A stretch of 59,837 nucleotides of DNA, counting the filler. It is 4 parts of 4 records of this genome, joined end to end, with 100 filler letters (N's around TTAATTAATTAA, not from the genome) between each part and the next. Parts side by side here need not be neighbours in the genome. Positions count along the whole stretch, not along the records: positions 5,270 to 24,030 come from SRR31156797_4161; 3 more parts are not named here. One strand, given 5' to 3'. Each line of letters opens with the position of its first letter. Positions within the stretch are counted from its first letter, which is position 1. The notes below the pieces were generated by a model that did no database searches, was not told the DNA's origin, and saw only the letters and a program-made list of their open reading frames with translations. Positions 1 through 59,837 of this stretch are shown piece by piece. A program made the position numbers and the translations under genes.

Positions 1-552
1 CATTTTGTAAAAGTTTAACTCTTTTAGGTCATAACTCTCTTCTTTTAGATATTTAAATAGTAGTTCAAATTTTTCATTTTCTATTGTTTTGATTTTTTCT
101 TTATATGTCATATACTTTTCACAAAGTAATGATATAAAGTTTATTATCTCTTCTGAAACTAATTTCTCAGAGTGCAAAGTTGTTTTTATAAGCTCTTCTA
201 AATACTCAAATAACATCTCATCTTTTATGAAATACTCTTTAAAAGTATAGTTACTTTTAGAGCAAATACTACTAGCAATACTTTCAAAAAACTCCTTTGG
301 AATGAAACAAGTTAAAAAGCTCCATTTTCCATCAACATTATAAGAGTTACAAGCATGAACAGTATTAGGTGGTACAATAAAAAGCATTTTCTCTTTTACT
401 TCGTTTTCTTTATTATCCATTGAAAACACTCCTTTGCCTTCTATACAAAGTCCAAGCATATAGTTATCTTCATGTATATGTTTAGCAAAGGAGTGTTTTT
501 TATTTATATGTTTAAAGATAAGTTTGTGTTCATTGAAAGCTATCTCTTTCAT
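1..552 (-). CDS. AraC-family regulator with N-terminal cupin ligand-binding domain (3' end truncated by window edge)
   Basis: Not in the ORF track; read manually from ATG at 552: MKEIAFNEHKLIFKHINKKHSFAKHIHEDNYMLGLCIEGKG...IVPPNTVHAC, which has AraC_binding cupin motifs; the frame runs to the window edge. Confidence 0.75.
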   Translation of the reverse strand, partial: MKEIAFNEHKLIFKHINKKHSFAKHIHEDNYMLGLCIEGKGVFSMDNKENEVKEKMLFIVPPNTVHACNSYNVDGKWSFLTCFIPKEFFESIASSICSKSNYTFKEYFIKDEMLFEYLEELIKTTLHSEKLVSEEIINFISLLCEKYMTYKEKIKTIENEKFELLFKYLKEESYDLKELNFYKM

Positions 553-566
553 AATAGAGTGTTTTG

Positions 567-1172
567 TCATTTTTTACTCTTTAGTGATTTTCTTATTCTA
601 CTAAGATGAGTAGGTGAGATACCTAAGTATGAAGCAATATGGTGTTGAGATAGTCTTGATAAGATATGCTCAAACTCTTTTAAAAATCTTTCATATCTAA
701 CTTGGGCATCTTCTAAAACTAGTGCATAAGTGTTATGGTCTTTTTGTAGTATCCAATGTTTTTCTAAATATAAAATATGATACATCTTCAAGTCTTCATA
801 TTTTGCTAAAAGCTCTCTATATTTTGTATGGTTTATATCTACAATAATAGAGTCTTCTATTGCTTGAACTGATGAGGTATTTTGAGTATTTGAAAGTAAT
901 GCAACCATAGGACCATAAAATCTAGTCTCCCAAAAGAAGTTTTTTGTGTACTCTTCTCCATGTTCATTTGTAGAGAAGGTTCTAAATAATCCTTTATAAA
1001 CAAAAGAGATAGCATCAACTTTATCATATAGTTCAAAGGCATAGTCATTTTTTTTAATCTCTTTTATAGTGCATATATCTTTAAAGTCATTCCATGTAGT
1101 TTCAGAAATCTTAGTATAAGAATCCATAGTATTTTTCAATGAAGCAAAAATTTCACTTTTATCTATATTCAT
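567..1172 (-). CDS. Crp/Fnr-family transcriptional regulator
   Basis: cNMP-binding-like N-terminus; C-terminal HTH 'SQHHIASYLGISPTHLSRIRK'. Confidence 0.9.
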   Translation of the reverse strand: MNIDKSEIFASLKNTMDSYTKISETTWNDFKDICTIKEIKKNDYAFELYDKVDAISFVYKGLFRTFSTNEHGEEYTKNFFWETRFYGPMVALLSNTQNTSSVQAIEDSIIVDINHTKYRELLAKYEDLKMYHILYLEKHWILQKDHNTYALVLEDAQVRYERFLKEFEHILSRLSQHHIASYLGISPTHLSRIRKSLKSKK

Positions 1173-1282
1173 AATATCTCATATATTTTTTGCAAAGAAT
1201 AGTATATATTTATTAAAAAATCAACATATGTAAATGACAAAAAGAAATTATTTTAATAATCTTCTACAAAAAAAGGAAGAAT

Positions 1283-2167
1283 ATGTCAAAAGAGTTAAAC
1301 TCTCATCTTATTATTTTATTTGCTACATTTTTAGTAGCTGGTTCATTTATCGTTTCTCAAAAGTTATCTGGAATAATTGACCCTATCTCAATTACACTTC
1401 TTAGATTTGTGATTGCATCTGTTATTTTGGCTCCAATTGTTTTATTAAATAAAGAGTTTAGAAGACTAATAACTTTTACTTTTAAAAGAGCTATGATTAT
1501 TAGCTTTTTTTACTCTTTATACTTTATTGGACTATTTAAATCTTTAGAGTATACAACAGCACTTAACACTGGAACACTATTTACACTTGTACCTTTACTT
1601 ACAGCTATAGTCTCTATTTTTGTATTTAAACAAAAAATTCCCTCAAAGCAGTACTTAGTTTACTTTTTAGGGATACTTGGAACTTGTATTGTAGTGTTTA
1701 AAGGTAGTTTACAGATGTTTTTATCTCTAGCTTTAAATCAAGGGGATATTTTGTTTATTGCTTCTATTGTATGTATGGCTTTATACTCAGTATGTGCAAA
1801 GTATTTTCATAAAGAAGATGATAAGTTAGTGGTATTAGTATTTCTAACTCTTGTGGGAGGAAGTATTTGGATGAGTATTGCTTTAATAGCTTTTGATATT
1901 CCTTTAGAGTGGAATAAGATAAATAGCTCGCAGTTTTTATCAATGGCTTATTTAAGTATAGCTGCTACTTTAGTAACTTCATATCTTTATCAAAAAGGAA
2001 CTATTCATTTAGGTCCTAAGAAAGTAATGTCTTATGTGTATTTAAACCCAGCAGCTATTGCAATACTTTTATTGGTATTTGAATTTAGGTTTATAAATAT
2101 TTGGATGATACTTGGAATTATGATTTCATCTTTTGCTACTTTTATTTTATTAAGAAGTAGAAGCTAA
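1283..2167 (+). CDS. DMT/EamA family transporter
   Basis: About 10 hydrophobic helices in two EamA-like halves; 'SLEYTTALNTGTLFTLVP'. Confidence 0.9.
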   Translation: MSKELNSHLIILFATFLVAGSFIVSQKLSGIIDPISITLLRFVIASVILAPIVLLNKEFRRLITFTFKRAMIISFFYSLYFIGLFKSLEYTTALNTGTLFTLVPLLTAIVSIFVFKQKIPSKQYLVYFLGILGTCIVVFKGSLQMFLSLALNQGDILFIASIVCMALYSVCAKYFHKEDDKLVVLVFLTLVGGSIWMSIALIAFDIPLEWNKINSSQFLSMAYLSIAATLVTSYLYQKGTIHLGPKKVMSYVYLNPAAIAILLLVFEFRFINIWMILGIMISSFATFILLRSRS

Positions 2168-2181
2168 AAGTATAGAGGAGA

Positions 2182-2970
2182 TTATAAAATCTCTTCTATA
2201 AAGTATCTACTATTTTTTTCATTAACATGAATTTCTGTATCAAAGATAGAAGATAAGTTCTCACTTGTAAGTAACTCTTCTTTTTTGCCTTGTTTGTAGA
2301 TTGTATTATTATGAATTAGTGCAATATTATCTATCTCTTCAAAAATCTCTTCTAAATGGTGAGTTACTAAGATAATACTTGCTTCTTTAGAAAGCTTTTT
2401 AAGCATTTTTATAAAGTTTATTTGTGCTTTTATATCTAAGCCAACTGTTGGTTCATCAAGAATAAATGCTTTTGGACTATGAATTAAGGCTCGTGCTACA
2501 ATACACTTTCTAAGTTCTCCTGTTGACATTTCATTTACTTTTTTATCTTTTAAATGTTCTATCTCAAGAAAGTTCATAACTTCTTTTGCTTTATTTAATT
2601 GTTCTTGTGAGAAGTCTTGGAAAGTATAAACTCCTATAGAACTATAATGCCCACTTAGTACAACTTTATATCCTGTAAGAAAACTTCCTTCTCTTGCAAA
2701 GTAGTTATGTAAATCATTTGTGATAATACCTAGACTTTTTCTTAATTCAAAAACAGAATAAGTAGACTTCCCTAAAATCTCTTTTTTAAACTTTGAAGTT
2801 CTTCTTGGATGAATTTCAGATTGTATAAGTTTCATAAGAGTAGATTTACCTGAACCATTTGCACCTAAAATAGCCCAGTGCTCTTTTTCTTTTATTTTTA
2901 AAGTGATATCTTTTAGTACAATCTTCTCATCATAGCCTACATTAATATTTTCAAAATCTATAATATTCAT
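2182..2970 (-). CDS. ABC transporter ATP-binding protein (ModF-like)
   Basis: Walker A GANGSGKS, signature MSTGE, Walker B ILDEP, H-loop VTHH. Confidence 0.9.
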   Translation of the reverse strand: MNIIDFENINVGYDEKIVLKDITLKIKEKEHWAILGANGSGKSTLMKLIQSEIHPRRTSKFKKEILGKSTYSVFELRKSLGIITNDLHNYFAREGSFLTGYKVVLSGHYSSIGVYTFQDFSQEQLNKAKEVMNFLEIEHLKDKKVNEMSTGELRKCIVARALIHSPKAFILDEPTVGLDIKAQINFIKMLKKLSKEASIILVTHHLEEIFEEIDNIALIHNNTIYKQGKKEELLTSENLSSIFDTEIHVNEKNSRYFIEEIL

Positions 2971-2982
2971 GAAAAGATCCTT

Positions 2983-4362
2983 TTACTTAGTTTTTTTAAT
3001 AGCCTTAAACCATTGTTTTGCAAATGATTCTACAGCAATTGAAATCTCATCTTCTTTAAAGCAACCAAATCCTAGGTATAAAGTATTGTCATTTAGGTTT
3101 GTATCACAAGTAGTTGAATATATTTTAATAGAGTTTTCTTCCAAAAATATATCTAACTTCTCCCAATCAATTTCTACTTTTGCTTTTATTAAGATAGCTA
3201 AACCACTTCCTTCTCTTATAATCTCAACACTATTTTTTAAATACTCTTTTATAGCCTTTTTCATAAGGTCATGTTTTTTCTTATTTAGAGTTCTCATTTT
3301 TCTTATATGTTTATCCCAGTAACCTTCTTTTATAAATAGTTCTAAACTCTTTTGCATATCTAAAGGAACACCAGAAAAAGAGAAATGAAAAATATCTTTA
3401 TAAATAGCTACTAGCTTTTTAGGTAAAACTATATAACTTACTCTAATAGCAGGGGATAAAGCTTTAGAAAATGTCCCAGAGTAAATAACTCTTTGGTTGT
3501 CATTTATTCCTTGTAAAGAGGGGATTGGTCTATTGTTATAACTTAACTCACTATCATAGTCATCTTCTATAATATAACTATCATTTTCAGAAGCCCAGTT
3601 AATAAGCTCAAATCTATTTGAAATAGGAATAGTTTTACCTGTTGGGTATTGATGAGAAGGAGTTACATAAAGAAGTTTATCTTTACTTTTTTTAAGTGTC
3701 TCTATATCTATACCATTTTTTAAAATAGGAATATTTTTAATCTCATAGTTCTGTAAAGAGAAAACTTCTTGAACAACTTTATACCCTGGATACTCAATAG
3801 CAATAGAAGAAGTAAATTTTTTAAGTATATTAGAAATAATAAACATAGAGTCAGAAAAACCACTACAAATAACAATTTGTTCTTCATCACATATTACAGC
3901 TCTTGATTTTGCAAGATAAGAGGCAAGCTCCTTTCTAAGACCTAAGTCTCCTTGTTTATTTGGGTAAGAACCAAAGTTTATAGAAGACAAAGCCTTATTA
4001 TATATTTTTGACCAGAGCTTTTTAGGAAAGATATCTTCACTATGTCTTGCTTGATAAAAGTTATACTTGTATTGTTTCTCTTTTTCTTTAGTACCTTTTA
4101 TCTCAGTAGTACTAGTAAAGTTTTGAACTATATCTTTACTAACAAAATAACCACTTTGAGGATGACTTTCTATATAACCTTCTGCATACAACTGATTATA
4201 AGAAGACTCAACTGTTGTTTTACTGATTTTATAATCACTTGACATCTTTCGTATAGAAGGAAGTTTAGTATTGGCTTTTAGTGTGTTATTTACAATATCT
4301 TCTTTTATTTGTGTATATAGTTGTATATATAAAGGCAAAGCTGACTTTTCTAGTTTATACAT
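2983..4362 (-). CDS. MocR/GabR family PLP-dependent GntR regulator
   Basis: GntR wHTH (KLPSIR...AEGYIES) plus aminotransferase domain (YVTPSHQYPTG, IIEDDYDSE, GTFSK); start moved to the ATG at 4362 (MYKLEK). Confidence 0.92.
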   Translation of the reverse strand: MYKLEKSALPLYIQLYTQIKEDIVNNTLKANTKLPSIRKMSSDYKISKTTVESSYNQLYAEGYIESHPQSGYFVSKDIVQNFTSTTEIKGTKEKEKQYKYNFYQARHSEDIFPKKLWSKIYNKALSSINFGSYPNKQGDLGLRKELASYLAKSRAVICDEEQIVICSGFSDSMFIISNILKKFTSSIAIEYPGYKVVQEVFSLQNYEIKNIPILKNGIDIETLKKSKDKLLYVTPSHQYPTGKTIPISNRFELINWASENDSYIIEDDYDSELSYNNRPIPSLQGINDNQRVIYSGTFSKALSPAIRVSYIVLPKKLVAIYKDIFHFSFSGVPLDMQKSLELFIKEGYWDKHIRKMRTLNKKKHDLMKKAIKEYLKNSVEIIREGSGLAILIKAKVEIDWEKLDIFLEENSIKIYSTTCDTNLNDNTLYLGFGCFKEDEISIAVESFAKQWFKAIKKTK

Positions 4363-4455
4363 AACTGACCTTGTCAAAAAATATAATTTTGTATCTTTTA
4401 AAAAGTACAATTTGTTGATATTATACTTTTGAAAAACTTATTAAAGGATTATTAG

Positions 4456-5154
4456 ATGCAAAATAGTGCAGAAGTACTTTTTGTAAAAGTAGGTAAGGTA
4501 ACTACATCAAAGCTAGAAAACCAAAAAAGAAAAGAGCTAGTATCAGCAATTAAGAAGTATCCAGTAGAAAAAGCATATTTAACAAAAACAGGTTTCTTAG
4601 AAGATGAACAAGCAGACTTAAAACATCATGGTGGAGAGAATAAAGCTCTGTTTTTATTTGCAAGTTCTACTTATGAAAAGATAAATAAACAGTGTAATAC
4701 AAACTATAAGATAGATGAGGTATCTCATTTTGGTGAAAATATAGTTTTATCAAATATAAGTGAAGAAGAGATTTGCATAGGTGATGTTTATAAAATAGGT
4801 GAGAGTATTATACAAATAACACAACCTAGACAACCTTGTTGGAAATTAAGTGCAAACACAAATAAAAAAGAGATGACAAAATTCATTTTCAATAGTGGTT
4901 TAACAGGATGGTATGCAAAGGTTATAAAAGAGGGTGTAATAACTAAGCATGATAAGTTTGAGTTTAAACAAAGAGTAGAAGAGAGCTTAACTATTAGTGT
5001 GCTAAATAAACTTATTGTAAATCCAAGTATAGATATAGATTTAGCAAAAAAAGCAGTTGAGTCTAAATATCTAGGAAAAGCTTTCCAAAACTCATTAAAT
5101 AAAAGACTTCAAGCAAAAGAAAAAGATAAGCAGTTTGAAGTTTATCATAGTTAA
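4456..5154 (+). CDS. MOSC domain protein (YiiM-like)
   Basis: DEQADLKHHGG, FGENI, ITQPRQPCWKL, GLTGWY motifs; divergent from the MocR regulator. Confidence 0.9.
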   Translation: MQNSAEVLFVKVGKVTTSKLENQKRKELVSAIKKYPVEKAYLTKTGFLEDEQADLKHHGGENKALFLFASSTYEKINKQCNTNYKIDEVSHFGENIVLSNISEEEICIGDVYKIGESIIQITQPRQPCWKLSANTNKKEMTKFIFNSGLTGWYAKVIKEGVITKHDKFEFKQRVEESLTISVLNKLIVNPSIDIDLAKKAVESKYLGKAFQNSLNKRLQAKEKDKQFEVYHS

Positions 5155-5169
5155 GGTTTAAAGATGAGT

Positions 5170-5269
5170 NNNNNNNNNNNNNNNNNNNNNNNNNNNNNNN
5201 NNNNNNNNNNNNNTTAATTAATTAANNNNNNNNNNNNNNNNNNNNNNNNNNNNNNNNNNNNNNNNNNNN
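5170..5269. other. Artificial contig linker
   Basis: N-run + TTAATTAATTAA (stops in all six frames) + N-run, 100 bp; base composition changes across it. Confidence 0.98.
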
Positions 5270-5298
5270 CGCGAGTTCGAGTCTCGTCGGCTCCGCCA
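5270..5298 (+). tRNA. 3' end of tRNA-Asp (att core, left end)
   Basis: CGCGAGTTCGAGTCTCGTCGGCTCCGCCA = T-arm with GTTCGA, acceptor strand and CCA; Asp identity comes from the overlapping fragment at 24001-24030. Confidence 0.85.
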
Positions 5299-5308
5299 TA
5301 AGAAAATC

Positions 5309-5341
5309 AAGGACTTACATGTAAAATGTGAGTCCTTTTTT
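5309..5341 (+). terminator. Rho-independent terminator supplied by the element downstream of the tRNA
   Basis: AAGGACTTACAT-GTAAA-ATGTGAGTCCTT hairpin followed by a T-run. Confidence 0.75.
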
Positions 5342-5357
5342 CTATTGACCCTCAAGC

Positions 5358-5380
5358 GTCCCCCACACTATACCCCACAA
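5358..5380. repeat. Pair of CCCCAC repeats; probable integrase arm-type sites (left arm)
   Basis: GTCCCCCACAC and TACCCCACAA; the same motif recurs at 23806-23886. Confidence 0.6.
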
Positions 5381-5480
5381 AGAAGCCCGTTTTTTCGGTC
5401 CTGAACCGCAGGCAAATTCCAGCAGAATTTTGAATCAGTCCCGGCACGCAGCCTGAAGAGGGCCTGCATATACCCCTCAG

Positions 5481-5520
5481 AAATAAGCACCCCCCACCTT
5501 TTTGAAGGGGGGGGGGATGC
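5481..5520 (-). terminator. Probable terminator downstream of the primase-helicase gene
   Basis: GCACCCCCCACCTT-TTTG-AAGGGGGGGGGGATGC GC-rich hairpin followed by TTATTT on the minus strand. Confidence 0.45.
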
Positions 5521-5572
5521 CGTTCTTACCCTACTTCACTTCTCGCACAATTTTTCGTACAAAAGCATAGGC

Positions 5573-5690
5573 AGGGGGACTTGGGGAACTTAGGGGGCAT
5601 TTTTTTAAAAAGTAATTCTAATTGGCAGATTAAATTACTAACATTTCATATCCTTTGAATATGTCCCTCAACTCCCTTTAGTCCCCCCCC
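5573..5690. other. Candidate replication origin: inverted 9-bp iteron triplets around an AT-rich core
   Basis: Left (+) AGGGGGACT TGGGGAACT TAGGGGGCA; right (-) GGGGGGACT AAAGGGAGT TGAGGGACA; central AGTAATT...AATTACT inverted repeat; overlaps the 3' end of the rep gene. Confidence 0.6.
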
Positions 5691-8394
5691 CTTTCCTGAT
5701 GACGCGCCAGACACCAGAGTTGCCCCGCTTTCGCTGTTCGCGAAGAATCTTCATTCCATCGCAGAAACGCCCCTGAACCCTCCTAAGCCATGTTCCAACC
5801 CGCTGAGGGTTAACAGTTCCACCATCTGCAAAATATTCATCTAAAAGACCCTGCAAAGGCTTTACTTTCATTTCGTCTGATTTAAGCACCTCAGACACAG
5901 AGACGGGCTTATCACCAAAAGCATCGAACCATGCAGACAAAACAGCTCTAAGCTGTATTAGCTCTGGATCATCTTCATATGCTCTCTCTATGCAGAGGAT
6001 AGGGTCAACCAGTGCAGGCCCATCGCAGTCAGAAAAAAAGTCCTTAATAGCCTCCTGCTCTGCAAGCCAGCAGACAGCAAGTCGTGCAGAATTAGACCAG
6101 TCTTTAAAGCTGGCAATCCCTCTATTCAACCGCAGCCCACTATGCATCGCAACACGAACGATGCACAGCGCAGCGTTAATCATCTGAAGCCTGTTGTCTC
6201 GGCAATATTCATCAGGCTCTAAATCGAATTCACGAGCCCATGGCTGTTCTGTGTCGGGACTAATTCGAATCTTAAAAATCCTTCGATTCAAATCGCCTGC
6301 AATATCCACGTTGTTTCCGGTCAGAACACAAAGACTATTCGTAGGAACATCAATTATCTTTCTCCCATACTTCGGACGACCAGAGAAAGTAGGGTTGGTA
6401 ATCCAGGCGCACAACTCGTTGCTCTTCCCCAGACGATCAATATTATCTACAATTATAGCTTTCCCGCCTTCGCGCCCAAACAGAAGCAATTCTTGGCGTA
6501 ACTCATTAGAATCAAGACTCAGCACAGAAGGCTTATCAAGACCACTTAGAATCCCCAAGCAGATCGCGAGAAGCGTCTTACCACTCCCGGCTGAATGTGA
6601 GTCCATAAAAAAAGCAGGGGCGGTAGGCAAAAGAGGCCTGAGGACTGCGGTAAAAACGGCTGCAAGCAACGCGCTTCTGTCATACGCTGTTTCGTATGGA
6701 AAATCCTTAAAGGGTTCCCATATTACAGAGAGCCCCCTCCTAAGAGCTCCTGCTGGCAGACTCTGCGGGTACTCCATATTTTCACAGGAATCATCTGTGA
6801 GAAAAACGCCTGTTTCAGCATCAAAGCCTTTGGCCTGTACAATTCTTTTCGATTTAGTTGAAAGCGCAGGCGCACCAATAACGCATCTTAACTCTGGAAA
6901 CTTTTTGTAAAAATCTCCTCCAACAATTCTTTCAGCTATTTGTGGAGGGACATTACATGGAACGTACTTTCCTTTAGCCCCGGACCGTTTCCAAGCGATA
7001 ATCTCATCAAGCAGATTTTGTAACCTGCACTGATCAAATGGAACAATCTCATCACCATCAACATAAACAAGCTCTCCTCCACGCTGAAAAACTGTTCCTA
7101 AATCCATCAGGATAGAAACCACTTCTCGTAAGTTCTCAGAGATATAGGCAGGAATTTCTCGAACAGTAGTCCTTTCTTCCAAAGAATAGACCACACCACC
7201 ACCTGCAAAAGAATGCAGCCGGATGGGCCTTTTATCACTGTATAGACATGCAACCCTGCAATCCGCCCCATCATCAGAATCAAACGGGTCATAAAAACGG
7301 CGTTCATGCCATTGCTTTGGATCGGACAATATCTCAGCTACTAAAATATCCTCTCCCTCCTCTGTTCGTAGAATAAAATCCTTACCAAGCTTCAATGTTT
7401 GAGCAGCGCAAAGAAATCCCCGCCTGATCTCTTCCCACCTTGCTTCTGTTTGCTCATCATCAGAAAGCAGACTGAAACGTTTTGCAGTCATTTTCTCTGC
7501 CCAATTGGCTCTCATCCGCTGAGCTTCGGCCTCAAGTGGAATTTTTGCTTCTCTGACCAGACTGTCATATTCCAGCACCTCATCCTTGTTTAAATCATGG
7601 ATATACTTTTGAGTATCAAAGGGTTCAGCATCCGGGTTGATCAGGATAGGCTTCTCTGGTCTTTGTTCAAGAGGATTAATACATACAGCTCCAGCGACAA
7701 GGTCCAAACGTTCCGGCTGAAAGACAGCAGCATCAATTAAGCCACGAACTAACAGAGTCCCTGCTTTACTTATTTTTATCCACCCTTCACCATTAAGCCA
7801 GCACCGCTGAAAAAAGGCGTTGCCAGCTCTAGGTATATCCAGTCCACTGGCAACAAGAACTAACACCCGCCAGCCTGTGCATCCGGTAAGCTGCTCTCCT
7901 GTTGCTTTGTTGTAAATAAAGCTGGAAGAACTTGGAAACACCACCATGGGGGCTTTCTTCAGGGCAGGATTTATTTCATAGAGTTTTTCAAGCAACTCTT
8001 CCGAGCAAAGGCCAGCACCACTAGGAAGATCGACATCAAGCATCCAGACAGCATTTCTTGAACGATACCTGAAATGAGCCCGGTCACGGGCAACAATGTC
8101 TTTCTTCTTACCCTCTTCAGCTTTCAGAGCCTTCTGAGTTACAACGTCAGCTTCGTCATAACGACACACACCATAGCAGAAAGCTTGAGTGTTCTGCATC
8201 TGCCCCAAGAGTTCTACAAGTTCACGGGGACCATGGACGAGTCTTTTTTGGACACGTCCATTAGTCATATGCCCCAGAAAATTTTTATGCAGCTTACCCT
8301 CAGGGGTGATAGAAAGCTCTTTTCCCAGTGGTCTATCAGAGGTGATTAAAGACAGAACAAATGAACTATCGATGGGTTTAGAATCACTATGCAT
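5668..8394 (-). CDS. Primase-helicase replication protein (AEP-like N-terminus, SF3-like P-loop C-terminus)
   Basis: N-terminal 'WMLDVD' DxD motif; C-terminal Walker A AGSGKT, Walker B IIVDN, motif C LTGNN; start moved to ATG 8394, which follows a purine-rich RBS and overlaps the upstream gene's end. Confidence 0.7.
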   Translation of the reverse strand: MHSDSKPIDSSFVLSLITSDRPLGKELSITPEGKLHKNFLGHMTNGRVQKRLVHGPRELVELLGQMQNTQAFCYGVCRYDEADVVTQKALKAEEGKKKDIVARDRAHFRYRSRNAVWMLDVDLPSGAGLCSEELLEKLYEINPALKKAPMVVFPSSSSFIYNKATGEQLTGCTGWRVLVLVASGLDIPRAGNAFFQRCWLNGEGWIKISKAGTLLVRGLIDAAVFQPERLDLVAGAVCINPLEQRPEKPILINPDAEPFDTQKYIHDLNKDEVLEYDSLVREAKIPLEAEAQRMRANWAEKMTAKRFSLLSDDEQTEARWEEIRRGFLCAAQTLKLGKDFILRTEEGEDILVAEILSDPKQWHERRFYDPFDSDDGADCRVACLYSDKRPIRLHSFAGGGVVYSLEERTTVREIPAYISENLREVVSILMDLGTVFQRGGELVYVDGDEIVPFDQCRLQNLLDEIIAWKRSGAKGKYVPCNVPPQIAERIVGGDFYKKFPELRCVIGAPALSTKSKRIVQAKGFDAETGVFLTDDSCENMEYPQSLPAGALRRGLSVIWEPFKDFPYETAYDRSALLAAVFTAVLRPLLPTAPAFFMDSHSAGSGKTLLAICLGILSGLDKPSVLSLDSNELRQELLLFGREGGKAIIVDNIDRLGKSNELCAWITNPTFSGRPKYGRKIIDVPTNSLCVLTGNNVDIAGDLNRRIFKIRISPDTEQPWAREFDLEPDEYCRDNRLQMINAALCIVRVAMHSGLRLNRGIASFKDWSNSARLAVCWLAEQEAIKDFFSDCDGPALVDPILCIERAYEDDPELIQLRAVLSAWFDAFGDKPVSVSEVLKSDEMKVKPLQGLLDEYFADGGTVNPQRVGTWLRRVQGRFCDGMKILREQRKRGNSGVWRVIRKGGGTKGS

Positions 8395-8590
8395 CGTTCC
8401 GCCCCCTTCTTTCAGGGTCGATACGGCAGGCTTCAATATATGCGTCTAAGTCTTCGCGGCGATACCGGACGGCACCACCTAATTTCAGGTAGGCAGGAGG
8501 AAGGCATTTAAACCTTCTCATTTGAAGGGTCTTCGGTGAAAGGCCAAGATATTTGGCGGCCTGAATTTCATTCAGAACATTAGTAGACAT
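8387..8590 (-). CDS. AlpA/excisionase-like HTH protein
   Basis: 67 aa 'LNEIQAAKYLGLSPKTLQ...PAYLKLGGAVRYRREDLDAYI', a typical HTH_17/AlpA pattern, directly upstream of rep. Confidence 0.88.
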   Translation of the reverse strand: MSTNVLNEIQAAKYLGLSPKTLQMRRFKCLPPAYLKLGGAVRYRREDLDAYIEACRIDPERRGRNDA

Positions 8591-8764
8591 GATTTATCTC
8601 CAATAATTTATTTAACCGCACAGAATGCTGCGGCGAAGCTAAATCATGGCATGCCTGCAGGTACAAAAATCTAGTACCAAAATCATTTATTTTACTCTCA
8701 ATTACAGGAGCTTAGTTCCGGTACCAGTACAAGACAGGTACTGAGCTCTACTATTTTTACCTAC

Positions 8765-9610
8765 TCATTTCTGGTTTTTATTCTTTTTCTCGCATTGCTT
8801 TAGTTCAATTCCATGCTTTTTTAAAAGTCTATATCCTTCCTCACGCCAGTCAGCCATTAGGCTATGCTTTATTTTTCCTTTTTGTCGAACCGCGCATATT
8901 TTTCCCATATCCTGCCTGTCTGCTCTTTCTTCTACCTCATTTAAAATCTCCTTATTGGGCATGCACTTACTCCACTGGGCTGCGACTAGAATATTTCTTC
9001 GCTCGTTACCCTTCAGCGGTCTCCCATTTATTTCCCCTTCATCAACAATCCCCAAACACAGGGTTATATTCTTATCTTGATCCGAATTTGTATCCACGCC
9101 TTTGATTTCATCCCTTACAAGCTCAGAGACCTCATCGACCTTAAACGCCCAAGTGTGGATTGGCTGCTTCTCATTAAAATCAACCGCAACGGCATTCTTT
9201 GGAATCCTGCGTGTTACATATTTCATCAAAGGATTCAAAATCCTTTTGGAATATACCCCCTCAAATTCATTAAGAAAATAAAAAAACTCCTCTCTATACG
9301 TAGATTTCGTATATTGCTGGGAGGATGCTGTGCGCTGCATGAATGTGTCAAAAATTAATTTTAACGCTCTGTAGTCAAGATCTTCAAGTTGATCCCTATC
9401 TTTGTCCCAGTACAAATTTAACCAAGTCGTGGCCTGCCCTTCGTTTTCAAAATAAAAAACACGCTCACAACTATTCAGATCGACAATAGGAATTCGGTTT
9501 AAGCCAAAGTAAGCTGGCAGTCCTTCCCGGACCAATTCACCAAGGTGCACTTCATCCCAGTTGTATAACTCCATAAGCTTTTTGCCAGAAACATATTCAC
9601 CAGCCATCAC
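8765..9610 (-). CDS. Hypothetical element protein
   Basis: 281-aa ORF co-oriented with xis and rep; no recognised motif. Confidence 0.65.
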   Translation of the reverse strand: MMAGEYVSGKKLMELYNWDEVHLGELVREGLPAYFGLNRIPIVDLNSCERVFYFENEGQATTWLNLYWDKDRDQLEDLDYRALKLIFDTFMQRTASSQQYTKSTYREEFFYFLNEFEGVYSKRILNPLMKYVTRRIPKNAVAVDFNEKQPIHTWAFKVDEVSELVRDEIKGVDTNSDQDKNITLCLGIVDEGEINGRPLKGNERRNILVAAQWSKCMPNKEILNEVEERADRQDMGKICAVRQKGKIKHSLMADWREEGYRLLKKHGIELKQCEKKNKNQK

Positions 9611-10023
9611 GCCCCCACAAATTTCAAATAATTCTAAAAAGTATGACTTTTGTTAACTTGGCAGAATCTACCGAAATATTATGGGATTATCTATCCCGAA
9701 AACTTCAAGGAATTAAAAAATCAAAAGAATCAACGTCGACAAAGTGTAATATACAATAGGGACGTTAAATTTATAAAGACAGGAGAAGAGGTATTACCAC
9801 TCATAAGCAGGCGGTCAATTTACAACTGATCTGCTCATACTTAATAAAGGTAGAAACCAAGAGATACTCTACAGCATAAGACTGGTGTTTCGTTCTGTTT
9901 TTTTAAAAAAAATTGCTAAGCAGAAAAAAAGAACAAGCATAACTCTTGTCCCTCTTTATAATAGAAGCCCAACAATAGAGTAAGAACACCTATGAACCAT
10001 GTCGTTGCTAACAAAATTATGAT

Positions 10024-13000
10024 CTAGATACTTATTCTATACACCGACATCTTTTTAAACCCATTAGAGAAGCTTTCCTTTGAAAATGCTGCAGGACGAA
10101 CATACCAAACTTTAGAGACTTTTCTTTTTACGGATAAAACAGCAGCAGCCACAGCTTGAATCTTTGAACCTGTCAAAGCCAATTCCACATTGGAACCTTC
10201 ATGGACATATTGATGCCTATAATATTTATCTAGATCACCAACTGCAATTTCTAAATCACTTGTTTGTGTTTTGCTGATTGTTACATTTTGAAATGTATTA
10301 GAAATTACCCCAGCAGAGATTTTAGCCAACCTAGCTCTAGGACTACTACTATTGGAGTAAAGCAAATTAAGGCTGTCATAATCTCTAAAATCAAGCATTG
10401 AAAATAATCGCTGATATTTTGGAGAGACAAATGAAATCAAAGACCGCCCACGGGTTTCATCGCTTTCGTTATTTAAAAGCAAGACGGGATCATACGGCGT
10501 CTCTTCACCTGTAGCGAGAGCTGCTACTCTATCCAGAATTTGATATGAATCAATATTTTTTTCAGCAGAAAGCACACCGTCAATAGACTCCTGTAAAGGG
10601 TAATACTCACTTGCTTCTCCGTAACCAATAAACACTTCACCATATAGGAGAAGTTGATTCCTTACAGAATTAAATATAACAGGCTTTGCAAGACCTGAAA
10701 CATCTATAAGACCACGATCACCTAAATCTATATTATTTAAAAATTCATCAGAGTAGTTAACCACATCAACGTTAGCACCACTCCATGAATTTAAAATTTC
10801 ATTCTTGAAACCTGTTAAAGGGTATTCAAAAGCGTAAACTTGATTAGGAAGAACGTTAGCGGCTAACAATTTATTAGACTCAAGTGTTCTTTCTTCAAAA
10901 CCTAGCCCTGTTAAAACAGAACTAATATTAGCATCATGAAGGCTATTTAAAGGCAATCTATCTATCGAAAAGTTAAAACCAGCAGTACCTATAATATTTG
11001 TTTGACCACTTTGCTGAGGAGAGGGATTATGAGTAAATAACGATTTTTGAACTAAGGCTGGGGTTGCATATTCAGCATTAATATTTTCAATCTCTTCTAC
11101 TTGGCTGTATTGCTCATCATCCACAATAGTCTCGACGCCGCCTAAATTACGAAGAAGAATTTCTTTTCCTTCATCCGGGTGGTCAAGCCACTGCTGAAGA
11201 ACTTTTCCAGAAAGCTCGAATCTATCTCTATCAGAAAGCCCAATATAATTTGCCAAGCCAAACAGTTTTCTAAAACTCAGCTTAAACTGCAAATCAGGTT
11301 CTGAATGAAGAGTCTTAGTCCGTGCTGCCCCACCTGAATACACAAACACGCCCGCATCAATAAGCTCTCTAAGCTGTTCTGTTTGATTCTGAATTTCTTT
11401 AGAATCGCTTGTAGAAATTCTTACATAAATCAAATTATACTGTCTAATTCTCTTAGGGTTTTCTTTATATGATTGAACCATCAGAGAATAAGAGGCATCA
11501 GCAAAGGACTTCGCGCAATCTCTAAGTTTAGTATTCCTACGGTTTAACATGAACAATCTTTTTGAGCTCATATCTTGGAAACATTGAGATTGATCTAAGT
11601 CGGAAATAGGAACATCTCCTTTAAAACACCGTAATATTTCTTCATATAACTTTACGACATCTCCAATTTCTCCAACACAGACATGTGTCAGGCACGCAAT
11701 GCCTCGATACACTCTTTTTCTAGCTGCAGACGTTTTACGAGATTGAGCAATTTCACGGGCAATATCTTCAAGCGGAACTGTTCCAAGTAAAGTTTCAGGA
11801 CTAAAACTGGGGTGGGAGATATAATATCGAGAACGATAATTTAAAATATCACATAAGAACTTTTTGCCTTTCTTTTTAAGCATTTTTAATACATCGGCAC
11901 CAAGATCAAAATGATCAACGTCACGCCCCTCCATGATAGGATGTAACCTTCCCTGAGATCGCAACCCTAATTCAATTGTTTGCCACTCAGACGTAATCTT
12001 AAATGCGCAGTCCTGATGGCTAAACAATAGCATAGTTAAAACATTTCCTACTCTCGTTAAATTTAGAAAACGAGTTGAAACATCATCAAGCAAAAACAGA
12101 ACCTTAACATTACTCCAAATTGGACTGCAGCGTTTAATACTAACAGCAAGGCTTGCGAACAAATCACTTGGGGTGTGGTTTGATATAATTGAACTCTCAG
12201 GTTTTGCGACTTCGACAGCAAGCCTTTCAAGAGCCCTTTCCAGCCCTTCTAAACTAAGCGTATTTTCCAATATTTGAGCTTCACTAATATGAGCTGCGAC
12301 GCACTCTGCTATCTCTTTATGAGCACCCGTATTTACACTGTTCCTGTCAATATCCTTTAAATGCAACATCCCTCTTACAGCTTGCAGCGCATAGTATATA
12401 TAAATTTTTGTGACTTTTGATTCAATTTTACTGAGAGAATCCGACCTCAAATCAACAATTTTATTCGCAGAAACAAAAAAACCAACAAAGCTATCAGAGC
12501 TTAATCTTTTAAGAATATCAGCAGAGGATTCACCTTGAAGTTCAGCAGCCCTAGCGTGAAACTCTAATGACCTTAACAAATGGGTCTTTCCGCATCCACG
12601 CATACCAGTAATAATTTGAGGTCCGGGCTGAGAAATCCTGCGTACCCAACGGCCATCAGGGTCAACAAGCAGGGAAGGGATGTCCCATGGCTCTAAAGAT
12701 TGGGCATTGTAATGATCGCTGAAATTTTTTAAAACCAGCCCCTTTCGCCAAGGAGCCCATAAATGGCTGGCCCTGTATACAGTTTCTTTAATTTTCTCTA
12801 TTAATAAATCATATTCAAGATCCCGCATCTTTTCAGGGTCATGAATAAGAAGCTGAACGACCTCCTGCAACGCTAAGGCAATGCGATACTCCCTATCATC
12901 TGTATCTTCTAGTGCGCCTGTCACCCGATCAATCATCACATTTATATGCTCAGCTATGCGTCGCAAATCGCCCAATCGCCCACATTCAATATCGCTTCTA

Positions 13001-13644
13001 CTAATACCGTCTGTAGACCCCAAATCAATAGCCATAACTTTTATACTATCACAAATAGCGTCACTACGACGGGTCTCTTTAGGTAATGTCTCAACAATTA
13101 TATTTTCTGCATGCAAATCATTATGGTGAAGTTTTTTACAGGAGAACTCTTTATGTATCTTCAACAAGTCAATGGCGACCTGCGCAACCATCTCAATACT
13201 TGCTTTAGCTTCAAAAAAATCCTTTAAGAGAACTCCATTTACATACTGCAATTCAGCAATGTAACAATCAATCTTACTATTATCTTTATCAGAAAAAGCA
13301 ACAACACCTTCTGTAGGGTGCACTATCTTAATTATATGTTCACTGTCTTTAGCTGCTTTTGCATGGTTTAAGCACTCGGCTTTGAAGTCTTTCTCAAAAA
13401 ATTCATACACATTTTTAGGAATAATCTTAATTACACAGAGTGTTTCAAGAAACTCTTTTTCAGCAATATATACAGAGCCAAAAAAACCTCTCGAAAGAGG
13501 CCTGATGATCTTATAATTATCGATAACCTTTGGAGGAAAATCTAAACAGAAGCTGTATTTACGATTACAAGTGTCACAACGATCTGAAAGTTGCTTTTCA
13601 CTTTTGTGATGCCTTGGACAAAACATACAACAATAATAGCTCAT
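10024..13644 (-). CDS. Multidomain protein: Zn-ribbon, Ser/Thr kinase, P-loop ATPase (ORC/CDC6-like), C-terminal alpha/beta domain
   Basis: CxxC...CxxC; kinase motifs LSRGFFGSVY, VIK, HNDLHAEN, IDLG; Walker A GMRGCGKT, Walker B LFLLDD; C-terminal GLGFEERT / IDVSGLAKP / LALTGSK; start moved to ATG 13644 after a GGGGGAG RBS. Confidence 0.8.
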   Translation of the reverse strand: MSYYCCMFCPRHHKSEKQLSDRCDTCNRKYSFCLDFPPKVIDNYKIIRPLSRGFFGSVYIAEKEFLETLCVIKIIPKNVYEFFEKDFKAECLNHAKAAKDSEHIIKIVHPTEGVVAFSDKDNSKIDCYIAELQYVNGVLLKDFFEAKASIEMVAQVAIDLLKIHKEFSCKKLHHNDLHAENIIVETLPKETRRSDAICDSIKVMAIDLGSTDGISRSDIECGRLGDLRRIAEHINVMIDRVTGALEDTDDREYRIALALQEVVQLLIHDPEKMRDLEYDLLIEKIKETVYRASHLWAPWRKGLVLKNFSDHYNAQSLEPWDIPSLLVDPDGRWVRRISQPGPQIITGMRGCGKTHLLRSLEFHARAAELQGESSADILKRLSSDSFVGFFVSANKIVDLRSDSLSKIESKVTKIYIYYALQAVRGMLHLKDIDRNSVNTGAHKEIAECVAAHISEAQILENTLSLEGLERALERLAVEVAKPESSIISNHTPSDLFASLAVSIKRCSPIWSNVKVLFLLDDVSTRFLNLTRVGNVLTMLLFSHQDCAFKITSEWQTIELGLRSQGRLHPIMEGRDVDHFDLGADVLKMLKKKGKKFLCDILNYRSRYYISHPSFSPETLLGTVPLEDIAREIAQSRKTSAARKRVYRGIACLTHVCVGEIGDVVKLYEEILRCFKGDVPISDLDQSQCFQDMSSKRLFMLNRRNTKLRDCAKSFADASYSLMVQSYKENPKRIRQYNLIYVRISTSDSKEIQNQTEQLRELIDAGVFVYSGGAARTKTLHSEPDLQFKLSFRKLFGLANYIGLSDRDRFELSGKVLQQWLDHPDEGKEILLRNLGGVETIVDDEQYSQVEEIENINAEYATPALVQKSLFTHNPSPQQSGQTNIIGTAGFNFSIDRLPLNSLHDANISSVLTGLGFEERTLESNKLLAANVLPNQVYAFEYPLTGFKNEILNSWSGANVDVVNYSDEFLNNIDLGDRGLIDVSGLAKPVIFNSVRNQLLLYGEVFIGYGEASEYYPLQESIDGVLSAEKNIDSYQILDRVAALATGEETPYDPVLLLNNESDETRGRSLISFVSPKYQRLFSMLDFRDYDSLNLLYSNSSSPRARLAKISAGVISNTFQNVTISKTQTSDLEIAVGDLDKYYRHQYVHEGSNVELALTGSKIQAVAAAVLSVKRKVSKVWYVRPAAFSKESFSNGFKKMSVYRISI

Positions 13645-13749
13645 ACTCCCCCCGTCTGTATGAAGAACCATATAAACCAATAGATACTATAACTACAAAG
13701 CAAGCAGAGACCATGTTAATAAAAAAACATCTCTCTATGTGCACCTAAC

Positions 13750-15579
13750 TCATTCATATGAAATAAAATCGACTCCAATCCGCGAATTATAGCTTCCTTT
13801 ACTGTGAAGTAGCCTGTCGGCATATTCACTCCGCAACTTACCAAGCACCTCAACGTCAATGGATTCAAACTTTAAATCTGCACGACACGCACCTGCTTTA
13901 CACTTTTCCCTAGTGACCATTTGCAGAGTAGCTTTTCCGTCTTCCAGCAAGCCGGTATTGCAGGAATAAAAAACATAAGGATGAGGATTCTCACCAGCTC
14001 CGTGAAGTATCCGAAAAGGAGTAGGATTTCCTTCGTAATTTAAAAAGATATGGTTGCATTGTGTTGCATCCGCTAGTGCTTGTTTAACTTCGTCATCTTT
14101 CGTCACACACTCAAGCCTAAGAGCCTCAAAGTAAGCTGCAGGATATAAGTTTTGCCTATACCCAGAATCTTTTTTACGGGGAAACATATCGCATGACGGC
14201 GAAGCGCATACCCAAAATCTTTTTTTGCCCGTCACAGACTTAAACACCACGCCGTTGGTAAAAAATAATCCGGAGTAATCAGTGCTGCACAGAAAGGCAT
14301 TCAACGCAAGTATGATGGAACCATCGCTTAACTCAGAACTCAATTTTTCATGTTTTTTAGCCTTAACGATGGAACTTTCGTCACCGGCATTGATAAAGCT
14401 GAATAGTTTTTCACCAAACTCGCCGACAGTTTGGTGTACTGATTCTGAAAAGGTAGCAAAGGCCCTTTGAGTTAAATCTATGACTCGATGTGAAATTTCC
14501 AGCTTCGACTCAGTATTAGAAGGATGTTCAGACTCAAGAGTGTGATACAGCAAAGCCGCACGAGTTTTTTCATCCCCGAAAATATTTTTTAAAACATCCG
14601 CATTTGCAGAACGAAACGAGGTAATACCTTTCCTCATCAAGAGACTAATTGGTGAAGGCCTATAATCCTTCAAACACTCTTTCAGCTCCTCAACTAGGCC
14701 GTCTATCGAATCATTGGCATTGTCTTCTGTCTTTTGAACAATTGCCACGAATACGTTCTTGCCTCTAATCCACTTACGACCATCTTCCATTGAGGAACAT
14801 TCCAGCTCAGAAACATTACTACTCAGGTTCAGCTCAGGTAAAGAAATTACATCATAGGTTTCAACAAGATGGCTTTCAAAAGCGCATCTGACAATATTTT
14901 CCCTTTTCTCCTCAGCGAACTTGTCTTTTACACCAAGTGAATTAGCTAATGATCCTAGCGACCTGTTATTTAATGAAAAATAACCTAAAAGATTGTCTTT
15001 TATCTCTTGTGCATCTATTTTCGCAGCTTCACGCTCAATAGCTTTTGAAAAACCGTCACTGATACTACCTCGCAAAACTCTCGCTACGACTGGCGCAACT
15101 TCTGAAGGAGATTTTGTCGTATATAAAACAACAAGATTAAATCTCTCTGTCTCATCCAAAACCTTCAATATTTGAAGAGACTTAGCTTCAGACCTTGTCT
15201 CAGGCTCCAAAATATAATCTAAAACAATCAAATCAGGTTTATTAATAAAATCCTTCGACTGATTTAAAATATTCGTCGGGTTTGACTCAACATCAAAAAT
15301 AAACCCACTTTGTCGACATGACGATGTCAGGCTGTAAGCGCGATCAAACGAGCTGGGATCTTCATTTAAAGGTTCAGCCGATTTTTCGTCACCGTGTAAT
15401 AGAGCTTGAGAAGCAAGGTCACCTTCAAGATCAAGCTCATCTTCAAAATCTTCACCTAAATCATCCTCAGGGTCAGCCGATTCCAAAAGATCTGCGTAGC
15501 TCGGAAAGTTATCATCGATAAACAAAACACTTTTAATTGGATCAATAAAAACATCCTGAACAAGATCATTAATCGGCAT
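13750..15579 (-). CDS. Receiver-domain protein with long uncharacterised C-terminal region
   Basis: VLFIDD, DLIVLDY (phosphoacceptor Asp) and VVLYT receiver motifs; start overlaps the end of the upstream kinase gene. Confidence 0.8.
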   Translation of the reverse strand: MPINDLVQDVFIDPIKSVLFIDDNFPSYADLLESADPEDDLGEDFEDELDLEGDLASQALLHGDEKSAEPLNEDPSSFDRAYSLTSSCRQSGFIFDVESNPTNILNQSKDFINKPDLIVLDYILEPETRSEAKSLQILKVLDETERFNLVVLYTTKSPSEVAPVVARVLRGSISDGFSKAIEREAAKIDAQEIKDNLLGYFSLNNRSLGSLANSLGVKDKFAEEKRENIVRCAFESHLVETYDVISLPELNLSSNVSELECSSMEDGRKWIRGKNVFVAIVQKTEDNANDSIDGLVEELKECLKDYRPSPISLLMRKGITSFRSANADVLKNIFGDEKTRAALLYHTLESEHPSNTESKLEISHRVIDLTQRAFATFSESVHQTVGEFGEKLFSFINAGDESSIVKAKKHEKLSSELSDGSIILALNAFLCSTDYSGLFFTNGVVFKSVTGKKRFWVCASPSCDMFPRKKDSGYRQNLYPAAYFEALRLECVTKDDEVKQALADATQCNHIFLNYEGNPTPFRILHGAGENPHPYVFYSCNTGLLEDGKATLQMVTREKCKAGACRADLKFESIDVEVLGKLRSEYADRLLHSKGSYNSRIGVDFISYE

Positions 15580-18514
15580 TCTCTACTCCCCGAAATTCAA
15601 TAATAAAATTTGCCCCTTCACAAACTTTAGGATCACCAGCAACTGCATATCTAATTTTATGATGAGCTACAGCTAAATTTTGCTTGCAAAGGTATAACCC
15701 CACCCCGCGCCCATTGGATCTACGGGTAAAGAAAAGTTCAAATAAACGTGGTTCATCATCAGGATCAACACCAGGACCGGAATCAGCGACGACCGCTTTC
15801 CCATCTACAAAATCCAACACCACCTTTCGCTCATCTCCACGTTGGACCCAGTAGATGGCGTTGTTAACCAAGTTTATAAACGTAGGATAAATTCTAGAGG
15901 GGAGATCTTTAATCCTAAGACTCTTGAAAGAAGAAGTAACATTAAATGTAATTCTATTATCTCTCAGAATACGCTCAAAAAAATTCTCCAGATATTCACC
16001 TATCTCAGCACCTGTTATGTTAACCCTGCTCCGATAAGCTGTAATCTTCATCGGGGTTAAAAAACGAAGTCTATCTATAAGTGCACGATGAGCTTCATAT
16101 GCAAGTTTATAACTGGATAACTGCCGCACCTTTAAAGGCAACTTATTCATATACCGTGAAACCTGAGACTCTAAATCCTGTAATTCATGCCCAATAATTT
16201 CAACACTGATTCCAAGTTGCGCAACAGCATTCAGCTGTTCAACCTTTTGTTCCAATATGACACGCTCTTGATCTGCCAACAAAAAGGCTCCCTCAATGTC
16301 CACCCCGCTTGCAATCTGATCTAAGCTGTTAAAAACTCCTGAATATTTTATTTCAAAATCCTCTCTCATCTCATTGTATTTACTATCGAGCATATCAAGA
16401 ATTCTCGGCAAGCCCTCTCTATCCTTTAGCAGCTCTATATAATCGATAGCAGACTTTCTGTATGCCTTCCGATCATCAAAGGCTTCGCTGTGCCATGACT
16501 CGGAAAGAGAATTTAGATGATCCGTAATTAACTTGAGAGATTTTGAAACTTGTTTGGATAACTTTGTTTCATTGCTTTGAAACTTATGAATTGCCACATC
16601 TTTAGGTTCGCCAAACAGCCCTTTAGCTTCACAGTCTGAAACTTTTTTCTTGAGTTCAGTTAGAATAAGGCAGAACTCGGTATATGCGTCCCTGTAATCT
16701 CTGTACTGGATCTCCTTCTTGCCCAGTTGGCTAGGTAAGGGAGGCAACATTAGCTTCTCTTTTAAATCATCAAGCCTTTCGATCTCAGTACGGATTAATG
16801 TAAGATCATACTTATCGCGTCTGTCTATAGCATCTAAAAGTGCAGCTGGTTGATCTTCAATGGCCTCCCGGCATTCAATCATTAGCGGAAAATTATCATT
16901 TAAAACCTTAGCAAAATTCTTCTTTCTACGCTTTCGTGCTCGCTCGGCTGCTGCTGCCTGTAATTTATTTCGCTTCTCAATTTCAGGCATTTCTTGCTTT
17001 CGAATAACGGACTGTCTACCGAAATATTGATATGCTGCTTCAATCAATACCCCTTCAACCAATCGCACCATTTCACGACGAGCTTTATTATCAACAAGGC
17101 CTTCACGCCCTGCTTTGTCTTTCAAATTTGGATTATCAGTTCGAGTAAATGCCATTCTCCCGAAAGACTTTCTATGAGAGAAAAAAAATGTTCCGGCATT
17201 TTTGGTTCTCCGTGACTCAATACTGAAAAGATCTGCTCCCGGCCTCCCATAAGGCATAACCCTCAGGCCATCTCTATATACTAAAATGCCACCGTAAAGA
17301 TCACTCTTCCCTTGAATTGAATCCCACTCAACTCTTGAATGAGTAGACTTCGCACCAGCTTTAGTAGCCTCAAATGAAGCAATACAGAATTTAAACGGTC
17401 CGACATAATCTGATTTTTGCAACTTTCTAAAGCCGAGCGCTGGAAATTCTTTCTTGCCTCGATACTTCCCAAAAGCTTGAACTTCACAGTGGAAATTACC
17501 TTTACCGTCAAATTCTCCGTATACCCAGTGTTCTAAAGACTTAAAATCATCAATACCGAAATAGCTTTCATAATCTAAAATTGTGTGCGGGGCTTTCCCC
17601 CTATAATGGACCTGTACTGCATATTTGAAATTAATTGACTCATCTGCATATGGATCTGAAAAACCTGTCAGAGTTTGTTGAAGATTTTCTCTTACAGCTA
17701 CCGCATCTTCATCTTCATGATCTTTCATGACCAATGAATTCAACTCACGGTACGGAGCAATTCCGAAAAGGGCGGTCCCGTGCATTTCGTCTTCATCTAC
17801 ATCATTCATTATGGAACGCCATGCATGTAGGTGAAATGAACTTATCACTTCTTCATGATTAAAATCTGTAATAGCAGTGTATGTATCCTTTTCTTTGCCC
17901 TGACTTTTTTCCAACTTGGTAAAACTGCTCCATGCGCCTGCAAGTCTGACTTCTCTTTCGTTTTTGGCATCAAAATCCCATTTCAAATTGGACTTTAAAG
18001 TTTCAAACATTCCCGGAACAAGTAGTTGTAATTCTTTTAAATCATCAAATTCAATTATTGGAAATTCAATATCAGATATATTTAAATAAGGATTTTCAAA
18101 AAAACGCCAATCAATAAGAGCTGCGGTAAACTTTGTCTCTACTTTCTTAGTCACAACAAGAGTTATAGGGGCTAAAAATGCAGTTGACAGACGACCGATT
18201 CCTTTTTCTCCCTGCTTCTCCCTCGGCTCAAGGTCGAACAAAGTCGTCTTATCGTTAAATGAATCAGCCTTACTCTCTGTGCCAACAACCAACCACCAAT
18301 CGAGAAACTCTTGGGCACTCATGCCGCAGCCGTTATCGATCACTGCAGCAATAGGTGTATCACCCTCATAAATATGAAGCTCCACCTTACGAGCATAAGC
18401 ATCGTATGCATTCTTCCATAACTCACTGACCGCAGTAGGGGCGTCAGCAATCTGGCCCCTGCCTAAATGGTCAATAGTCCTCGCCTTAGTTTGAAAACTT
18501 GCCACTCTTTGCAT
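15569..18514 (-). CDS. MORC/MutL-like GHKL ATPase fused via coiled coil to a histidine kinase
   Basis: N-terminal GHKL motifs ELWKNAYDA, DNGCGM, GEKGIGRL; middle YRDGLRVMPYG / DKAGREGL; C-terminal H-box IIGHEL, NLVNNA, DSGPGV, GRGVGL; no TM segment. Confidence 0.88.
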   Translation of the reverse strand: MQRVASFQTKARTIDHLGRGQIADAPTAVSELWKNAYDAYARKVELHIYEGDTPIAAVIDNGCGMSAQEFLDWWLVVGTESKADSFNDKTTLFDLEPREKQGEKGIGRLSTAFLAPITLVVTKKVETKFTAALIDWRFFENPYLNISDIEFPIIEFDDLKELQLLVPGMFETLKSNLKWDFDAKNEREVRLAGAWSSFTKLEKSQGKEKDTYTAITDFNHEEVISSFHLHAWRSIMNDVDEDEMHGTALFGIAPYRELNSLVMKDHEDEDAVAVRENLQQTLTGFSDPYADESINFKYAVQVHYRGKAPHTILDYESYFGIDDFKSLEHWVYGEFDGKGNFHCEVQAFGKYRGKKEFPALGFRKLQKSDYVGPFKFCIASFEATKAGAKSTHSRVEWDSIQGKSDLYGGILVYRDGLRVMPYGRPGADLFSIESRRTKNAGTFFFSHRKSFGRMAFTRTDNPNLKDKAGREGLVDNKARREMVRLVEGVLIEAAYQYFGRQSVIRKQEMPEIEKRNKLQAAAAERARKRRKKNFAKVLNDNFPLMIECREAIEDQPAALLDAIDRRDKYDLTLIRTEIERLDDLKEKLMLPPLPSQLGKKEIQYRDYRDAYTEFCLILTELKKKVSDCEAKGLFGEPKDVAIHKFQSNETKLSKQVSKSLKLITDHLNSLSESWHSEAFDDRKAYRKSAIDYIELLKDREGLPRILDMLDSKYNEMREDFEIKYSGVFNSLDQIASGVDIEGAFLLADQERVILEQKVEQLNAVAQLGISVEIIGHELQDLESQVSRYMNKLPLKVRQLSSYKLAYEAHRALIDRLRFLTPMKITAYRSRVNITGAEIGEYLENFFERILRDNRITFNVTSSFKSLRIKDLPSRIYPTFINLVNNAIYWVQRGDERKVVLDFVDGKAVVADSGPGVDPDDEPRLFELFFTRRSNGRGVGLYLCKQNLAVAHHKIRYAVAGDPKVCEGANFIIEFRGVENAD

Positions 18515-18569
18515 AAGAGCCTCTATAAGTGTTTTTTATATTTTTTTGAAGAGAATAATCACAGTGTGA

Positions 18570-19670
18570 TTATTTTATGGAGCGTAGGTAGTCAGATATA
18601 TTTCGCAAAAGGACTTTTCCTAATTCATATGGGACAGCATTTCCGACCTGAATCCCACCAGCAGTAAGGCCGCCTTCGAAGACAAAGCTGTCGGGAAAAG
18701 TTTGAAATCTGGCTGCATGACGTATCGTTATTCCGTGATGCTCTGTAGGATGCAGAAAGCGTCCTTTGGATGGATTTGTACAACCGGTTGTTATTGTCGG
18801 ACCTAACTTTTCAGGATCAATCCTGCCGTACACGTCTTTATGACCGGCGTAACCGTTTTGATGGCAGGGAAGCACGCGGTTAGATTCAGTACGGCTTCCG
18901 CCGTTTAGAGGAGTGCTTTTAAAAACCTCGATAAGTTCCTTCGTATGGTTCATGTGGATGTTATTGGGGTCCTTTTCACTCAAAGGCTCTCTGAAAACAA
19001 CTTTCGATGTAACCCAAGAAGGCTTATCTAAATTTAAAACTTCGTCAGATGAAGGGGAGAAATGTGTTGGGGCAGGGGGCCACTCATGTTTCTGCTCAGG
19101 TTCTTTTTTGAAACCTAAAATAAAAACTCTTTTTCTGTTTTGAGGGACACCGTAATCTCTGGCATTGAGTAAAACAGGATCGCACACATGATAACCGGCC
19201 TGTCGGCCCAGCTCATAAAATTTATCTACATATTTCTCATGTCGCTTCCAGAGCATACCAGCTACGTTTTCAACAATAAAAACTTTCGGGGCGAGAGCTT
19301 CAACAAACCTGAAGTACTGCAAAAGAAGCTCGTTTCGGGGATCATCAACTCCGGCATCCTTAAAACGATGCGAAGAAAAACCTTGGCAGGGCGGACCGCC
19401 CATTAAAAGATCAAGCTCCCCTCTCTTTAAATCAATATCTTTCATTACAGACTCAGGAGAAAGCTCACAAATATCATCCTGAAACAATCTTGGCCCAGAA
19501 GGATTCTCTCTTATAAAATTATTCTCATATGTCGAGCATGCGTAATGATAGTGCTCCACAGCAGCAAGCACGGAAAAGCCAGAGTTTACGGCAGCTAGGG
19601 AAAATCCACCTGCTCCGCTGAAAAGGTCAATTGCGGTAAAACGGCCTGAAGGCTTACTTTTTAAACTCAT
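18570..19670 (-). CDS. dcm: DNA (cytosine-5)-methyltransferase
   Basis: Motifs DLFSGAGG, GGPPCQGFS, ENV, PQNRKR, QVGNAVP. Confidence 0.95.
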   Translation of the reverse strand: MSLKSKPSGRFTAIDLFSGAGGFSLAAVNSGFSVLAAVEHYHYACSTYENNFIRENPSGPRLFQDDICELSPESVMKDIDLKRGELDLLMGGPPCQGFSSHRFKDAGVDDPRNELLLQYFRFVEALAPKVFIVENVAGMLWKRHEKYVDKFYELGRQAGYHVCDPVLLNARDYGVPQNRKRVFILGFKKEPEQKHEWPPAPTHFSPSSDEVLNLDKPSWVTSKVVFREPLSEKDPNNIHMNHTKELIEVFKSTPLNGGSRTESNRVLPCHQNGYAGHKDVYGRIDPEKLGPTITTGCTNPSKGRFLHPTEHHGITIRHAARFQTFPDSFVFEGGLTAGGIQVGNAVPYELGKVLLRNISDYLRSIK

Positions 19671-19772
19671 TGATTTAACTGTAAAATTTTAAATATAAAC
19701 GGGAACTGCGTCAGCTAAACAGGATAACGTTTAGATACAGAAAAATCAATATCTACAGTTTGCAATAACCAA

Positions 19773-20180
19773 CTATAAACTAAGCTTTTTTCTAAGTCTT
19801 TCGGCAAGGGAGTTCATATCTTTAAGCTCGCACGTCCAGACAACAATCACTTTCCAGCCTAAATTCCTGAGCTTTTGCTGGACGACTCTATCTCTTTCAA
19901 TATTCTTCTGAAATTTATTTTCCCAAAACTCTGTGTTTGTTTTGGGAGTCGAGGCTTTGTTGCACCCTTGATGACGGTGCCAATAGCAACCATGCACGAA
20001 TATTACTGTTTTGTATTTGGGTAAAACAATATCCGGCTTTCCGGGCAAATCCTTTCTGTGAAGTCGAAAACGATACCCCATTCTGTGCAGCAAAGACCGC
20101 ACGAGTATTTCCGGCTTAGTATTCTTTGACCGGACCCTGCTCATATTCCAGCTTCGTTTTTCAGGGGAAAGATGATCCAT
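19773..20180 (-). CDS. vsr: Very short patch repair endonuclease
   Basis: MDHLSPEKRSWNMSRVRSKNTKPE, LPGKPD, FVHGCYWH, NIERD...LGWKVIVVW. Confidence 0.96.
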   Translation of the reverse strand: MDHLSPEKRSWNMSRVRSKNTKPEILVRSLLHRMGYRFRLHRKDLPGKPDIVLPKYKTVIFVHGCYWHRHQGCNKASTPKTNTEFWENKFQKNIERDRVVQQKLRNLGWKVIVVWTCELKDMNSLAERLRKKLSL

Positions 20181-20222
20181 ACGACAGCCACAGTAGGCTA
20201 AAAGATTCTCTCTATAGAGGGG

Positions 20223-20435
20223 CTACACAGAATCCACTGAATAAAGGTCTTCAACAGAGCATCTAAGCTCCTCAGCAATTTTACAGAGTGTATCCAGCCG
20301 ACAGGACGCAATTCTCTTGTCTCTGGCTCTTGAAACAGTCTCCACAGCTAATCCGGTTTTATCTGCGAGCACACGTATGCTGACTTGAGCTTTTTCCATT
20401 AATTCTGGAACCTTGCTCTCTATTTTTAGACGCAT
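20223..20435 (-). CDS. Cro/C1-type HTH regulator (possible controller protein)
   Basis: 'SIRVLADKTGLAVETVSR...LDTLCKIAEELRCSVEDL'; first gene of the vsr-dcm cluster; start could be 20435 or 20450. Confidence 0.82.
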   Translation of the reverse strand: MRLKIESKVPELMEKAQVSIRVLADKTGLAVETVSRARDKRIASCRLDTLCKIAEELRCSVEDLYSVDSV

Positions 20436-20471
20436 ACGCCAAAGTAGCATGTATGCGTTGCACCGTCTGTC

Positions 20472-20483
20472 CTAATATATTAG
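20472..20483. promoter_or_regulatory. Perfect 12-bp palindrome in divergent promoter region; candidate operator
   Basis: CTAATATATTAG between the HTH gene and the lipoprotein genes. Confidence 0.35.
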
Positions 20484-20544
20484 TATGCTTCATCTCGCAA
20501 CTTGAAAGCGCGGGACACAATAAATCTACCAAAAGAGGCAGACT

Positions 20545-21162
20545 ATGCGCACTCACTTAATACCCGGCATCCTTCTGGGCGTAATATGCAGCTTCATCAT
20601 TGCAGCATGTTCGCAGGCTCCATATCCGACCACATACGGCCTTACATCGCAGAGAATGATGCAGGCCGCCGGACACTGGCAGATTCTAGCAGAGGACACA
20701 GCAAACAAGATTTCTGAAAAAGTAGCTCCCGGCAGCAAGCTTTACCTCAGCAAGAACAGCGACGAACCCTTCTATGCTTACTTTGCAGACTTTTTAGAGC
20801 AGGAACTTGTAAACAAGGATTACGTCCTGTGTGAATCACGTTCTGCGGACTGCCTGCCAGTGCTCATCAATGCGCGAGTCTTGCAGCACGGAGAGAGAAT
20901 TCTGGATGTGTACCCCGGACTGATACCTGTTGTTACAGGTACTGTCGTTAGCTCTCTGGCTGTGGCGGGAGGAGTTTCCACAGGAGGGCTTCCGCAGAAC
21001 GAAGTGCTGGTTTCCATCAGGATAGTGAATGAAGGCAAAACTGTACTAGCTGAAAACAATGTCTATTACGTAGGCGAGGATGAAGTCTGGCACTACGACA
21101 AATACCCGGATGCAGCAGCAACAGGAATCCCCAGCAAAACCATGCAGATTGTCGGAGAATAA
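20545..21162 (+). CDS. Putative lipoprotein
   Basis: Hydrophobic signal with lipobox IAAC; AGAGG RBS. Confidence 0.7.
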   Translation: MRTHLIPGILLGVICSFIIAACSQAPYPTTYGLTSQRMMQAAGHWQILAEDTANKISEKVAPGSKLYLSKNSDEPFYAYFADFLEQELVNKDYVLCESRSADCLPVLINARVLQHGERILDVYPGLIPVVTGTVVSSLAVAGGVSTGGLPQNEVLVSIRIVNEGKTVLAENNVYYVGEDEVWHYDKYPDAAATGIPSKTMQIVGE

Positions 21163-21163
21163 A

Positions 21164-21655
21164 TTGAAGAAATTCTATCTGATTTTATTGTGTCTTTTCG
21201 TGTGCTCATGCTCAAACAAAAACACGGACTACATCAGCCCCCAATCCGAGACCATGAAAATCTGTTACGAAATGGCCGACCAGATGGCGACCCAGCTCAG
21301 GGCCAAGAAAATCAACAACCTGAAAATCATAAAGGTCTCGTTCGTCAACATTGATAATATTAACATGGTATCACCGAACGGCAGGGCATATTCTGAGTTC
21401 ATAGCCTCCCGCCTCTGTCAGCAGGGATTCCAAGTCGTGGAACTGAAATTGCGTGACAATATTGCCGTTGTCCCTTTCAAGGGGGAACTGGTGCTGACAT
21501 ATGACCAGCTTAAAATGGCTAAGAAACACGATGCCTCAGCCGTCCTGCTCGGTTACTACCAGACCCAAAGAGGGGAAGACATGTCTGTCTTCGCCAGAAT
21601 CATCAATATCAACGACAACGTGATTCTGGCTTCGCAGGATGTGAGTTCACTGTGA
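21164..21655 (+). CDS. FlgO-like domain lipoprotein
   Basis: TTG start at 21164 after GGAG; lipobox CSC; 'SFVNIDN...GRAYSEFIASRL...GFQVVELK...AVLLGYY' matches the FlgO pattern. Confidence 0.7.
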   Translation: MKKFYLILLCLFVCSCSNKNTDYISPQSETMKICYEMADQMATQLRAKKINNLKIIKVSFVNIDNINMVSPNGRAYSEFIASRLCQQGFQVVELKLRDNIAVVPFKGELVLTYDQLKMAKKHDASAVLLGYYQTQRGEDMSVFARIININDNVILASQDVSSL

Positions 21656-21665
21656 TCCAAATAAA

Positions 21666-21698
21666 AATGGGAAAAGGCTATTCTTACCTTTCCCCATT
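21666..21698. terminator. Terminator hairpin between convergent genes (U-tract on the minus strand)
   Basis: AATGGGAAAAGG-CTATTCTTA-CCTTTCCCCATT; the small-peptide stop codon lies in the loop. Confidence 0.7.
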
Positions 21699-21809
21699 CT
21701 CACGGGCATTTATATGCCACCCCAGACAATCGACAGTTGATACAGATCCAAACAACGTTCCGACAACTAAGCTAATAAAGCCGACTATCGTACTTACATT
21801 AGAGATCAT
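21684..21809 (-). CDS. Small single-TM peptide (41 aa), type-I-toxin/holin-like
   Basis: Strong RBS GGAGGTG in GGGGAGGTGATGCCTATG; MISNVSTIVGFISLVVGTLFGSV...; ends in the terminator. Confidence 0.5.
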   Translation of the reverse strand: MISNVSTIVGFISLVVGTLFGSVSTVDCLGWHINARENGER

Positions 21810-21830
21810 AGGCATCACCTCCCCAATATC

Positions 21831-21910
21831 AGCGATTATGTTACAGTCCCCTATCGCTCTTACAAGCCTCATTCGCTATCACAGTCTCACAACTATGCGG
21901 GGCAGGACCC
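21831..21910 (-). ncRNA. Candidate structured RNA at the 3' end of the pentapeptide-repeat gene
   Basis: Hand-folded: ATAGTT-GTGA-GACTGT GNRA hairpin extended by CGC/GCG; AGCGAT...ATCGCT hairpin whose loop GGGACT can pair with 5' GGTCCT (pseudoknot). Confidence 0.4.
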
Positions 21911-22564
21911 TTTCTTCTTAGCTTTATTCCACAACCTTTTCAAGGCATGTCTTAATGAATCATAAGTATTAATCTTACCTAAGGGCATAGAATTAAGTTC
22001 TAATAGCAGCTCAACTAACTCCTCTCTCCGATAATGATTTAAAAGCAACCGTAAGTTAAGATTATTTAATTTTTTATCAGATATATGAACCAGCTTTGTT
22101 AACCTGAGCCTCTTGTTATTTTTCAGAGGCTCAAGTTTTTCAAGAAAAAAAGACTCATGGGGCAAACTAGGATAATCATTAGTTACATAACAAGAAGGCT
22201 CAACACACTCTTCATAAGATGTAATATTGGTTGTAACAATATCAGAGCTACTAAACTTACTAAAATCAAACTTGCAATTTATAAAAACACACCCAACTAA
22301 GTTTGAATTTGAAAACAAACTATTTATAAATTTACAATTTTTAAAAGTTACCCCCCAAAGATCACACCCCAAAAACTTACTACGAATAAATTTAACATTT
22401 TTAAAAGTAGATCCTCTAAAATTAATCCTACTAAAATTTATATCTGTAAATTTGTATCTACAAACCAGACTTTTAGCATAAAATTTATTATACATAGACT
22501 TAAGTTTTCGTTTATTACCTCTATGGCAGGCAATCCACAACCGACTAAGCTTCTTTTTCGCCAT
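21893..22564 (-). CDS. Pentapeptide-repeat protein with helical C-terminal domain
   Basis: Tandem 5-aa repeats (FTDIN FSRIN FRGST FKNVK FIRSK FLGCD LWGVT FKNCK FINSL FSNSN...); visibly AT-richer than its neighbours. Confidence 0.9.
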   Translation of the reverse strand: MAKKKLSRLWIACHRGNKRKLKSMYNKFYAKSLVCRYKFTDINFSRINFRGSTFKNVKFIRSKFLGCDLWGVTFKNCKFINSLFSNSNLVGCVFINCKFDFSKFSSSDIVTTNITSYEECVEPSCYVTNDYPSLPHESFFLEKLEPLKNNKRLRLTKLVHISDKKLNNLNLRLLLNHYRREELVELLLELNSMPLGKINTYDSLRHALKRLWNKAKKKGSCPA

Positions 22565-22602
22565 AATAGTTACTCCACTAAGTCACATACCGAGCATAAA
22601 AA

Positions 22603-23787
22603 CTATTTACAATCCTCCAGATTCACAACCTTCTCCGACTTCGACTCCCCGCCATTCTCCAGACCGTTAAAAATGTCCCCGGCAACAGCGGAGGCATCCT
22701 GTAAAGCTTTATCCCGCAGATGGGCATATCTTTGAGTCATAGCCGCACTTTTGTGGGTCATGAGCTTCTGGAGGGTGTACATATTCACCTTACCAGAGCT
22801 GGCCAGTATAGAGGCGTAGACATGCCGCAGGCCGTGCAGAGCCCTAAAATCAGCAGGTAATCCAGCACGCTCTTTAATCCGTTTTGTCTGGTGGTGTGCG
22901 TCTGTGCGTTGCAGCCCTCCCCTGCCGGGAAAGACAAACTCGCTCCCGGTCCGCTCATGCTCCATCAGAAGCGCACGAGCTGCATCATTTAAAGGGATTT
23001 TCTGACTCTTACCCCCTTTGGGAGCTTCAATATAAATAAACCCAGTATCAAAATTAATATGCTTCCATTTCAGCTTGAAAAGCTCCCCTCTACGCATCCC
23101 GGTATAAAGAGCCATCTTCATAAGGTTGGCAACCTGTCGGTTAGAGTCTTCGTCAATGGCTTTTAATAAAGCTTGAAGCTCCTCTGGTTCTAATTCATCC
23201 GTTTTAACATTATCAACCTTAGGGAGCTCGATATAAAGAACAGACGGTTCAGGCTCAGGACATAATCCCCTCTTTACCCCAAAATTTATAATTCGACGAA
23301 GCAGAGCAAGGACATGCTTCACTGTCTGCGGGGCTTTAGTTTTCAGCAACAGTTTCCTGACCCCATCAACATCCAGCGTGACAATTTCAGCTGGAACCTT
23401 GTTTCCGAATACAGGCTTAATATGCTTTTGGAATCTGTTATCGTCTACACGTAGACCTTTATTATCAATGCGCTGGCTATAATATTCCAGCCATATCCTT
23501 TCTATAGTCCAACGGCCTTTCCGTGCTTCCTTATCAGCAGCTATTTTAGCTCTGTGCTCAGAATTGGATGGCTGATCGCCATCAATACGCAGGACCCGCA
23601 AACGCGATGCTTTAGCGGCTGTCATGTTATCCTGAAATTGACGTCCGGCTTTTTCTTCAACCTGCTTACCATCGCGCCTGTAACGGATATAGAAAACTTT
23701 TTCGGGCTTTCCTGTTGCAGGATGCTTGCCTTCAATAAAGTAGACGCCCTTGTAACCATCAATTTTAACTCTCTTATTCTTTGCCAT
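22603..23787 (-). CDS. int: Tyrosine recombinase/integrase
   Basis: YTGMRRGE (R), PKGGK (K), HGLRH (HxxR), MTH...MTQRY (H, Y); start moved to ATG 23787 after an AGAGGTG RBS; adjacent to the att core. Confidence 0.95.
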   Translation of the reverse strand: MAKNKRVKIDGYKGVYFIEGKHPATGKPEKVFYIRYRRDGKQVEEKAGRQFQDNMTAAKASRLRVLRIDGDQPSNSEHRAKIAADKEARKGRWTIERIWLEYYSQRIDNKGLRVDDNRFQKHIKPVFGNKVPAEIVTLDVDGVRKLLLKTKAPQTVKHVLALLRRIINFGVKRGLCPEPEPSVLYIELPKVDNVKTDELEPEELQALLKAIDEDSNRQVANLMKMALYTGMRRGELFKLKWKHINFDTGFIYIEAPKGGKSQKIPLNDAARALLMEHERTGSEFVFPGRGGLQRTDAHHQTKRIKERAGLPADFRALHGLRHVYASILASSGKVNMYTLQKLMTHKSAAMTQRYAHLRDKALQDASAVAGDIFNGLENGGESKSEKVVNLEDCK

Positions 23788-23800
23788 AGCAGCACCTCTT

Positions 23801-23886
23801 TGAGCTTTCCCCCACAAGGTCCCCCTCATTTTCCCCACGGGTCCCCCACAAGAAAAATGAGCTTTACCCCACGCTATCCCCCACAC
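23801..23886. repeat. Six CCCC(A/T)C direct repeats in three pairs; probable integrase arm-type sites (right arm)
   Basis: TTTCCCCCACAA, GTCCCCCTCA, TTCCCCACGG, GTCCCCCACAA, TACCCCACGC, ATCCCCCACAC; TGAGCTTT(C/A)CCCCAC occurs twice. Confidence 0.65.
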
Positions 23887-24000
23887 TTTTAATCAAAATA
23901 TGAAGAAAAGAAGAGTAAGTCAAGGCACTACTCTTAAATTTAAACATAGATAAACAGCAGGTTATAGAAACAGAGAGGAATGGATAAAAAAGTCAACCTT

Positions 24001-24030
24001 CGGCCTGTCACGCCGGAGGCCGCGAGTTCG
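24001..24030 (+). repeat. att core: partial tRNA-Asp(GTC) copy starting at the anticodon stem
   Basis: CGGCCTGTCACGCCG anticodon arm (GTC) + GAGGCCGCGAGTTCG; no tRNA 5' half upstream; the last 10 nt equal the first 10 nt of the contig. Confidence 0.85.
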
Positions 24031-24130
24031 NNNNNNNNNNNNNNNNNNNNNNNNNNNNNNNNNNNNNNNNNNNNTTAATTAATTAANNNNNNNNNNNNNN
24101 NNNNNNNNNNNNNNNNNNNNNNNNNNNNNN
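24031..24130. other. Artificial contig linker
   Basis: N-run + TTAATTAATTAA + N-run. Confidence 0.98.
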
Positions 24131-24159
24131 TGCGTGTCTACCAATTCCACCACCTGGGC
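24131..24159 (-). tRNA. 5' fragment of a tRNA, probably tRNA-Leu (truncated by contig end)
   Basis: Minus strand GCCCAGGTGGTGGAATTGGTAGACACGCA, a Leu-type D-arm; anticodon not visible. Confidence 0.75.
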
Positions 24160-24171
24160 AGTAAAGCGCTG

Positions 24172-24202
24172 CAAATATAAGTTATATTTTAATTTAGGCA
24201 AA
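24172..24202 (-). promoter_or_regulatory. Bacteroidota primary-sigma promoter for the tRNA
   Basis: Minus strand TTTG-N19-TATATTTG, matching the -33/-7 consensus TTTG / TAnnTTTG. Confidence 0.7.
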
Positions 24203-24395
24203 AAGAAATCAATTTGTAATTACAGATTGTGGGGTAGGAGGTTCTCTCATTAAGAGCCTGACCCGAGAATCGGTAAGAGTTAGTGAGGTGTGGGATGGGC
24301 AATTATTCTTATGGTTTAGTGAATTTTTAATACACATATTATCGAGAGAAAATAATACTAAATATTTACCTTTGAAAAAACTAAAAACACATATT

Positions 24396-26123
24396 ATGAA
24401 AAAATTATTTACAATATTCGTTTTACTTATTTCAATATCAACAATTAATGCCCAATATACTTCTAGTGGTGTAGGAACAAAATTTACACCCCAAATGCTG
24501 GCAGATAGCGCAGGAGCATATTTTACAATCAACGGTAATAATTATCAATTATCCAATTTAATTACCATTAGTGCAAATGATACACTGGAAATTATGGATG
24601 GCGATACATTATTTATGGCAAATGATGGTGAGTTGCGTATTGAAGGTGTATTATGGGCTATGCCAAATGAAGCACTTGCAATAACAGCAGTTGACAGCAC
24701 TACAGGTTATGAAGGAATTACATTTGATGAAAGTGAAGGATCAACTATTCAAAATGTTCACTTCAGCTATGGAGGAGGAGTTAAATTGTTGTATTCTGAT
24801 GTGCACTTTTCGAATTGTACTTTTTATAAAATGACTGATGCTAATGGTTCCGGCGCGATTGATATGTTGCAATCAAGTCCAATAATTGAGTTCTGTGATT
24901 TTCATTATAGTTATCAGGCTGCCATTGCTTCTAGTGCTACGGCTAGTTCATCACCGATTATTATGCATAATTATTTATATCGAAATAATACTGAGAATGG
25001 CAACCGTCCACAAATTAATCTGGGAACCAGCGATGGAACCAACGATATCATTATTAAGCACAATGAAATCATCGGGTATTATGATGAGGCAGGAGGGATT
25101 AGTGTGGCTACGCTGGCTGGCGGAAGTGTTTCGGCTATCATAGATTCAAATATAGTAACGGGTAACCGATACGGCCTAAATGTGCAGGGAAATGTAGATG
25201 TTCAAATAATTGGAAATCATTTTGTGGATAATAATATTGAAGATAACCCAATGCAAGGTGGTTCCGGAATTAGTTTTTACAGTGGAGCCACAGCAATTGT
25301 TGCACACAATATAATTACCGGAAACCTTTGGGGAATTACCATTCCCACAGCTTCAAATCCAAACCTTGGACAAATAGGTGCTGATACAGTAAATATTGGC
25401 CACAACTATATTTATGATAATGGTAATGGAGGAACTACGTACAATTTGTATAACAATTCAGCTGAAGATATTTATGCCCAAAATAACTATTGGGGAACTA
25501 CTTCGCTGGTTGAGGCTGGTGAAGGAATTATTGATAATGAGGACAATAGTTCATTGGGAGTTGTAACTTATGATCCTATTTATCTATTGAGTGATGAGAG
25601 CAAAGTGCTTTCAATGCGTTTCAAAGTTGAAGATGCCTGGGTTGAAGCTTTAATTGATGAGGAAAATAAAGAAATTACAGCAGAGCTACCTGCTAATACA
25701 GACCTTTCATTACTTGAATACAAAATTGTGATAAGCGATTATGCCTCAGTTGAGATGTCTAATGATGAATTATTAATCGGGGTAGCTGATTTTACATCAA
25801 CAGTAACTGCTGTGGTAACTGCTGAGGATTCTATTTCATCTTCAACATATAGTATTGATGTTATTTCCGAGCAGAGTATAGAAGAACAAGAAGCAGCTAA
25901 AGTGAGTGTTTATCCTATTCCTGCAAATACACATATTAATGTTGTCGGGAAAGATAAAATCAATCATATAACGATTTCAGATTTATATGGTAGACAACTT
26001 ACAAATTATTCACCTAATTCAACAAACTTTAGAGTCGATGTATCCACTTTCGTTGGTTTTGTATTTGTCAATATTACACTCCAAGATGGATCTGTAATTA
26101 CGAAAAAAGTGATATTGCAATAG
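24396..26123 (+). CDS. Secreted right-handed beta-helix protein with T9SS C-terminal sorting domain
   Basis: Signal peptide MKKLFTIFVLLISISTINAQ; Asn/Gly-rich beta-helix repeats; CTD 'VSVYPIPA...ITKKVILQ'; TACCTTTG promoter element at 24367. Confidence 0.82.
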   Translation: MKKLFTIFVLLISISTINAQYTSSGVGTKFTPQMLADSAGAYFTINGNNYQLSNLITISANDTLEIMDGDTLFMANDGELRIEGVLWAMPNEALAITAVDSTTGYEGITFDESEGSTIQNVHFSYGGGVKLLYSDVHFSNCTFYKMTDANGSGAIDMLQSSPIIEFCDFHYSYQAAIASSATASSSPIIMHNYLYRNNTENGNRPQINLGTSDGTNDIIIKHNEIIGYYDEAGGISVATLAGGSVSAIIDSNIVTGNRYGLNVQGNVDVQIIGNHFVDNNIEDNPMQGGSGISFYSGATAIVAHNIITGNLWGITIPTASNPNLGQIGADTVNIGHNYIYDNGNGGTTYNLYNNSAEDIYAQNNYWGTTSLVEAGEGIIDNEDNSSLGVVTYDPIYLLSDESKVLSMRFKVEDAWVEALIDEENKEITAELPANTDLSLLEYKIVISDYASVEMSNDELLIGVADFTSTVTAVVTAEDSISSSTYSIDVISEQSIEEQEAAKVSVYPIPANTHINVVGKDKINHITISDLYGRQLTNYSPNSTNFRVDVSTFVGFVFVNITLQDGSVITKKVILQ

Positions 26124-26199
26124 AGAACTACAGGGAATAAAAACAATCTGAATAGATATATCGTTTATCAATTGCAGTACGTTATTAAACCTGTTAACT

Positions 26200-27204
26200 A
26201 TGAAGAAAATTAGTATCACAATAGTCGCAGTTCTAATGGCATTAAGCAGTTTTGCTCAGTATGATGCTATAGATGCCTACGTTAAAACAATTGAGTTCAA
26301 AAAGAGTGACGGTATACCTGAAATGGCTGCGAAAATTACAGCTAAAAGTAATTCTGACAAAGAAAAGGTGAGGGCTATTTTTGCCTGGATTGCACATAAT
26401 ATTGAATATGATGTGAGATCATTTTTATCTGGCCGTATCCCAAAATCTGAACCGATGGATGTGGTAAGGTCAGGAAAAGGCGTTTGTCAGGGGTACGCTA
26501 ATTTGTTTGAAGCAATGAGTGAGGCTGTAGGTATTGAAACCTATGTTGTATCCGGGTTCAGTAAAGGCTATGGTTTTTCTGACCGGAAAAAGTTAGAAAA
26601 CTCTGACCACGCCTGGAATGCTGTAAAAATTGATGATGGATGGTATCTATTGGATCCAACATGGGGTGCCGGTCATTTGAATGAAAGAGGAAAATATGTT
26701 TCCGCAATGCAGGATAAGTATTTTTTATCTGATCCTGCTTTCTTCGTGACACAGCACTTACCTGAAGATCCGGCTTTTCAAATGCTACCTTGTCCTGTTA
26801 CCCCAAATGAGTTCTTGACAGATAGTACAGAGGTGTTTAAAATTGCACGGAATAAAGATAAATGCTACAGTTATGTTGACACTTTAAATGCCTTTTCTCA
26901 ATTGGATTCAGTGCAACAAAAAGTTGCAACTGCTTTGCGCATGCATCGGTATTTTCCTGATAATACATACATGCCGGCTATTTTGATAAATCAAGCAGCT
27001 TACCATTATTCAATGCCTTTAAATGATGCGAAGATGGATCTGAAGATGAAAATGGAGATGGCTCGTAAAAGTCTCAAATATTATCAAATGGCAGAAGAAA
27101 TTATTAAGAAAAATAAACGATCTGAAGGCAGACAATTACACCAAATGGTTAAAAATAACATTGAAAACGTTGAACGTTTTATTGATTTTTACAAAAACAG
27201 ATAG
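26200..27204 (+). CDS. Transglutaminase-like domain protein
   Basis: GVCQGYA (Cys), HAWN (His), LLDPTW (Asp); signal peptide. Confidence 0.88.
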   Translation: MKKISITIVAVLMALSSFAQYDAIDAYVKTIEFKKSDGIPEMAAKITAKSNSDKEKVRAIFAWIAHNIEYDVRSFLSGRIPKSEPMDVVRSGKGVCQGYANLFEAMSEAVGIETYVVSGFSKGYGFSDRKKLENSDHAWNAVKIDDGWYLLDPTWGAGHLNERGKYVSAMQDKYFLSDPAFFVTQHLPEDPAFQMLPCPVTPNEFLTDSTEVFKIARNKDKCYSYVDTLNAFSQLDSVQQKVATALRMHRYFPDNTYMPAILINQAAYHYSMPLNDAKMDLKMKMEMARKSLKYYQMAEEIIKKNKRSEGRQLHQMVKNNIENVERFIDFYKNR

Positions 27205-27207
27205 TTT

Positions 27208-28290
27208 ATGAAAAAAATCCTTGCTCTAATTCTAGTTTCACTTTTTTCACATGCAATATACGCTGATGGTTTGGCCTTAATTGAAGATGACCAAAACCGT
27301 TTGTTTATTTTCGATAAGGGACAATTTACCCAACTTGAGCATAATAAAACAACCAAATGGCATGTGGGCAGAGATTATGCAGTTTATATCGATTATTTAA
27401 GCAACTTGAAAGTTTATCATAATGGCAAAGTGAAGCGGATCAGTCAAAGTGTGACAGATTTTAAAGCTACAGAAGAATTTATCACATGGTCAGTTGCAAA
27501 TTATTTGTATGTATGGCATGATGGGGTGAAGAAAGAAATCTCACGTGATGCACGCATGGTAAGAGCAAAGGGAAGTGTGATTTATTTTCAGGACGAATTT
27601 GATAACGCTTTGAAGATTTATTACAATCATCAGGTTTATCTATTTGCTCAGAATCATTATTCATTAAGAACCAAGGGATTAACCATTGGACATGGCTCAG
27701 TAGCTGTAAAAGATGGAAATGACCAATTGTTTGTATTTGTAAAAGGGAAAATGCAATTAGAAAAGTTTTATTCTGAGCGTACTTATTTTAGTGCTGGTGG
27801 AAATGGAGTCCTGGTAGCAAATACAGATGACCGTGAACTACAGCTTTTAACCGGATCAGATGTGGAAACCCTGGAATATTTCTTGCCTAAGTGGTTTAAA
27901 AGTGTGTATAAATGGAAGGTCTGGGTTGACAATGCAGGTAATTTTAATGTCTATGAAGATGGCGATAAAAAATTGTTGACTTATCAAAGACCTAAATTAA
28001 TTGATTATAGTCCTGAAGGATTATTGTATGAAAATGGAGGGCAATTGTACATATACATGGATGGTAGTGATCAATTTGTATGTGAACATGTGCCGGCAAA
28101 TTATGCATTCTTCAACGATCTATTCGTCTATTATACCAGGCAAAATCAAGTAGAGATTGTGTATAAAGGGTCGCCCAGAATAGTGAGTTCTATGCCAGGT
28201 GTTCGATTCGATTTATACTTTGATGTTGTGATATTGTCTGAAGGGAAGAAGCGCAAAGTTTTTTATCAAGGGAAGCTTTATAATCTTTAA
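27208..28290 (+). CDS. Secreted hypothetical beta-rich protein
   Basis: Signal peptide; repeated short beta-strand units. Confidence 0.7.
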   Translation: MKKILALILVSLFSHAIYADGLALIEDDQNRLFIFDKGQFTQLEHNKTTKWHVGRDYAVYIDYLSNLKVYHNGKVKRISQSVTDFKATEEFITWSVANYLYVWHDGVKKEISRDARMVRAKGSVIYFQDEFDNALKIYYNHQVYLFAQNHYSLRTKGLTIGHGSVAVKDGNDQLFVFVKGKMQLEKFYSERTYFSAGGNGVLVANTDDRELQLLTGSDVETLEYFLPKWFKSVYKWKVWVDNAGNFNVYEDGDKKLLTYQRPKLIDYSPEGLLYENGGQLYIYMDGSDQFVCEHVPANYAFFNDLFVYYTRQNQVEIVYKGSPRIVSSMPGVRFDLYFDVVILSEGKKRKVFYQGKLYNL

Positions 28291-28362
28291 TAGCTTTATC
28301 CAAAATATAAAATGCTATATATGATTCAAATCTATTTTTTGATTTAATTGTTTACCCTTTTA

Positions 28363-29808
28363 ATGAAAGTTTTATTAACCGGTGCAACCGGATATATTGG
28401 CAAAAGATTAATCCCAGTGTTACTTCAGGAAGGTCACACAATTTATGCATTGACGCGCGATAAGAATAGATTAAATCTACCATCAAATCAATTAGAAAGC
28501 ATCAATATTGTCGAAGGAGATTTATTAAATCCTGGTGATGATTTCAAATTTCCTGAAGAGTTTGACGTGGCATTTTATTTAGTGCATTCAATGAGTGGGA
28601 GCATACGGAAGTTTTATGAACAAGAGGAAAAAAGCGCACAAAATTTCATAAGGCTTATTGACAAAACCAATGCAAAGCAAATTATTTATTTGAGTGGATT
28701 GGGTAATGAGGAAAAGCTCAGTGAGCATTTATCTTCCAGACAAAATGTGGAGAAGATCCTTAGTCAGGGTAAACCAAGCTTAACAGTACTTAGAGCAGGT
28801 ATTATCATTGGCTCGGGGAGTGCCTCTTTTGAAATTATGCGTGATTTGGTTGAAAAACTGCCTGTAATGATAGCTCCAAAATGGTTGAAATCTCTATGTC
28901 AGCCAATCGCTGTGCGGAATATTGTAGAATACTTAAAGGGTGTAATGCTGCTTGAAGAATCTTATAACCGCACTTTCGATGTGGGAGGAGAAGAAGTACT
29001 TACCTACAAGCAAATGCTGCTAAAATTTGCTAAAGTGCGTAAGCTCAAAAGATTAATTGTTTCAGTGCCCGTAATGACACCCCGATTATCTTCTTATTGG
29101 CTTTATTTTGTTACAGCTACATCATATAAATTGGCTGTAAATCTGGTTGATAGCCTGAAAATAGATGTGGTTTGTGAGAATGATGATATTCGGCAACTTG
29201 TTCCGGTTGAAATTATACCATACGAAGAAGCCATTAGCTTAGCTTTTGAACGCGTAGAGCAAAATATGGTGTTAAGTAGCTGGAAAAATGCAGTTGATGG
29301 TCAATTGTCCAATACCCATCTGGATGAATTTGTAAAGGTACCTCAATATGGGTGTGCAAAGGTTGTGAAAAAAAGACCTATTGAAGGAGATGTAGAGCCC
29401 ATTAAAGATAATATTTGGCGTATTGGTGGCGATCATGGCTGGTATTATGGCACATGGCTATGGGGTTTTCGTGGCTTTTTGGATAAGTTGGTTGGTGGCG
29501 TTGGTTTGCGAAGGGGACGAACCAATCCTGATAAAATCAGCACCGGTGATGCACTGGATTTCTGGCGTGTAATATTTGCTGCTGAGGATCGCACAAGGTT
29601 ACTTTTATACGCTGAAATGAAACTACCCGGTGAAGCATGGTTAGAATTTACAATATCTGAAAGTGATGGTAAAGCAGAATTAGTACAGGTAGCCACGTAT
29701 CGTCCTCGCGGTGTGTGGGGCAGGCTTTATTGGTACCTTTCGTGGCCTTTTCATTTGTTTATTTTTCCGGGTATGATTCGTAATATATTAAAATACAATG
29801 CAAAATAG
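28363..29808 (+). CDS. Atypical SDR / NAD(P)-binding protein with DUF2867-like C-terminus (YbjT-like)
   Basis: TGATGYIG, YLVHSM, LRAGIIIGSGSASFE, AEMKLPGEAWLEF. Confidence 0.88.
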   Translation: MKVLLTGATGYIGKRLIPVLLQEGHTIYALTRDKNRLNLPSNQLESINIVEGDLLNPGDDFKFPEEFDVAFYLVHSMSGSIRKFYEQEEKSAQNFIRLIDKTNAKQIIYLSGLGNEEKLSEHLSSRQNVEKILSQGKPSLTVLRAGIIIGSGSASFEIMRDLVEKLPVMIAPKWLKSLCQPIAVRNIVEYLKGVMLLEESYNRTFDVGGEEVLTYKQMLLKFAKVRKLKRLIVSVPVMTPRLSSYWLYFVTATSYKLAVNLVDSLKIDVVCENDDIRQLVPVEIIPYEEAISLAFERVEQNMVLSSWKNAVDGQLSNTHLDEFVKVPQYGCAKVVKKRPIEGDVEPIKDNIWRIGGDHGWYYGTWLWGFRGFLDKLVGGVGLRRGRTNPDKISTGDALDFWRVIFAAEDRTRLLLYAEMKLPGEAWLEFTISESDGKAELVQVATYRPRGVWGRLYWYLSWPFHLFIFPGMIRNILKYNAK

Positions 29809-29880
29809 TTTGTTTAATCTTTAATGTATAATAATTAAACAAAAATAATATTCTACCTGTTTATTTAATAAAAAGAAACA

Positions 29881-30570
29881 ATGAAGAATATAATAATTGC
29901 AGGTGCAAATTCAATAATCGCTCAGGAATTAATCAATCAATTCTCAAATGAAGATTATCATATTTTTTGTTTATCGAGAGAGGATATTTCGATAAACAAA
30001 TCAAATATTCATTTTACCCAATTGAATATTGTGGAAGATGAACTACCTGATGATTTTTTGCCTGAAAAGATACACGGAGCTGTATATTTTCCCGGAACCA
30101 TAAATTTGAAACCTTTTAAACGTTTGAAAATGAATGATTTTCAAAGCGACATGGAGGTGAACACTTTTGGAGCCGTCCGTTTTATTCAATGGATATTGCC
30201 CAAAATGGAAGATCAATCGTCCATGACGCTATTTTCAAGCGTTGCGGTACAAACCGGTATGCCTTTTCATGCTTCAATTTCTATGGCCAAAGGTGCCTTG
30301 GAAGGCCTTGCCCGGTCACTGGCTGCAGAGTTTGCTCCCAAAATTAGAGTAAATGCAATAGCCTTATCCCTTACGCATACAAAATTGGCCGACAGATTAG
30401 TAAATTCGGAAGATAAATTACAGCGTAGTAAAGATAGACACCCGGTTAAAGAGATTGGTAATCCCGCTCATATTGCCGAGCTAACAAAATTTTTGTTGAG
30501 TGAATCATCGCAATTTATCACGGGGCAAATTATACCTGTTGATGGCGGAATTTCAAATTTAAAAATTTAA
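29881..30570 (+). CDS. SDR family oxidoreductase
   Basis: N-terminal Rossmann strand; SLAAEFAPKIRVNAI; FITGQIIPVDGG. Confidence 0.88.
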   Translation: MKNIIIAGANSIIAQELINQFSNEDYHIFCLSREDISINKSNIHFTQLNIVEDELPDDFLPEKIHGAVYFPGTINLKPFKRLKMNDFQSDMEVNTFGAVRFIQWILPKMEDQSSMTLFSSVAVQTGMPFHASISMAKGALEGLARSLAAEFAPKIRVNAIALSLTHTKLADRLVNSEDKLQRSKDRHPVKEIGNPAHIAELTKFLLSESSQFITGQIIPVDGGISNLKI

Positions 30571-30574
30571 ATGA

Positions 30575-31051
30575 ATGAATATTAGAGGAAAGACTTTTGA
30601 TAAAATAGACAAGCGTGTAACATATTGGATGGCTGGTCAGGGCATTAAGCTGTTGCGCATAAGTATTGGAATAATTTTTACATGGTTTGGAGCGTTAAAA
30701 TTTTTCGAAGGATTAAGCCCCGCTCAAGGATTGGCTATTGAAACCATCAACTTAATGACGTTTGGTATACTACCCCAAAAAGTTATCATTTTCGGTTTAG
30801 CTATATGGGAAGTGGCCATTGGTATTGGGCTTCTTTTCAATATTTTCCTTAGGGAAACATTATTATTACTGTACCTTCAAATGATTGGCACATTTGCTCC
30901 AATCTTCTTATTCCCGGATCTTGTATTTACGAAATTCCCTTATGCGCTTACACTTGAAGGTCAATATATTATTAAAAATCTAGTTGTTGTAAGCGCCGGT
31001 ATTACACTTGGTGCAACTGTCCGAGGTGGTAGGTTAAGAGCAGAAGATTAA
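30575..31051 (+). CDS. DoxX/YkgB-like membrane protein
   Basis: LRISIGIIFTWFGALKF and GQYIIKN motifs; about 4 TM helices. Confidence 0.8.
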   Translation: MNIRGKTFDKIDKRVTYWMAGQGIKLLRISIGIIFTWFGALKFFEGLSPAQGLAIETINLMTFGILPQKVIIFGLAIWEVAIGIGLLFNIFLRETLLLLYLQMIGTFAPIFLFPDLVFTKFPYALTLEGQYIIKNLVVVSAGITLGATVRGGRLRAED

Positions 31052-31098
31052 TCGTTAAACTCGTTTTACCTCATATATACAGTCGACATTTTGACTGC

Positions 31099-31127
31099 AA
31101 AAACCCGCTAAATATTGCGGGTTTTTT
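31099..31127 (+). terminator. Rho-independent terminator
   Basis: AAAAACCCGC-TAAATATT-GCGGGTTTTTT. Confidence 0.85.
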
Positions 31128-31314
31128 ATTTTGCTATAAAATAACTCCAGCAACTTTATAAGCTTCTTCCCTTTATACATTCCTTCATTTCTACTTTTAT
31201 GATCTTTTTTTTTCTCAAGTGACTTATTTCTCTATTATCATCTGCCTTCTTAATTCTGTCTAAGGACTTTGACAAAATCGCTACAAAACACTATATTTAC
31301 ACAAAATTGAGACA

Positions 31315-32016
31315 ATGGCTTTAGATAAAATAATTGAACTTAAAAACGCTGACATATTCCATAAAGATCATCTTGTAATGAGTGATGTGAATTTCTCTGT
31401 TAACAAGGGTGAATTCGTCTATCTGATTGGTAAAACCGGTACAGGAAAATCCAGTTTACTGAAAACCATTTATGCAGAAATACCTTTGCAAAAGGGAGAG
31501 GGCAGAGTGGGTGAATTTGATTTAGCTAATTTGAAGAAAAAACAGATTCCTTACCTTCGTCGTAAAATTGGCATTGTTTTTCAGGATTTTCAATTACTAA
31601 CAGACCGATCTACCACTGAGAATCTGATGTTTGTGCTGAAGGCCACAGGGTGGAAGAAGAAAAAAGAAATGGAACAGCGTATACAGGATGTAATGGAGAA
31701 GGTAGGTTTAGGCTACAAAGGTTATAAAATGCCTCATGAATTGTCTGGGGGAGAGCAACAACGCCTATCTATTGCACGGGCTTTATTAAACGATCCCGAG
31801 ATTATATTGGCTGATGAGCCTACAGGAAATCTTGATCCTGATACTTCCGGTGGTATAATGGAATTGTTGTTTGAGATTAAAAACTCAGGCCGTGCAGTAA
31901 TTATGGCTACCCACGATTATGAAATGTTGAAAAAGTTCAGTGCCCCAACCATGAAAATTGAAGATGGAAAATTGAATGAGAGGGAAAATAAAATCATTGA
32001 ATTTGATTCGTTGTAA
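31315..32016 (+). CDS. ftsE: FtsE-like ABC ATP-binding protein
   Basis: GKTGTGKS, IPYLRRKIGIVFQDFQLL, LSGGEQQR, ADEPTGNLD. Confidence 0.75.
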   Translation: MALDKIIELKNADIFHKDHLVMSDVNFSVNKGEFVYLIGKTGTGKSSLLKTIYAEIPLQKGEGRVGEFDLANLKKKQIPYLRRKIGIVFQDFQLLTDRSTTENLMFVLKATGWKKKKEMEQRIQDVMEKVGLGYKGYKMPHELSGGEQQRLSIARALLNDPEIILADEPTGNLDPDTSGGIMELLFEIKNSGRAVIMATHDYEMLKKFSAPTMKIEDGKLNERENKIIEFDSL

Positions 32017-32065
32017 TCACTTATTTTATTATCATTGTGTGTCGTAAAAGTTAGAAGCAATTAAT

Positions 32066-33868
32066 ATGTCGATACTTAACAGGTCTATTCATTTTACTAA
32101 AAATTTATTTGATTTTCTTCTTAACACATCCGGTTTCGGAGCCAATACCGTATTGCATGAAGGTAATCCTGAGTATGTTGAGAAAATAATTAATGATATT
32201 GGTTTACAAATCGTTGTTTCTGATGAGGACCTTGAGCAAATTCCCAAAGAAGGTGCTTTTGCAACCATTTCAAATCACCCTTTCGGTGGGATTGACGGTA
32301 TAATTTTACTACATTTATTGATGGAAAAAAGGCCGGACTTTAAATTATTGGCCACGCCAATTCTCTGGAAAATATATCCATTAGCCGATTATTTTATTCG
32401 TTTTGACTCTAGTCGCAGGCGTTCAGAAGTTAAACCCAGTCTATCCGGAATGCGTCAGGTTGTGGCTCATACAGGAAAAGGTCACCCACTTGGGTTTTTC
32501 CCGGCAGGAGAAGTGGCTTCCTATGATCCTGATGCTAAAGTAGTCTCAGATAAACGATGGAAAAGTGCTTATTTAAAATTATTGAAAAGTCTTGATATAC
32601 CAATTATTCCCATTTATTTTCAGGGAAAAAATAACAACCTTTATAATTTAGCCAGCTCTATTCATCCGATTTTAGGATCAGCAGGTGAGTTTTTTGGCAA
32701 AAAGAAAGAGGTACGTGTTCGTATCGGAAGTCCTATTTTACCAAAAGAAACAGAAGGTATCGATGATTTAGATAAATATGGGCGTTATTTGCGAGCTAAA
32801 ACACATGCACTGGAATCTCAAATAGAGGTGAAAAAGTTTTTTTTCAAAACCGGATTCAGGCATACTAAAGAGCCTGATAAAATTATTGATCCGGTACCAG
32901 TGGAGGTAATGAAGAAAGAAATAGAAAAGATTAAGGGTGATTATGAGCTTTTTAGCTCCGATAAATATACGGTTTATGGAGCACCGACGCTTGAAATTCC
33001 AAATATACACAGAGAAATTGGTAGAGTGCGTGAAATAACATTCCGCGCAGTGGGTGAAGGAACAAATCAAAGTATTGATATTGACGAATTTGATTTATAC
33101 TATCACCAGCTATTTATTTGGGATAATGAAGATGATCAAATCGTAGGTGCCTATCGTGTTGGTAAAGGAAAAGAGATTATTTCCAAGTTTGGTGTGAAGG
33201 GTTTTTATATTAGAAGCTTGTTCAAAATACATAAAGATTTTACACCTGTCCTGGAAGAGAGTATTGAATTGGGACGTAGCTTTATTGCTGAAAAATATCA
33301 GCGTAAACCCATGTCACTTTTCTTACTTTGGAAAGGTATTCTGTACTTCTTATTGAAGCATCCAGAGTATCGTTATCTTATTGGCCCAGTGAGTATAAGT
33401 AATGAATTTTCTAAATTCTCTAAAGACCTGATAATTAAGTTTTTGAAGCAAAATCATTACAATCATGAGATGGGGCGACTGATAACTCCGCGGAAAAGGT
33501 TCAAGGTGCATTCGCGTTATGACACTGATATAGTGCTGGAAAAGGCTAGAAACGATATTAATATTGTGGATCGGTTCATTAGTGATATAGAACCGGATAA
33601 TTACCGAATGCCTGTTTTGTTAAAAAAATACTTGAAGCAAAATGCCAAATTGATCGGTTTTAATATCGATCCTAAATTTAATAACGCATTAGATGGTTTG
33701 ATAATTCTAGATCTTTTTGAAGTACCATTTAATATGATCGAAAGTTTATCAAAAGAGGTGAAAGATGACAGTATTCTCGACAGATTTAAAATATCTGAAG
33801 AAGAGAAAAATGGTGAAAATTCTGAATCAGAAAAGGTTAACAAAACTACGGAGGAAAAAGATGCTTAA
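32066..33868 (+). CDS. Lysophospholipid acyltransferase + GNAT N-acyltransferase fusion (OlsF-like, possible aminolipid synthase)
   Basis: NHPFGGIDG (HX4D) and FPAGEV; REITFRAVGEG, VGAYR, ELGRSF. Confidence 0.8.
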   Translation: MSILNRSIHFTKNLFDFLLNTSGFGANTVLHEGNPEYVEKIINDIGLQIVVSDEDLEQIPKEGAFATISNHPFGGIDGIILLHLLMEKRPDFKLLATPILWKIYPLADYFIRFDSSRRRSEVKPSLSGMRQVVAHTGKGHPLGFFPAGEVASYDPDAKVVSDKRWKSAYLKLLKSLDIPIIPIYFQGKNNNLYNLASSIHPILGSAGEFFGKKKEVRVRIGSPILPKETEGIDDLDKYGRYLRAKTHALESQIEVKKFFFKTGFRHTKEPDKIIDPVPVEVMKKEIEKIKGDYELFSSDKYTVYGAPTLEIPNIHREIGRVREITFRAVGEGTNQSIDIDEFDLYYHQLFIWDNEDDQIVGAYRVGKGKEIISKFGVKGFYIRSLFKIHKDFTPVLEESIELGRSFIAEKYQRKPMSLFLLWKGILYFLLKHPEYRYLIGPVSISNEFSKFSKDLIIKFLKQNHYNHEMGRLITPRKRFKVHSRYDTDIVLEKARNDINIVDRFISDIEPDNYRMPVLLKKYLKQNAKLIGFNIDPKFNNALDGLIILDLFEVPFNMIESLSKEVKDDSILDRFKISEEEKNGENSESEKVNKTTEEKDA

Positions 33869-33934
33869 TGCTACTTTTCTATTCAAATGTAAACTCAAAA
33901 CGCATATAATTTTTCTATCTTTGTAAGGAAGTAG

Positions 33935-35068
33935 ATGACCATGGATAATTACATAGTTTCAGCAAGAAAATACCGACCTCATTCATTTTCCACAGTTGTG
34001 GGGCAGCGTTCTGTGACCAAAACACTGAAAAATGCTGTACAGAATAATCGATTAGCCCATGCATATTTATTTTGCGGTCCGCGTGGAGTGGGTAAAACAA
34101 GTATCGCCCGTATTTTTGCAAAGACTATAAACTGTTTAAATCCAACTGAAGATTTTGAGGCTTGCGGACAATGTGAATCATGTGTTTCATTTAACGAAAA
34201 TCGTTCATATAATATCCATGAATTGGATGCAGCCTCAAAGAATAAAGTAGAGGATATTCACAATTTGATTGACCAGGTGCGTATTGCACCCCAAATTGGA
34301 AAATATAGCGTTTATATTATTGATGAGGTACACATGTTGTCATCTTCTGCTTTTAATGCTTTTTTGAAAACGCTAGAGGAACCGCCATCACACGCTATTT
34401 TTGTTCTGGCGACTACTGAAAAACATAAAATCCTGCCTACCATTATTTCTCGTTGTCAGGTGTTCGATTTCAATCGGATTACAGTAGAAGAGGCTGTGGA
34501 CCATTTGAAATTTGTGGCAGAACAGGAGAGTATCAATGCTGAAGATGAGGCATTGCATATTATTGCTCAAAAAGCGGATGGGGGAATGCGAGATGCATTA
34601 TCAATTTTTGACCAGATAGCCAGTTTCTCAGGTGGTCAGATTACTTATCAACAAACCATTGAGAACCTTAACGTGTTGGATTATGATTACTTTTTCAAAA
34701 TTGTAGATCATTGTCTGGCAAATGAAGTAAGTGACTTGTTTTTAATCTATGATGAAATTTTAGCTAAAGGTTTTGATGGACAGCATTTTATTACCGGTCT
34801 GGCTAAACATATGCGTAATTTGCTTGTAAGCAAGAATCCAAATTCATTGAAATTACTTGACGTAAGTGGCGATGTGAAAAATAAATATCTGAATCAGGCT
34901 GAAAGTTGTCCGGTTAATTTCCTATTTAATGGTCTCAAACTTATGGCAGAAGCAGAAAGTCGATATCGGTCTTCCAAGGACCAGCGTCTTACAATAGAGC
35001 TTATGCTTTATGAGCTTGGTGTGCTTACCATCGAAAAAAAAAAAGTAGTTCAGAAGCAGACGACGTAG
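33935..35068 (+). CDS. dnaX: DNA polymerase III gamma/tau, N-terminal part
   Basis: ARKYRP, GPRGVGKT, ELDAAS, IIDEVHML, SRC; ends just after an A11 run; TATCTTTG promoter element at 33916. Confidence 0.96.
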   Translation: MTMDNYIVSARKYRPHSFSTVVGQRSVTKTLKNAVQNNRLAHAYLFCGPRGVGKTSIARIFAKTINCLNPTEDFEACGQCESCVSFNENRSYNIHELDAASKNKVEDIHNLIDQVRIAPQIGKYSVYIIDEVHMLSSSAFNAFLKTLEEPPSHAIFVLATTEKHKILPTIISRCQVFDFNRITVEEAVDHLKFVAEQESINAEDEALHIIAQKADGGMRDALSIFDQIASFSGGQITYQQTIENLNVLDYDYFFKIVDHCLANEVSDLFLIYDEILAKGFDGQHFITGLAKHMRNLLVSKNPNSLKLLDVSGDVKNKYLNQAESCPVNFLFNGLKLMAEAESRYRSSKDQRLTIELMLYELGVLTIEKKKVVQKQTT

Positions 35069-35634
35069 CTTCCGGAAGTACTCCTAAAAAGGTAACCCGA
35101 AAAAAGATTTATAAAGCTCCCAAAACTGTTTCATTGAAGCAGGAATTATCTAATTCACAGCAAAATAATCCTGAAGTTGAAACTAAGCCTGTTGAAGAAT
35201 CTCAACAGACTGACCATGTAGAAGAGACCCCAAAAGAAAATCTGGAAGAAAATAAGGTTGAGGAGCCTGTACAGGAAGAGATTACACTGGAATCTTTATG
35301 GGAACAAATCAAAACTAAAGCTGAAGAATTAGGACCGCGAATTAACCAGGCAGTGCAGGCAGCTGATCCTAAACATGTCGATGATAAAACCATTAAAATT
35401 CATATTACTGCTGATTCACATAAAGATTTATATGATAAGCACAAAAAAAGCATTTATGATGTGCTGAGTAGAGAGTTGGGTATTAAGGATTTGGTGTTTA
35501 CATATGAATTAGTTAAAAGTGAGCTGGAGGATAAGCGCCCGTTGAAAGATGAAGAGAAATATGAAAAAATGGTTGAAGAGAATCCAGCATTAAAATTATT
35601 GAAAGATAAATTTAACCTTGACTTAAAGAAATAA
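35044..35634 (+). CDS. dnaX: Probable DnaX tau C-terminal part in the -1 frame
   Basis: The -1 frame is open from the A11 run to 35634; ends 'KYEKMVEENPALKLLKDKFNLDL', which resembles tau C-termini. Confidence 0.75.
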   Translation, partial: SSSEADDVASGSTPKKVTRKKIYKAPKTVSLKQELSNSQQNNPEVETKPVEESQQTDHVEETPKENLEENKVEEPVQEEITLESLWEQIKTKAEELGPRINQAVQAADPKHVDDKTIKIHITADSHKDLYDKHKKSIYDVLSRELGIKDLVFTYELVKSELEDKRPLKDEEKYEKMVEENPALKLLKDKFNLDLKK

Positions 35635-35724
35635 TGCTAATTTTTTAGAACCAAAACAGTTTGAATTGGTTAGATAATATTGTGGAATTGAATTCATTAT
35701 ATATCAAATTTAATATAAAATAGT

Positions 35725-36951
35725 ATGGAAAAAATCAAAGTGAAAAATCCTGTTGTTGAGATGGATGGCGATGAAATGACGCGAATTATATGGTCATTTA
35801 TCAAAGAACGATTAATATTCCCTTATCTAGATCTTGATGTTAAATATTTTGACCTTGGAATGGAGTATCGCGATGCCACGGATGACCAGGTGACTGTGGA
35901 TGCAGCTGAAGCCATTAAAAAGTATCATGTAGGTATCAAATGTGCTACCATCACACCTGATGAAGCAAGGGTTGAAGAATTTGGTTTGAAAGAAATGTAT
36001 CGTTCTCCAAACGGAACCATCCGTAATATTGTGGGTGGAACCATTTTTAGAGAGCCTATTTTAATTAAAAATGTGCCAAGATTAGTTCCCGGTTGGACCA
36101 AATCAATTGTTGTGGGTCGTCATGCACATGCTGACCAATATAAAGCTACTGATTTTGTAACCAAAGGAAAAGGTAAATTAACCATTACGTTTACTCCTGA
36201 GGATGGCGGAGAACCAATTTCACATGAAGTATACGAATTCCAGGGCGATGGTGTGGCAATGAGTATGTACAATACAGATGAGTCTATCTATGGATTTGCC
36301 CGTTCAAGTATGAACAAAGCATTGGAAAAAGGATGGCCTTTATACATGTCTACTAAAAATACGATCCTTAAAAAATATGATGGACGATTCAAGGATATTT
36401 TCCAGGAAGTGTATGATAATGAGTTTAAAGATAAATTTGAAGTTGCCGGTATTTCCTACGAGCACCGCTTAATTGATGATATGGTTGCTGCAGCCCTTAA
36501 GTGGGAAGGTGGTTTTGTTTGGGCATGTAAAAACTATGATGGTGATGTACAATCAGACACTGTAGCCCAGGGATTTGGTTCATTGGGACTAATGACTTCT
36601 ACGTTATTAACTCCTGATGGAAAAACAATGGAAGCTGAGGCAGCTCACGGTACAGTAACTCGGCATTACAGACAGCACCAGCAAGGTAAACCAACATCAA
36701 CAAATCCAATTGCATCCATTTTTGCGTGGACCCGTGGATTGGAACACCGTGGTAAATTAGATGGAAATCAACCATTGATTGACTTTGCTCACGCATTGGA
36801 ATCAGTTTGTATTGAGGCTGTTGAAGATGGAAAAATGACTAAGGATTTGGCCTTGTTGATTCATGAAGATAAAATGACAACTGAGCATTACCTGAACACT
36901 GAAGATTTCCTTGCTGAAATAGATAACCGTTTACAAGCTAAATTAGCCTAA
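35725..36951 (+). CDS. icd: NADP-dependent isocitrate dehydrogenase
   Basis: [40 protein letters not shown]. Confidence 0.97.
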
Positions 36952-36979
36952 TTTATAAACCCTAAAAAAAGAAAAGAAC

Positions 36980-37492
36980 ATGTTAACACAAAAAATGCAA
37001 GACGCAATTAATGAGCAAATTAACGCAGAAATGTGGTCAGCCTATTTATATCTTTCAATGAGTATGTATTTTGAAGATAAAGGACTGCCAGGTTTTGCTA
37101 ATTGGATGCGTATACAATACGAAGAGGAAAACATGCATGCTATGAAATTCATCGATTATGTGAATGAGCGTAGTGGACGTGTTATGCTTAAGCCAATTGG
37201 TGCTGTTGAGACAGAGTGGAAAGATACTTTAACTGTTTTTGAAGAAACTTTGGCTCATGAGCAGAAAGTTACTTCATTGATCAACAATCTTATGGATATT
37301 GCTATTGAGGAGAAAGATCATGCCACACAAAGTTTCTTGAAATGGTTTGTTGATGAGCAGGTAGAAGAAGAAGCTAGTGTAAATGAAATCCTGGATCAAT
37401 TACGCCTTGTAAAAGATACCGGAAACGGTATGTTTATGATGGATCGCGAAATGCGTGGACGCTCTGCAGCCCCTGCTGATGCAGCTGAATAA
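36980..37492 (+). CDS. ftnA: Non-heme ferritin
   Basis: QINAEMWSAYLY, EENMHA, HEQKVT, WFVDEQVEEE. Confidence 0.93.
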   Translation: MLTQKMQDAINEQINAEMWSAYLYLSMSMYFEDKGLPGFANWMRIQYEEENMHAMKFIDYVNERSGRVMLKPIGAVETEWKDTLTVFEETLAHEQKVTSLINNLMDIAIEEKDHATQSFLKWFVDEQVEEEASVNEILDQLRLVKDTGNGMFMMDREMRGRSAAPADAAE

Positions 37493-37513
37493 AATGAATT
37501 TTAAACGAAATAG

Positions 37514-37545
37514 AAAAACCGATGCAAAAGTATCGGTTTTTTTTT
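37514..37545 (+). terminator. Rho-independent terminator
   Basis: AAAAACCGAT-GCAAAAGT-ATCGGTTTTTTTTT; the 3' arm is duplicated immediately after. Confidence 0.8.
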
Positions 37546-37594
37546 ATCGGTTTTTTTTAAGGTAATATGTTAAATCAATGGGATATAATAAATT

Positions 37595-39049
37595 TTATTC
37601 TTTAATGATTTTAGTGTTATATAATCTATTTTGAGTTTTTATTCCTAGTATATAAATTCCAGTTTCAAATTTGGACAAGTCAACCTTGAAAATATGATTC
37701 TTGTTTATTTCTGTTTTTGATCTAAAAAGTGTCCTTCCCTGGATATCGCATATTGATATTTCGGCAGGAGTATTTACTTTAAAATCAATATTTAAAATAT
37801 TGTTTAAAGGATTTGGGAAGACTGTAAAATTTTCCAATTTTATATTTTCAATACTTGAACTGCTATATTCGAATACTCTGACATGACCTGCATTTAATCC
37901 ATTTGATGCATTCCAGGGGGCTCCAATTGCAACTTTAGTTCCATCTCCATTAAGACTTACCGATATGCCAGATTGATCACCTGATTCTTCTCCATTTATA
38001 TCATTTCCTACTTGAGTCCATATTTCGTTAATAAATTGATAGATTCTTACATGGCCTGAGTTTTCACCATTACCATCATTATATTCAGCACCGCCCGCTA
38101 TTGTATATCCATCTTCACTAATCGAAACAGATGTACCGAATAGGTCTCCAGTTGCTTCACCTGTAATTTCATTCCCCATTTGTGACCATGTACCACTTAC
38201 GTTTTTATAAACAGTTATGCTTCCTGTTTCTGAATTACTTCCAGGATTGGCAATTGCAATTATTGAACCATTGCCATTTATGCTTAGTTTTGCTCCTTTT
38301 CCGGTAATATTAGAGCCAATTTGTGTCCAAACAGTGTCTATTAATTCATATACGGAAACTGTACCTTCACCAGAAAATCCAACTGCTCCCACAGCTAGAA
38401 TTGTACCATCGCTATTTAGGTCTAATGAATGCCCAAAACTATCATAATCGCTTGTGCCATAAAGCCTATTTCCAACTTGTTCCCATGCAGTATCTAGCAT
38501 TGAAAATACACGTACCATTCCCGATTCATTCCCATTATAATCATTTCTCACCGAACTAATGGCTACTATTGTTCCTTCATTGTTTAAGCTTACTGCTTCG
38601 CCAAATTCATCCCCGATATTTTCTCCATTAATGTCTTGTCCTAATTGAGACCATGAGCCATCTAAAAGTTGATAAATGCGCACTTGACCGGTATTGTATC
38701 CTTCATCTTCATTACTTCGGGCACCAATAGCTACAATAGATCCTGATGAGTTTAGACTAACAGAGTAACCGGATTCATCCCCGGCATTTTCTCCATCAAT
38801 ATCCTGACCTAATTGTATCCATTCACCATTTTGATCTTCATAAATGCGAACATGACCAGATCCCATACCATTGCCATCATTTTGTAATGCACCAATTGCT
38901 ATAATATTCCCAGCTGTATTTAAACTAATTGCTCTTCCAGAAAAATCACCAATTGCTTCACCATTAATATCAATACCAATTTGTGTCCATTGTGCGTGTG
39001 TGGTGATTGTAGTAAAAATTATTAGAGTGATAATAAACAGTTCTTTCAT
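37595..39049 (-). CDS. FG-GAP-like repeat beta-propeller protein with T9SS CTD
   Basis: About seven repeats 'WxQxGxDIxGExxGDxxGxxVSLxxxGxxxAIGA'; CTD VFPNP...GIYIL...TKIIKE. Confidence 0.85.
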   Translation of the reverse strand: MKELFIITLIIFTTITTHAQWTQIGIDINGEAIGDFSGRAISLNTAGNIIAIGALQNDGNGMGSGHVRIYEDQNGEWIQLGQDIDGENAGDESGYSVSLNSSGSIVAIGARSNEDEGYNTGQVRIYQLLDGSWSQLGQDINGENIGDEFGEAVSLNNEGTIVAISSVRNDYNGNESGMVRVFSMLDTAWEQVGNRLYGTSDYDSFGHSLDLNSDGTILAVGAVGFSGEGTVSVYELIDTVWTQIGSNITGKGAKLSINGNGSIIAIANPGSNSETGSITVYKNVSGTWSQMGNEITGEATGDLFGTSVSISEDGYTIAGGAEYNDGNGENSGHVRIYQFINEIWTQVGNDINGEESGDQSGISVSLNGDGTKVAIGAPWNASNGLNAGHVRVFEYSSSSIENIKLENFTVFPNPLNNILNIDFKVNTPAEISICDIQGRTLFRSKTEINKNHIFKVDLSKFETGIYILGIKTQNRLYNTKIIKE

Positions 39050-39286
39050 GATCTTTTGTGTTTTATAATATGCATGTTAATAACATTGTTCTTATTTTTT
39101 GTTTTGAATGTTTAGTTGTTTGTAAACAAGATAGTTATTTGTTTTTTTTTGTTTGGCAATTTACAAGCTTATTTTGGAATAATTTTCTTTACATGTAAAT
39201 AAAAATATTAACAAAAAGTTAAATGTAGTAGTCAATTATTTGTTCGAATGAAAATTATTTGTTTAAGATGTATTTTTAAAGTTTAA

Positions 39287-40585
39287 TTAAAAACTTAATT
39301 GCTCTAAAGGTATTCTAACCAGCTTCTTACTTGAGTTTTTATTCGTATGTAAAAAGTATATATTGCTATTATTCACTTTTATTTTTTCAATGTTAATGTA
39401 GTTTTTCAAAGGATAGTATTTGGCAATTTTTCCAGTATTGATGTCAATTTCTTCCATTCTTATTCTTTCGTATTTTTTCCAAATAGCATAAACTTTATTG
39501 GTATACTTGTCGATTTCGACGTGCAATATTCTCTTTTTTGCGTCAAAGTCTGAATTTACACTTTTAATAAGACTTCCTGAATTATTGTAATGGTCAATCT
39601 TTTTGTCAACGGTATTGAATATACAAAAACCCTCATTTGTTTTAATCAATGGACAGTAAATGGGATAGCTGGCAACATTTTCAAAGAATTTACCCCATTG
39701 ATAGAATTCTCTGTACCTTGCTAATTGGTTTGGACCAATATTACCCATATTATTCACACCATAATATCTATTTCTTTGTCTTTGTGCTTGTAAGGAGTAT
39801 TTATATTTTTCTGCATTGAAAATGTCAGCAATAGGGATAACTCTTTTTGTATTTTTGTTGATTCCTGAATAAATGATTCTTTGATTATTTAACAATTGCT
39901 TTTTTGTCAGAAATAAGCTATCTGTTTCAGCAGCTATTGGTTCCATAACTTCATTATACTTGTTTTCAGTAACACCATCGTAAAACTCAATTTTGTATGC
40001 TTCAAGGTATATTTGAAAAATAGAATCATTCATCCCGATATGGATATTGCCCAACCCATCTTCGATAAACCTGTTCACTTTTTTTCGTTTCAAAGTGTAT
40101 TGAAACAACACATTATCATCTTCGTCAAGGTACTTCAGTTCATATTTTGTGGAGTCGTGGAGTAATAATAAAAGATTTTCTCCGTAGAGCGCATAGTCAT
40201 AGATCCATATTCGCTCCGGTTTAATGACTTGCCAGTTTTTATCGCCAGTGACTTCCACAGCATCAAGCTGATATTGGGTTTCTTCCAGAATTATTTGAAT
40301 GGATAATACCCCATTTTCAATAGAATTCTGTTCAATATTGATTCTTTTTTCTTTATAAGCAACGTGTGATACAAATAATTCTTTATCAGTAGTTGATACC
40401 GATAATTCAAATTCACCATTACTGTTTGAAATAGCACCAATATTGGTCGAACTGAAAATATTTACATTTTCAATTGGTTGGTCGTGTACATTCTTAACTG
40501 TGCCTTTAATCACATAGCTGTTTTTTTGTGAAAACACATTGAGTGTAACTAAACTCAGTAGTAAAATCAAATAGCTTATTTTCAT
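39287..40585 (-). CDS. Secreted protein with carboxypeptidase-regulatory-like N-terminal domain
   Basis: IKGTVKN...PIENVNI...SNSNGEF...SHVAY...LDAVEV. Confidence 0.75.
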   Translation of the reverse strand: MKISYLILLLSLVTLNVFSQKNSYVIKGTVKNVHDQPIENVNIFSSTNIGAISNSNGEFELSVSTTDKELFVSHVAYKEKRINIEQNSIENGVLSIQIILEETQYQLDAVEVTGDKNWQVIKPERIWIYDYALYGENLLLLLHDSTKYELKYLDEDDNVLFQYTLKRKKVNRFIEDGLGNIHIGMNDSIFQIYLEAYKIEFYDGVTENKYNEVMEPIAAETDSLFLTKKQLLNNQRIIYSGINKNTKRVIPIADIFNAEKYKYSLQAQRQRNRYYGVNNMGNIGPNQLARYREFYQWGKFFENVASYPIYCPLIKTNEGFCIFNTVDKKIDHYNNSGSLIKSVNSDFDAKKRILHVEIDKYTNKVYAIWKKYERIRMEEIDINTGKIAKYYPLKNYINIEKIKVNNSNIYFLHTNKNSSKKLVRIPLEQLSF

Positions 40586-40618
40586 CTTAGGATCAAGTTA
40601 AAACTTTTTTTTGAAGTT

Positions 40619-41377
40619 TTAAAATCTTAATGACAAACAACTCAATCCTCCATCCATTTTTTGATATTCTGATAGATCAAGTTCAATAGTAGCATAACCC
40701 AGTTTTTCAATACTTTTTTTTGCTTTCGGGAACCCTTTAGGGACCAATACAAAATCGTTAATTCTTAATGAATTGGCTGCGTATTCTTCCTCAGGATCTA
40801 TTTCAATTCGGTTGAATGTTTTAAAATCATCTTTTGAGCAAAAATCTTTGTGAACAAGAAGATTGTTTTCACCCAGATAATTTACACCTGTTTTAAAATG
40901 TAGTAAGTTACAAACCGGAATGGAAAGAGCTTTGTAATTATATTGCTCAACTATTTTGTGTAATTGTTTAGATCCATTAAGATTTGTGCGGGTCGATAAA
41001 CCAATGTAAAAAGTATCATCTGCCTGCATGATGTCGCCGCCATCTAAAAACCCGGGTTCTTCAATATAATGTAGTTCCATTAGGTGTTTTAGTATTTCTT
41101 CGATCTCTTTTTCTTCGCCTAATCTTCGTGGATCACCAGGGCGAGCTATTACACCAAAATCCTTGGTCACAACAGCAGTATCTTCCACAAAACAGGAATC
41201 TGGAAAAGTGGGATTAGAGTCTAATATGGTTAACTCCAATCCACATTTGACCAATGCCTCACAATAAGCATCATGCTGTTTGAGCGCTGTTTTATAATCA
41301 GGTTTGCCTAGGTTTGCGGTGGTTATGCCATTGGCAAATGTTTCTGCGGGTCTGCGAACGATTGCTCTAGTGAACAT
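40619..41377 (-). CDS. Dimethylarginine dimethylaminohydrolase family protein
   Basis: FPDSCFVEDTA, LDGGD, LHFKTG, DGGLSCLSLRF. Confidence 0.92.
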   Translation of the reverse strand: MFTRAIVRRPAETFANGITTANLGKPDYKTALKQHDAYCEALVKCGLELTILDSNPTFPDSCFVEDTAVVTKDFGVIARPGDPRRLGEEKEIEEILKHLMELHYIEEPGFLDGGDIMQADDTFYIGLSTRTNLNGSKQLHKIVEQYNYKALSIPVCNLLHFKTGVNYLGENNLLVHKDFCSKDDFKTFNRIEIDPEEEYAANSLRINDFVLVPKGFPKAKKSIEKLGYATIELDLSEYQKMDGGLSCLSLRF

Positions 41378-41502
41378 AGCTTTATTTTTCAAATAATTTA
41401 TGTACCAAAATACCACAAATTATAGAATGCTTTCAATTAAAAGCTCATTTTTTTAATTTTCAAGCAGTATCTTAAATTCATTTTTTTGATAGTATTTTGA
41501 GC

Positions 41503-42456
41503 TTAATTGGCTTTTAAAAAGTCTACAATAGTATTGACGAGTGATGGCTTTAAGGGCAGTATAGGATTACTGTATGTGGCTTGATTTTCTTGTAAATCAT
41601 CGCTTGAATTTTTTAGGACATGATTCATATCCTCAATAATTATAAGCTGAGCATCCAGGTTTGCTTTATGCAATAATTCTGCATTTTCAACACTAACTTG
41701 CAAATCTGTAGTGCCCTGAATAACGAGGGTTGGAATCTTAAGTTTTGCAATTTCAACATTAGGGTCATATTTTATCCATGAGATCAAATAAGGTTGCACG
41801 CTTGGTCTAAAAATTGTGTTTAAATTGGCATTTACATTTGAAACTGTTTTCCCGACAGATAAGCTATCAATTATTCTATCAGATTCTACTAGCAGTTTGT
41901 TAGGAAGAGTTTTTAATTGGTCTCTTAGGATTTTGTCAATTGATTTTCCTGCTCCTGCTATTGATATGAAAGATGTTATCTGGGTTTCTTCGGCAGCAAG
42001 TATACCTATTAGTGATCCTTCGCTATGACCTAAGAGTGTAATACCCGAAAAACGCGTATCTTTTTTAAGTAATTCAATCCAATCTACCACGTCGCCAACA
42101 TAGGTTTCAAAACGCAATTCAATTTCACTCACCATGGCTGCTTTACTTTTGGCAGCCCCACGTTTATCATAACGCAATGATGCAATTCCGTTTAAAGCAA
42201 GTTGCTTAGCTAGCATTTTATATGTGTTGGCATGTAACATCGGAGGCATATTTCCATCCCTGTCAGGCGCACCTGAGCCTGGAATAATAATTACAACTGG
42301 GATTTCTGTTTCTTTTTCAGGTACTGTTAACGATCCGTAAATTTCTCCGGTCGATGTGTTAAGTACTATTTCAGATGAGCTATATGACACTTTTTTATGT
42401 TCAGTTGAGCAGCTCATGAATAGGATGCATACAAGTATTAAGGTGTTGATTTTCAT
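41503..42456 (-). CDS. Alpha/beta hydrolase lipoprotein
   Basis: PGSGAPDRDGN, RYDKRG, GHSEG nucleophile, DLQV, MNH. Confidence 0.88.
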   Translation of the reverse strand: MKINTLILVCILFMSCSTEHKKVSYSSSEIVLNTSTGEIYGSLTVPEKETEIPVVIIIPGSGAPDRDGNMPPMLHANTYKMLAKQLALNGIASLRYDKRGAAKSKAAMVSEIELRFETYVGDVVDWIELLKKDTRFSGITLLGHSEGSLIGILAAEETQITSFISIAGAGKSIDKILRDQLKTLPNKLLVESDRIIDSLSVGKTVSNVNANLNTIFRPSVQPYLISWIKYDPNVEIAKLKIPTLVIQGTTDLQVSVENAELLHKANLDAQLIIIEDMNHVLKNSSDDLQENQATYSNPILPLKPSLVNTIVDFLKAN

Positions 42457-42467
42457 TGTTATAAGTT

Positions 42468-42650
42468 CTATTTTATATAATTACTAGCGATGATCAAAAT
42501 TATTATTGCAGCAATTAGTACATAGGTGTATACATTACCAAAGTTTAGAGTCCATCCAAAGTACTTTAGCCGCTTAGGTACAAATATTCGTGAATCATTT
42601 TGATTCACATAAAATGGTCCATAATAATGTTCCTGGTTGTTGTATTTCAT
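42468..42650 (-). CDS. DUF5808-like small membrane protein
   Basis: FYVNQNDSRIFVPKR...GWTLNFG. Confidence 0.8.
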   Translation of the reverse strand: MKYNNQEHYYGPFYVNQNDSRIFVPKRLKYFGWTLNFGNVYTYVLIAAIIILIIASNYIK

Positions 42651-42653
42651 GGT

Positions 42654-43304
42654 TTAATTTTTATTTTGTTTTTGATAATAGATGAATGAAAAGATAATTG
42701 GAAAAAGCGTAATTGGAATTAGACTTACCAGGAAGATATAAGGACTCAAATTTTTTGGTAACAGTAAAACAGATACTCCAACTAGTATTCCTCCAATAAA
42801 CCAAACGCGACCTGTGATGAAGTGTGTTTTTTTCCAATTATTTTCATTTTCAAGTGTCCATGGGGTCCGGATACCCAAAAAATAATTTGGTCTGATGTTA
42901 CTCATGTAATTGCCCATTAGTGCAAATAAGAGGGCAAAAATGAAATAGAAAATAGACGTGTTGAGTGCTTTGTCGAGAGCCGAAAAGATAATAATCAAAC
43001 AAAGCATTGAGAAAAACAGTGATAGAATAATTCGAAGTTTAAAGTATGTAGTATTAAAAATGGAGAAGTTCTTTTTAGGATCTATTTTGGGTATAAAACG
43101 CAATAGGAGATAGGGGCTGATCGATAAAAGCAAAATTAGTAGACCCAGATTACCTTTCGTTCCATATCCATCGGGATTGCCTTGCGCGTCAAAATGGATT
43201 GGAACTTCTGTGGGTAGTTTATTCCAAATGAATAGCAAGTAAATAAAAGGCACAATTATAATTGCTACAATGAGTAATTCCCTATAAAAATTAACTTTTT
43301 TCAT
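42654..43304 (-). CDS. sdpI: SdpI family immunity membrane protein
   Basis: LPTEVPIHFDAQGNPDG; PNYFLGIRTPWTL...WKKTH. Confidence 0.85.
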   Translation of the reverse strand: MKKVNFYRELLIVAIIIVPFIYLLFIWNKLPTEVPIHFDAQGNPDGYGTKGNLGLLILLLSISPYLLLRFIPKIDPKKNFSIFNTTYFKLRIILSLFFSMLCLIIIFSALDKALNTSIFYFIFALLFALMGNYMSNIRPNYFLGIRTPWTLENENNWKKTHFITGRVWFIGGILVGVSVLLLPKNLSPYIFLVSLIPITLFPIIFSFIYYQKQNKN

Positions 43305-43569
43305 TTTGGTTATCGTTTGAATTAAACTTCATGAACCACTTAATAATATCATCCATTATAGTTGTGTTAAGCGAATAGTAAATGAACTGACCTTTTCTTA
43401 CATCAACTACGAGGTCGGCATTTTTAAGCAACGAGAGATGATGAGAAATGCTTGGTTTGGTCATATCAAATTTTTCCGCGATTTCGCCTGCAGTCATATC
43501 TGAATCTTTGAGCATTTCCAGGATTTCTCGTCTGGTTTTATCGTTTAATGCTTTGAAAAGTTTATTCAT
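43291..43569 (-). CDS. sdpR: ArsR-family autorepressor, SdpR-like
   Basis: FKALNDKTRREIL...MTAGEIAEKFDMTKPSISHHL...GQFIYYSLNTT; first gene of the operon with sdpI. Confidence 0.85.
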   Translation of the reverse strand: MNKLFKALNDKTRREILEMLKDSDMTAGEIAEKFDMTKPSISHHLSLLKNADLVVDVRKGQFIYYSLNTTIMDDIIKWFMKFNSNDNQNEKS

Positions 43570-43579
43570 TTAAATTAGA

Positions 43580-43601
43580 TATTTAGACAAATGTCTAAAT
43601 A
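43580..43601. promoter_or_regulatory. Probable SdpR/ArsR operator
   Basis: Perfect 10-2-10 inverted repeat TATTTAGACA-AA-TGTCTAAATA, 10 bp upstream of the repressor start. Confidence 0.75.
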
Positions 43602-43688
43602 AATATTTAGAAAAACAAGATTTTATAAATTATACCAGAATAACAAGTTTCTCTATTAGCTAAATTGAATGACAATGGTGGATTTGGC

Positions 43689-44639
43689 TTATTCCTTTCG
43701 CCAATCAAATTCTGCTTTTCTTAATCGGTCCATGATGGCAATACCAATTCCTTTTTCTTCAACGGGTTCGGCAATAATGAGGTCTATGTCATTATCATCT
43801 TCAAAAGCATGCATAGCTTCAAACATGTTAACGGCATAGTCTTTTAGGTCGTTGTTTTTAGAAACATGAATAACTTTGGAATAACCTGCATCCATCTTTC
43901 CAGTAAAAGAAATCAGCCCCGCTTTTGCTAAATCTATTTTGGGCATTTTATCATCAGCAATGAGTAGCTTTTTTCGTGGACTGTAATGTGATTTGAGCAT
44001 TCCGGGAGCAGTTAGTTTTTCAATTGCTGTTTCTGCATCAAATGGGAGAATCGTTTCCAAATCTTCTTTGGTAATAACTCCATTTCTGAGAATTTGAAAA
44101 CCTTTTTCAGTAAGTCTAATAATGGTAGATTCAATACCAACGGTAGTTTTTCCACCATCGAGCGTAAAATCGATTTTTGGTAGCTGTTTTCTCACATGAG
44201 CAGCTGTAGTTGGGCTAATTCGACCAAATTTATTGGCGCTAGGTGCAGCAATTGGACAATTGGAGGCATTTATGAGTTTTTTGGCAACTTCATTAGCAGG
44301 CATTCGTATGCCAACTGTTGATAAACCAGATGTTACCAGATCGGGAACAATATCACTTTTGGGTAACACCATGGTTAATGGTCCCGGCCAAAACTTGTCT
44401 GCTATTTCATAAATTCTTTTATCTCGACTTATTGTCAGTTCCTCAAGTTGATCAATACTCCCAATATGCACAATGAGCGGGTCAAATGAAGGCCGCTCTT
44501 TAGCTTCAAATATTTTGGCCACAGCCATTGGATCTAATGCATTTGCTCCGAGCCCATATACTGTTTCTGTGGGGAATGCAACCAATTTTCCCTCTTGTAT
44601 ATATTTTGCCGCTAGTTTTATATCACTAGTAATACTCAT
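43689..44639 (-). CDS. sua5: L-threonylcarbamoyladenylate synthase (Sua5 type)
   Basis: AFPTETVYGLGA, KERPSFDPLIVH, AAPSANKFG, GIEST, APGMLKSHY; start moved to ATG 44639. Confidence 0.93.
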   Translation of the reverse strand: MSITSDIKLAAKYIQEGKLVAFPTETVYGLGANALDPMAVAKIFEAKERPSFDPLIVHIGSIDQLEELTISRDKRIYEIADKFWPGPLTMVLPKSDIVPDLVTSGLSTVGIRMPANEVAKKLINASNCPIAAPSANKFGRISPTTAAHVRKQLPKIDFTLDGGKTTVGIESTIIRLTEKGFQILRNGVITKEDLETILPFDAETAIEKLTAPGMLKSHYSPRKKLLIADDKMPKIDLAKAGLISFTGKMDAGYSKVIHVSKNNDLKDYAVNMFEAMHAFEDDNDIDLIIAEPVEEKGIGIAIMDRLRKAEFDWRKE

Positions 44640-44768
44640 GCTTTTTTTGTGTATGAGATGTGAGTAATTGTTCCGAAATGTTAGCAAAATTAGTACCCTT
44701 TTTTGATTGAGAAGCAAATTCAAAGGTAATTTATTGAGCAGTTTTCGTTATTAAGTTTTCTTATCAAA

Positions 44769-46007
44769 TTACAACTCAATTCGAAAAGTACTACCTACTC
44801 CTATTTTACTTTTAACAAAAACTTCAGCTTTTAATTTACTAAGAAATTCCATGGCAAGTATTAATCCTAATCCTGAACTACTTTCACCACGTGTTCCTTT
44901 TTTGTGTTTTTCATTGTAGCTAAATAGTTTATCAACATATTCCTGATTCATTCCAATTCCTGTGTCTTCAATAATTATTTCAGTCTTTTCTATAAGTTTA
45001 GTTACCTTGATTCTTAATTCTCCATTTTGATTATTGTACTTGATAGCATTTGAAATCAGGTTTCGTAGGACAGCTAAGATCATATTATGATCCGTATTTA
45101 CAAATACTTTTCTTGTATCAAAAGATTTGGAAACTTTTATTCCTTTCAATTGAATAGGTTGATTAAAATAGACTAAAAGCTTATCTATAACTTCTATAAT
45201 ATTGACTTTTTTTATTTCAGGTTGTAGTTCGAGAATATCATTTTTAGACCAACTCAACAAATCTTCGAGTGCTTCATGCGAAGAAGTGACTTGCTCATTT
45301 ATAGATTGAAGAATGGACTTAAGTTTGTTATTATCAAATGTGTCGAAATCTTGAATTATCATTTTTAGAAATTCATTAATAGTTGCTACTCCACCACGAA
45401 TATCATGGGAAATTAAGGATAAAAATTTCGACTTTATGTTATTCATTTCCTGAAGCTGGATGTTCTTCTCAACCAAATTTTTGTTTAGCAACAGAACTTC
45501 CAGATCATTTTCTATATGTAACTTGATTTGATGCAGCAACTCTTCATAGTTACTATTGTAATTATTTTCTTTGCTGTCTAATAAACAAACGGTTCCAAAT
45601 ACTTCACCATCTGGCCAGTTAACCGGAAACCCCATGTATGAAATCATATCCATATCTACATCAGGGTTGTCTTTGCTCCAAATATTGCTTTTTCTGGCAT
45701 CAGGAATCAAAAGTTTTTGTTGTTTTCCAATAACGGTTTCACAATATAATCCATATATCAGTTCTGCTTGTTCACCTTCTTCGTATGGATTTCCGTTTGT
45801 ATTGCTCTTAACAAATACCTCAATATTTTCCTGATTTAAACGCATAATTAGTCCTGCAGGTACATCTATAACTTTAGCGGCAGTATCTATTAGTGATTGC
45901 CACTTTTCTATAACTTTTTTTTGAATTTCAGGCTTTAGATCTGAACCAATCTTCACCTTCTTTCTTTGTTTTTCTCCGCGAACGATAATATTTGAAAAAT
46001 TTTCCAT
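44769..46007 (-). CDS. GAF-domain sensor histidine kinase
   Basis: GAF (YMGFPVNWPDGEVFGTVC), H-box SHDIR, NLISNAIKY, DTGIGM, GLGL. Confidence 0.9.
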   Translation of the reverse strand: MENFSNIIVRGEKQRKKVKIGSDLKPEIQKKVIEKWQSLIDTAAKVIDVPAGLIMRLNQENIEVFVKSNTNGNPYEEGEQAELIYGLYCETVIGKQQKLLIPDARKSNIWSKDNPDVDMDMISYMGFPVNWPDGEVFGTVCLLDSKENNYNSNYEELLHQIKLHIENDLEVLLLNKNLVEKNIQLQEMNNIKSKFLSLISHDIRGGVATINEFLKMIIQDFDTFDNNKLKSILQSINEQVTSSHEALEDLLSWSKNDILELQPEIKKVNIIEVIDKLLVYFNQPIQLKGIKVSKSFDTRKVFVNTDHNMILAVLRNLISNAIKYNNQNGELRIKVTKLIEKTEIIIEDTGIGMNQEYVDKLFSYNEKHKKGTRGESSSGLGLILAMEFLSKLKAEVFVKSKIGVGSTFRIEL

Positions 46008-46073
46008 AATCTAAATATACGAAATTTTCAATAGTTCGGAAACGCTTAATAGTCAGAAGTTACCAGCAAAAAA

Positions 46074-47021
46074 CTAAATTACGAGGTATACTGTATAGCT
46101 TGAATATAAGACTAATAATACTATTGCTTCCCACCGGTCAAGTTTTTTCCTTTTGCCGGTAAACATTGCCAGAAATAGTATAATTGTACCAATTGATAAT
46201 ATATATAAGTCATTATTTAGCGCTAAATCATATTCAAGCGGGTTAATGAGTGAACTCACTCCCAGAATTAAAAATATGTTGAAAATATTAGAGCCAATGA
46301 TATTACCAACTGCTATATCGTTGTTCTTTTTTAGGGCAGCAACAACTGATGTGGCCAATTCCGGTAACGACGTTCCTGCAGCAATAATTGTTAAACCTAT
46401 TACTCTTTCACTTAATCCAAAAGCTGTTGCTAAGGCTACTGCATTGGTTACAATTAATCTTCCGCCGATAACTAAGCCTGTTATACCTATAAAGATCAAC
46501 AACCAAATATTTTTATTTGAATGGATGGCATTTGTTTCAGGTTGTTCTTGAGAAGGGGATTTCCTAATTTGCCAGAATATATACGAAAGGAATAATCCAA
46601 ATAAAACTAATAATAATACACCTTCAAAGCGAGAAATAACCATGGGAGAATAAAACCAGCTACTGGTAAATACATAGAAGACAATCAGTGAGAATAATGC
46701 AAAGGGTATTTCTTTCCAGACAGTACTTGTTTGAACTACCATAGGAGTAATGATACCTGCAATGCCAAGAATGATAAAAATGTTGAAATTATTACTCCCA
46801 ATTACATTACCAAATATTATAGCGTGGTGCTCTTCAACCGATGCCAAAATATTTACGACCAGCTCTGGTGCAGAAGTCCCAAACGCAACAACGGTAAGAC
46901 CAATAACTAAATCAGAAACATTATATTTTTTAGCCAGCGAAGAGGCACCTTTTACGAAAAAATCAGCGCCTTTAATAAGGAGTATAAATCCTAATATGAT
47001 TAATCCTATTTGTAGTAACAT
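46074..47021 (-). CDS. Calcium/sodium antiporter (YrbG family)
   Basis: GTSAPE / GTSLPE alpha repeats; GSN motifs. Confidence 0.92.
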   Translation of the reverse strand: MLLQIGLIILGFILLIKGADFFVKGASSLAKKYNVSDLVIGLTVVAFGTSAPELVVNILASVEEHHAIIFGNVIGSNNFNIFIILGIAGIITPMVVQTSTVWKEIPFALFSLIVFYVFTSSWFYSPMVISRFEGVLLLVLFGLFLSYIFWQIRKSPSQEQPETNAIHSNKNIWLLIFIGITGLVIGGRLIVTNAVALATAFGLSERVIGLTIIAAGTSLPELATSVVAALKKNNDIAVGNIIGSNIFNIFLILGVSSLINPLEYDLALNNDLYILSIGTIILFLAMFTGKRKKLDRWEAIVLLVLYSSYTVYLVI

Positions 47022-47253
47022 ATTTTTAATTTGAGTTCAGTCTAAGGTGATATTTTATGAATTAATTATTAAAGTTTTATTAGATTTTAAGCTTTTGATT
47101 ATTTGGTGATTCGTTGATTTGTATATCATATCACTTTGGATAAAGTATTATATTAACAAATCGACAAATAAACAAATCAACAGGTGCGCTCAAACCATTT
47201 TAAAACAATTGGTTACGTATTTTTAATCATTTCTTACATCAAGCTGACGTTAA

Positions 47254-48318
47254 TTAAAACCACTTTTTCTTTTTGAAATAATAAATCATTCCTGTTAGCA
47301 TAATTAACATTACAGCCCAAACACTAAAATATCCATATTGCCACTCCAGTTCAGGCATGTATTTGAAATTCATTCCATAAATTCCTGCTACGAAAGTTAG
47401 TGGAATAAAGATAGTTGCAACTATAGTAAGGGTTTTCATTACCTGATTCATTTTATGACCTTGAAAAGAGAAAAACAAATTTGTACTACTTTCAAGTGCT
47501 GCTAATATGGTATCACAATCATCGATTAGTGTCAGGCACAAATCTTTAATTTCATAGAAAAATTTTAAATTCCTTTTTTCTATAAAGGGATTTAGTTCTC
47601 GTTCATTAATTTGGACAAATTCTTTTATAGGTTGAATAGCACTTTTTATAAAGCGTACAAAGACTTTGTATTTTTCAATTTCCTCAAGTATAGAAGGTGA
47701 AGGGTTTGTTTTTATGTTTTCCATATTTAACCTTTCGACCTCCTTATTTATATTGGTCAATGTTTTGAAATAATTATCAAGAATGGATTCCAGCATTATA
47801 TATAATAAAAAATCAGATCCTCTATCTCTTATTATTCCAATGTTTTCTCTTAGTCTGTAGCGCAAGTGCTCAAAATAATCAGCTTTCTTCTCTTGAAATG
47901 AGATTAAATATTGATGACTAAAAACAAAACTAATTTGCTCAATGGTCATTTCATTGAGCGAAGGCACTGTAGTTTTGAGTGTAAGAAAACAATAGTTTTC
48001 ATATTCCTGAAACTTGGGTCTTTGGTTTAAATCTAAAATATCCTGAATTACCAGATTATCAATATTTTGTTTCTGACAAATGGAAGCAATCTTATTTGTG
48101 TCACTTAATCCATAAACATTTAACCATTTATTGTTATTTCCAACGTTTAAGGTTTCTATATCTGAAACCAATACATTGTGTTGCTCATCAAGCTTTTCCT
48201 TAGAATATTCAAATAGTTGAATATCAGTTATTTCATCAGTCTGGTAACCTGTATAAATAAACTTATAAGGATCAGACTTTTTCCTATTTAATGATTTTAT
48301 TTTCCTGAAATAGTCCAT
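47254..48318 (-). CDS. corA: Magnesium/cobalt transporter CorA
   Basis: QRPK; YGMNF signature; MPEL loop; two C-terminal TM helices. Confidence 0.93.
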   Translation of the reverse strand: MDYFRKIKSLNRKKSDPYKFIYTGYQTDEITDIQLFEYSKEKLDEQHNVLVSDIETLNVGNNNKWLNVYGLSDTNKIASICQKQNIDNLVIQDILDLNQRPKFQEYENYCFLTLKTTVPSLNEMTIEQISFVFSHQYLISFQEKKADYFEHLRYRLRENIGIIRDRGSDFLLYIMLESILDNYFKTLTNINKEVERLNMENIKTNPSPSILEEIEKYKVFVRFIKSAIQPIKEFVQINERELNPFIEKRNLKFFYEIKDLCLTLIDDCDTILAALESSTNLFFSFQGHKMNQVMKTLTIVATIFIPLTFVAGIYGMNFKYMPELEWQYGYFSVWAVMLIMLTGMIYYFKKKKWF

Positions 48319-48611
48319 TGTTTATAGTATTTGATGATCATAATATATAACTATTTTTTCAAATTTGTGTTTGTAGTTGAAGTTTGAATATTTCAAATAT
48401 ATAAATGTATTGTATTTTAGAACTATTCTAAATAATATTTATAAGTGATTGAAATAGATTGCATAAATGTTTTTATTGTTGTTTGTGTATAATTTTCATT
48501 GAAAATATTGAAACTGTTTATTGTTTTTCTCCGTATTTTCAAACTGACCCAAAATCCCAAATGAAACCTCAAATAGTTAAAATTTTCAGTAATTCTTAAT
48601 AAAGTGTACTT

Positions 48612-51600
48612 ATGAAGAAATTATTTGCTACATTTTTGGTGGCTATGTTTGCCTTAGGGACTGTTTTGTCTCAAAATATCAATATTAAAGGTTTTGGGGA
48701 TATCCCAGTTAAAAAAGAAGGTGAGAAATATTTAATTCAAATTGGAAAATTTGGCGAGTTTGCCTTTACAGGAAATTTGGAAGCAAAAGAACTAAAAGCA
48801 AATGTTGATGTACAGCAATTGGAACATTTGCCTGGTTTTAAGGTGCTATCTAAAATTGGTCTTACAGATATTTTCCTACACATTACAGGCGATGGACTCT
48901 ATTTAAATGCACATGCTGATACAAAAAGCAGCCTTAAAAAAGTGTGTGACTTGTTTAAAATAACGACGCCATATATTGAGGTGAGTGCTGCCATTGCTCC
49001 TCGCTCATTAGAGTTTGAAGGTATTATGGAGTTTACAGATGGCCCTGTAGAGTTTTTGCATATCGATCAAACAGGCACGGTGGTCAAGTTTAATTCAGCC
49101 AAAATTTCTACGACATTAGAACCCGGAACAGCTGAACTTGGGTTTGAAACGAATGTTTTAATTACGCCAACAAAGTTTGATCCCGAATTAGATTGTACTT
49201 ACTCTTTTACTTATGATATAGTTTCACAAACATTAACTGGCGCTGGATCAATGATGAGTGAATGGTCAAATCCATTGGGTTCTGGTCAATTTCTAGATCC
49301 AAATTCAATTGTATTTAGCAATGCTGCTGTTGAATTGGGAATAAACGTAATGACATTGGCTCCACTAAATATTGGTTTTGGTATTGAGAAGGCTAAAATA
49401 TTTACGATTGAATTTGGAGTAGTTGTGTCTATTGATCCAGTTGATAAGAAAGTAGCTTTTAAGGGTGAGCGTGACAAAATGAATGCCAATGATTTCACTA
49501 CATTTTTACGTGAAGGCTTTGGATTAAAAGTGCCTGATGTGTTGCCAAATATCTATTACATTGATTCGGCTCGTGTACTGTTTGCACCTAATGGTGGTTC
49601 AGTCGGAGAGGTTGAAATTGAAAAAGGACTCGCCTTAAAAGGAATGATGCATATTGGTGACGCTATGCAAGGGCCTGTTGATTTCAGGTTCGATATGGAA
49701 AATGAGATCACTCTTCATATGGATTTACAATACGATTTTAGAAAATTTGTAATGAATGAAGTGCGAAAAATTAAACCAATAGCGCCTGTTGTAAATGAAA
49801 TATTGAAAACTTTCCAGGTACGCAAACTGTATGTGGATTTGTATGGCAATAAAGAAGATAAAAACCTGAGTGGTATGGCTAAATGCGACTTTGAACTATT
49901 TGGACATGCTCACCATATCGAATTTGAAGCTGCTTTAGACGCCGATGTTATTGTACAAAAACTGGTTGATGAAATTAAGAAGCTAGCTGCACCTCAAGTA
50001 TTGGCTGCTGCAAAAGCTGTGGCTGATAACGTGAAAAAGATTGCCGGGCCTGCTGTAAGTGCATCTATCAATGTGGCACAACAGGGAATAAATAAATTAG
50101 GACACTATGGAGAAGTTGTTGCAGAATACAGACATCATATAACACATAGCAATTGTTTTGGGGAGTGTGTGCCAAATAGAGCCAACCAACTAACAGGACC
50201 GGTACTAGCCTCCACAAATCAAGCTGTGGCAGAGTTTTATACAAGGGTGCATGATCAGTTGTTACCAGTTGTAGGTATTACTCCTGAACAAACAATGGAT
50301 TTAAGATATCGAGCAGTTGGAGATGATTGGAAACGTCTAATGAATGATTTGGATAATAAATGGAAATCAATTATTAATGATCAACATTATCATGGATACG
50401 ATAAGGACCCAAATGATGTACGAGCTATGGGTGATGAATATAGAAGATTAGTAAATGAAAAGTATCAGGAACATATCAACTACCGCAGAGCTTTGTGGAA
50501 AAGGTTGCTGACGCATGGCGATGGAAAACATCATATTCAAAATCGTTGGAAGCCAGAAAAATATATTCTTCAAAACTTTGGACCCTTAGAGTGTAATACC
50601 ATAAAACAAGAGTGGCTTACAGCGCAATGGGAGTTTATACCTTTTGAAGGATATTTTAAAATTAAAAATGTGGATAAGGGAACATACCTACACATGGAGA
50701 ATGGTAAAATTGAATCTGGGGAAATTGCCGATGGCTGGCATAGTGCTCAATGGCAACTGGAAAAGGTTCCGGGTACTCAGTTTGTTAGAATTAAAAACCG
50801 CTGGAAACAAACCTATCTGCATATTGAATCAGGACCTCTAAAATGCACTGAAATAGGAGAAGGAGCCCATAGCTCACATTGGGATTTAGCTCCAATGTTA
50901 GATAATGTTGATTGGCATTCAACCGGTGATTGGAACCCGGCGGAAAAGAATACTTATGTTAGAATTAAAAATAGATACAAGCAAGGCTATATACATATTG
51001 AACAAGGACCGGTAAAGTCTACAGCTGTAACTCCAGGAATGCATAGTGCCCAGTGGGTATTTGAACCTTGTATTGACCCGAGTTATTTCAGAATTAAAAA
51101 CCGTTGGAAAGGTACATATCTTCATGTAGAGCATGGAAAACTAGAAGCTTCGCCAATTAACCATACTGCTCATAGTGCTATGTGGGATGTTCAAAGAGTA
51201 AATGGAACTCCTTATGTGAAAATTAGAAACAAATGGAAACACGATTGGTATATACATCATGAATTTGGTGAACTGCAAGCTCAAACTATTCAGCAGGGTT
51301 GGCATAGTGCAATGTGGGAACTGGATTATGAAATGGTTCCATCACCAATTACTGTAGTATATGACCAAGCTGCTGGTTGTGGAACTTTTTATCGAAAAGG
51401 CATTGAACTCAAAAAACACTGTGGCTGGAGTAAAAACTGGCATTCAGTTGTTGTTTTAGGTACTATGAGTAATTCATTTTCAGATTATAAAGTATTGTTT
51501 TACGATCAGTCTAATGGTGTTGGCTCAATATACAGGGTAGATGTTCAGGGTAATATGCATTTATTAAAAGACCATAGTGGTTGGGCTAAAACCTGGTCAA

Positions 51601-51785
51601 AAATTACCGCTGAAAATGGCAGAATAAGGTTCGAGTTACCTAATGGACATGGTGAAATATATAATTGTGACGATGCCGGAAATATAAGCCTGCATTCTAA
51701 AATAACACCGAAAAAGGAGTTAAAACCAAAACCAACACCACAGCCAAAACCAAAACCAAACAAGAAATTGAATGGAGGGTTTTAA
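48612..51785 (+). CDS. Large secreted protein with two ricin-type beta-trefoil domains
   Basis: Signal peptide; six ~40-aa repeats 'RIKNRWK.tYLHiE.G......gwHSAqW'; Pro/Lys-rich tail. Confidence 0.75.
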   Translation: MKKLFATFLVAMFALGTVLSQNINIKGFGDIPVKKEGEKYLIQIGKFGEFAFTGNLEAKELKANVDVQQLEHLPGFKVLSKIGLTDIFLHITGDGLYLNAHADTKSSLKKVCDLFKITTPYIEVSAAIAPRSLEFEGIMEFTDGPVEFLHIDQTGTVVKFNSAKISTTLEPGTAELGFETNVLITPTKFDPELDCTYSFTYDIVSQTLTGAGSMMSEWSNPLGSGQFLDPNSIVFSNAAVELGINVMTLAPLNIGFGIEKAKIFTIEFGVVVSIDPVDKKVAFKGERDKMNANDFTTFLREGFGLKVPDVLPNIYYIDSARVLFAPNGGSVGEVEIEKGLALKGMMHIGDAMQGPVDFRFDMENEITLHMDLQYDFRKFVMNEVRKIKPIAPVVNEILKTFQVRKLYVDLYGNKEDKNLSGMAKCDFELFGHAHHIEFEAALDADVIVQKLVDEIKKLAAPQVLAAAKAVADNVKKIAGPAVSASINVAQQGINKLGHYGEVVAEYRHHITHSNCFGECVPNRANQLTGPVLASTNQAVAEFYTRVHDQLLPVVGITPEQTMDLRYRAVGDDWKRLMNDLDNKWKSIINDQHYHGYDKDPNDVRAMGDEYRRLVNEKYQEHINYRRALWKRLLTHGDGKHHIQNRWKPEKYILQNFGPLECNTIKQEWLTAQWEFIPFEGYFKIKNVDKGTYLHMENGKIESGEIADGWHSAQWQLEKVPGTQFVRIKNRWKQTYLHIESGPLKCTEIGEGAHSSHWDLAPMLDNVDWHSTGDWNPAEKNTYVRIKNRYKQGYIHIEQGPVKSTAVTPGMHSAQWVFEPCIDPSYFRIKNRWKGTYLHVEHGKLEASPINHTAHSAMWDVQRVNGTPYVKIRNKWKHDWYIHHEFGELQAQTIQQGWHSAMWELDYEMVPSPITVVYDQAAGCGTFYRKGIELKKHCGWSKNWHSVVVLGTMSNSFSDYKVLFYDQSNGVGSIYRVDVQGNMHLLKDHSGWAKTWSKITAENGRIRFELPNGHGEIYNCDDAGNISLHSKITPKKELKPKPTPQPKPKPNKKLNGGF

Positions 51786-51809
51786 TTAATATGAGTTAGT
51801 TGTAAATTA

Positions 51810-51900
51810 TTTCACGCCACGTTTGCCACGAAAATACGCTATGAACGCTACGAGTTTTTCGTTGCGGACGCTGTGCAGTCGCTGCGAACGTTGCGTGAAA
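51810..51900. repeat. Imperfect palindromic REP-like element with ~9-nt internal periodicity
   Basis: TTTCACGCCACGTTTGCCACGA ... TCGCTGCGAACGTTGCGTGAAA, 18/22 complementary; GC-rich in an AT-rich context. Confidence 0.6.
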
Positions 51901-51991
51901 GTTTTATTGGTACCTTACCAAATAGACTGGAGTGGCAATAAGGGTAAATGATCAGATCAATTTGAAAAGTTGTGGACTTTTTTATTAATTA

Positions 51992-52091
51992 NNNNNNNNN
52001 NNNNNNNNNNNNNNNNNNNNNNNNNNNNNNNNNNNTTAATTAATTAANNNNNNNNNNNNNNNNNNNNNNNNNNNNNNNNNNNNNNNNNNNN
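51992..52091. other. Artificial contig linker
   Basis: N-run + TTAATTAATTAA + N-run. Confidence 0.98.
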
Positions 52092-52213
52092 GTCTCTACT
52101 GTATAAAACTTTCGACTTTGAGAAATAACTCTTCCCGGAATATCGCCCTGACCACCTAGCTTTTTATACTTCTTCTGAAAAAACTTATTAAATCCTAGAA
52201 TGTTAAGATCCAT
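52092..52213 (-). CDS. rsgA: 5' fragment of a probable ribosome small subunit-dependent GTPase A
   Basis: MDLNILGFNKFFQ...PGRVISQSRKFYTVE resembles RsgA N-termini; truncated by the contig end. Confidence 0.5.
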
Positions 52214-52330
52214 TTCTGCTCCGTAAATTAAACTTATAGAAGATACTTTTTCATTCATTTTTAGTCAAGTCTTGCAAAAATTTGTTTTTCAAAATACTAT
52301 CCGTCCTGATAACTTTTTTAATAGGTAGAA

Positions 52331-53158
52331 ATGATCAGAATAATTACTAAATTTAAATTGCTGCTTAAACTATACAGACCTGATGTTGCAATTCTTGTAT
52401 TTATGGGCACCCTTGCCGGAAGAATTCTAACTACAGAACTGACATTTATGCACTTCGTTCAGGCAGCTTTCATCAGTGCATTTACTTACAACTTTGTGTA
52501 TACGCTTAATGCTATCACTGATATGCCTGAAGATAAAATTAATAAACCATGGCGTCCTTTACCTTCCGGCACTGTTTCTAACAGAGAGGCTTTTTTGTGG
52601 CTTTCTTTTCTAACACTAGGATCCTGTGCTTTGATCCCGGTGCTTTTTGAAGGGGTAGAGATCTTTCTTGCATACCTCATCATGTTTCTTGGAATGAGCT
52701 ACTCTATACCTCCTTTCACATTTAAGAAAAGAGCTTTTCTGGCACCAATGATCACCGGCTGGGGAATTGTTCATCCGCTTATTCTTACAGGAAAGATGAC
52801 TATCCCACTTTTGTGGATCAGCTTACTTTTTCACAGTTTTGCCGTTACATTCCTAAAAGATCTCTCAGATATTAAAGGAGATAAAAAAGCTGGAAGAAGG
52901 ATACTTATAGAAGTTATCCCTCTTTCACGACTTATCTTACTTTCCGGTTGTCTTAACATGATCTCAGCAATCGGATTCCTTTTTTCAGACTTTAAAATGG
53001 CAGCGTTCATACCTTTATTTTCAATGCTGTTTATAAGTTATCGATATTTTTATAAAAGGAAGAACTTCTTCGAAGAAATATACAAAATGACAATAAGACT
53101 GACAATTCTCGGGTCGTTTCTAGTTACAATGTTTTACTTCTTTAAGATCAGAATTTAA
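52331..53158 (+). CDS. UbiA family prenyltransferase
   Basis: NAITDMPEDKINKPWRPLPSG and KDLSDIKGDKKAG Asp-rich motifs; multiple TM helices. Confidence 0.9.
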   Translation: MIRIITKFKLLLKLYRPDVAILVFMGTLAGRILTTELTFMHFVQAAFISAFTYNFVYTLNAITDMPEDKINKPWRPLPSGTVSNREAFLWLSFLTLGSCALIPVLFEGVEIFLAYLIMFLGMSYSIPPFTFKKRAFLAPMITGWGIVHPLILTGKMTIPLLWISLLFHSFAVTFLKDLSDIKGDKKAGRRILIEVIPLSRLILLSGCLNMISAIGFLFSDFKMAAFIPLFSMLFISYRYFYKRKNFFEEIYKMTIRLTILGSFLVTMFYFFKIRI

Positions 53159-54140
53159 TCTGCCTGATTTGAGATTCTCCAGGAGCCTTGTTATCAGGAA
53201 TAAAGTATAGATAGGTTCCACGACCCTCTCTGTCATCAAGAAATAGAACTTCTCCCGGTTCATTAAACATCATGCTTGCAGGAAAATTATGACCTCTAAC
53301 CATTACAAGCTTGTTTTCACTATAAACATAAAGAGTGTTATCTTTTTCCTGAAAGTGTAGGGAAACCTTGCTTTTCGTCTTTATTGGATGGTAGCCCGTT
53401 ATAAATTCTAGTTTTTTACCGGGTCTATCAAGCTTATGAACAACAACTGTCATCATGTCTGAAAATATCCTGTGAGACAGAATATAAATACTATCTCCAT
53501 GACATTGAATGCTAGTCGGCCTTTCGATTACAGCTCCTAAAGATAGAAGCCTCCTAAAAAGATCCTTAGTGTTCTCTTCGCCAACTGTATAGCCCGTAAA
53601 GTCAGAATAAGTCTTATCTGAAACGGAAACGACATACGACCTCTTCAAAGAGCTTTCATCATTCACCAGCAACATTGCAAAAGCTCCATCATTAAGAAAA
53701 CACCCTGAAAGAACAGAGCTGGCATCATGCTCAAGTTCAATAGTTTTTGAAGTCTCAGGCTTTCTGATCTCAACTGTCAACCCCTCATCACTCATTCCTT
53801 TAAAAGCATAGGAATTCGATCCATTATCAATTGCCAGTGGAGTTTTTCCATCATTCTTTATCTTGTTAAACCCTTCCTTTGACAAGCTGTAATAATTAAG
53901 GCTGTTCCCATCACTTACAGAAACACTTCCTGTAAAATGGAACCTGCAGGAATTCTCCTTTTTCATACAGATGGATAGATTGGACGAATCAGTACAAGAA
54001 ACAAAACAAACCAGAAAAACTAGAAACGATAAAACTTTGATAGATCTGTTATCGGGAATATCGGGCACGGACAGGTCAGTAAGACATTTGTTTAAGGTCT
54101 GCTTCCGCTTTCTTATAATAATCATTCTCGGCGGTAACAA
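53148..54140 (-). CDS. Hypothetical lipoprotein (true start probably downstream of 54140)
   Basis: Long ORF; hydrophobic stretch with lipobox FVSC; annotated start overlaps the upstream gene. Confidence 0.6.
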   Translation of the reverse strand: MLPPRMIIIRKRKQTLNKCLTDLSVPDIPDNRSIKVLSFLVFLVCFVSCTDSSNLSICMKKENSCRFHFTGSVSVSDGNSLNYYSLSKEGFNKIKNDGKTPLAIDNGSNSYAFKGMSDEGLTVEIRKPETSKTIELEHDASSVLSGCFLNDGAFAMLLVNDESSLKRSYVVSVSDKTYSDFTGYTVGEENTKDLFRRLLSLGAVIERPTSIQCHGDSIYILSHRIFSDMMTVVVHKLDRPGKKLEFITGYHPIKTKSKVSLHFQEKDNTLYVYSENKLVMVRGHNFPASMMFNEPGEVLFLDDREGRGTYLYFIPDNKAPGESQIRQIKF

Positions 54141-55491
54141 GCTTAAGTATTGATCTAAGAAGCTCTTTTGCCTTTGTAGGGTTAAAATTCTTCATAACTG
54201 AAGCTTTGTCATAGATTCTCTTAACGAGGATGCCTTTCGAGTCAAGCCATTTACTACATTCTTTTTTATCAGGATTAAGGTAAACACACTTTTCAAAAGC
54301 TTCGTTTGCAAGAGTGTAATTATCTTGTTTTTCCATTGCCTGGCCTTTCGCCATAAAACCTATAGCCTCAATTTTGTCGATCTTTTTAGAAAAATCGGTT
54401 CCACCAGGAACAATGTACTCATCGAGAGCTTTTGCAGCTTCAAGGTTGTCAAGTATGAGGTTATGATCAAGAAGTTTAACACCCTTGAGGATCTTTCCTC
54501 TTACCTTGTTGAAGTTAAGAAGCTGAGTCTTAAGTGCAAGAACTTTTGCATCTTCTTCACACTCACATTTAAGTTTGCTTACCTTCACGATAGCTTTAAT
54601 AGCAACATTATATTTTCCCTGAGCACACATTTCAAGAACGAGTTCTCTTGCTCTTGTAAGCTTTTCTGCATTCTCTTCAAGGCTACGCTTTTTATTTCTA
54701 CGTTCTCTTTTCTTTTCTTTTTCTCTTCTAGCTCTTTCTCTTTCGAGACGCTCTCTCTCTCTTTCTTCTTCTCTTCTTTTTCTTTCAGCCTGGATTCTCT
54801 TTTTTCTCTGAAGCTCTTTCCTTCTTCTAAGTTCAGCTTCCTTTTTCTTTTCCAGTTCTATTTCTCTCTTACGTCTTTCTTCTTCAAGCTTGCGTCTTCT
54901 TTTATCTTCACGTTCTTTTCTTTCTTCTTCTGCTCTGGCCTTCTTCTCACGCTCTTTAGCCATTCTTTTTTCGAGCTCATCATTATCATCATCGTCATCG
55001 CCTCTTCTAGACTTCTTTGATTTTGATGAAGATCCACTCTTTATGTCTCTGTAAACCGTTTTTGTAAGCTTTCTCAGCTGACGGTAAAGATTCTTTTTGT
55101 TGACAGAGTCCACATCGTCATACGTCTTTGAAACGTCCTCTATAACTTCTTCCATGTCAATTCCTATCAGAACTGTTCTAACAACAACTTCATCATAGTC
55201 ATTGCTGCTGATCAGTGTGAGAATGGAATACTGGAATCTATCTTCTGAGTTGTCGTACCAGCAAGTCGCATTACTTCCGCATTTTTTGAAAGATCTGTAA
55301 CTTGACTTGGAAAGTTTGCGATAACTGAGGTAGCTGAATTTAGCCTTAAGAACACCCTCAAGATCTTTGGTGATACGCTTTGCATCGCGACCATCGACAT
55401 TCTTGGTTACAGGTTTCATAAAAAGCACCTTGTCAGCAAATAACGGTAGGGCAAACACTATCAAAAGAACAACTATTAAAAGCCTTCTCAA
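54076..55491 (-). CDS. Secreted hypothetical protein with E/R/K-rich coiled coil and TPR-like C-terminus
   Basis: Signal peptide; long charged low-complexity segment; helical repeats at the C-terminus. Confidence 0.75.
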   Translation of the reverse strand: MRRLLIVVLLIVFALPLFADKVLFMKPVTKNVDGRDAKRITKDLEGVLKAKFSYLSYRKLSKSSYRSFKKCGSNATCWYDNSEDRFQYSILTLISSNDYDEVVVRTVLIGIDMEEVIEDVSKTYDDVDSVNKKNLYRQLRKLTKTVYRDIKSGSSSKSKKSRRGDDDDDNDELEKRMAKEREKKARAEEERKEREDKRRRKLEEERRKREIELEKKKEAELRRRKELQRKKRIQAERKRREEERERERLERERARREKEKKRERRNKKRSLEENAEKLTRARELVLEMCAQGKYNVAIKAIVKVSKLKCECEEDAKVLALKTQLLNFNKVRGKILKGVKLLDHNLILDNLEAAKALDEYIVPGGTDFSKKIDKIEAIGFMAKGQAMEKQDNYTLANEAFEKCVYLNPDKKECSKWLDSKGILVKRIYDKASVMKNFNPTKAKELLRSILKLVTAENDYYKKAEADLKQMSY

Positions 55492-55605
55492 CTTAATCCT
55501 CCTTCACAGAACACTGTCGCAAATAATAAATCTCAAGACATTTAACCTTTTTTAATTACTTTTTCAAGTTTTTATAATAAAAACAAATTCTAATATCAAC
55601 ATATA

Positions 55606-56067
55606 TCAATCCCTTTTATCCCTGCAGTAATAAATGAAAAAATACTCGGCACCACTTTTCATAACACCTCTACAGAAAATATTTTCGTCATCAGAAGCAA
55701 AATCATAGGAATAAACCATATCCCCGTGATCTTTCACATAAAAAACAGGATTCCCCACCTTCTTTTTACCGATCTTAAATGACTTTTTTATCACAAGTTC
55801 CTCTGACCCGTCAATATGGGTGTATCTGAGGTTTAAAGGCTTTTTCAATATGTTTTGAGCTTCTCCGGGTCTTTCTTTTAAAGAATCTTTTAGTTTTGCA
55901 GGAATATTATGGAATCCACCGGAAGAAACTACTCCAACATTTATCTTTTTATTTAGAGACGAAATAATAAAAAGTGCCGTACCGAAAGCTGCCAACACGG
56001 CCACAGCTATCAATAGACTTTTTCTTCTTTTCTTTAAATATTGTCTTTTGCCTTCGCTCATTTTCAC
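55606..56067 (-). CDS. Hypothetical membrane-anchored protein
   Basis: Basic N-terminus followed by one TM helix. Confidence 0.6.
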   Translation of the reverse strand: MKMSEGKRQYLKKRRKSLLIAVAVLAAFGTALFIISSLNKKINVGVVSSGGFHNIPAKLKDSLKERPGEAQNILKKPLNLRYTHIDGSEELVIKKSFKIGKKKVGNPVFYVKDHGDMVYSYDFASDDENIFCRGVMKSGAEYFFIYYCRDKRD

Positions 56068-56185
56068 ATAAGTAACAATCCAACGTTAGATCACATTAGA
56101 CAATAAAAGGTTATTTATCAAGTTTTGACGTGGCTTTAACTTTTAACTATACTAAGTAGCTATCACCGTTGGAATGAGGGTCAAC

Positions 56186-57583
56186 ATGAGAAAATTCATA
56201 CTAGTGTTCATATTATTTAACATGCTTTGCTCACTTTCAGCCGACACCTATAAAGTTTCTATTTCTTCTAAATCCCGAAAAACCATACAGGAGATTAGTG
56301 TTTTTGATATTATAAGTACTTCTAAAAAAGACTCTGAAATTGTCTATTTGCTTAATTTGACACCTGAAGAAGCTCTTCAACTTAAACTTCTCATGAATTT
56401 AGAGCCCGTTGAAACTAAACTTCTTGAAAACAAAGAAAACTACTCAGACCTTGAGCAAATAAATGAAAGAATTGATAATTTCGTAAAGAACCACAGTAAT
56501 ATTGCCAAAGTTTTTACTATTGGAAGATCTGTAGAAGATCGAGATATTAAAGCGATCAGATTATCTTTATCAACATCTGAAGCTGCTCCTGAAATCCTTT
56601 TTGTAGGGCTTCACCATGCAAGAGAATGGATATCATCTGAGGTCCCGCTTGCCATAGCTGAATTTGCAGTAAACAATCAGGAATCCAACCCTTTTGTAAG
56701 AAATATTCTTGAAAATTCTGTGCTCTGGTTTGTTCCGATGCTTAATCCTGATGGATATGTTTATTCATGGGAAGTGGATAGAATGTGGCGATATAACAGA
56801 AAGATCCACCCTGATTCAACGGTCGGCGTAGACTTAAATAGAAATTACAGTACCTCATGGAAGGAAATGGAATATATTCATGGCACTGAACCTTTTAGTG
56901 AACCGGAAACTCAAGCCATTAAAGATCTGATAGAGAACACCGTATCTCCTCCTGTGGAATTCGGGATCAAATCTTTAGACGGTCTCATATCTTATCACTC
57001 ATACGGACAAATGATCCTATACCCTACAGGAAGTAGTAGCGATCCACCGGAAGAAGTTGAGCTTTATGGTGAGCTTAGTTCAAAAATGTCTTCCTATATT
57101 TTTTCTCAATGCGGGAGCAACTATCTTCCAATGCAGATATTCACTTTATGCGTCACTTTTGGTGAAATGACAGAGTGGTTCATGGTGAATAATGAAAACA
57201 AGCCCTCTTTCACTTTTGAACTTAGACCTCACCAAGGGGACTCTTCCGGTTTTATTCTTTCTCCTGAACAGATAAGTGACACTATTAAAGAAAATATCCC
57301 TGCAGCTTTCTATTTTGTACGGACGATCATTGATGCCGGAACTCAAGTTGAAATGGATGCTGACGATAACGGCAATCTGGACGTCATTCAAAATACTCGC
57401 TATGACTATGAGTGCAGTCGGGACGATGTTATTGATAAAGATCAGAGCAATGACGCAGACAACCTTAGTTCTGACCTTGAGGATGAAGTCACTGACAGCG
57501 ATCTCATTGATAATGAAACTGAAACACCTGATCCTGATCAATTCCGGGAAAGCTCCGGGTGCTCCTTAACTAAATTGCTTTAA
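56186..57583 (+). CDS. M14 zinc carboxypeptidase with acidic linker and C-terminal GCS motif
   Basis: HHARE, NPDG, GVDLNRN, PFSEPE, YHSYG, FELR; ends SSGCSLTKLL; ATG 56186 follows a GAGG RBS. Confidence 0.9.
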   Translation: MRKFILVFILFNMLCSLSADTYKVSISSKSRKTIQEISVFDIISTSKKDSEIVYLLNLTPEEALQLKLLMNLEPVETKLLENKENYSDLEQINERIDNFVKNHSNIAKVFTIGRSVEDRDIKAIRLSLSTSEAAPEILFVGLHHAREWISSEVPLAIAEFAVNNQESNPFVRNILENSVLWFVPMLNPDGYVYSWEVDRMWRYNRKIHPDSTVGVDLNRNYSTSWKEMEYIHGTEPFSEPETQAIKDLIENTVSPPVEFGIKSLDGLISYHSYGQMILYPTGSSSDPPEEVELYGELSSKMSSYIFSQCGSNYLPMQIFTLCVTFGEMTEWFMVNNENKPSFTFELRPHQGDSSGFILSPEQISDTIKENIPAAFYFVRTIIDAGTQVEMDADDNGNLDVIQNTRYDYECSRDDVIDKDQSNDADNLSSDLEDEVTDSDLIDNETETPDPDQFRESSGCSLTKLL

Positions 57584-57642
57584 ATATTTCGACAGCTATA
57601 ATCGCTCTGCGTAAAAACGTTAACCTCAGTTTGGAGTTCTAA

Positions 57643-59142
57643 ATGAGTGTAATTTCTCAGATCAAGGGTTTCCAGAAAAATTTCTGGATCGTAAATGTTA
57701 TGGAGATGTTTGAAAGACTGGCCTTCTTTTCAGTTAGAGCTGTCCTTCCTCTTTGGATGGTTGCAACAGCAGACGAACATGGCCTTGGACTTACTTTTAC
57801 TGAAAAAGGACTTATCTTTATGGTATGGGCTGCATGTCAGAGTCTTATTCCAATGTTCAGTGGCTCTTTCACAGATAATTTTGGTTATAAGAAAAGTCTA
57901 TACACGGCTTTTTCTCTTAACATTTTCGGCTATGTTCTTATGGCGAATGCTCATAGCTTCTGGGCAATGATGCTTGCAGGAGTTGTTGTCGGAACCGGAA
58001 CAGCTATTTTCAAGCCACCCGTTCAGGGAACGATAGCCTCATCCGTTAATGAAGAGAATAGTTCACTCGGTTTTGGTTTTTTCTACTGGATAGTTAACAT
58101 CGGCGGATTTCTTGCACCATTGATGGCAAGTTATCTTAGAGGAAATGCAACTGATGGTTATACATGGTCATTTGTTTTTTACGGCGCAGCTATAGTTACA
58201 GCAATAAACTTTATTCCTACTATCTTTTTCTATACTGAACCGGAAAACAAAAATGCTTCAAAATCTACAAAAAAAGCATTGGAAGACACTTTTAGCGCTT
58301 TAAAAGATAAGGATTTCATGATGTTTCTTCTTATCTTCAGTGGCTTTTGGCTTATGTTCATGCAACTTTGGGATCTTCTTCCAAACTTCATAAATCAGTG
58401 GGTCGATTCACGTGAACTTGCTTCAGTTCTTCCAGCTTTTCTTACTGATAATGGCAATGTAAAAGCTGAACAGATAATTAATATTAACGCGATGTGTATT
58501 ATTCTTTTCATGATCCCATGGAGTGTTGTGACAGGAAAAGTTCCAAGACTTGTCGCTATTACTTTAGGCATTCTTCTTACCACTGCTGCGTTTCTTTCAT
58601 CAGGACTCTTTATGGCAGGAACGGTAACGGCTATATCTATTGTCTTTTTCAGTTTTGGAGAAATGACCTGTTCACCGAAATTCAGTGAATATATCGGTGT
58701 AAATGCTCCTCCGGATAAAAAAGCACTTTACATGGGGCTTTCAAACATTCCATTTGCTTTTGGATGGATCGTTGGAAATGGAATCTCAGGCCCACTTTAC
58801 GATGCTTTCGCTAACAAGCTTCTAATCACAAAACAATACTTGCTTAATGTGAAAAAAGTGCCTTTAGAAACACTTCAGAAGGTTGTTACAGATTATAAAG
58901 CAACTAATCCTGACAAGTTGCTTCCTGAAACAATTGAGAAAATGAGTATTGAGAACTTCAATTTCTTCCCTTATCTTCAACAAACTCTGGGTGTTGACCA
59001 ATACGAAGCAAACAGGCTGCTATGGGAAGCTTCTGACCCTTGGATCATCTGGGTTATACTTTCATCTTTTGGTGTACTCACAATAATCTCGATGCTTCTT
59101 TTCAGCCTTAGTAAAAAGAAAAAAACTGCTGAAACAGCCTAA
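57643..59142 (+). CDS. MFS transporter (POT/peptide transporter-like)
   Basis: EMFERLAFF (ExxERxxF/Y), FKP, FYWIVNIGG; about 12 TM helices. Confidence 0.88.
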   Translation: MSVISQIKGFQKNFWIVNVMEMFERLAFFSVRAVLPLWMVATADEHGLGLTFTEKGLIFMVWAACQSLIPMFSGSFTDNFGYKKSLYTAFSLNIFGYVLMANAHSFWAMMLAGVVVGTGTAIFKPPVQGTIASSVNEENSSLGFGFFYWIVNIGGFLAPLMASYLRGNATDGYTWSFVFYGAAIVTAINFIPTIFFYTEPENKNASKSTKKALEDTFSALKDKDFMMFLLIFSGFWLMFMQLWDLLPNFINQWVDSRELASVLPAFLTDNGNVKAEQIININAMCIILFMIPWSVVTGKVPRLVAITLGILLTTAAFLSSGLFMAGTVTAISIVFFSFGEMTCSPKFSEYIGVNAPPDKKALYMGLSNIPFAFGWIVGNGISGPLYDAFANKLLITKQYLLNVKKVPLETLQKVVTDYKATNPDKLLPETIEKMSIENFNFFPYLQQTLGVDQYEANRLLWEASDPWIIWVILSSFGVLTIISMLLFSLSKKKKTAETA

Positions 59143-59243
59143 CTCTTTTTGTCTTTAATTTAAAGACCTCTAACAACTTTCTTGAAATCGCAATAAGATA
59201 CTGGTAAAATCAGTGAACTTTTAGTTAGTTTGGAGGCGACCCA

Positions 59244-59837
59244 ATGCGATTTTTGACTTTTTTTCTGATCACATCATTATCACTTTCTATCCTTATTTCA
59301 TGTGACAATGGTGGTGATGACAACATTTACGGAGAAACATCCGATTACGTTTATGAAGAACCGGATACAGCAAATGATAACTATCAGGTCAGACCTGACA
59401 AAAACGATAATAACGTCGTAACTCCGGATGAGGATATTGAAATAAATGATTCTGATTCAGACGCAGAAACTCCTGACGAAACTGTCGATCCAACTGACGG
59501 CATGTCATTTATACCTGCTGGAAAAGCCTGGGTCGGATGCAATGAGAACCAGCAAAGTGATTGCCCCGCAGCAGAACTTCCCTATCACGAAATAATAACT
59601 AAAGGGTATTATATTGATAAATACGAGGTAACGGTGAAAGATTTTGCAAAGTGCGTTGCAGCTGATGCCTGTGGAGCGGAAGGAACGGCCTATGAAACAG
59701 TTGTGGGAAATCCTTTCTGTAACATGGATAATAGCAAACTGAATCACCCTATGAACTGTGTAAGTCTTTTTGGAGCGAATGCATACTGTGAATGGGCAGG
59801 AAAAAGACTTCCTTCTGAAGCTGAATGGGAAAAAGCA
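59244..59837 (+). CDS. Lipoprotein with formylglycine-generating enzyme (FGE/SUMF1)-like domain, truncated by window end
   Basis: Not in the ORF track; read manually: GGAGG RBS, MRFLTFF...LISC lipobox, Asp-rich linker, [36 protein letters not shown]. Confidence 0.88.

Follow-up and report, generated by a model that had tools for sequence, protein, structure and literature searches.

Gene content of the locus

The window analysed here is a stretch of 59,837 nucleotides made up of joined contigs, with N linkers at positions 5170–5269, 24031–24130 and 51992–52091. The sequence-only reading had described six co-oriented genes, and six open reading frames are indeed found on the minus strand, in the order HTH regulator, vsr, C5 methyltransferase, dual-GHKL/histidine kinase, receiver protein and kinase-ATPase (Table 1). 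The successive spacings are 42, 102 and 55 bp, an 11 bp overlap between the histidine kinase and receiver genes, and 105 bp from the receiver gene to the likely start codon of the kinase-ATPase, an ATG at 13644 (69 bp if counted to an upstream TTG). Pfam assigns, in the same order, HTH_26; Vsr; DNA_methylase; HATPase_c_3, HEF_HK and HATPase_c; Response_reg_2; and an ORC-CDC6-like domain, and the catalytic motifs are intact across the locus.

Table 1. Positions of the genes, domains and attachment-site halves in the window
Feature	Position	Strand	Evidence
Cro/C1 (XRE-type) HTH regulator	20223..20450	−	HTH_26, E 1e-10
Vsr very-short-patch repair endonuclease	19773..20180	−	Pfam Vsr, E 1.5e-32; TIGR00632 above cut-off
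C5 cytosine DNA methyltransferase, catalytic Cys95	18570..19670	−	PF00145, E 1e-61
ParaMORC-type GHKL ATPase + HEF_HK + histidine-kinase catalytic domain	15569..18514	−	Three Pfam domains above cut-off
Response_reg_2 receiver gene, 609 aa	13750–15579	−	PF19192
Receiver domain, ~residues 14–306 with insertions, Asp121	14662..15579	−	PF19192
C-terminal domain of receiver protein, ~residues 437–603	13771..14271	−	AF2 and structure search
Zn-ribbon / Ser-Thr kinase / ORC-CDC6-like AAA+ (Arg in P-loop) / putative CARF	10024..13680	−	PADLOC, PF24389
Tyrosine integrase of element	22603..23886	−	Phage_integrase, E 2e-30; phrog_1
Excisionase-like HTH	8387–8590	−	PHROG match within 5668..8590 (phrog_66 and phrog_16593 for the region)
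Primase-like gene	5668–8436	−	PHROG match within 5668..8590 (phrog_66 and phrog_16593 for the region)
Attachment-site half: copy of tRNA 3' part, GTC anticodon	24001..24030	+	Sequence
Second attachment-site half: tRNA 3' end through CCA	5270..5298	+	Sequence; loose ends at 5298–5299

The proposed integrative-element setting was borne out by the contig at 5270–24030, which carries an integrase, an excisionase and a primase as well as tRNA pieces at both ends. The excisionase-like and primase-like pair resembles a satellite-like replication module. The fragment at 24001..24030 can be read from its anticodon as tRNA-Asp, and other contigs run on from it into a tRNA 5' half; ARAGORN detected no whole tRNA within the window.

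The HTH gene contains a second ATG at 20435, which is the end used by the sequence-only reading. Its product is a possible controller comparable to AbrR of the Ambrosia system discussed below; tblastn gave no match to it in 19 other receiver loci, a loose end is seen at 20180 in a related cassette of run X3, and it is not established as a fixed part of the cassette. Vsr is often absent elsewhere, with a tblastn match in only two of eight receiver loci on viral contigs. The methylase is 51–56% identical to the methylases of seven of ten other histidine kinase/receiver loci and 35–39% identical to those adjoining the two closest relatives of the kinase-ATPase. In the histidine kinase, His776 is conserved in 11/11 aligned kinases, all of which keep all boxes.

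No cognate restriction endonuclease, as expected of a type II restriction–modification system, was found beside the methylase by Pfam, PADLOC or NCBIfam, and none of the 13 element proteins scanned has a Pfam HNH match. Weak REase_II and BbrUII matches, the latter far under its cut-off, are confined to the N-terminal GHKL domain of the histidine kinase (residues 11–135). The earlier statement that the locus has no recognisable restriction nuclease holds for these profile searches, but has to be qualified in view of the nuclease-toxin fold predicted for part of the receiver protein.

Structure prediction for the receiver protein

The receiver protein scores 58.8 bits against Response_reg_2 (cut-off 27), and its family comprises 535 sequence clusters when matches up to E 1e-30 are counted. 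Its receiver domain was modelled by AF2 with a pLDDT of 90.6, and the top structural match of the model is a receiver domain (Z 10.1). The acidic pair Asp22/Asp23, Asp121, Thr154 and Lys283 are all present, and Asp22, Asp121 and Lys283 are kept in 150/150 aligned sequences. The description of a methylase-linked, defence-type locus with intact His-Asp relay residues is supported. The middle of the protein (~307–430) is helical.

For the C-terminal part, where the sequence-only reading had suggested looking for a hidden nuclease with AlphaFold and Foldseek, structure prediction pointed to a toxin fold. Folded alone, the domain is a beta barrel with a pLDDT of 93.4. In a structure search of 48,161 chains, ranks 1–12 are all toxins of toxin–antitoxin systems (MazF, Kid, CcdB and CptN; Z 7.6–5.0), and the first non-toxin fold follows at Z 4.0. 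The closest structure is MazF-mt3, with Z 7.6 and an rmsd of 3.3 Å over 100 of 105 residues. This best score does not reach Z 8, and for matches under that value the tool cautions that they can reflect just a common arrangement; CcdB has Z 6.8. The top four Foldseek hits are E. coli MazF (E 0.012–0.040), with nothing at or below E 1e-3. No Pfam match to PemK was obtained, hhalign against 30 PemK proteins gave a probability of 0.5%, and the profile of the domain showed no sequence-profile similarity to PDB chains. The domain is predicted to have a MazF/PemK/Kid/CcdB fold with an insertion and is a candidate effector, the match being moderate in strength and undetectable by sequence. The MazF idea was drawn from motifs before the single-domain search, but after hints from full-length Foldseek runs.

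The catalytic pair of MazF is formed by Arg and Thr. In a hand alignment, made without residue-level superposition, the matching columns vary in the receiver family, with Arg in 6% and a variable Thr column, although the protein of this locus does have Arg454. RNase activity of the domain is doubtful because these columns are not conserved. Asn427, Gly443, Cys463 and Arg600 are kept in 150/150 aligned receiver proteins, and the polar set Asn427, Cys463, Asp464, Arg583, Tyr586 and Arg600, which is strongly conserved, looks like a functional site. The motifs are retained even in branches in which the kinase is only 26–30% identical and the receiver is missed by BLAST. A standalone, antitoxin-paired form of the domain was looked for and none was established.

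The kinase-ATPase and its genomic neighbourhoods

The 1218-residue kinase-ATPase was matched by PADLOC to CARF6--CARF_STK_AAA with 1309 bits over profile positions 1–1185 of 1187. A Zn ribbon, an S/T/Y kinase and an AAA+ domain with Arg in the P-loop lie on one chain, their motifs being found in 44–47 of 47 aligned members; Lys85, Glu102, Asp188, Asn193 and Asp219 of the kinase, Walker A Lys365 and Walker B Asp532–533 are kept in 47/47, and the Pkinase match is below the Pfam threshold. The PADLOC profile spans the putative C-terminal CARF (and wHTH) region; one of 47 members matches Csa3_N, weakly (E 0.0036), and a profile search with the CARF domain gave no PDB match.

Among 160 loci of kinase-ATPase relatives, a C5 methylase lies within 10 kb in 123, and a histidine kinase/receiver pair is present in 11 and absent from the available flanking sequence of the other 149. 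For the 75 well-flanked loci, the corresponding counts are 67 for the methylase and seven for the receiver. Other partners include MORC-Z1-DUF4420-AIPR, UvrD-PDDEXK, ABC ATPase and PglZ-BrxL genes, and the kinase-ATPase occurs among BREX-, DISARM- and MORC-type genes. Conversely, it is found in none of eight receiver loci from viral contigs, and on a 139-row kinase-ATPase tree the receiver label changes seven times. With so few linked loci and so many changes, the kinase-ATPase is best regarded as a methylase-linked add-on and not as the dedicated effector of the relay. The earlier proposal that it fills the position of the nuclease as relay effector is thus not upheld, the more so as the receiver protein has a candidate effector domain of its own. 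Further loci support a core that stands alone: in 5/5 opened divergent-branch loci (L222–224, L256 and L257) the receiver is the final co-oriented gene, and several supplement rows of Bellieny-Rabelo et al. (2021; PMC8011034) show a three-gene core followed by a housekeeping gene on the opposite strand.

Proposed mechanism and alternatives

We propose, with about an even chance of being right, that the tRNA-integrated element carries here a methylase-linked defence cassette built in two layers, a toxin-fold relay core and a parallel CARF-kinase. In the self-contained core, the C5 methylase would mark self DNA and Vsr would repair the deamination of 5mC, both being established activities of these protein families. 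The paraMORC GHKL ATPase would act on DNA, detecting DNA that is foreign or unmarked, or the disappearance of the mark, and would switch on the fused histidine kinase, from which phosphate may pass from His776 to Asp121, residues that are both present. Phosphorylation of the receiver, which would take the role of an antitoxin, might then release or dimerize the C-terminal domain of predicted MazF/CcdB fold, which could halt infection by cutting RNA or by blocking an essential protein, in the role of the separate HNH gene of Ambrosia. The Zn-ribbon/kinase/AAA+/CARF protein would form the second layer. It is seen as a mobile accessory that goes with many different 5mC systems and may have been grafted onto this locus without its usual thymidine-phosphorylase-like partner. 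It would most likely sense a nucleotide or nucleoside signal, or an attack on the methylase system, and answer by protein phosphorylation, as a second guard that works in parallel with the relay and not downstream. More tentatively, Response_reg_2 proteins in general could be phosphorylation-gated toxins, in which an effector of MazF/CcdB fold, using a catalytic set of its own (Cys-Asp and two Arg), is held in check by the fused receiver and fired by a methylation-reading MORC-type ATPase/histidine kinase.

A minority possibility is that the C-terminal domain is a MazF/CcdB-like or similar barrel that serves not as a toxin but in binding to DNA, to a nucleotide or to a partner protein, cutting being performed by the MORC ATPase with Vsr or by an unrecognized or unlinked nuclease, in a regulated restriction-like machine. 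The variable MazF catalytic columns, the operation of GHKL ATPases together with Vsr or with nucleases fused to them (Iyer et al., 2008; PMC2292703) and the HNH genes that often adjoin such cassettes (PMC8011034), as far as the available texts describe them, favour this reading, as does Ambrosia, which according to the available text works by controlling transcription and is not evidently toxic to its host (van den Berg et al.; bioRxiv 10.1101/2025.09.30.679545). However, the conserved polar set resembles a functional site, and Vsr is missing from many loci. It is rather unlikely that the locus is an addiction module, in which the toxin-fold effector is set off once the methylase is lost or diluted, so that element-free cells die, with anti-phage activity absent or secondary. 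Carriage with an integrase, excisionase and primase is in keeping with such a module, and MazF, Kid and CcdB folds are those of classic maintenance toxins, Kid and CcdB being among the structural matches of the domain; against it, the kinase-ATPase sits among defence-type genes, a dedicated sensor ATPase and relay would exceed the needs of addiction, and the sister system Ambrosia is a validated anti-phage system whose receiver Asp is required for protection, as the available preprint text reports. By analogy, this requirement would also support a defence role for the present cassette.

The single six-gene pathway of the sequence-only reading, with a His-Asp relay activating a kinase-ATPase effector, appears improbable. 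The order dcm, histidine kinase, receiver, kinase-ATPase is repeated in L079 and L022, so that the linkage recurs elsewhere; the receiver is present at 11/160 kinase-ATPase loci versus 3/401 whole Pseudomonadota genomes; and a near-identical receiver–kinase junction with different flanks occurs on one contig of a microbial-mat library. The phosphorylase-like partner is also rarer where the receiver is present (3/9 versus 107/131 loci; Fisher p 0.003), but this trend is not significant on five independent pairs (median p 0.25). Order and orientation vary among the 11 linked loci, and the neighbourhood counts given above weigh against one pathway. As the recurrence includes one starred four-member clade, some coupling is possible; the six-gene combination is nonetheless only an occasional pairing, and the six genes are two known modules joined rather than one new relay.

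Under the two-layer reading, the MazF/CcdB-fold domain may be the missing weapon of a widespread cassette family. If so, hundreds of cassettes would gain an effector, a self mark of the restriction type would be tied directly to arrest of the toxin–antitoxin type, and a two-component relay would be wired to a toxin fold as an arm of methylation-based immunity. The gated-toxin cassette would be backed by a CARF-kinase guarding 5mC systems in general: the CARF-kinase-ATPase accompanies C5 methylases in defence systems of many unrelated kinds, which suggests such a guard, possibly with a new CARF ligand.

Comparison with known systems

The sequence-only reading did not recognise the combination as a named system; its parts are not undescribed, since the cassette, the kinase architecture and a validated sister system are already in print. 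The methylase, paraMORC-histidine kinase and receiver form a HEF_HK (PF19191)/Response_reg_2 (PF19192) cassette, known beside C5 methylases from 644 regions in 628 strains, many of them enterobacteria (PMC8011034, available text). The locus has a three-domain kinase with its His, an adjacent receiver and an upstream C5 methylase, with domains above the Pfam cut-offs, the catalytic His and Asp intact and an identical order, Vsr often being present there too. The available text of that paper makes no mention of the neighbouring kinase-ATPase, and its main text names no output domain (MazF and PemK, 0 occurrences), whereas one is proposed here; none has been assigned to the methylase/kinase/receiver cassette in the literature accessible to search. 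The kinase-ATPase has the architecture described by Makarova et al. (2014; PMC4012209), of which the window copy is a full-length profile match that has the cysteines of the Zn ribbon, the kinase residues and a P-loop containing Arg. The available text gives no link of the CARF6-type family to a methylase or phosphorylase, and the window copy differs from most relatives in lacking the thymidine-phosphorylase-like partner (present in 122/160 loci).

The paraMORC restriction–modification operons (PMC2292703, available text) share with this locus a location on mobile DNA and a GHKL ATPase next to Vsr and a cytosine methylase, whereas the locus has no SF2 helicase or REase-fold nuclease and a histidine kinase takes the C-terminal nuclease slot. 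Ambrosia (AbrR-A-B-C-D), as described in the available text, likewise combines an XRE regulator, a methylase, a GHKL histidine kinase and a receiver in a single cluster. Its methylase is of the N6 type, its receiver carries a wHTH and its HNH nuclease is a separate gene, whereas the locus here has a C5 methylase with Vsr, a 609-residue receiver whose C-terminal barrel, behind the helical middle, has a predicted MazF-like fold, and an added CARF-kinase, and lacks an HNH gene. In three loci that we identified ourselves from the Ambrosia description (L248, L251 and L253), the N-terminal ATPase is 32–37% identical over ~155 residues, and profile comparison shows no resemblance between the third gene of L248 (210 aa) and the receiver family. 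With MazF/PemK/Kid/CcdB and type III ToxN-like toxins, receiver residues ~437–603 have a predicted fold in common; unlike in these toxins, the domain is fused behind a receiver, has ~60 extra residues, is 6–12% identical, has no cognate antitoxin gene at the locus and has its catalytic pair apparently replaced. What is new in this locus is the proposal, based on structure prediction, of a toxin fold for the receiver protein's C-terminal domain.

Genes of the cassette and their genomic setting

The sequence confirms every element of the first description of the six genes, namely their order, their gaps and the overlap between the histidine kinase (HK) and receiver (REC) genes, and the catalytic motifs are intact; searches of Pfam, PADLOC and NCBIfam agree with the sequence-only reading in giving no recognizable restriction nuclease. 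The contig that holds these genes (5270–24030) also encodes a tyrosine integrase, an excisionase-like protein and a primase-like protein, with a tRNA 3′ end at its start and the 3′ part of a GTC-anticodon tRNA at its finish, and we therefore interpret it as a satellite-like element of 18.8 kb that is integrated in tRNA-Asp. The contig is present whole in one DNA run, which is probably its source. The GC content is ~27% before 5170, 36–48% in the element and mostly 31–39% after 24130. Since the contigs on either side of the N linkers differ in make-up, the genes flanking the element are not its genomic neighbours. The best plasmid matches of the integrase (Lawsonia, 42%) and the closest named homologue of the receiver (Desulfovibrio sp., 44%) point to a host among the Desulfovibrionales, as judged by sequence similarity.

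Other features of the element are listed in the table. The 281-aa ORF has no match in Pfam, NCBIfam, PADLOC or PHROG and was not found in 160 kinase-ATPase loci. A connection between CcdB/gyrase and the pentapeptide-repeat gene was considered and dropped; the gene is absent from 19 other receiver loci. Scans for promoters and for terminators did not depart from chance (23 versus 26.1 and 10 versus 8.3, respectively).

Features of the window and of the comparison loci (L numbers)
Feature	Position	Strand	Remark
N linkers	5170–5269, 24031–24130, 51992–52091		
281-aa ORF	8765–9610	−	upstream of the excisionase-like gene
Kinase-ATPase (CARF-kinase)	10024–13680	−	
Two lipoprotein-like genes	20545–21655	+	one with an FlgO domain; between the HTH gene and the integrase side
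Pentapeptide-repeat protein	21893–22564	−	weak HalA/Qnr-family matches, all far under cut-off
Type IX secretion tail gene	24288–26123		on the contig after 24130
Phosphorylase-like partner (example)	L004:8805–10010		also at 121 other loci; usually directly upstream of the CARF-kinase
Receiver as two ORFs	L257:1703–3423	−	216 aa (receiver) and 357 aa (C-terminal motifs); 4-base overlap
Genes following other GHKL proteins (730–805 aa)	L249:3251–4495, L250:6404–7645, L255:6370–7500		376–414 aa
CARF-kinase beside a type II system	L162:8995–15366		Loktanella plasmid

Two microbial-mat RNA libraries from one study (X2 and X3) contain contigs that are ~99% identical over much of 9981–15620 and ~92–93% identical over parts of 18609–19835, ending loosely at 9981 and 20180; one contig bridges the receiver–kinase junction. 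The two libraries reach parts of the cassette and leave most of the HK gene uncovered; as contigs from a single study, they are evidence neither of expression nor of absence. A related strain thus has the cassette between different flanks.

Predicted fold of the receiver C-terminal domain

An alignment of 150 receivers, taken from 1428 matches, revealed a second conserved block at residues 427–604, in which Asn427, Gly443, Cys463 and Arg600 are present in 150/150 proteins, Arg583 and Gly602 in 149, Asp464 in 143 and Tyr586 in 140. The C-terminal motifs are kept in a distant branch with kinases that are 26–30% identical, and in 5/5 loci opened there the run of co-oriented genes ends with the receiver. 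At one locus (L257) the receiver gene is divided into two ORFs, either naturally or by a frameshift.

The full-length model (pLDDT 90.6) comprises a receiver domain (14–306, Z 10.1), a central helical region and a beta domain at the C-terminus, and gave weak MazF rows in Foldseek. When residues 410–609 were folded alone (pLDDT 93.4), the 12 top-ranking of 48,161 chains were all toxins of toxin–antitoxin systems (Z 7.6–5.0), the best of which superimposes with an rmsd of 3.3 Å over 100/105 residues. Eight of the 12 are MazF, CcdB, Kid or CptIN by title, and four are titled only as toxin or endoribonuclease, which we take to be MazF/PemK. The first other fold follows at Z 4.0, and ToxN and AbiQ come lower, at 3.1 and 3.0, respectively. 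Foldseek with the domain alone placed E. coli MazF at ranks 1–4 (probability 0.82–0.96, E 0.012–0.040, none at 1e-3).

Counting against a MazF/CcdB fold, the best Z of 7.6 is below 8. No sequence-profile match links the domain to MazF, and the columns of the MazF catalytic Arg and Thr are variable in the receivers by hand alignment. A homodimer prediction, in which the alignment was not used, scored 0.03 and speaks neither for nor against a dimer. Unnamed Atlas clusters of 118–184 aa (0.90–0.91) offer a lead to standalone forms, and 16 short homologues may be fragments. The C-terminal domain probably has a MazF/CcdB-type toxin fold; given that fold, toxin activity would be an even chance.

The kinase-ATPase and its neighbours

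The kinase-ATPase (1218 aa) is a full-length match to PADLOC CARF6--CARF_STK_AAA (1309 bits), and the available part of Makarova et al. (2014; PMC4012209) describes a family with Zn-ribbon, kinase, AAA+ (Arg in the P-loop), CARF and wHTH domains. Attempts to confirm the CARF part by independent means did not succeed. Neighbours were counted within 10 kb in 160 loci, the best 80 of 124 in genomes and the best 80 of 190 in metagenomes, which are partly non-independent (132 distinct among 139 full-length rows, window included). A C5 methylase is found in 123/160, Vsr in 87/160, a partner of ~400 aa in 122/160 and the HK/REC pair in 11/160; for the 75 loci flanked by at least 5 kb on each side, the numbers are 67, 47, 54 and 7. 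In a twelfth locus (L084) the receiver is cut by the contig end. Other neighbours include MORC-Z1-DUF4420-AIPR, UvrD-PDDEXK, ABC ATPase, PglZ-BrxL and helicase-MZB genes. A single-sequence locus search yielded 0/33 candidates, and in viral contigs the counts were 0/45 for the kinase-ATPase and 0/8 receiver loci with it alongside, the flanks of the latter being uneven. On a Loktanella plasmid the CARF-kinase has a complete type II system beside it, formed by a C5 methylase and a restriction enzyme annotated as NaeI-family.

The receiver label changes seven times on a FastTree tree of kinase-ATPase relatives, where the window sits on a long branch, and the gene order of the window recurs in L079 and L022 (Mesorhizobium) and is inverted or rearranged in others. 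The window methylase is 51–56% identical to those of 7/10 HK/REC loci, whereas its median identity to those of 108 other loci is 36% (13/108 reach at least 48%) and its identity to those at the two closest kinase relatives is 35–39%. From the neighbour counts, tree, gene orders and identities, it follows that the kinase-ATPase tracks C5 methylases of all kinds of loci and was added to the HK/REC cassette repeatedly. The coupling to the methylase–HK–receiver block proposed in the sequence-only reading is supported as linkage but not as one dedicated system. The receiver occurs in 3/401 Pseudomonadota genomes and its pairing with the kinase-ATPase is commoner than this background, a comparison that is not a formal test because both genes live in defence islands.

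The ~400-aa partner has no Pfam match and resembles pyrimidine-nucleoside phosphorylases (1brw, E 2e-43), and this homology, together with the six-frame result given below, led us to reject the idea that the receiver C-terminal part is the missing partner. The partner is without the Lys-His of the phosphate/catalytic motif, ahead of STGG (His in 1/113), and its Arg, Ser and Lys are invariant. From thymidine phosphorylase chemistry, we take the lost His to be catalytic and the kept residues to be pyrimidine-binding, which suggests that the partner binds a nucleoside and is not an enzyme. It is present in 3/9 loci with HK/REC versus 107/131 without, a loss resting on five independent pairs only, for which a sign test was not significant. 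Among partner-less loci, three contain a dCTP-deaminase-like and three a thymidylate-kinase-like gene (L026, L110, L155 / L023, L028, L065); the window has neither by Pfam, and no trace of the partner in six frames (best E 2.2). Speculatively, the CARF-kinase/partner module might sense methyl-cytosine breakdown products from phage degradation of marked host DNA.

Proposed mechanism and comparison with known systems

DNA methylation, Vsr repair and His-to-Asp transfer chemistry are established for these families, and the observed and computed basis of the mechanism consists of genes, motifs, linkage counts and a predicted fold. The paraMORC ATPase would sense DNA, phosphorylation of Asp121 would release the toxin-fold domain and the CARF-kinase may act as a parallel guard.

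The third to fifth genes correspond to PF00145, PF13589+PF19191+PF02518 and PF19192, respectively, and make up the cassette reported by Bellieny-Rabelo et al. (2021; PMC8011034), as described in the available part of that paper. There, kinase–receiver linkage is 91.6% over 644 regions, C5 methylases and Vsr are frequent beside the cassette and the second protein has no known domain other than the receiver; this part makes no connection between Response_reg_2 and MazF/PemK. The 0 matches to 'Pkinase' in its supplement are uninformative, because the kinase domain of the kinase-ATPase falls under the Pfam cut-off. Our literature search, which was incomplete and missed Ambrosia, turned up no paper that connects Response_reg_2 with MazF/PemK, nor one that connects the CARF-kinase with a phosphorylase.

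Ambrosia (bioRxiv 10.1101/2025.09.30.679545) is, in the available part of the preprint, a validated anti-phage system that requires the receiver Asp and consists of XRE, an N6 methylase, a GHKL kinase, a receiver with wHTH and HNH; by analogy, the present cassette may also be anti-phage. Its description fits 3/10 Pseudomonas-group regions opened, in which the N-terminal ATPase is the only part in common with the window kinase, and in one of the three the third gene is unrelated to the window receiver by profile comparison. Separately, the 376–414-aa genes in the table match neither Pfam nor the receiver profile and may represent further branches. Both halves and a validated sister system are already in print, and what is new here is the predicted effector fold rather than the six-gene combination.
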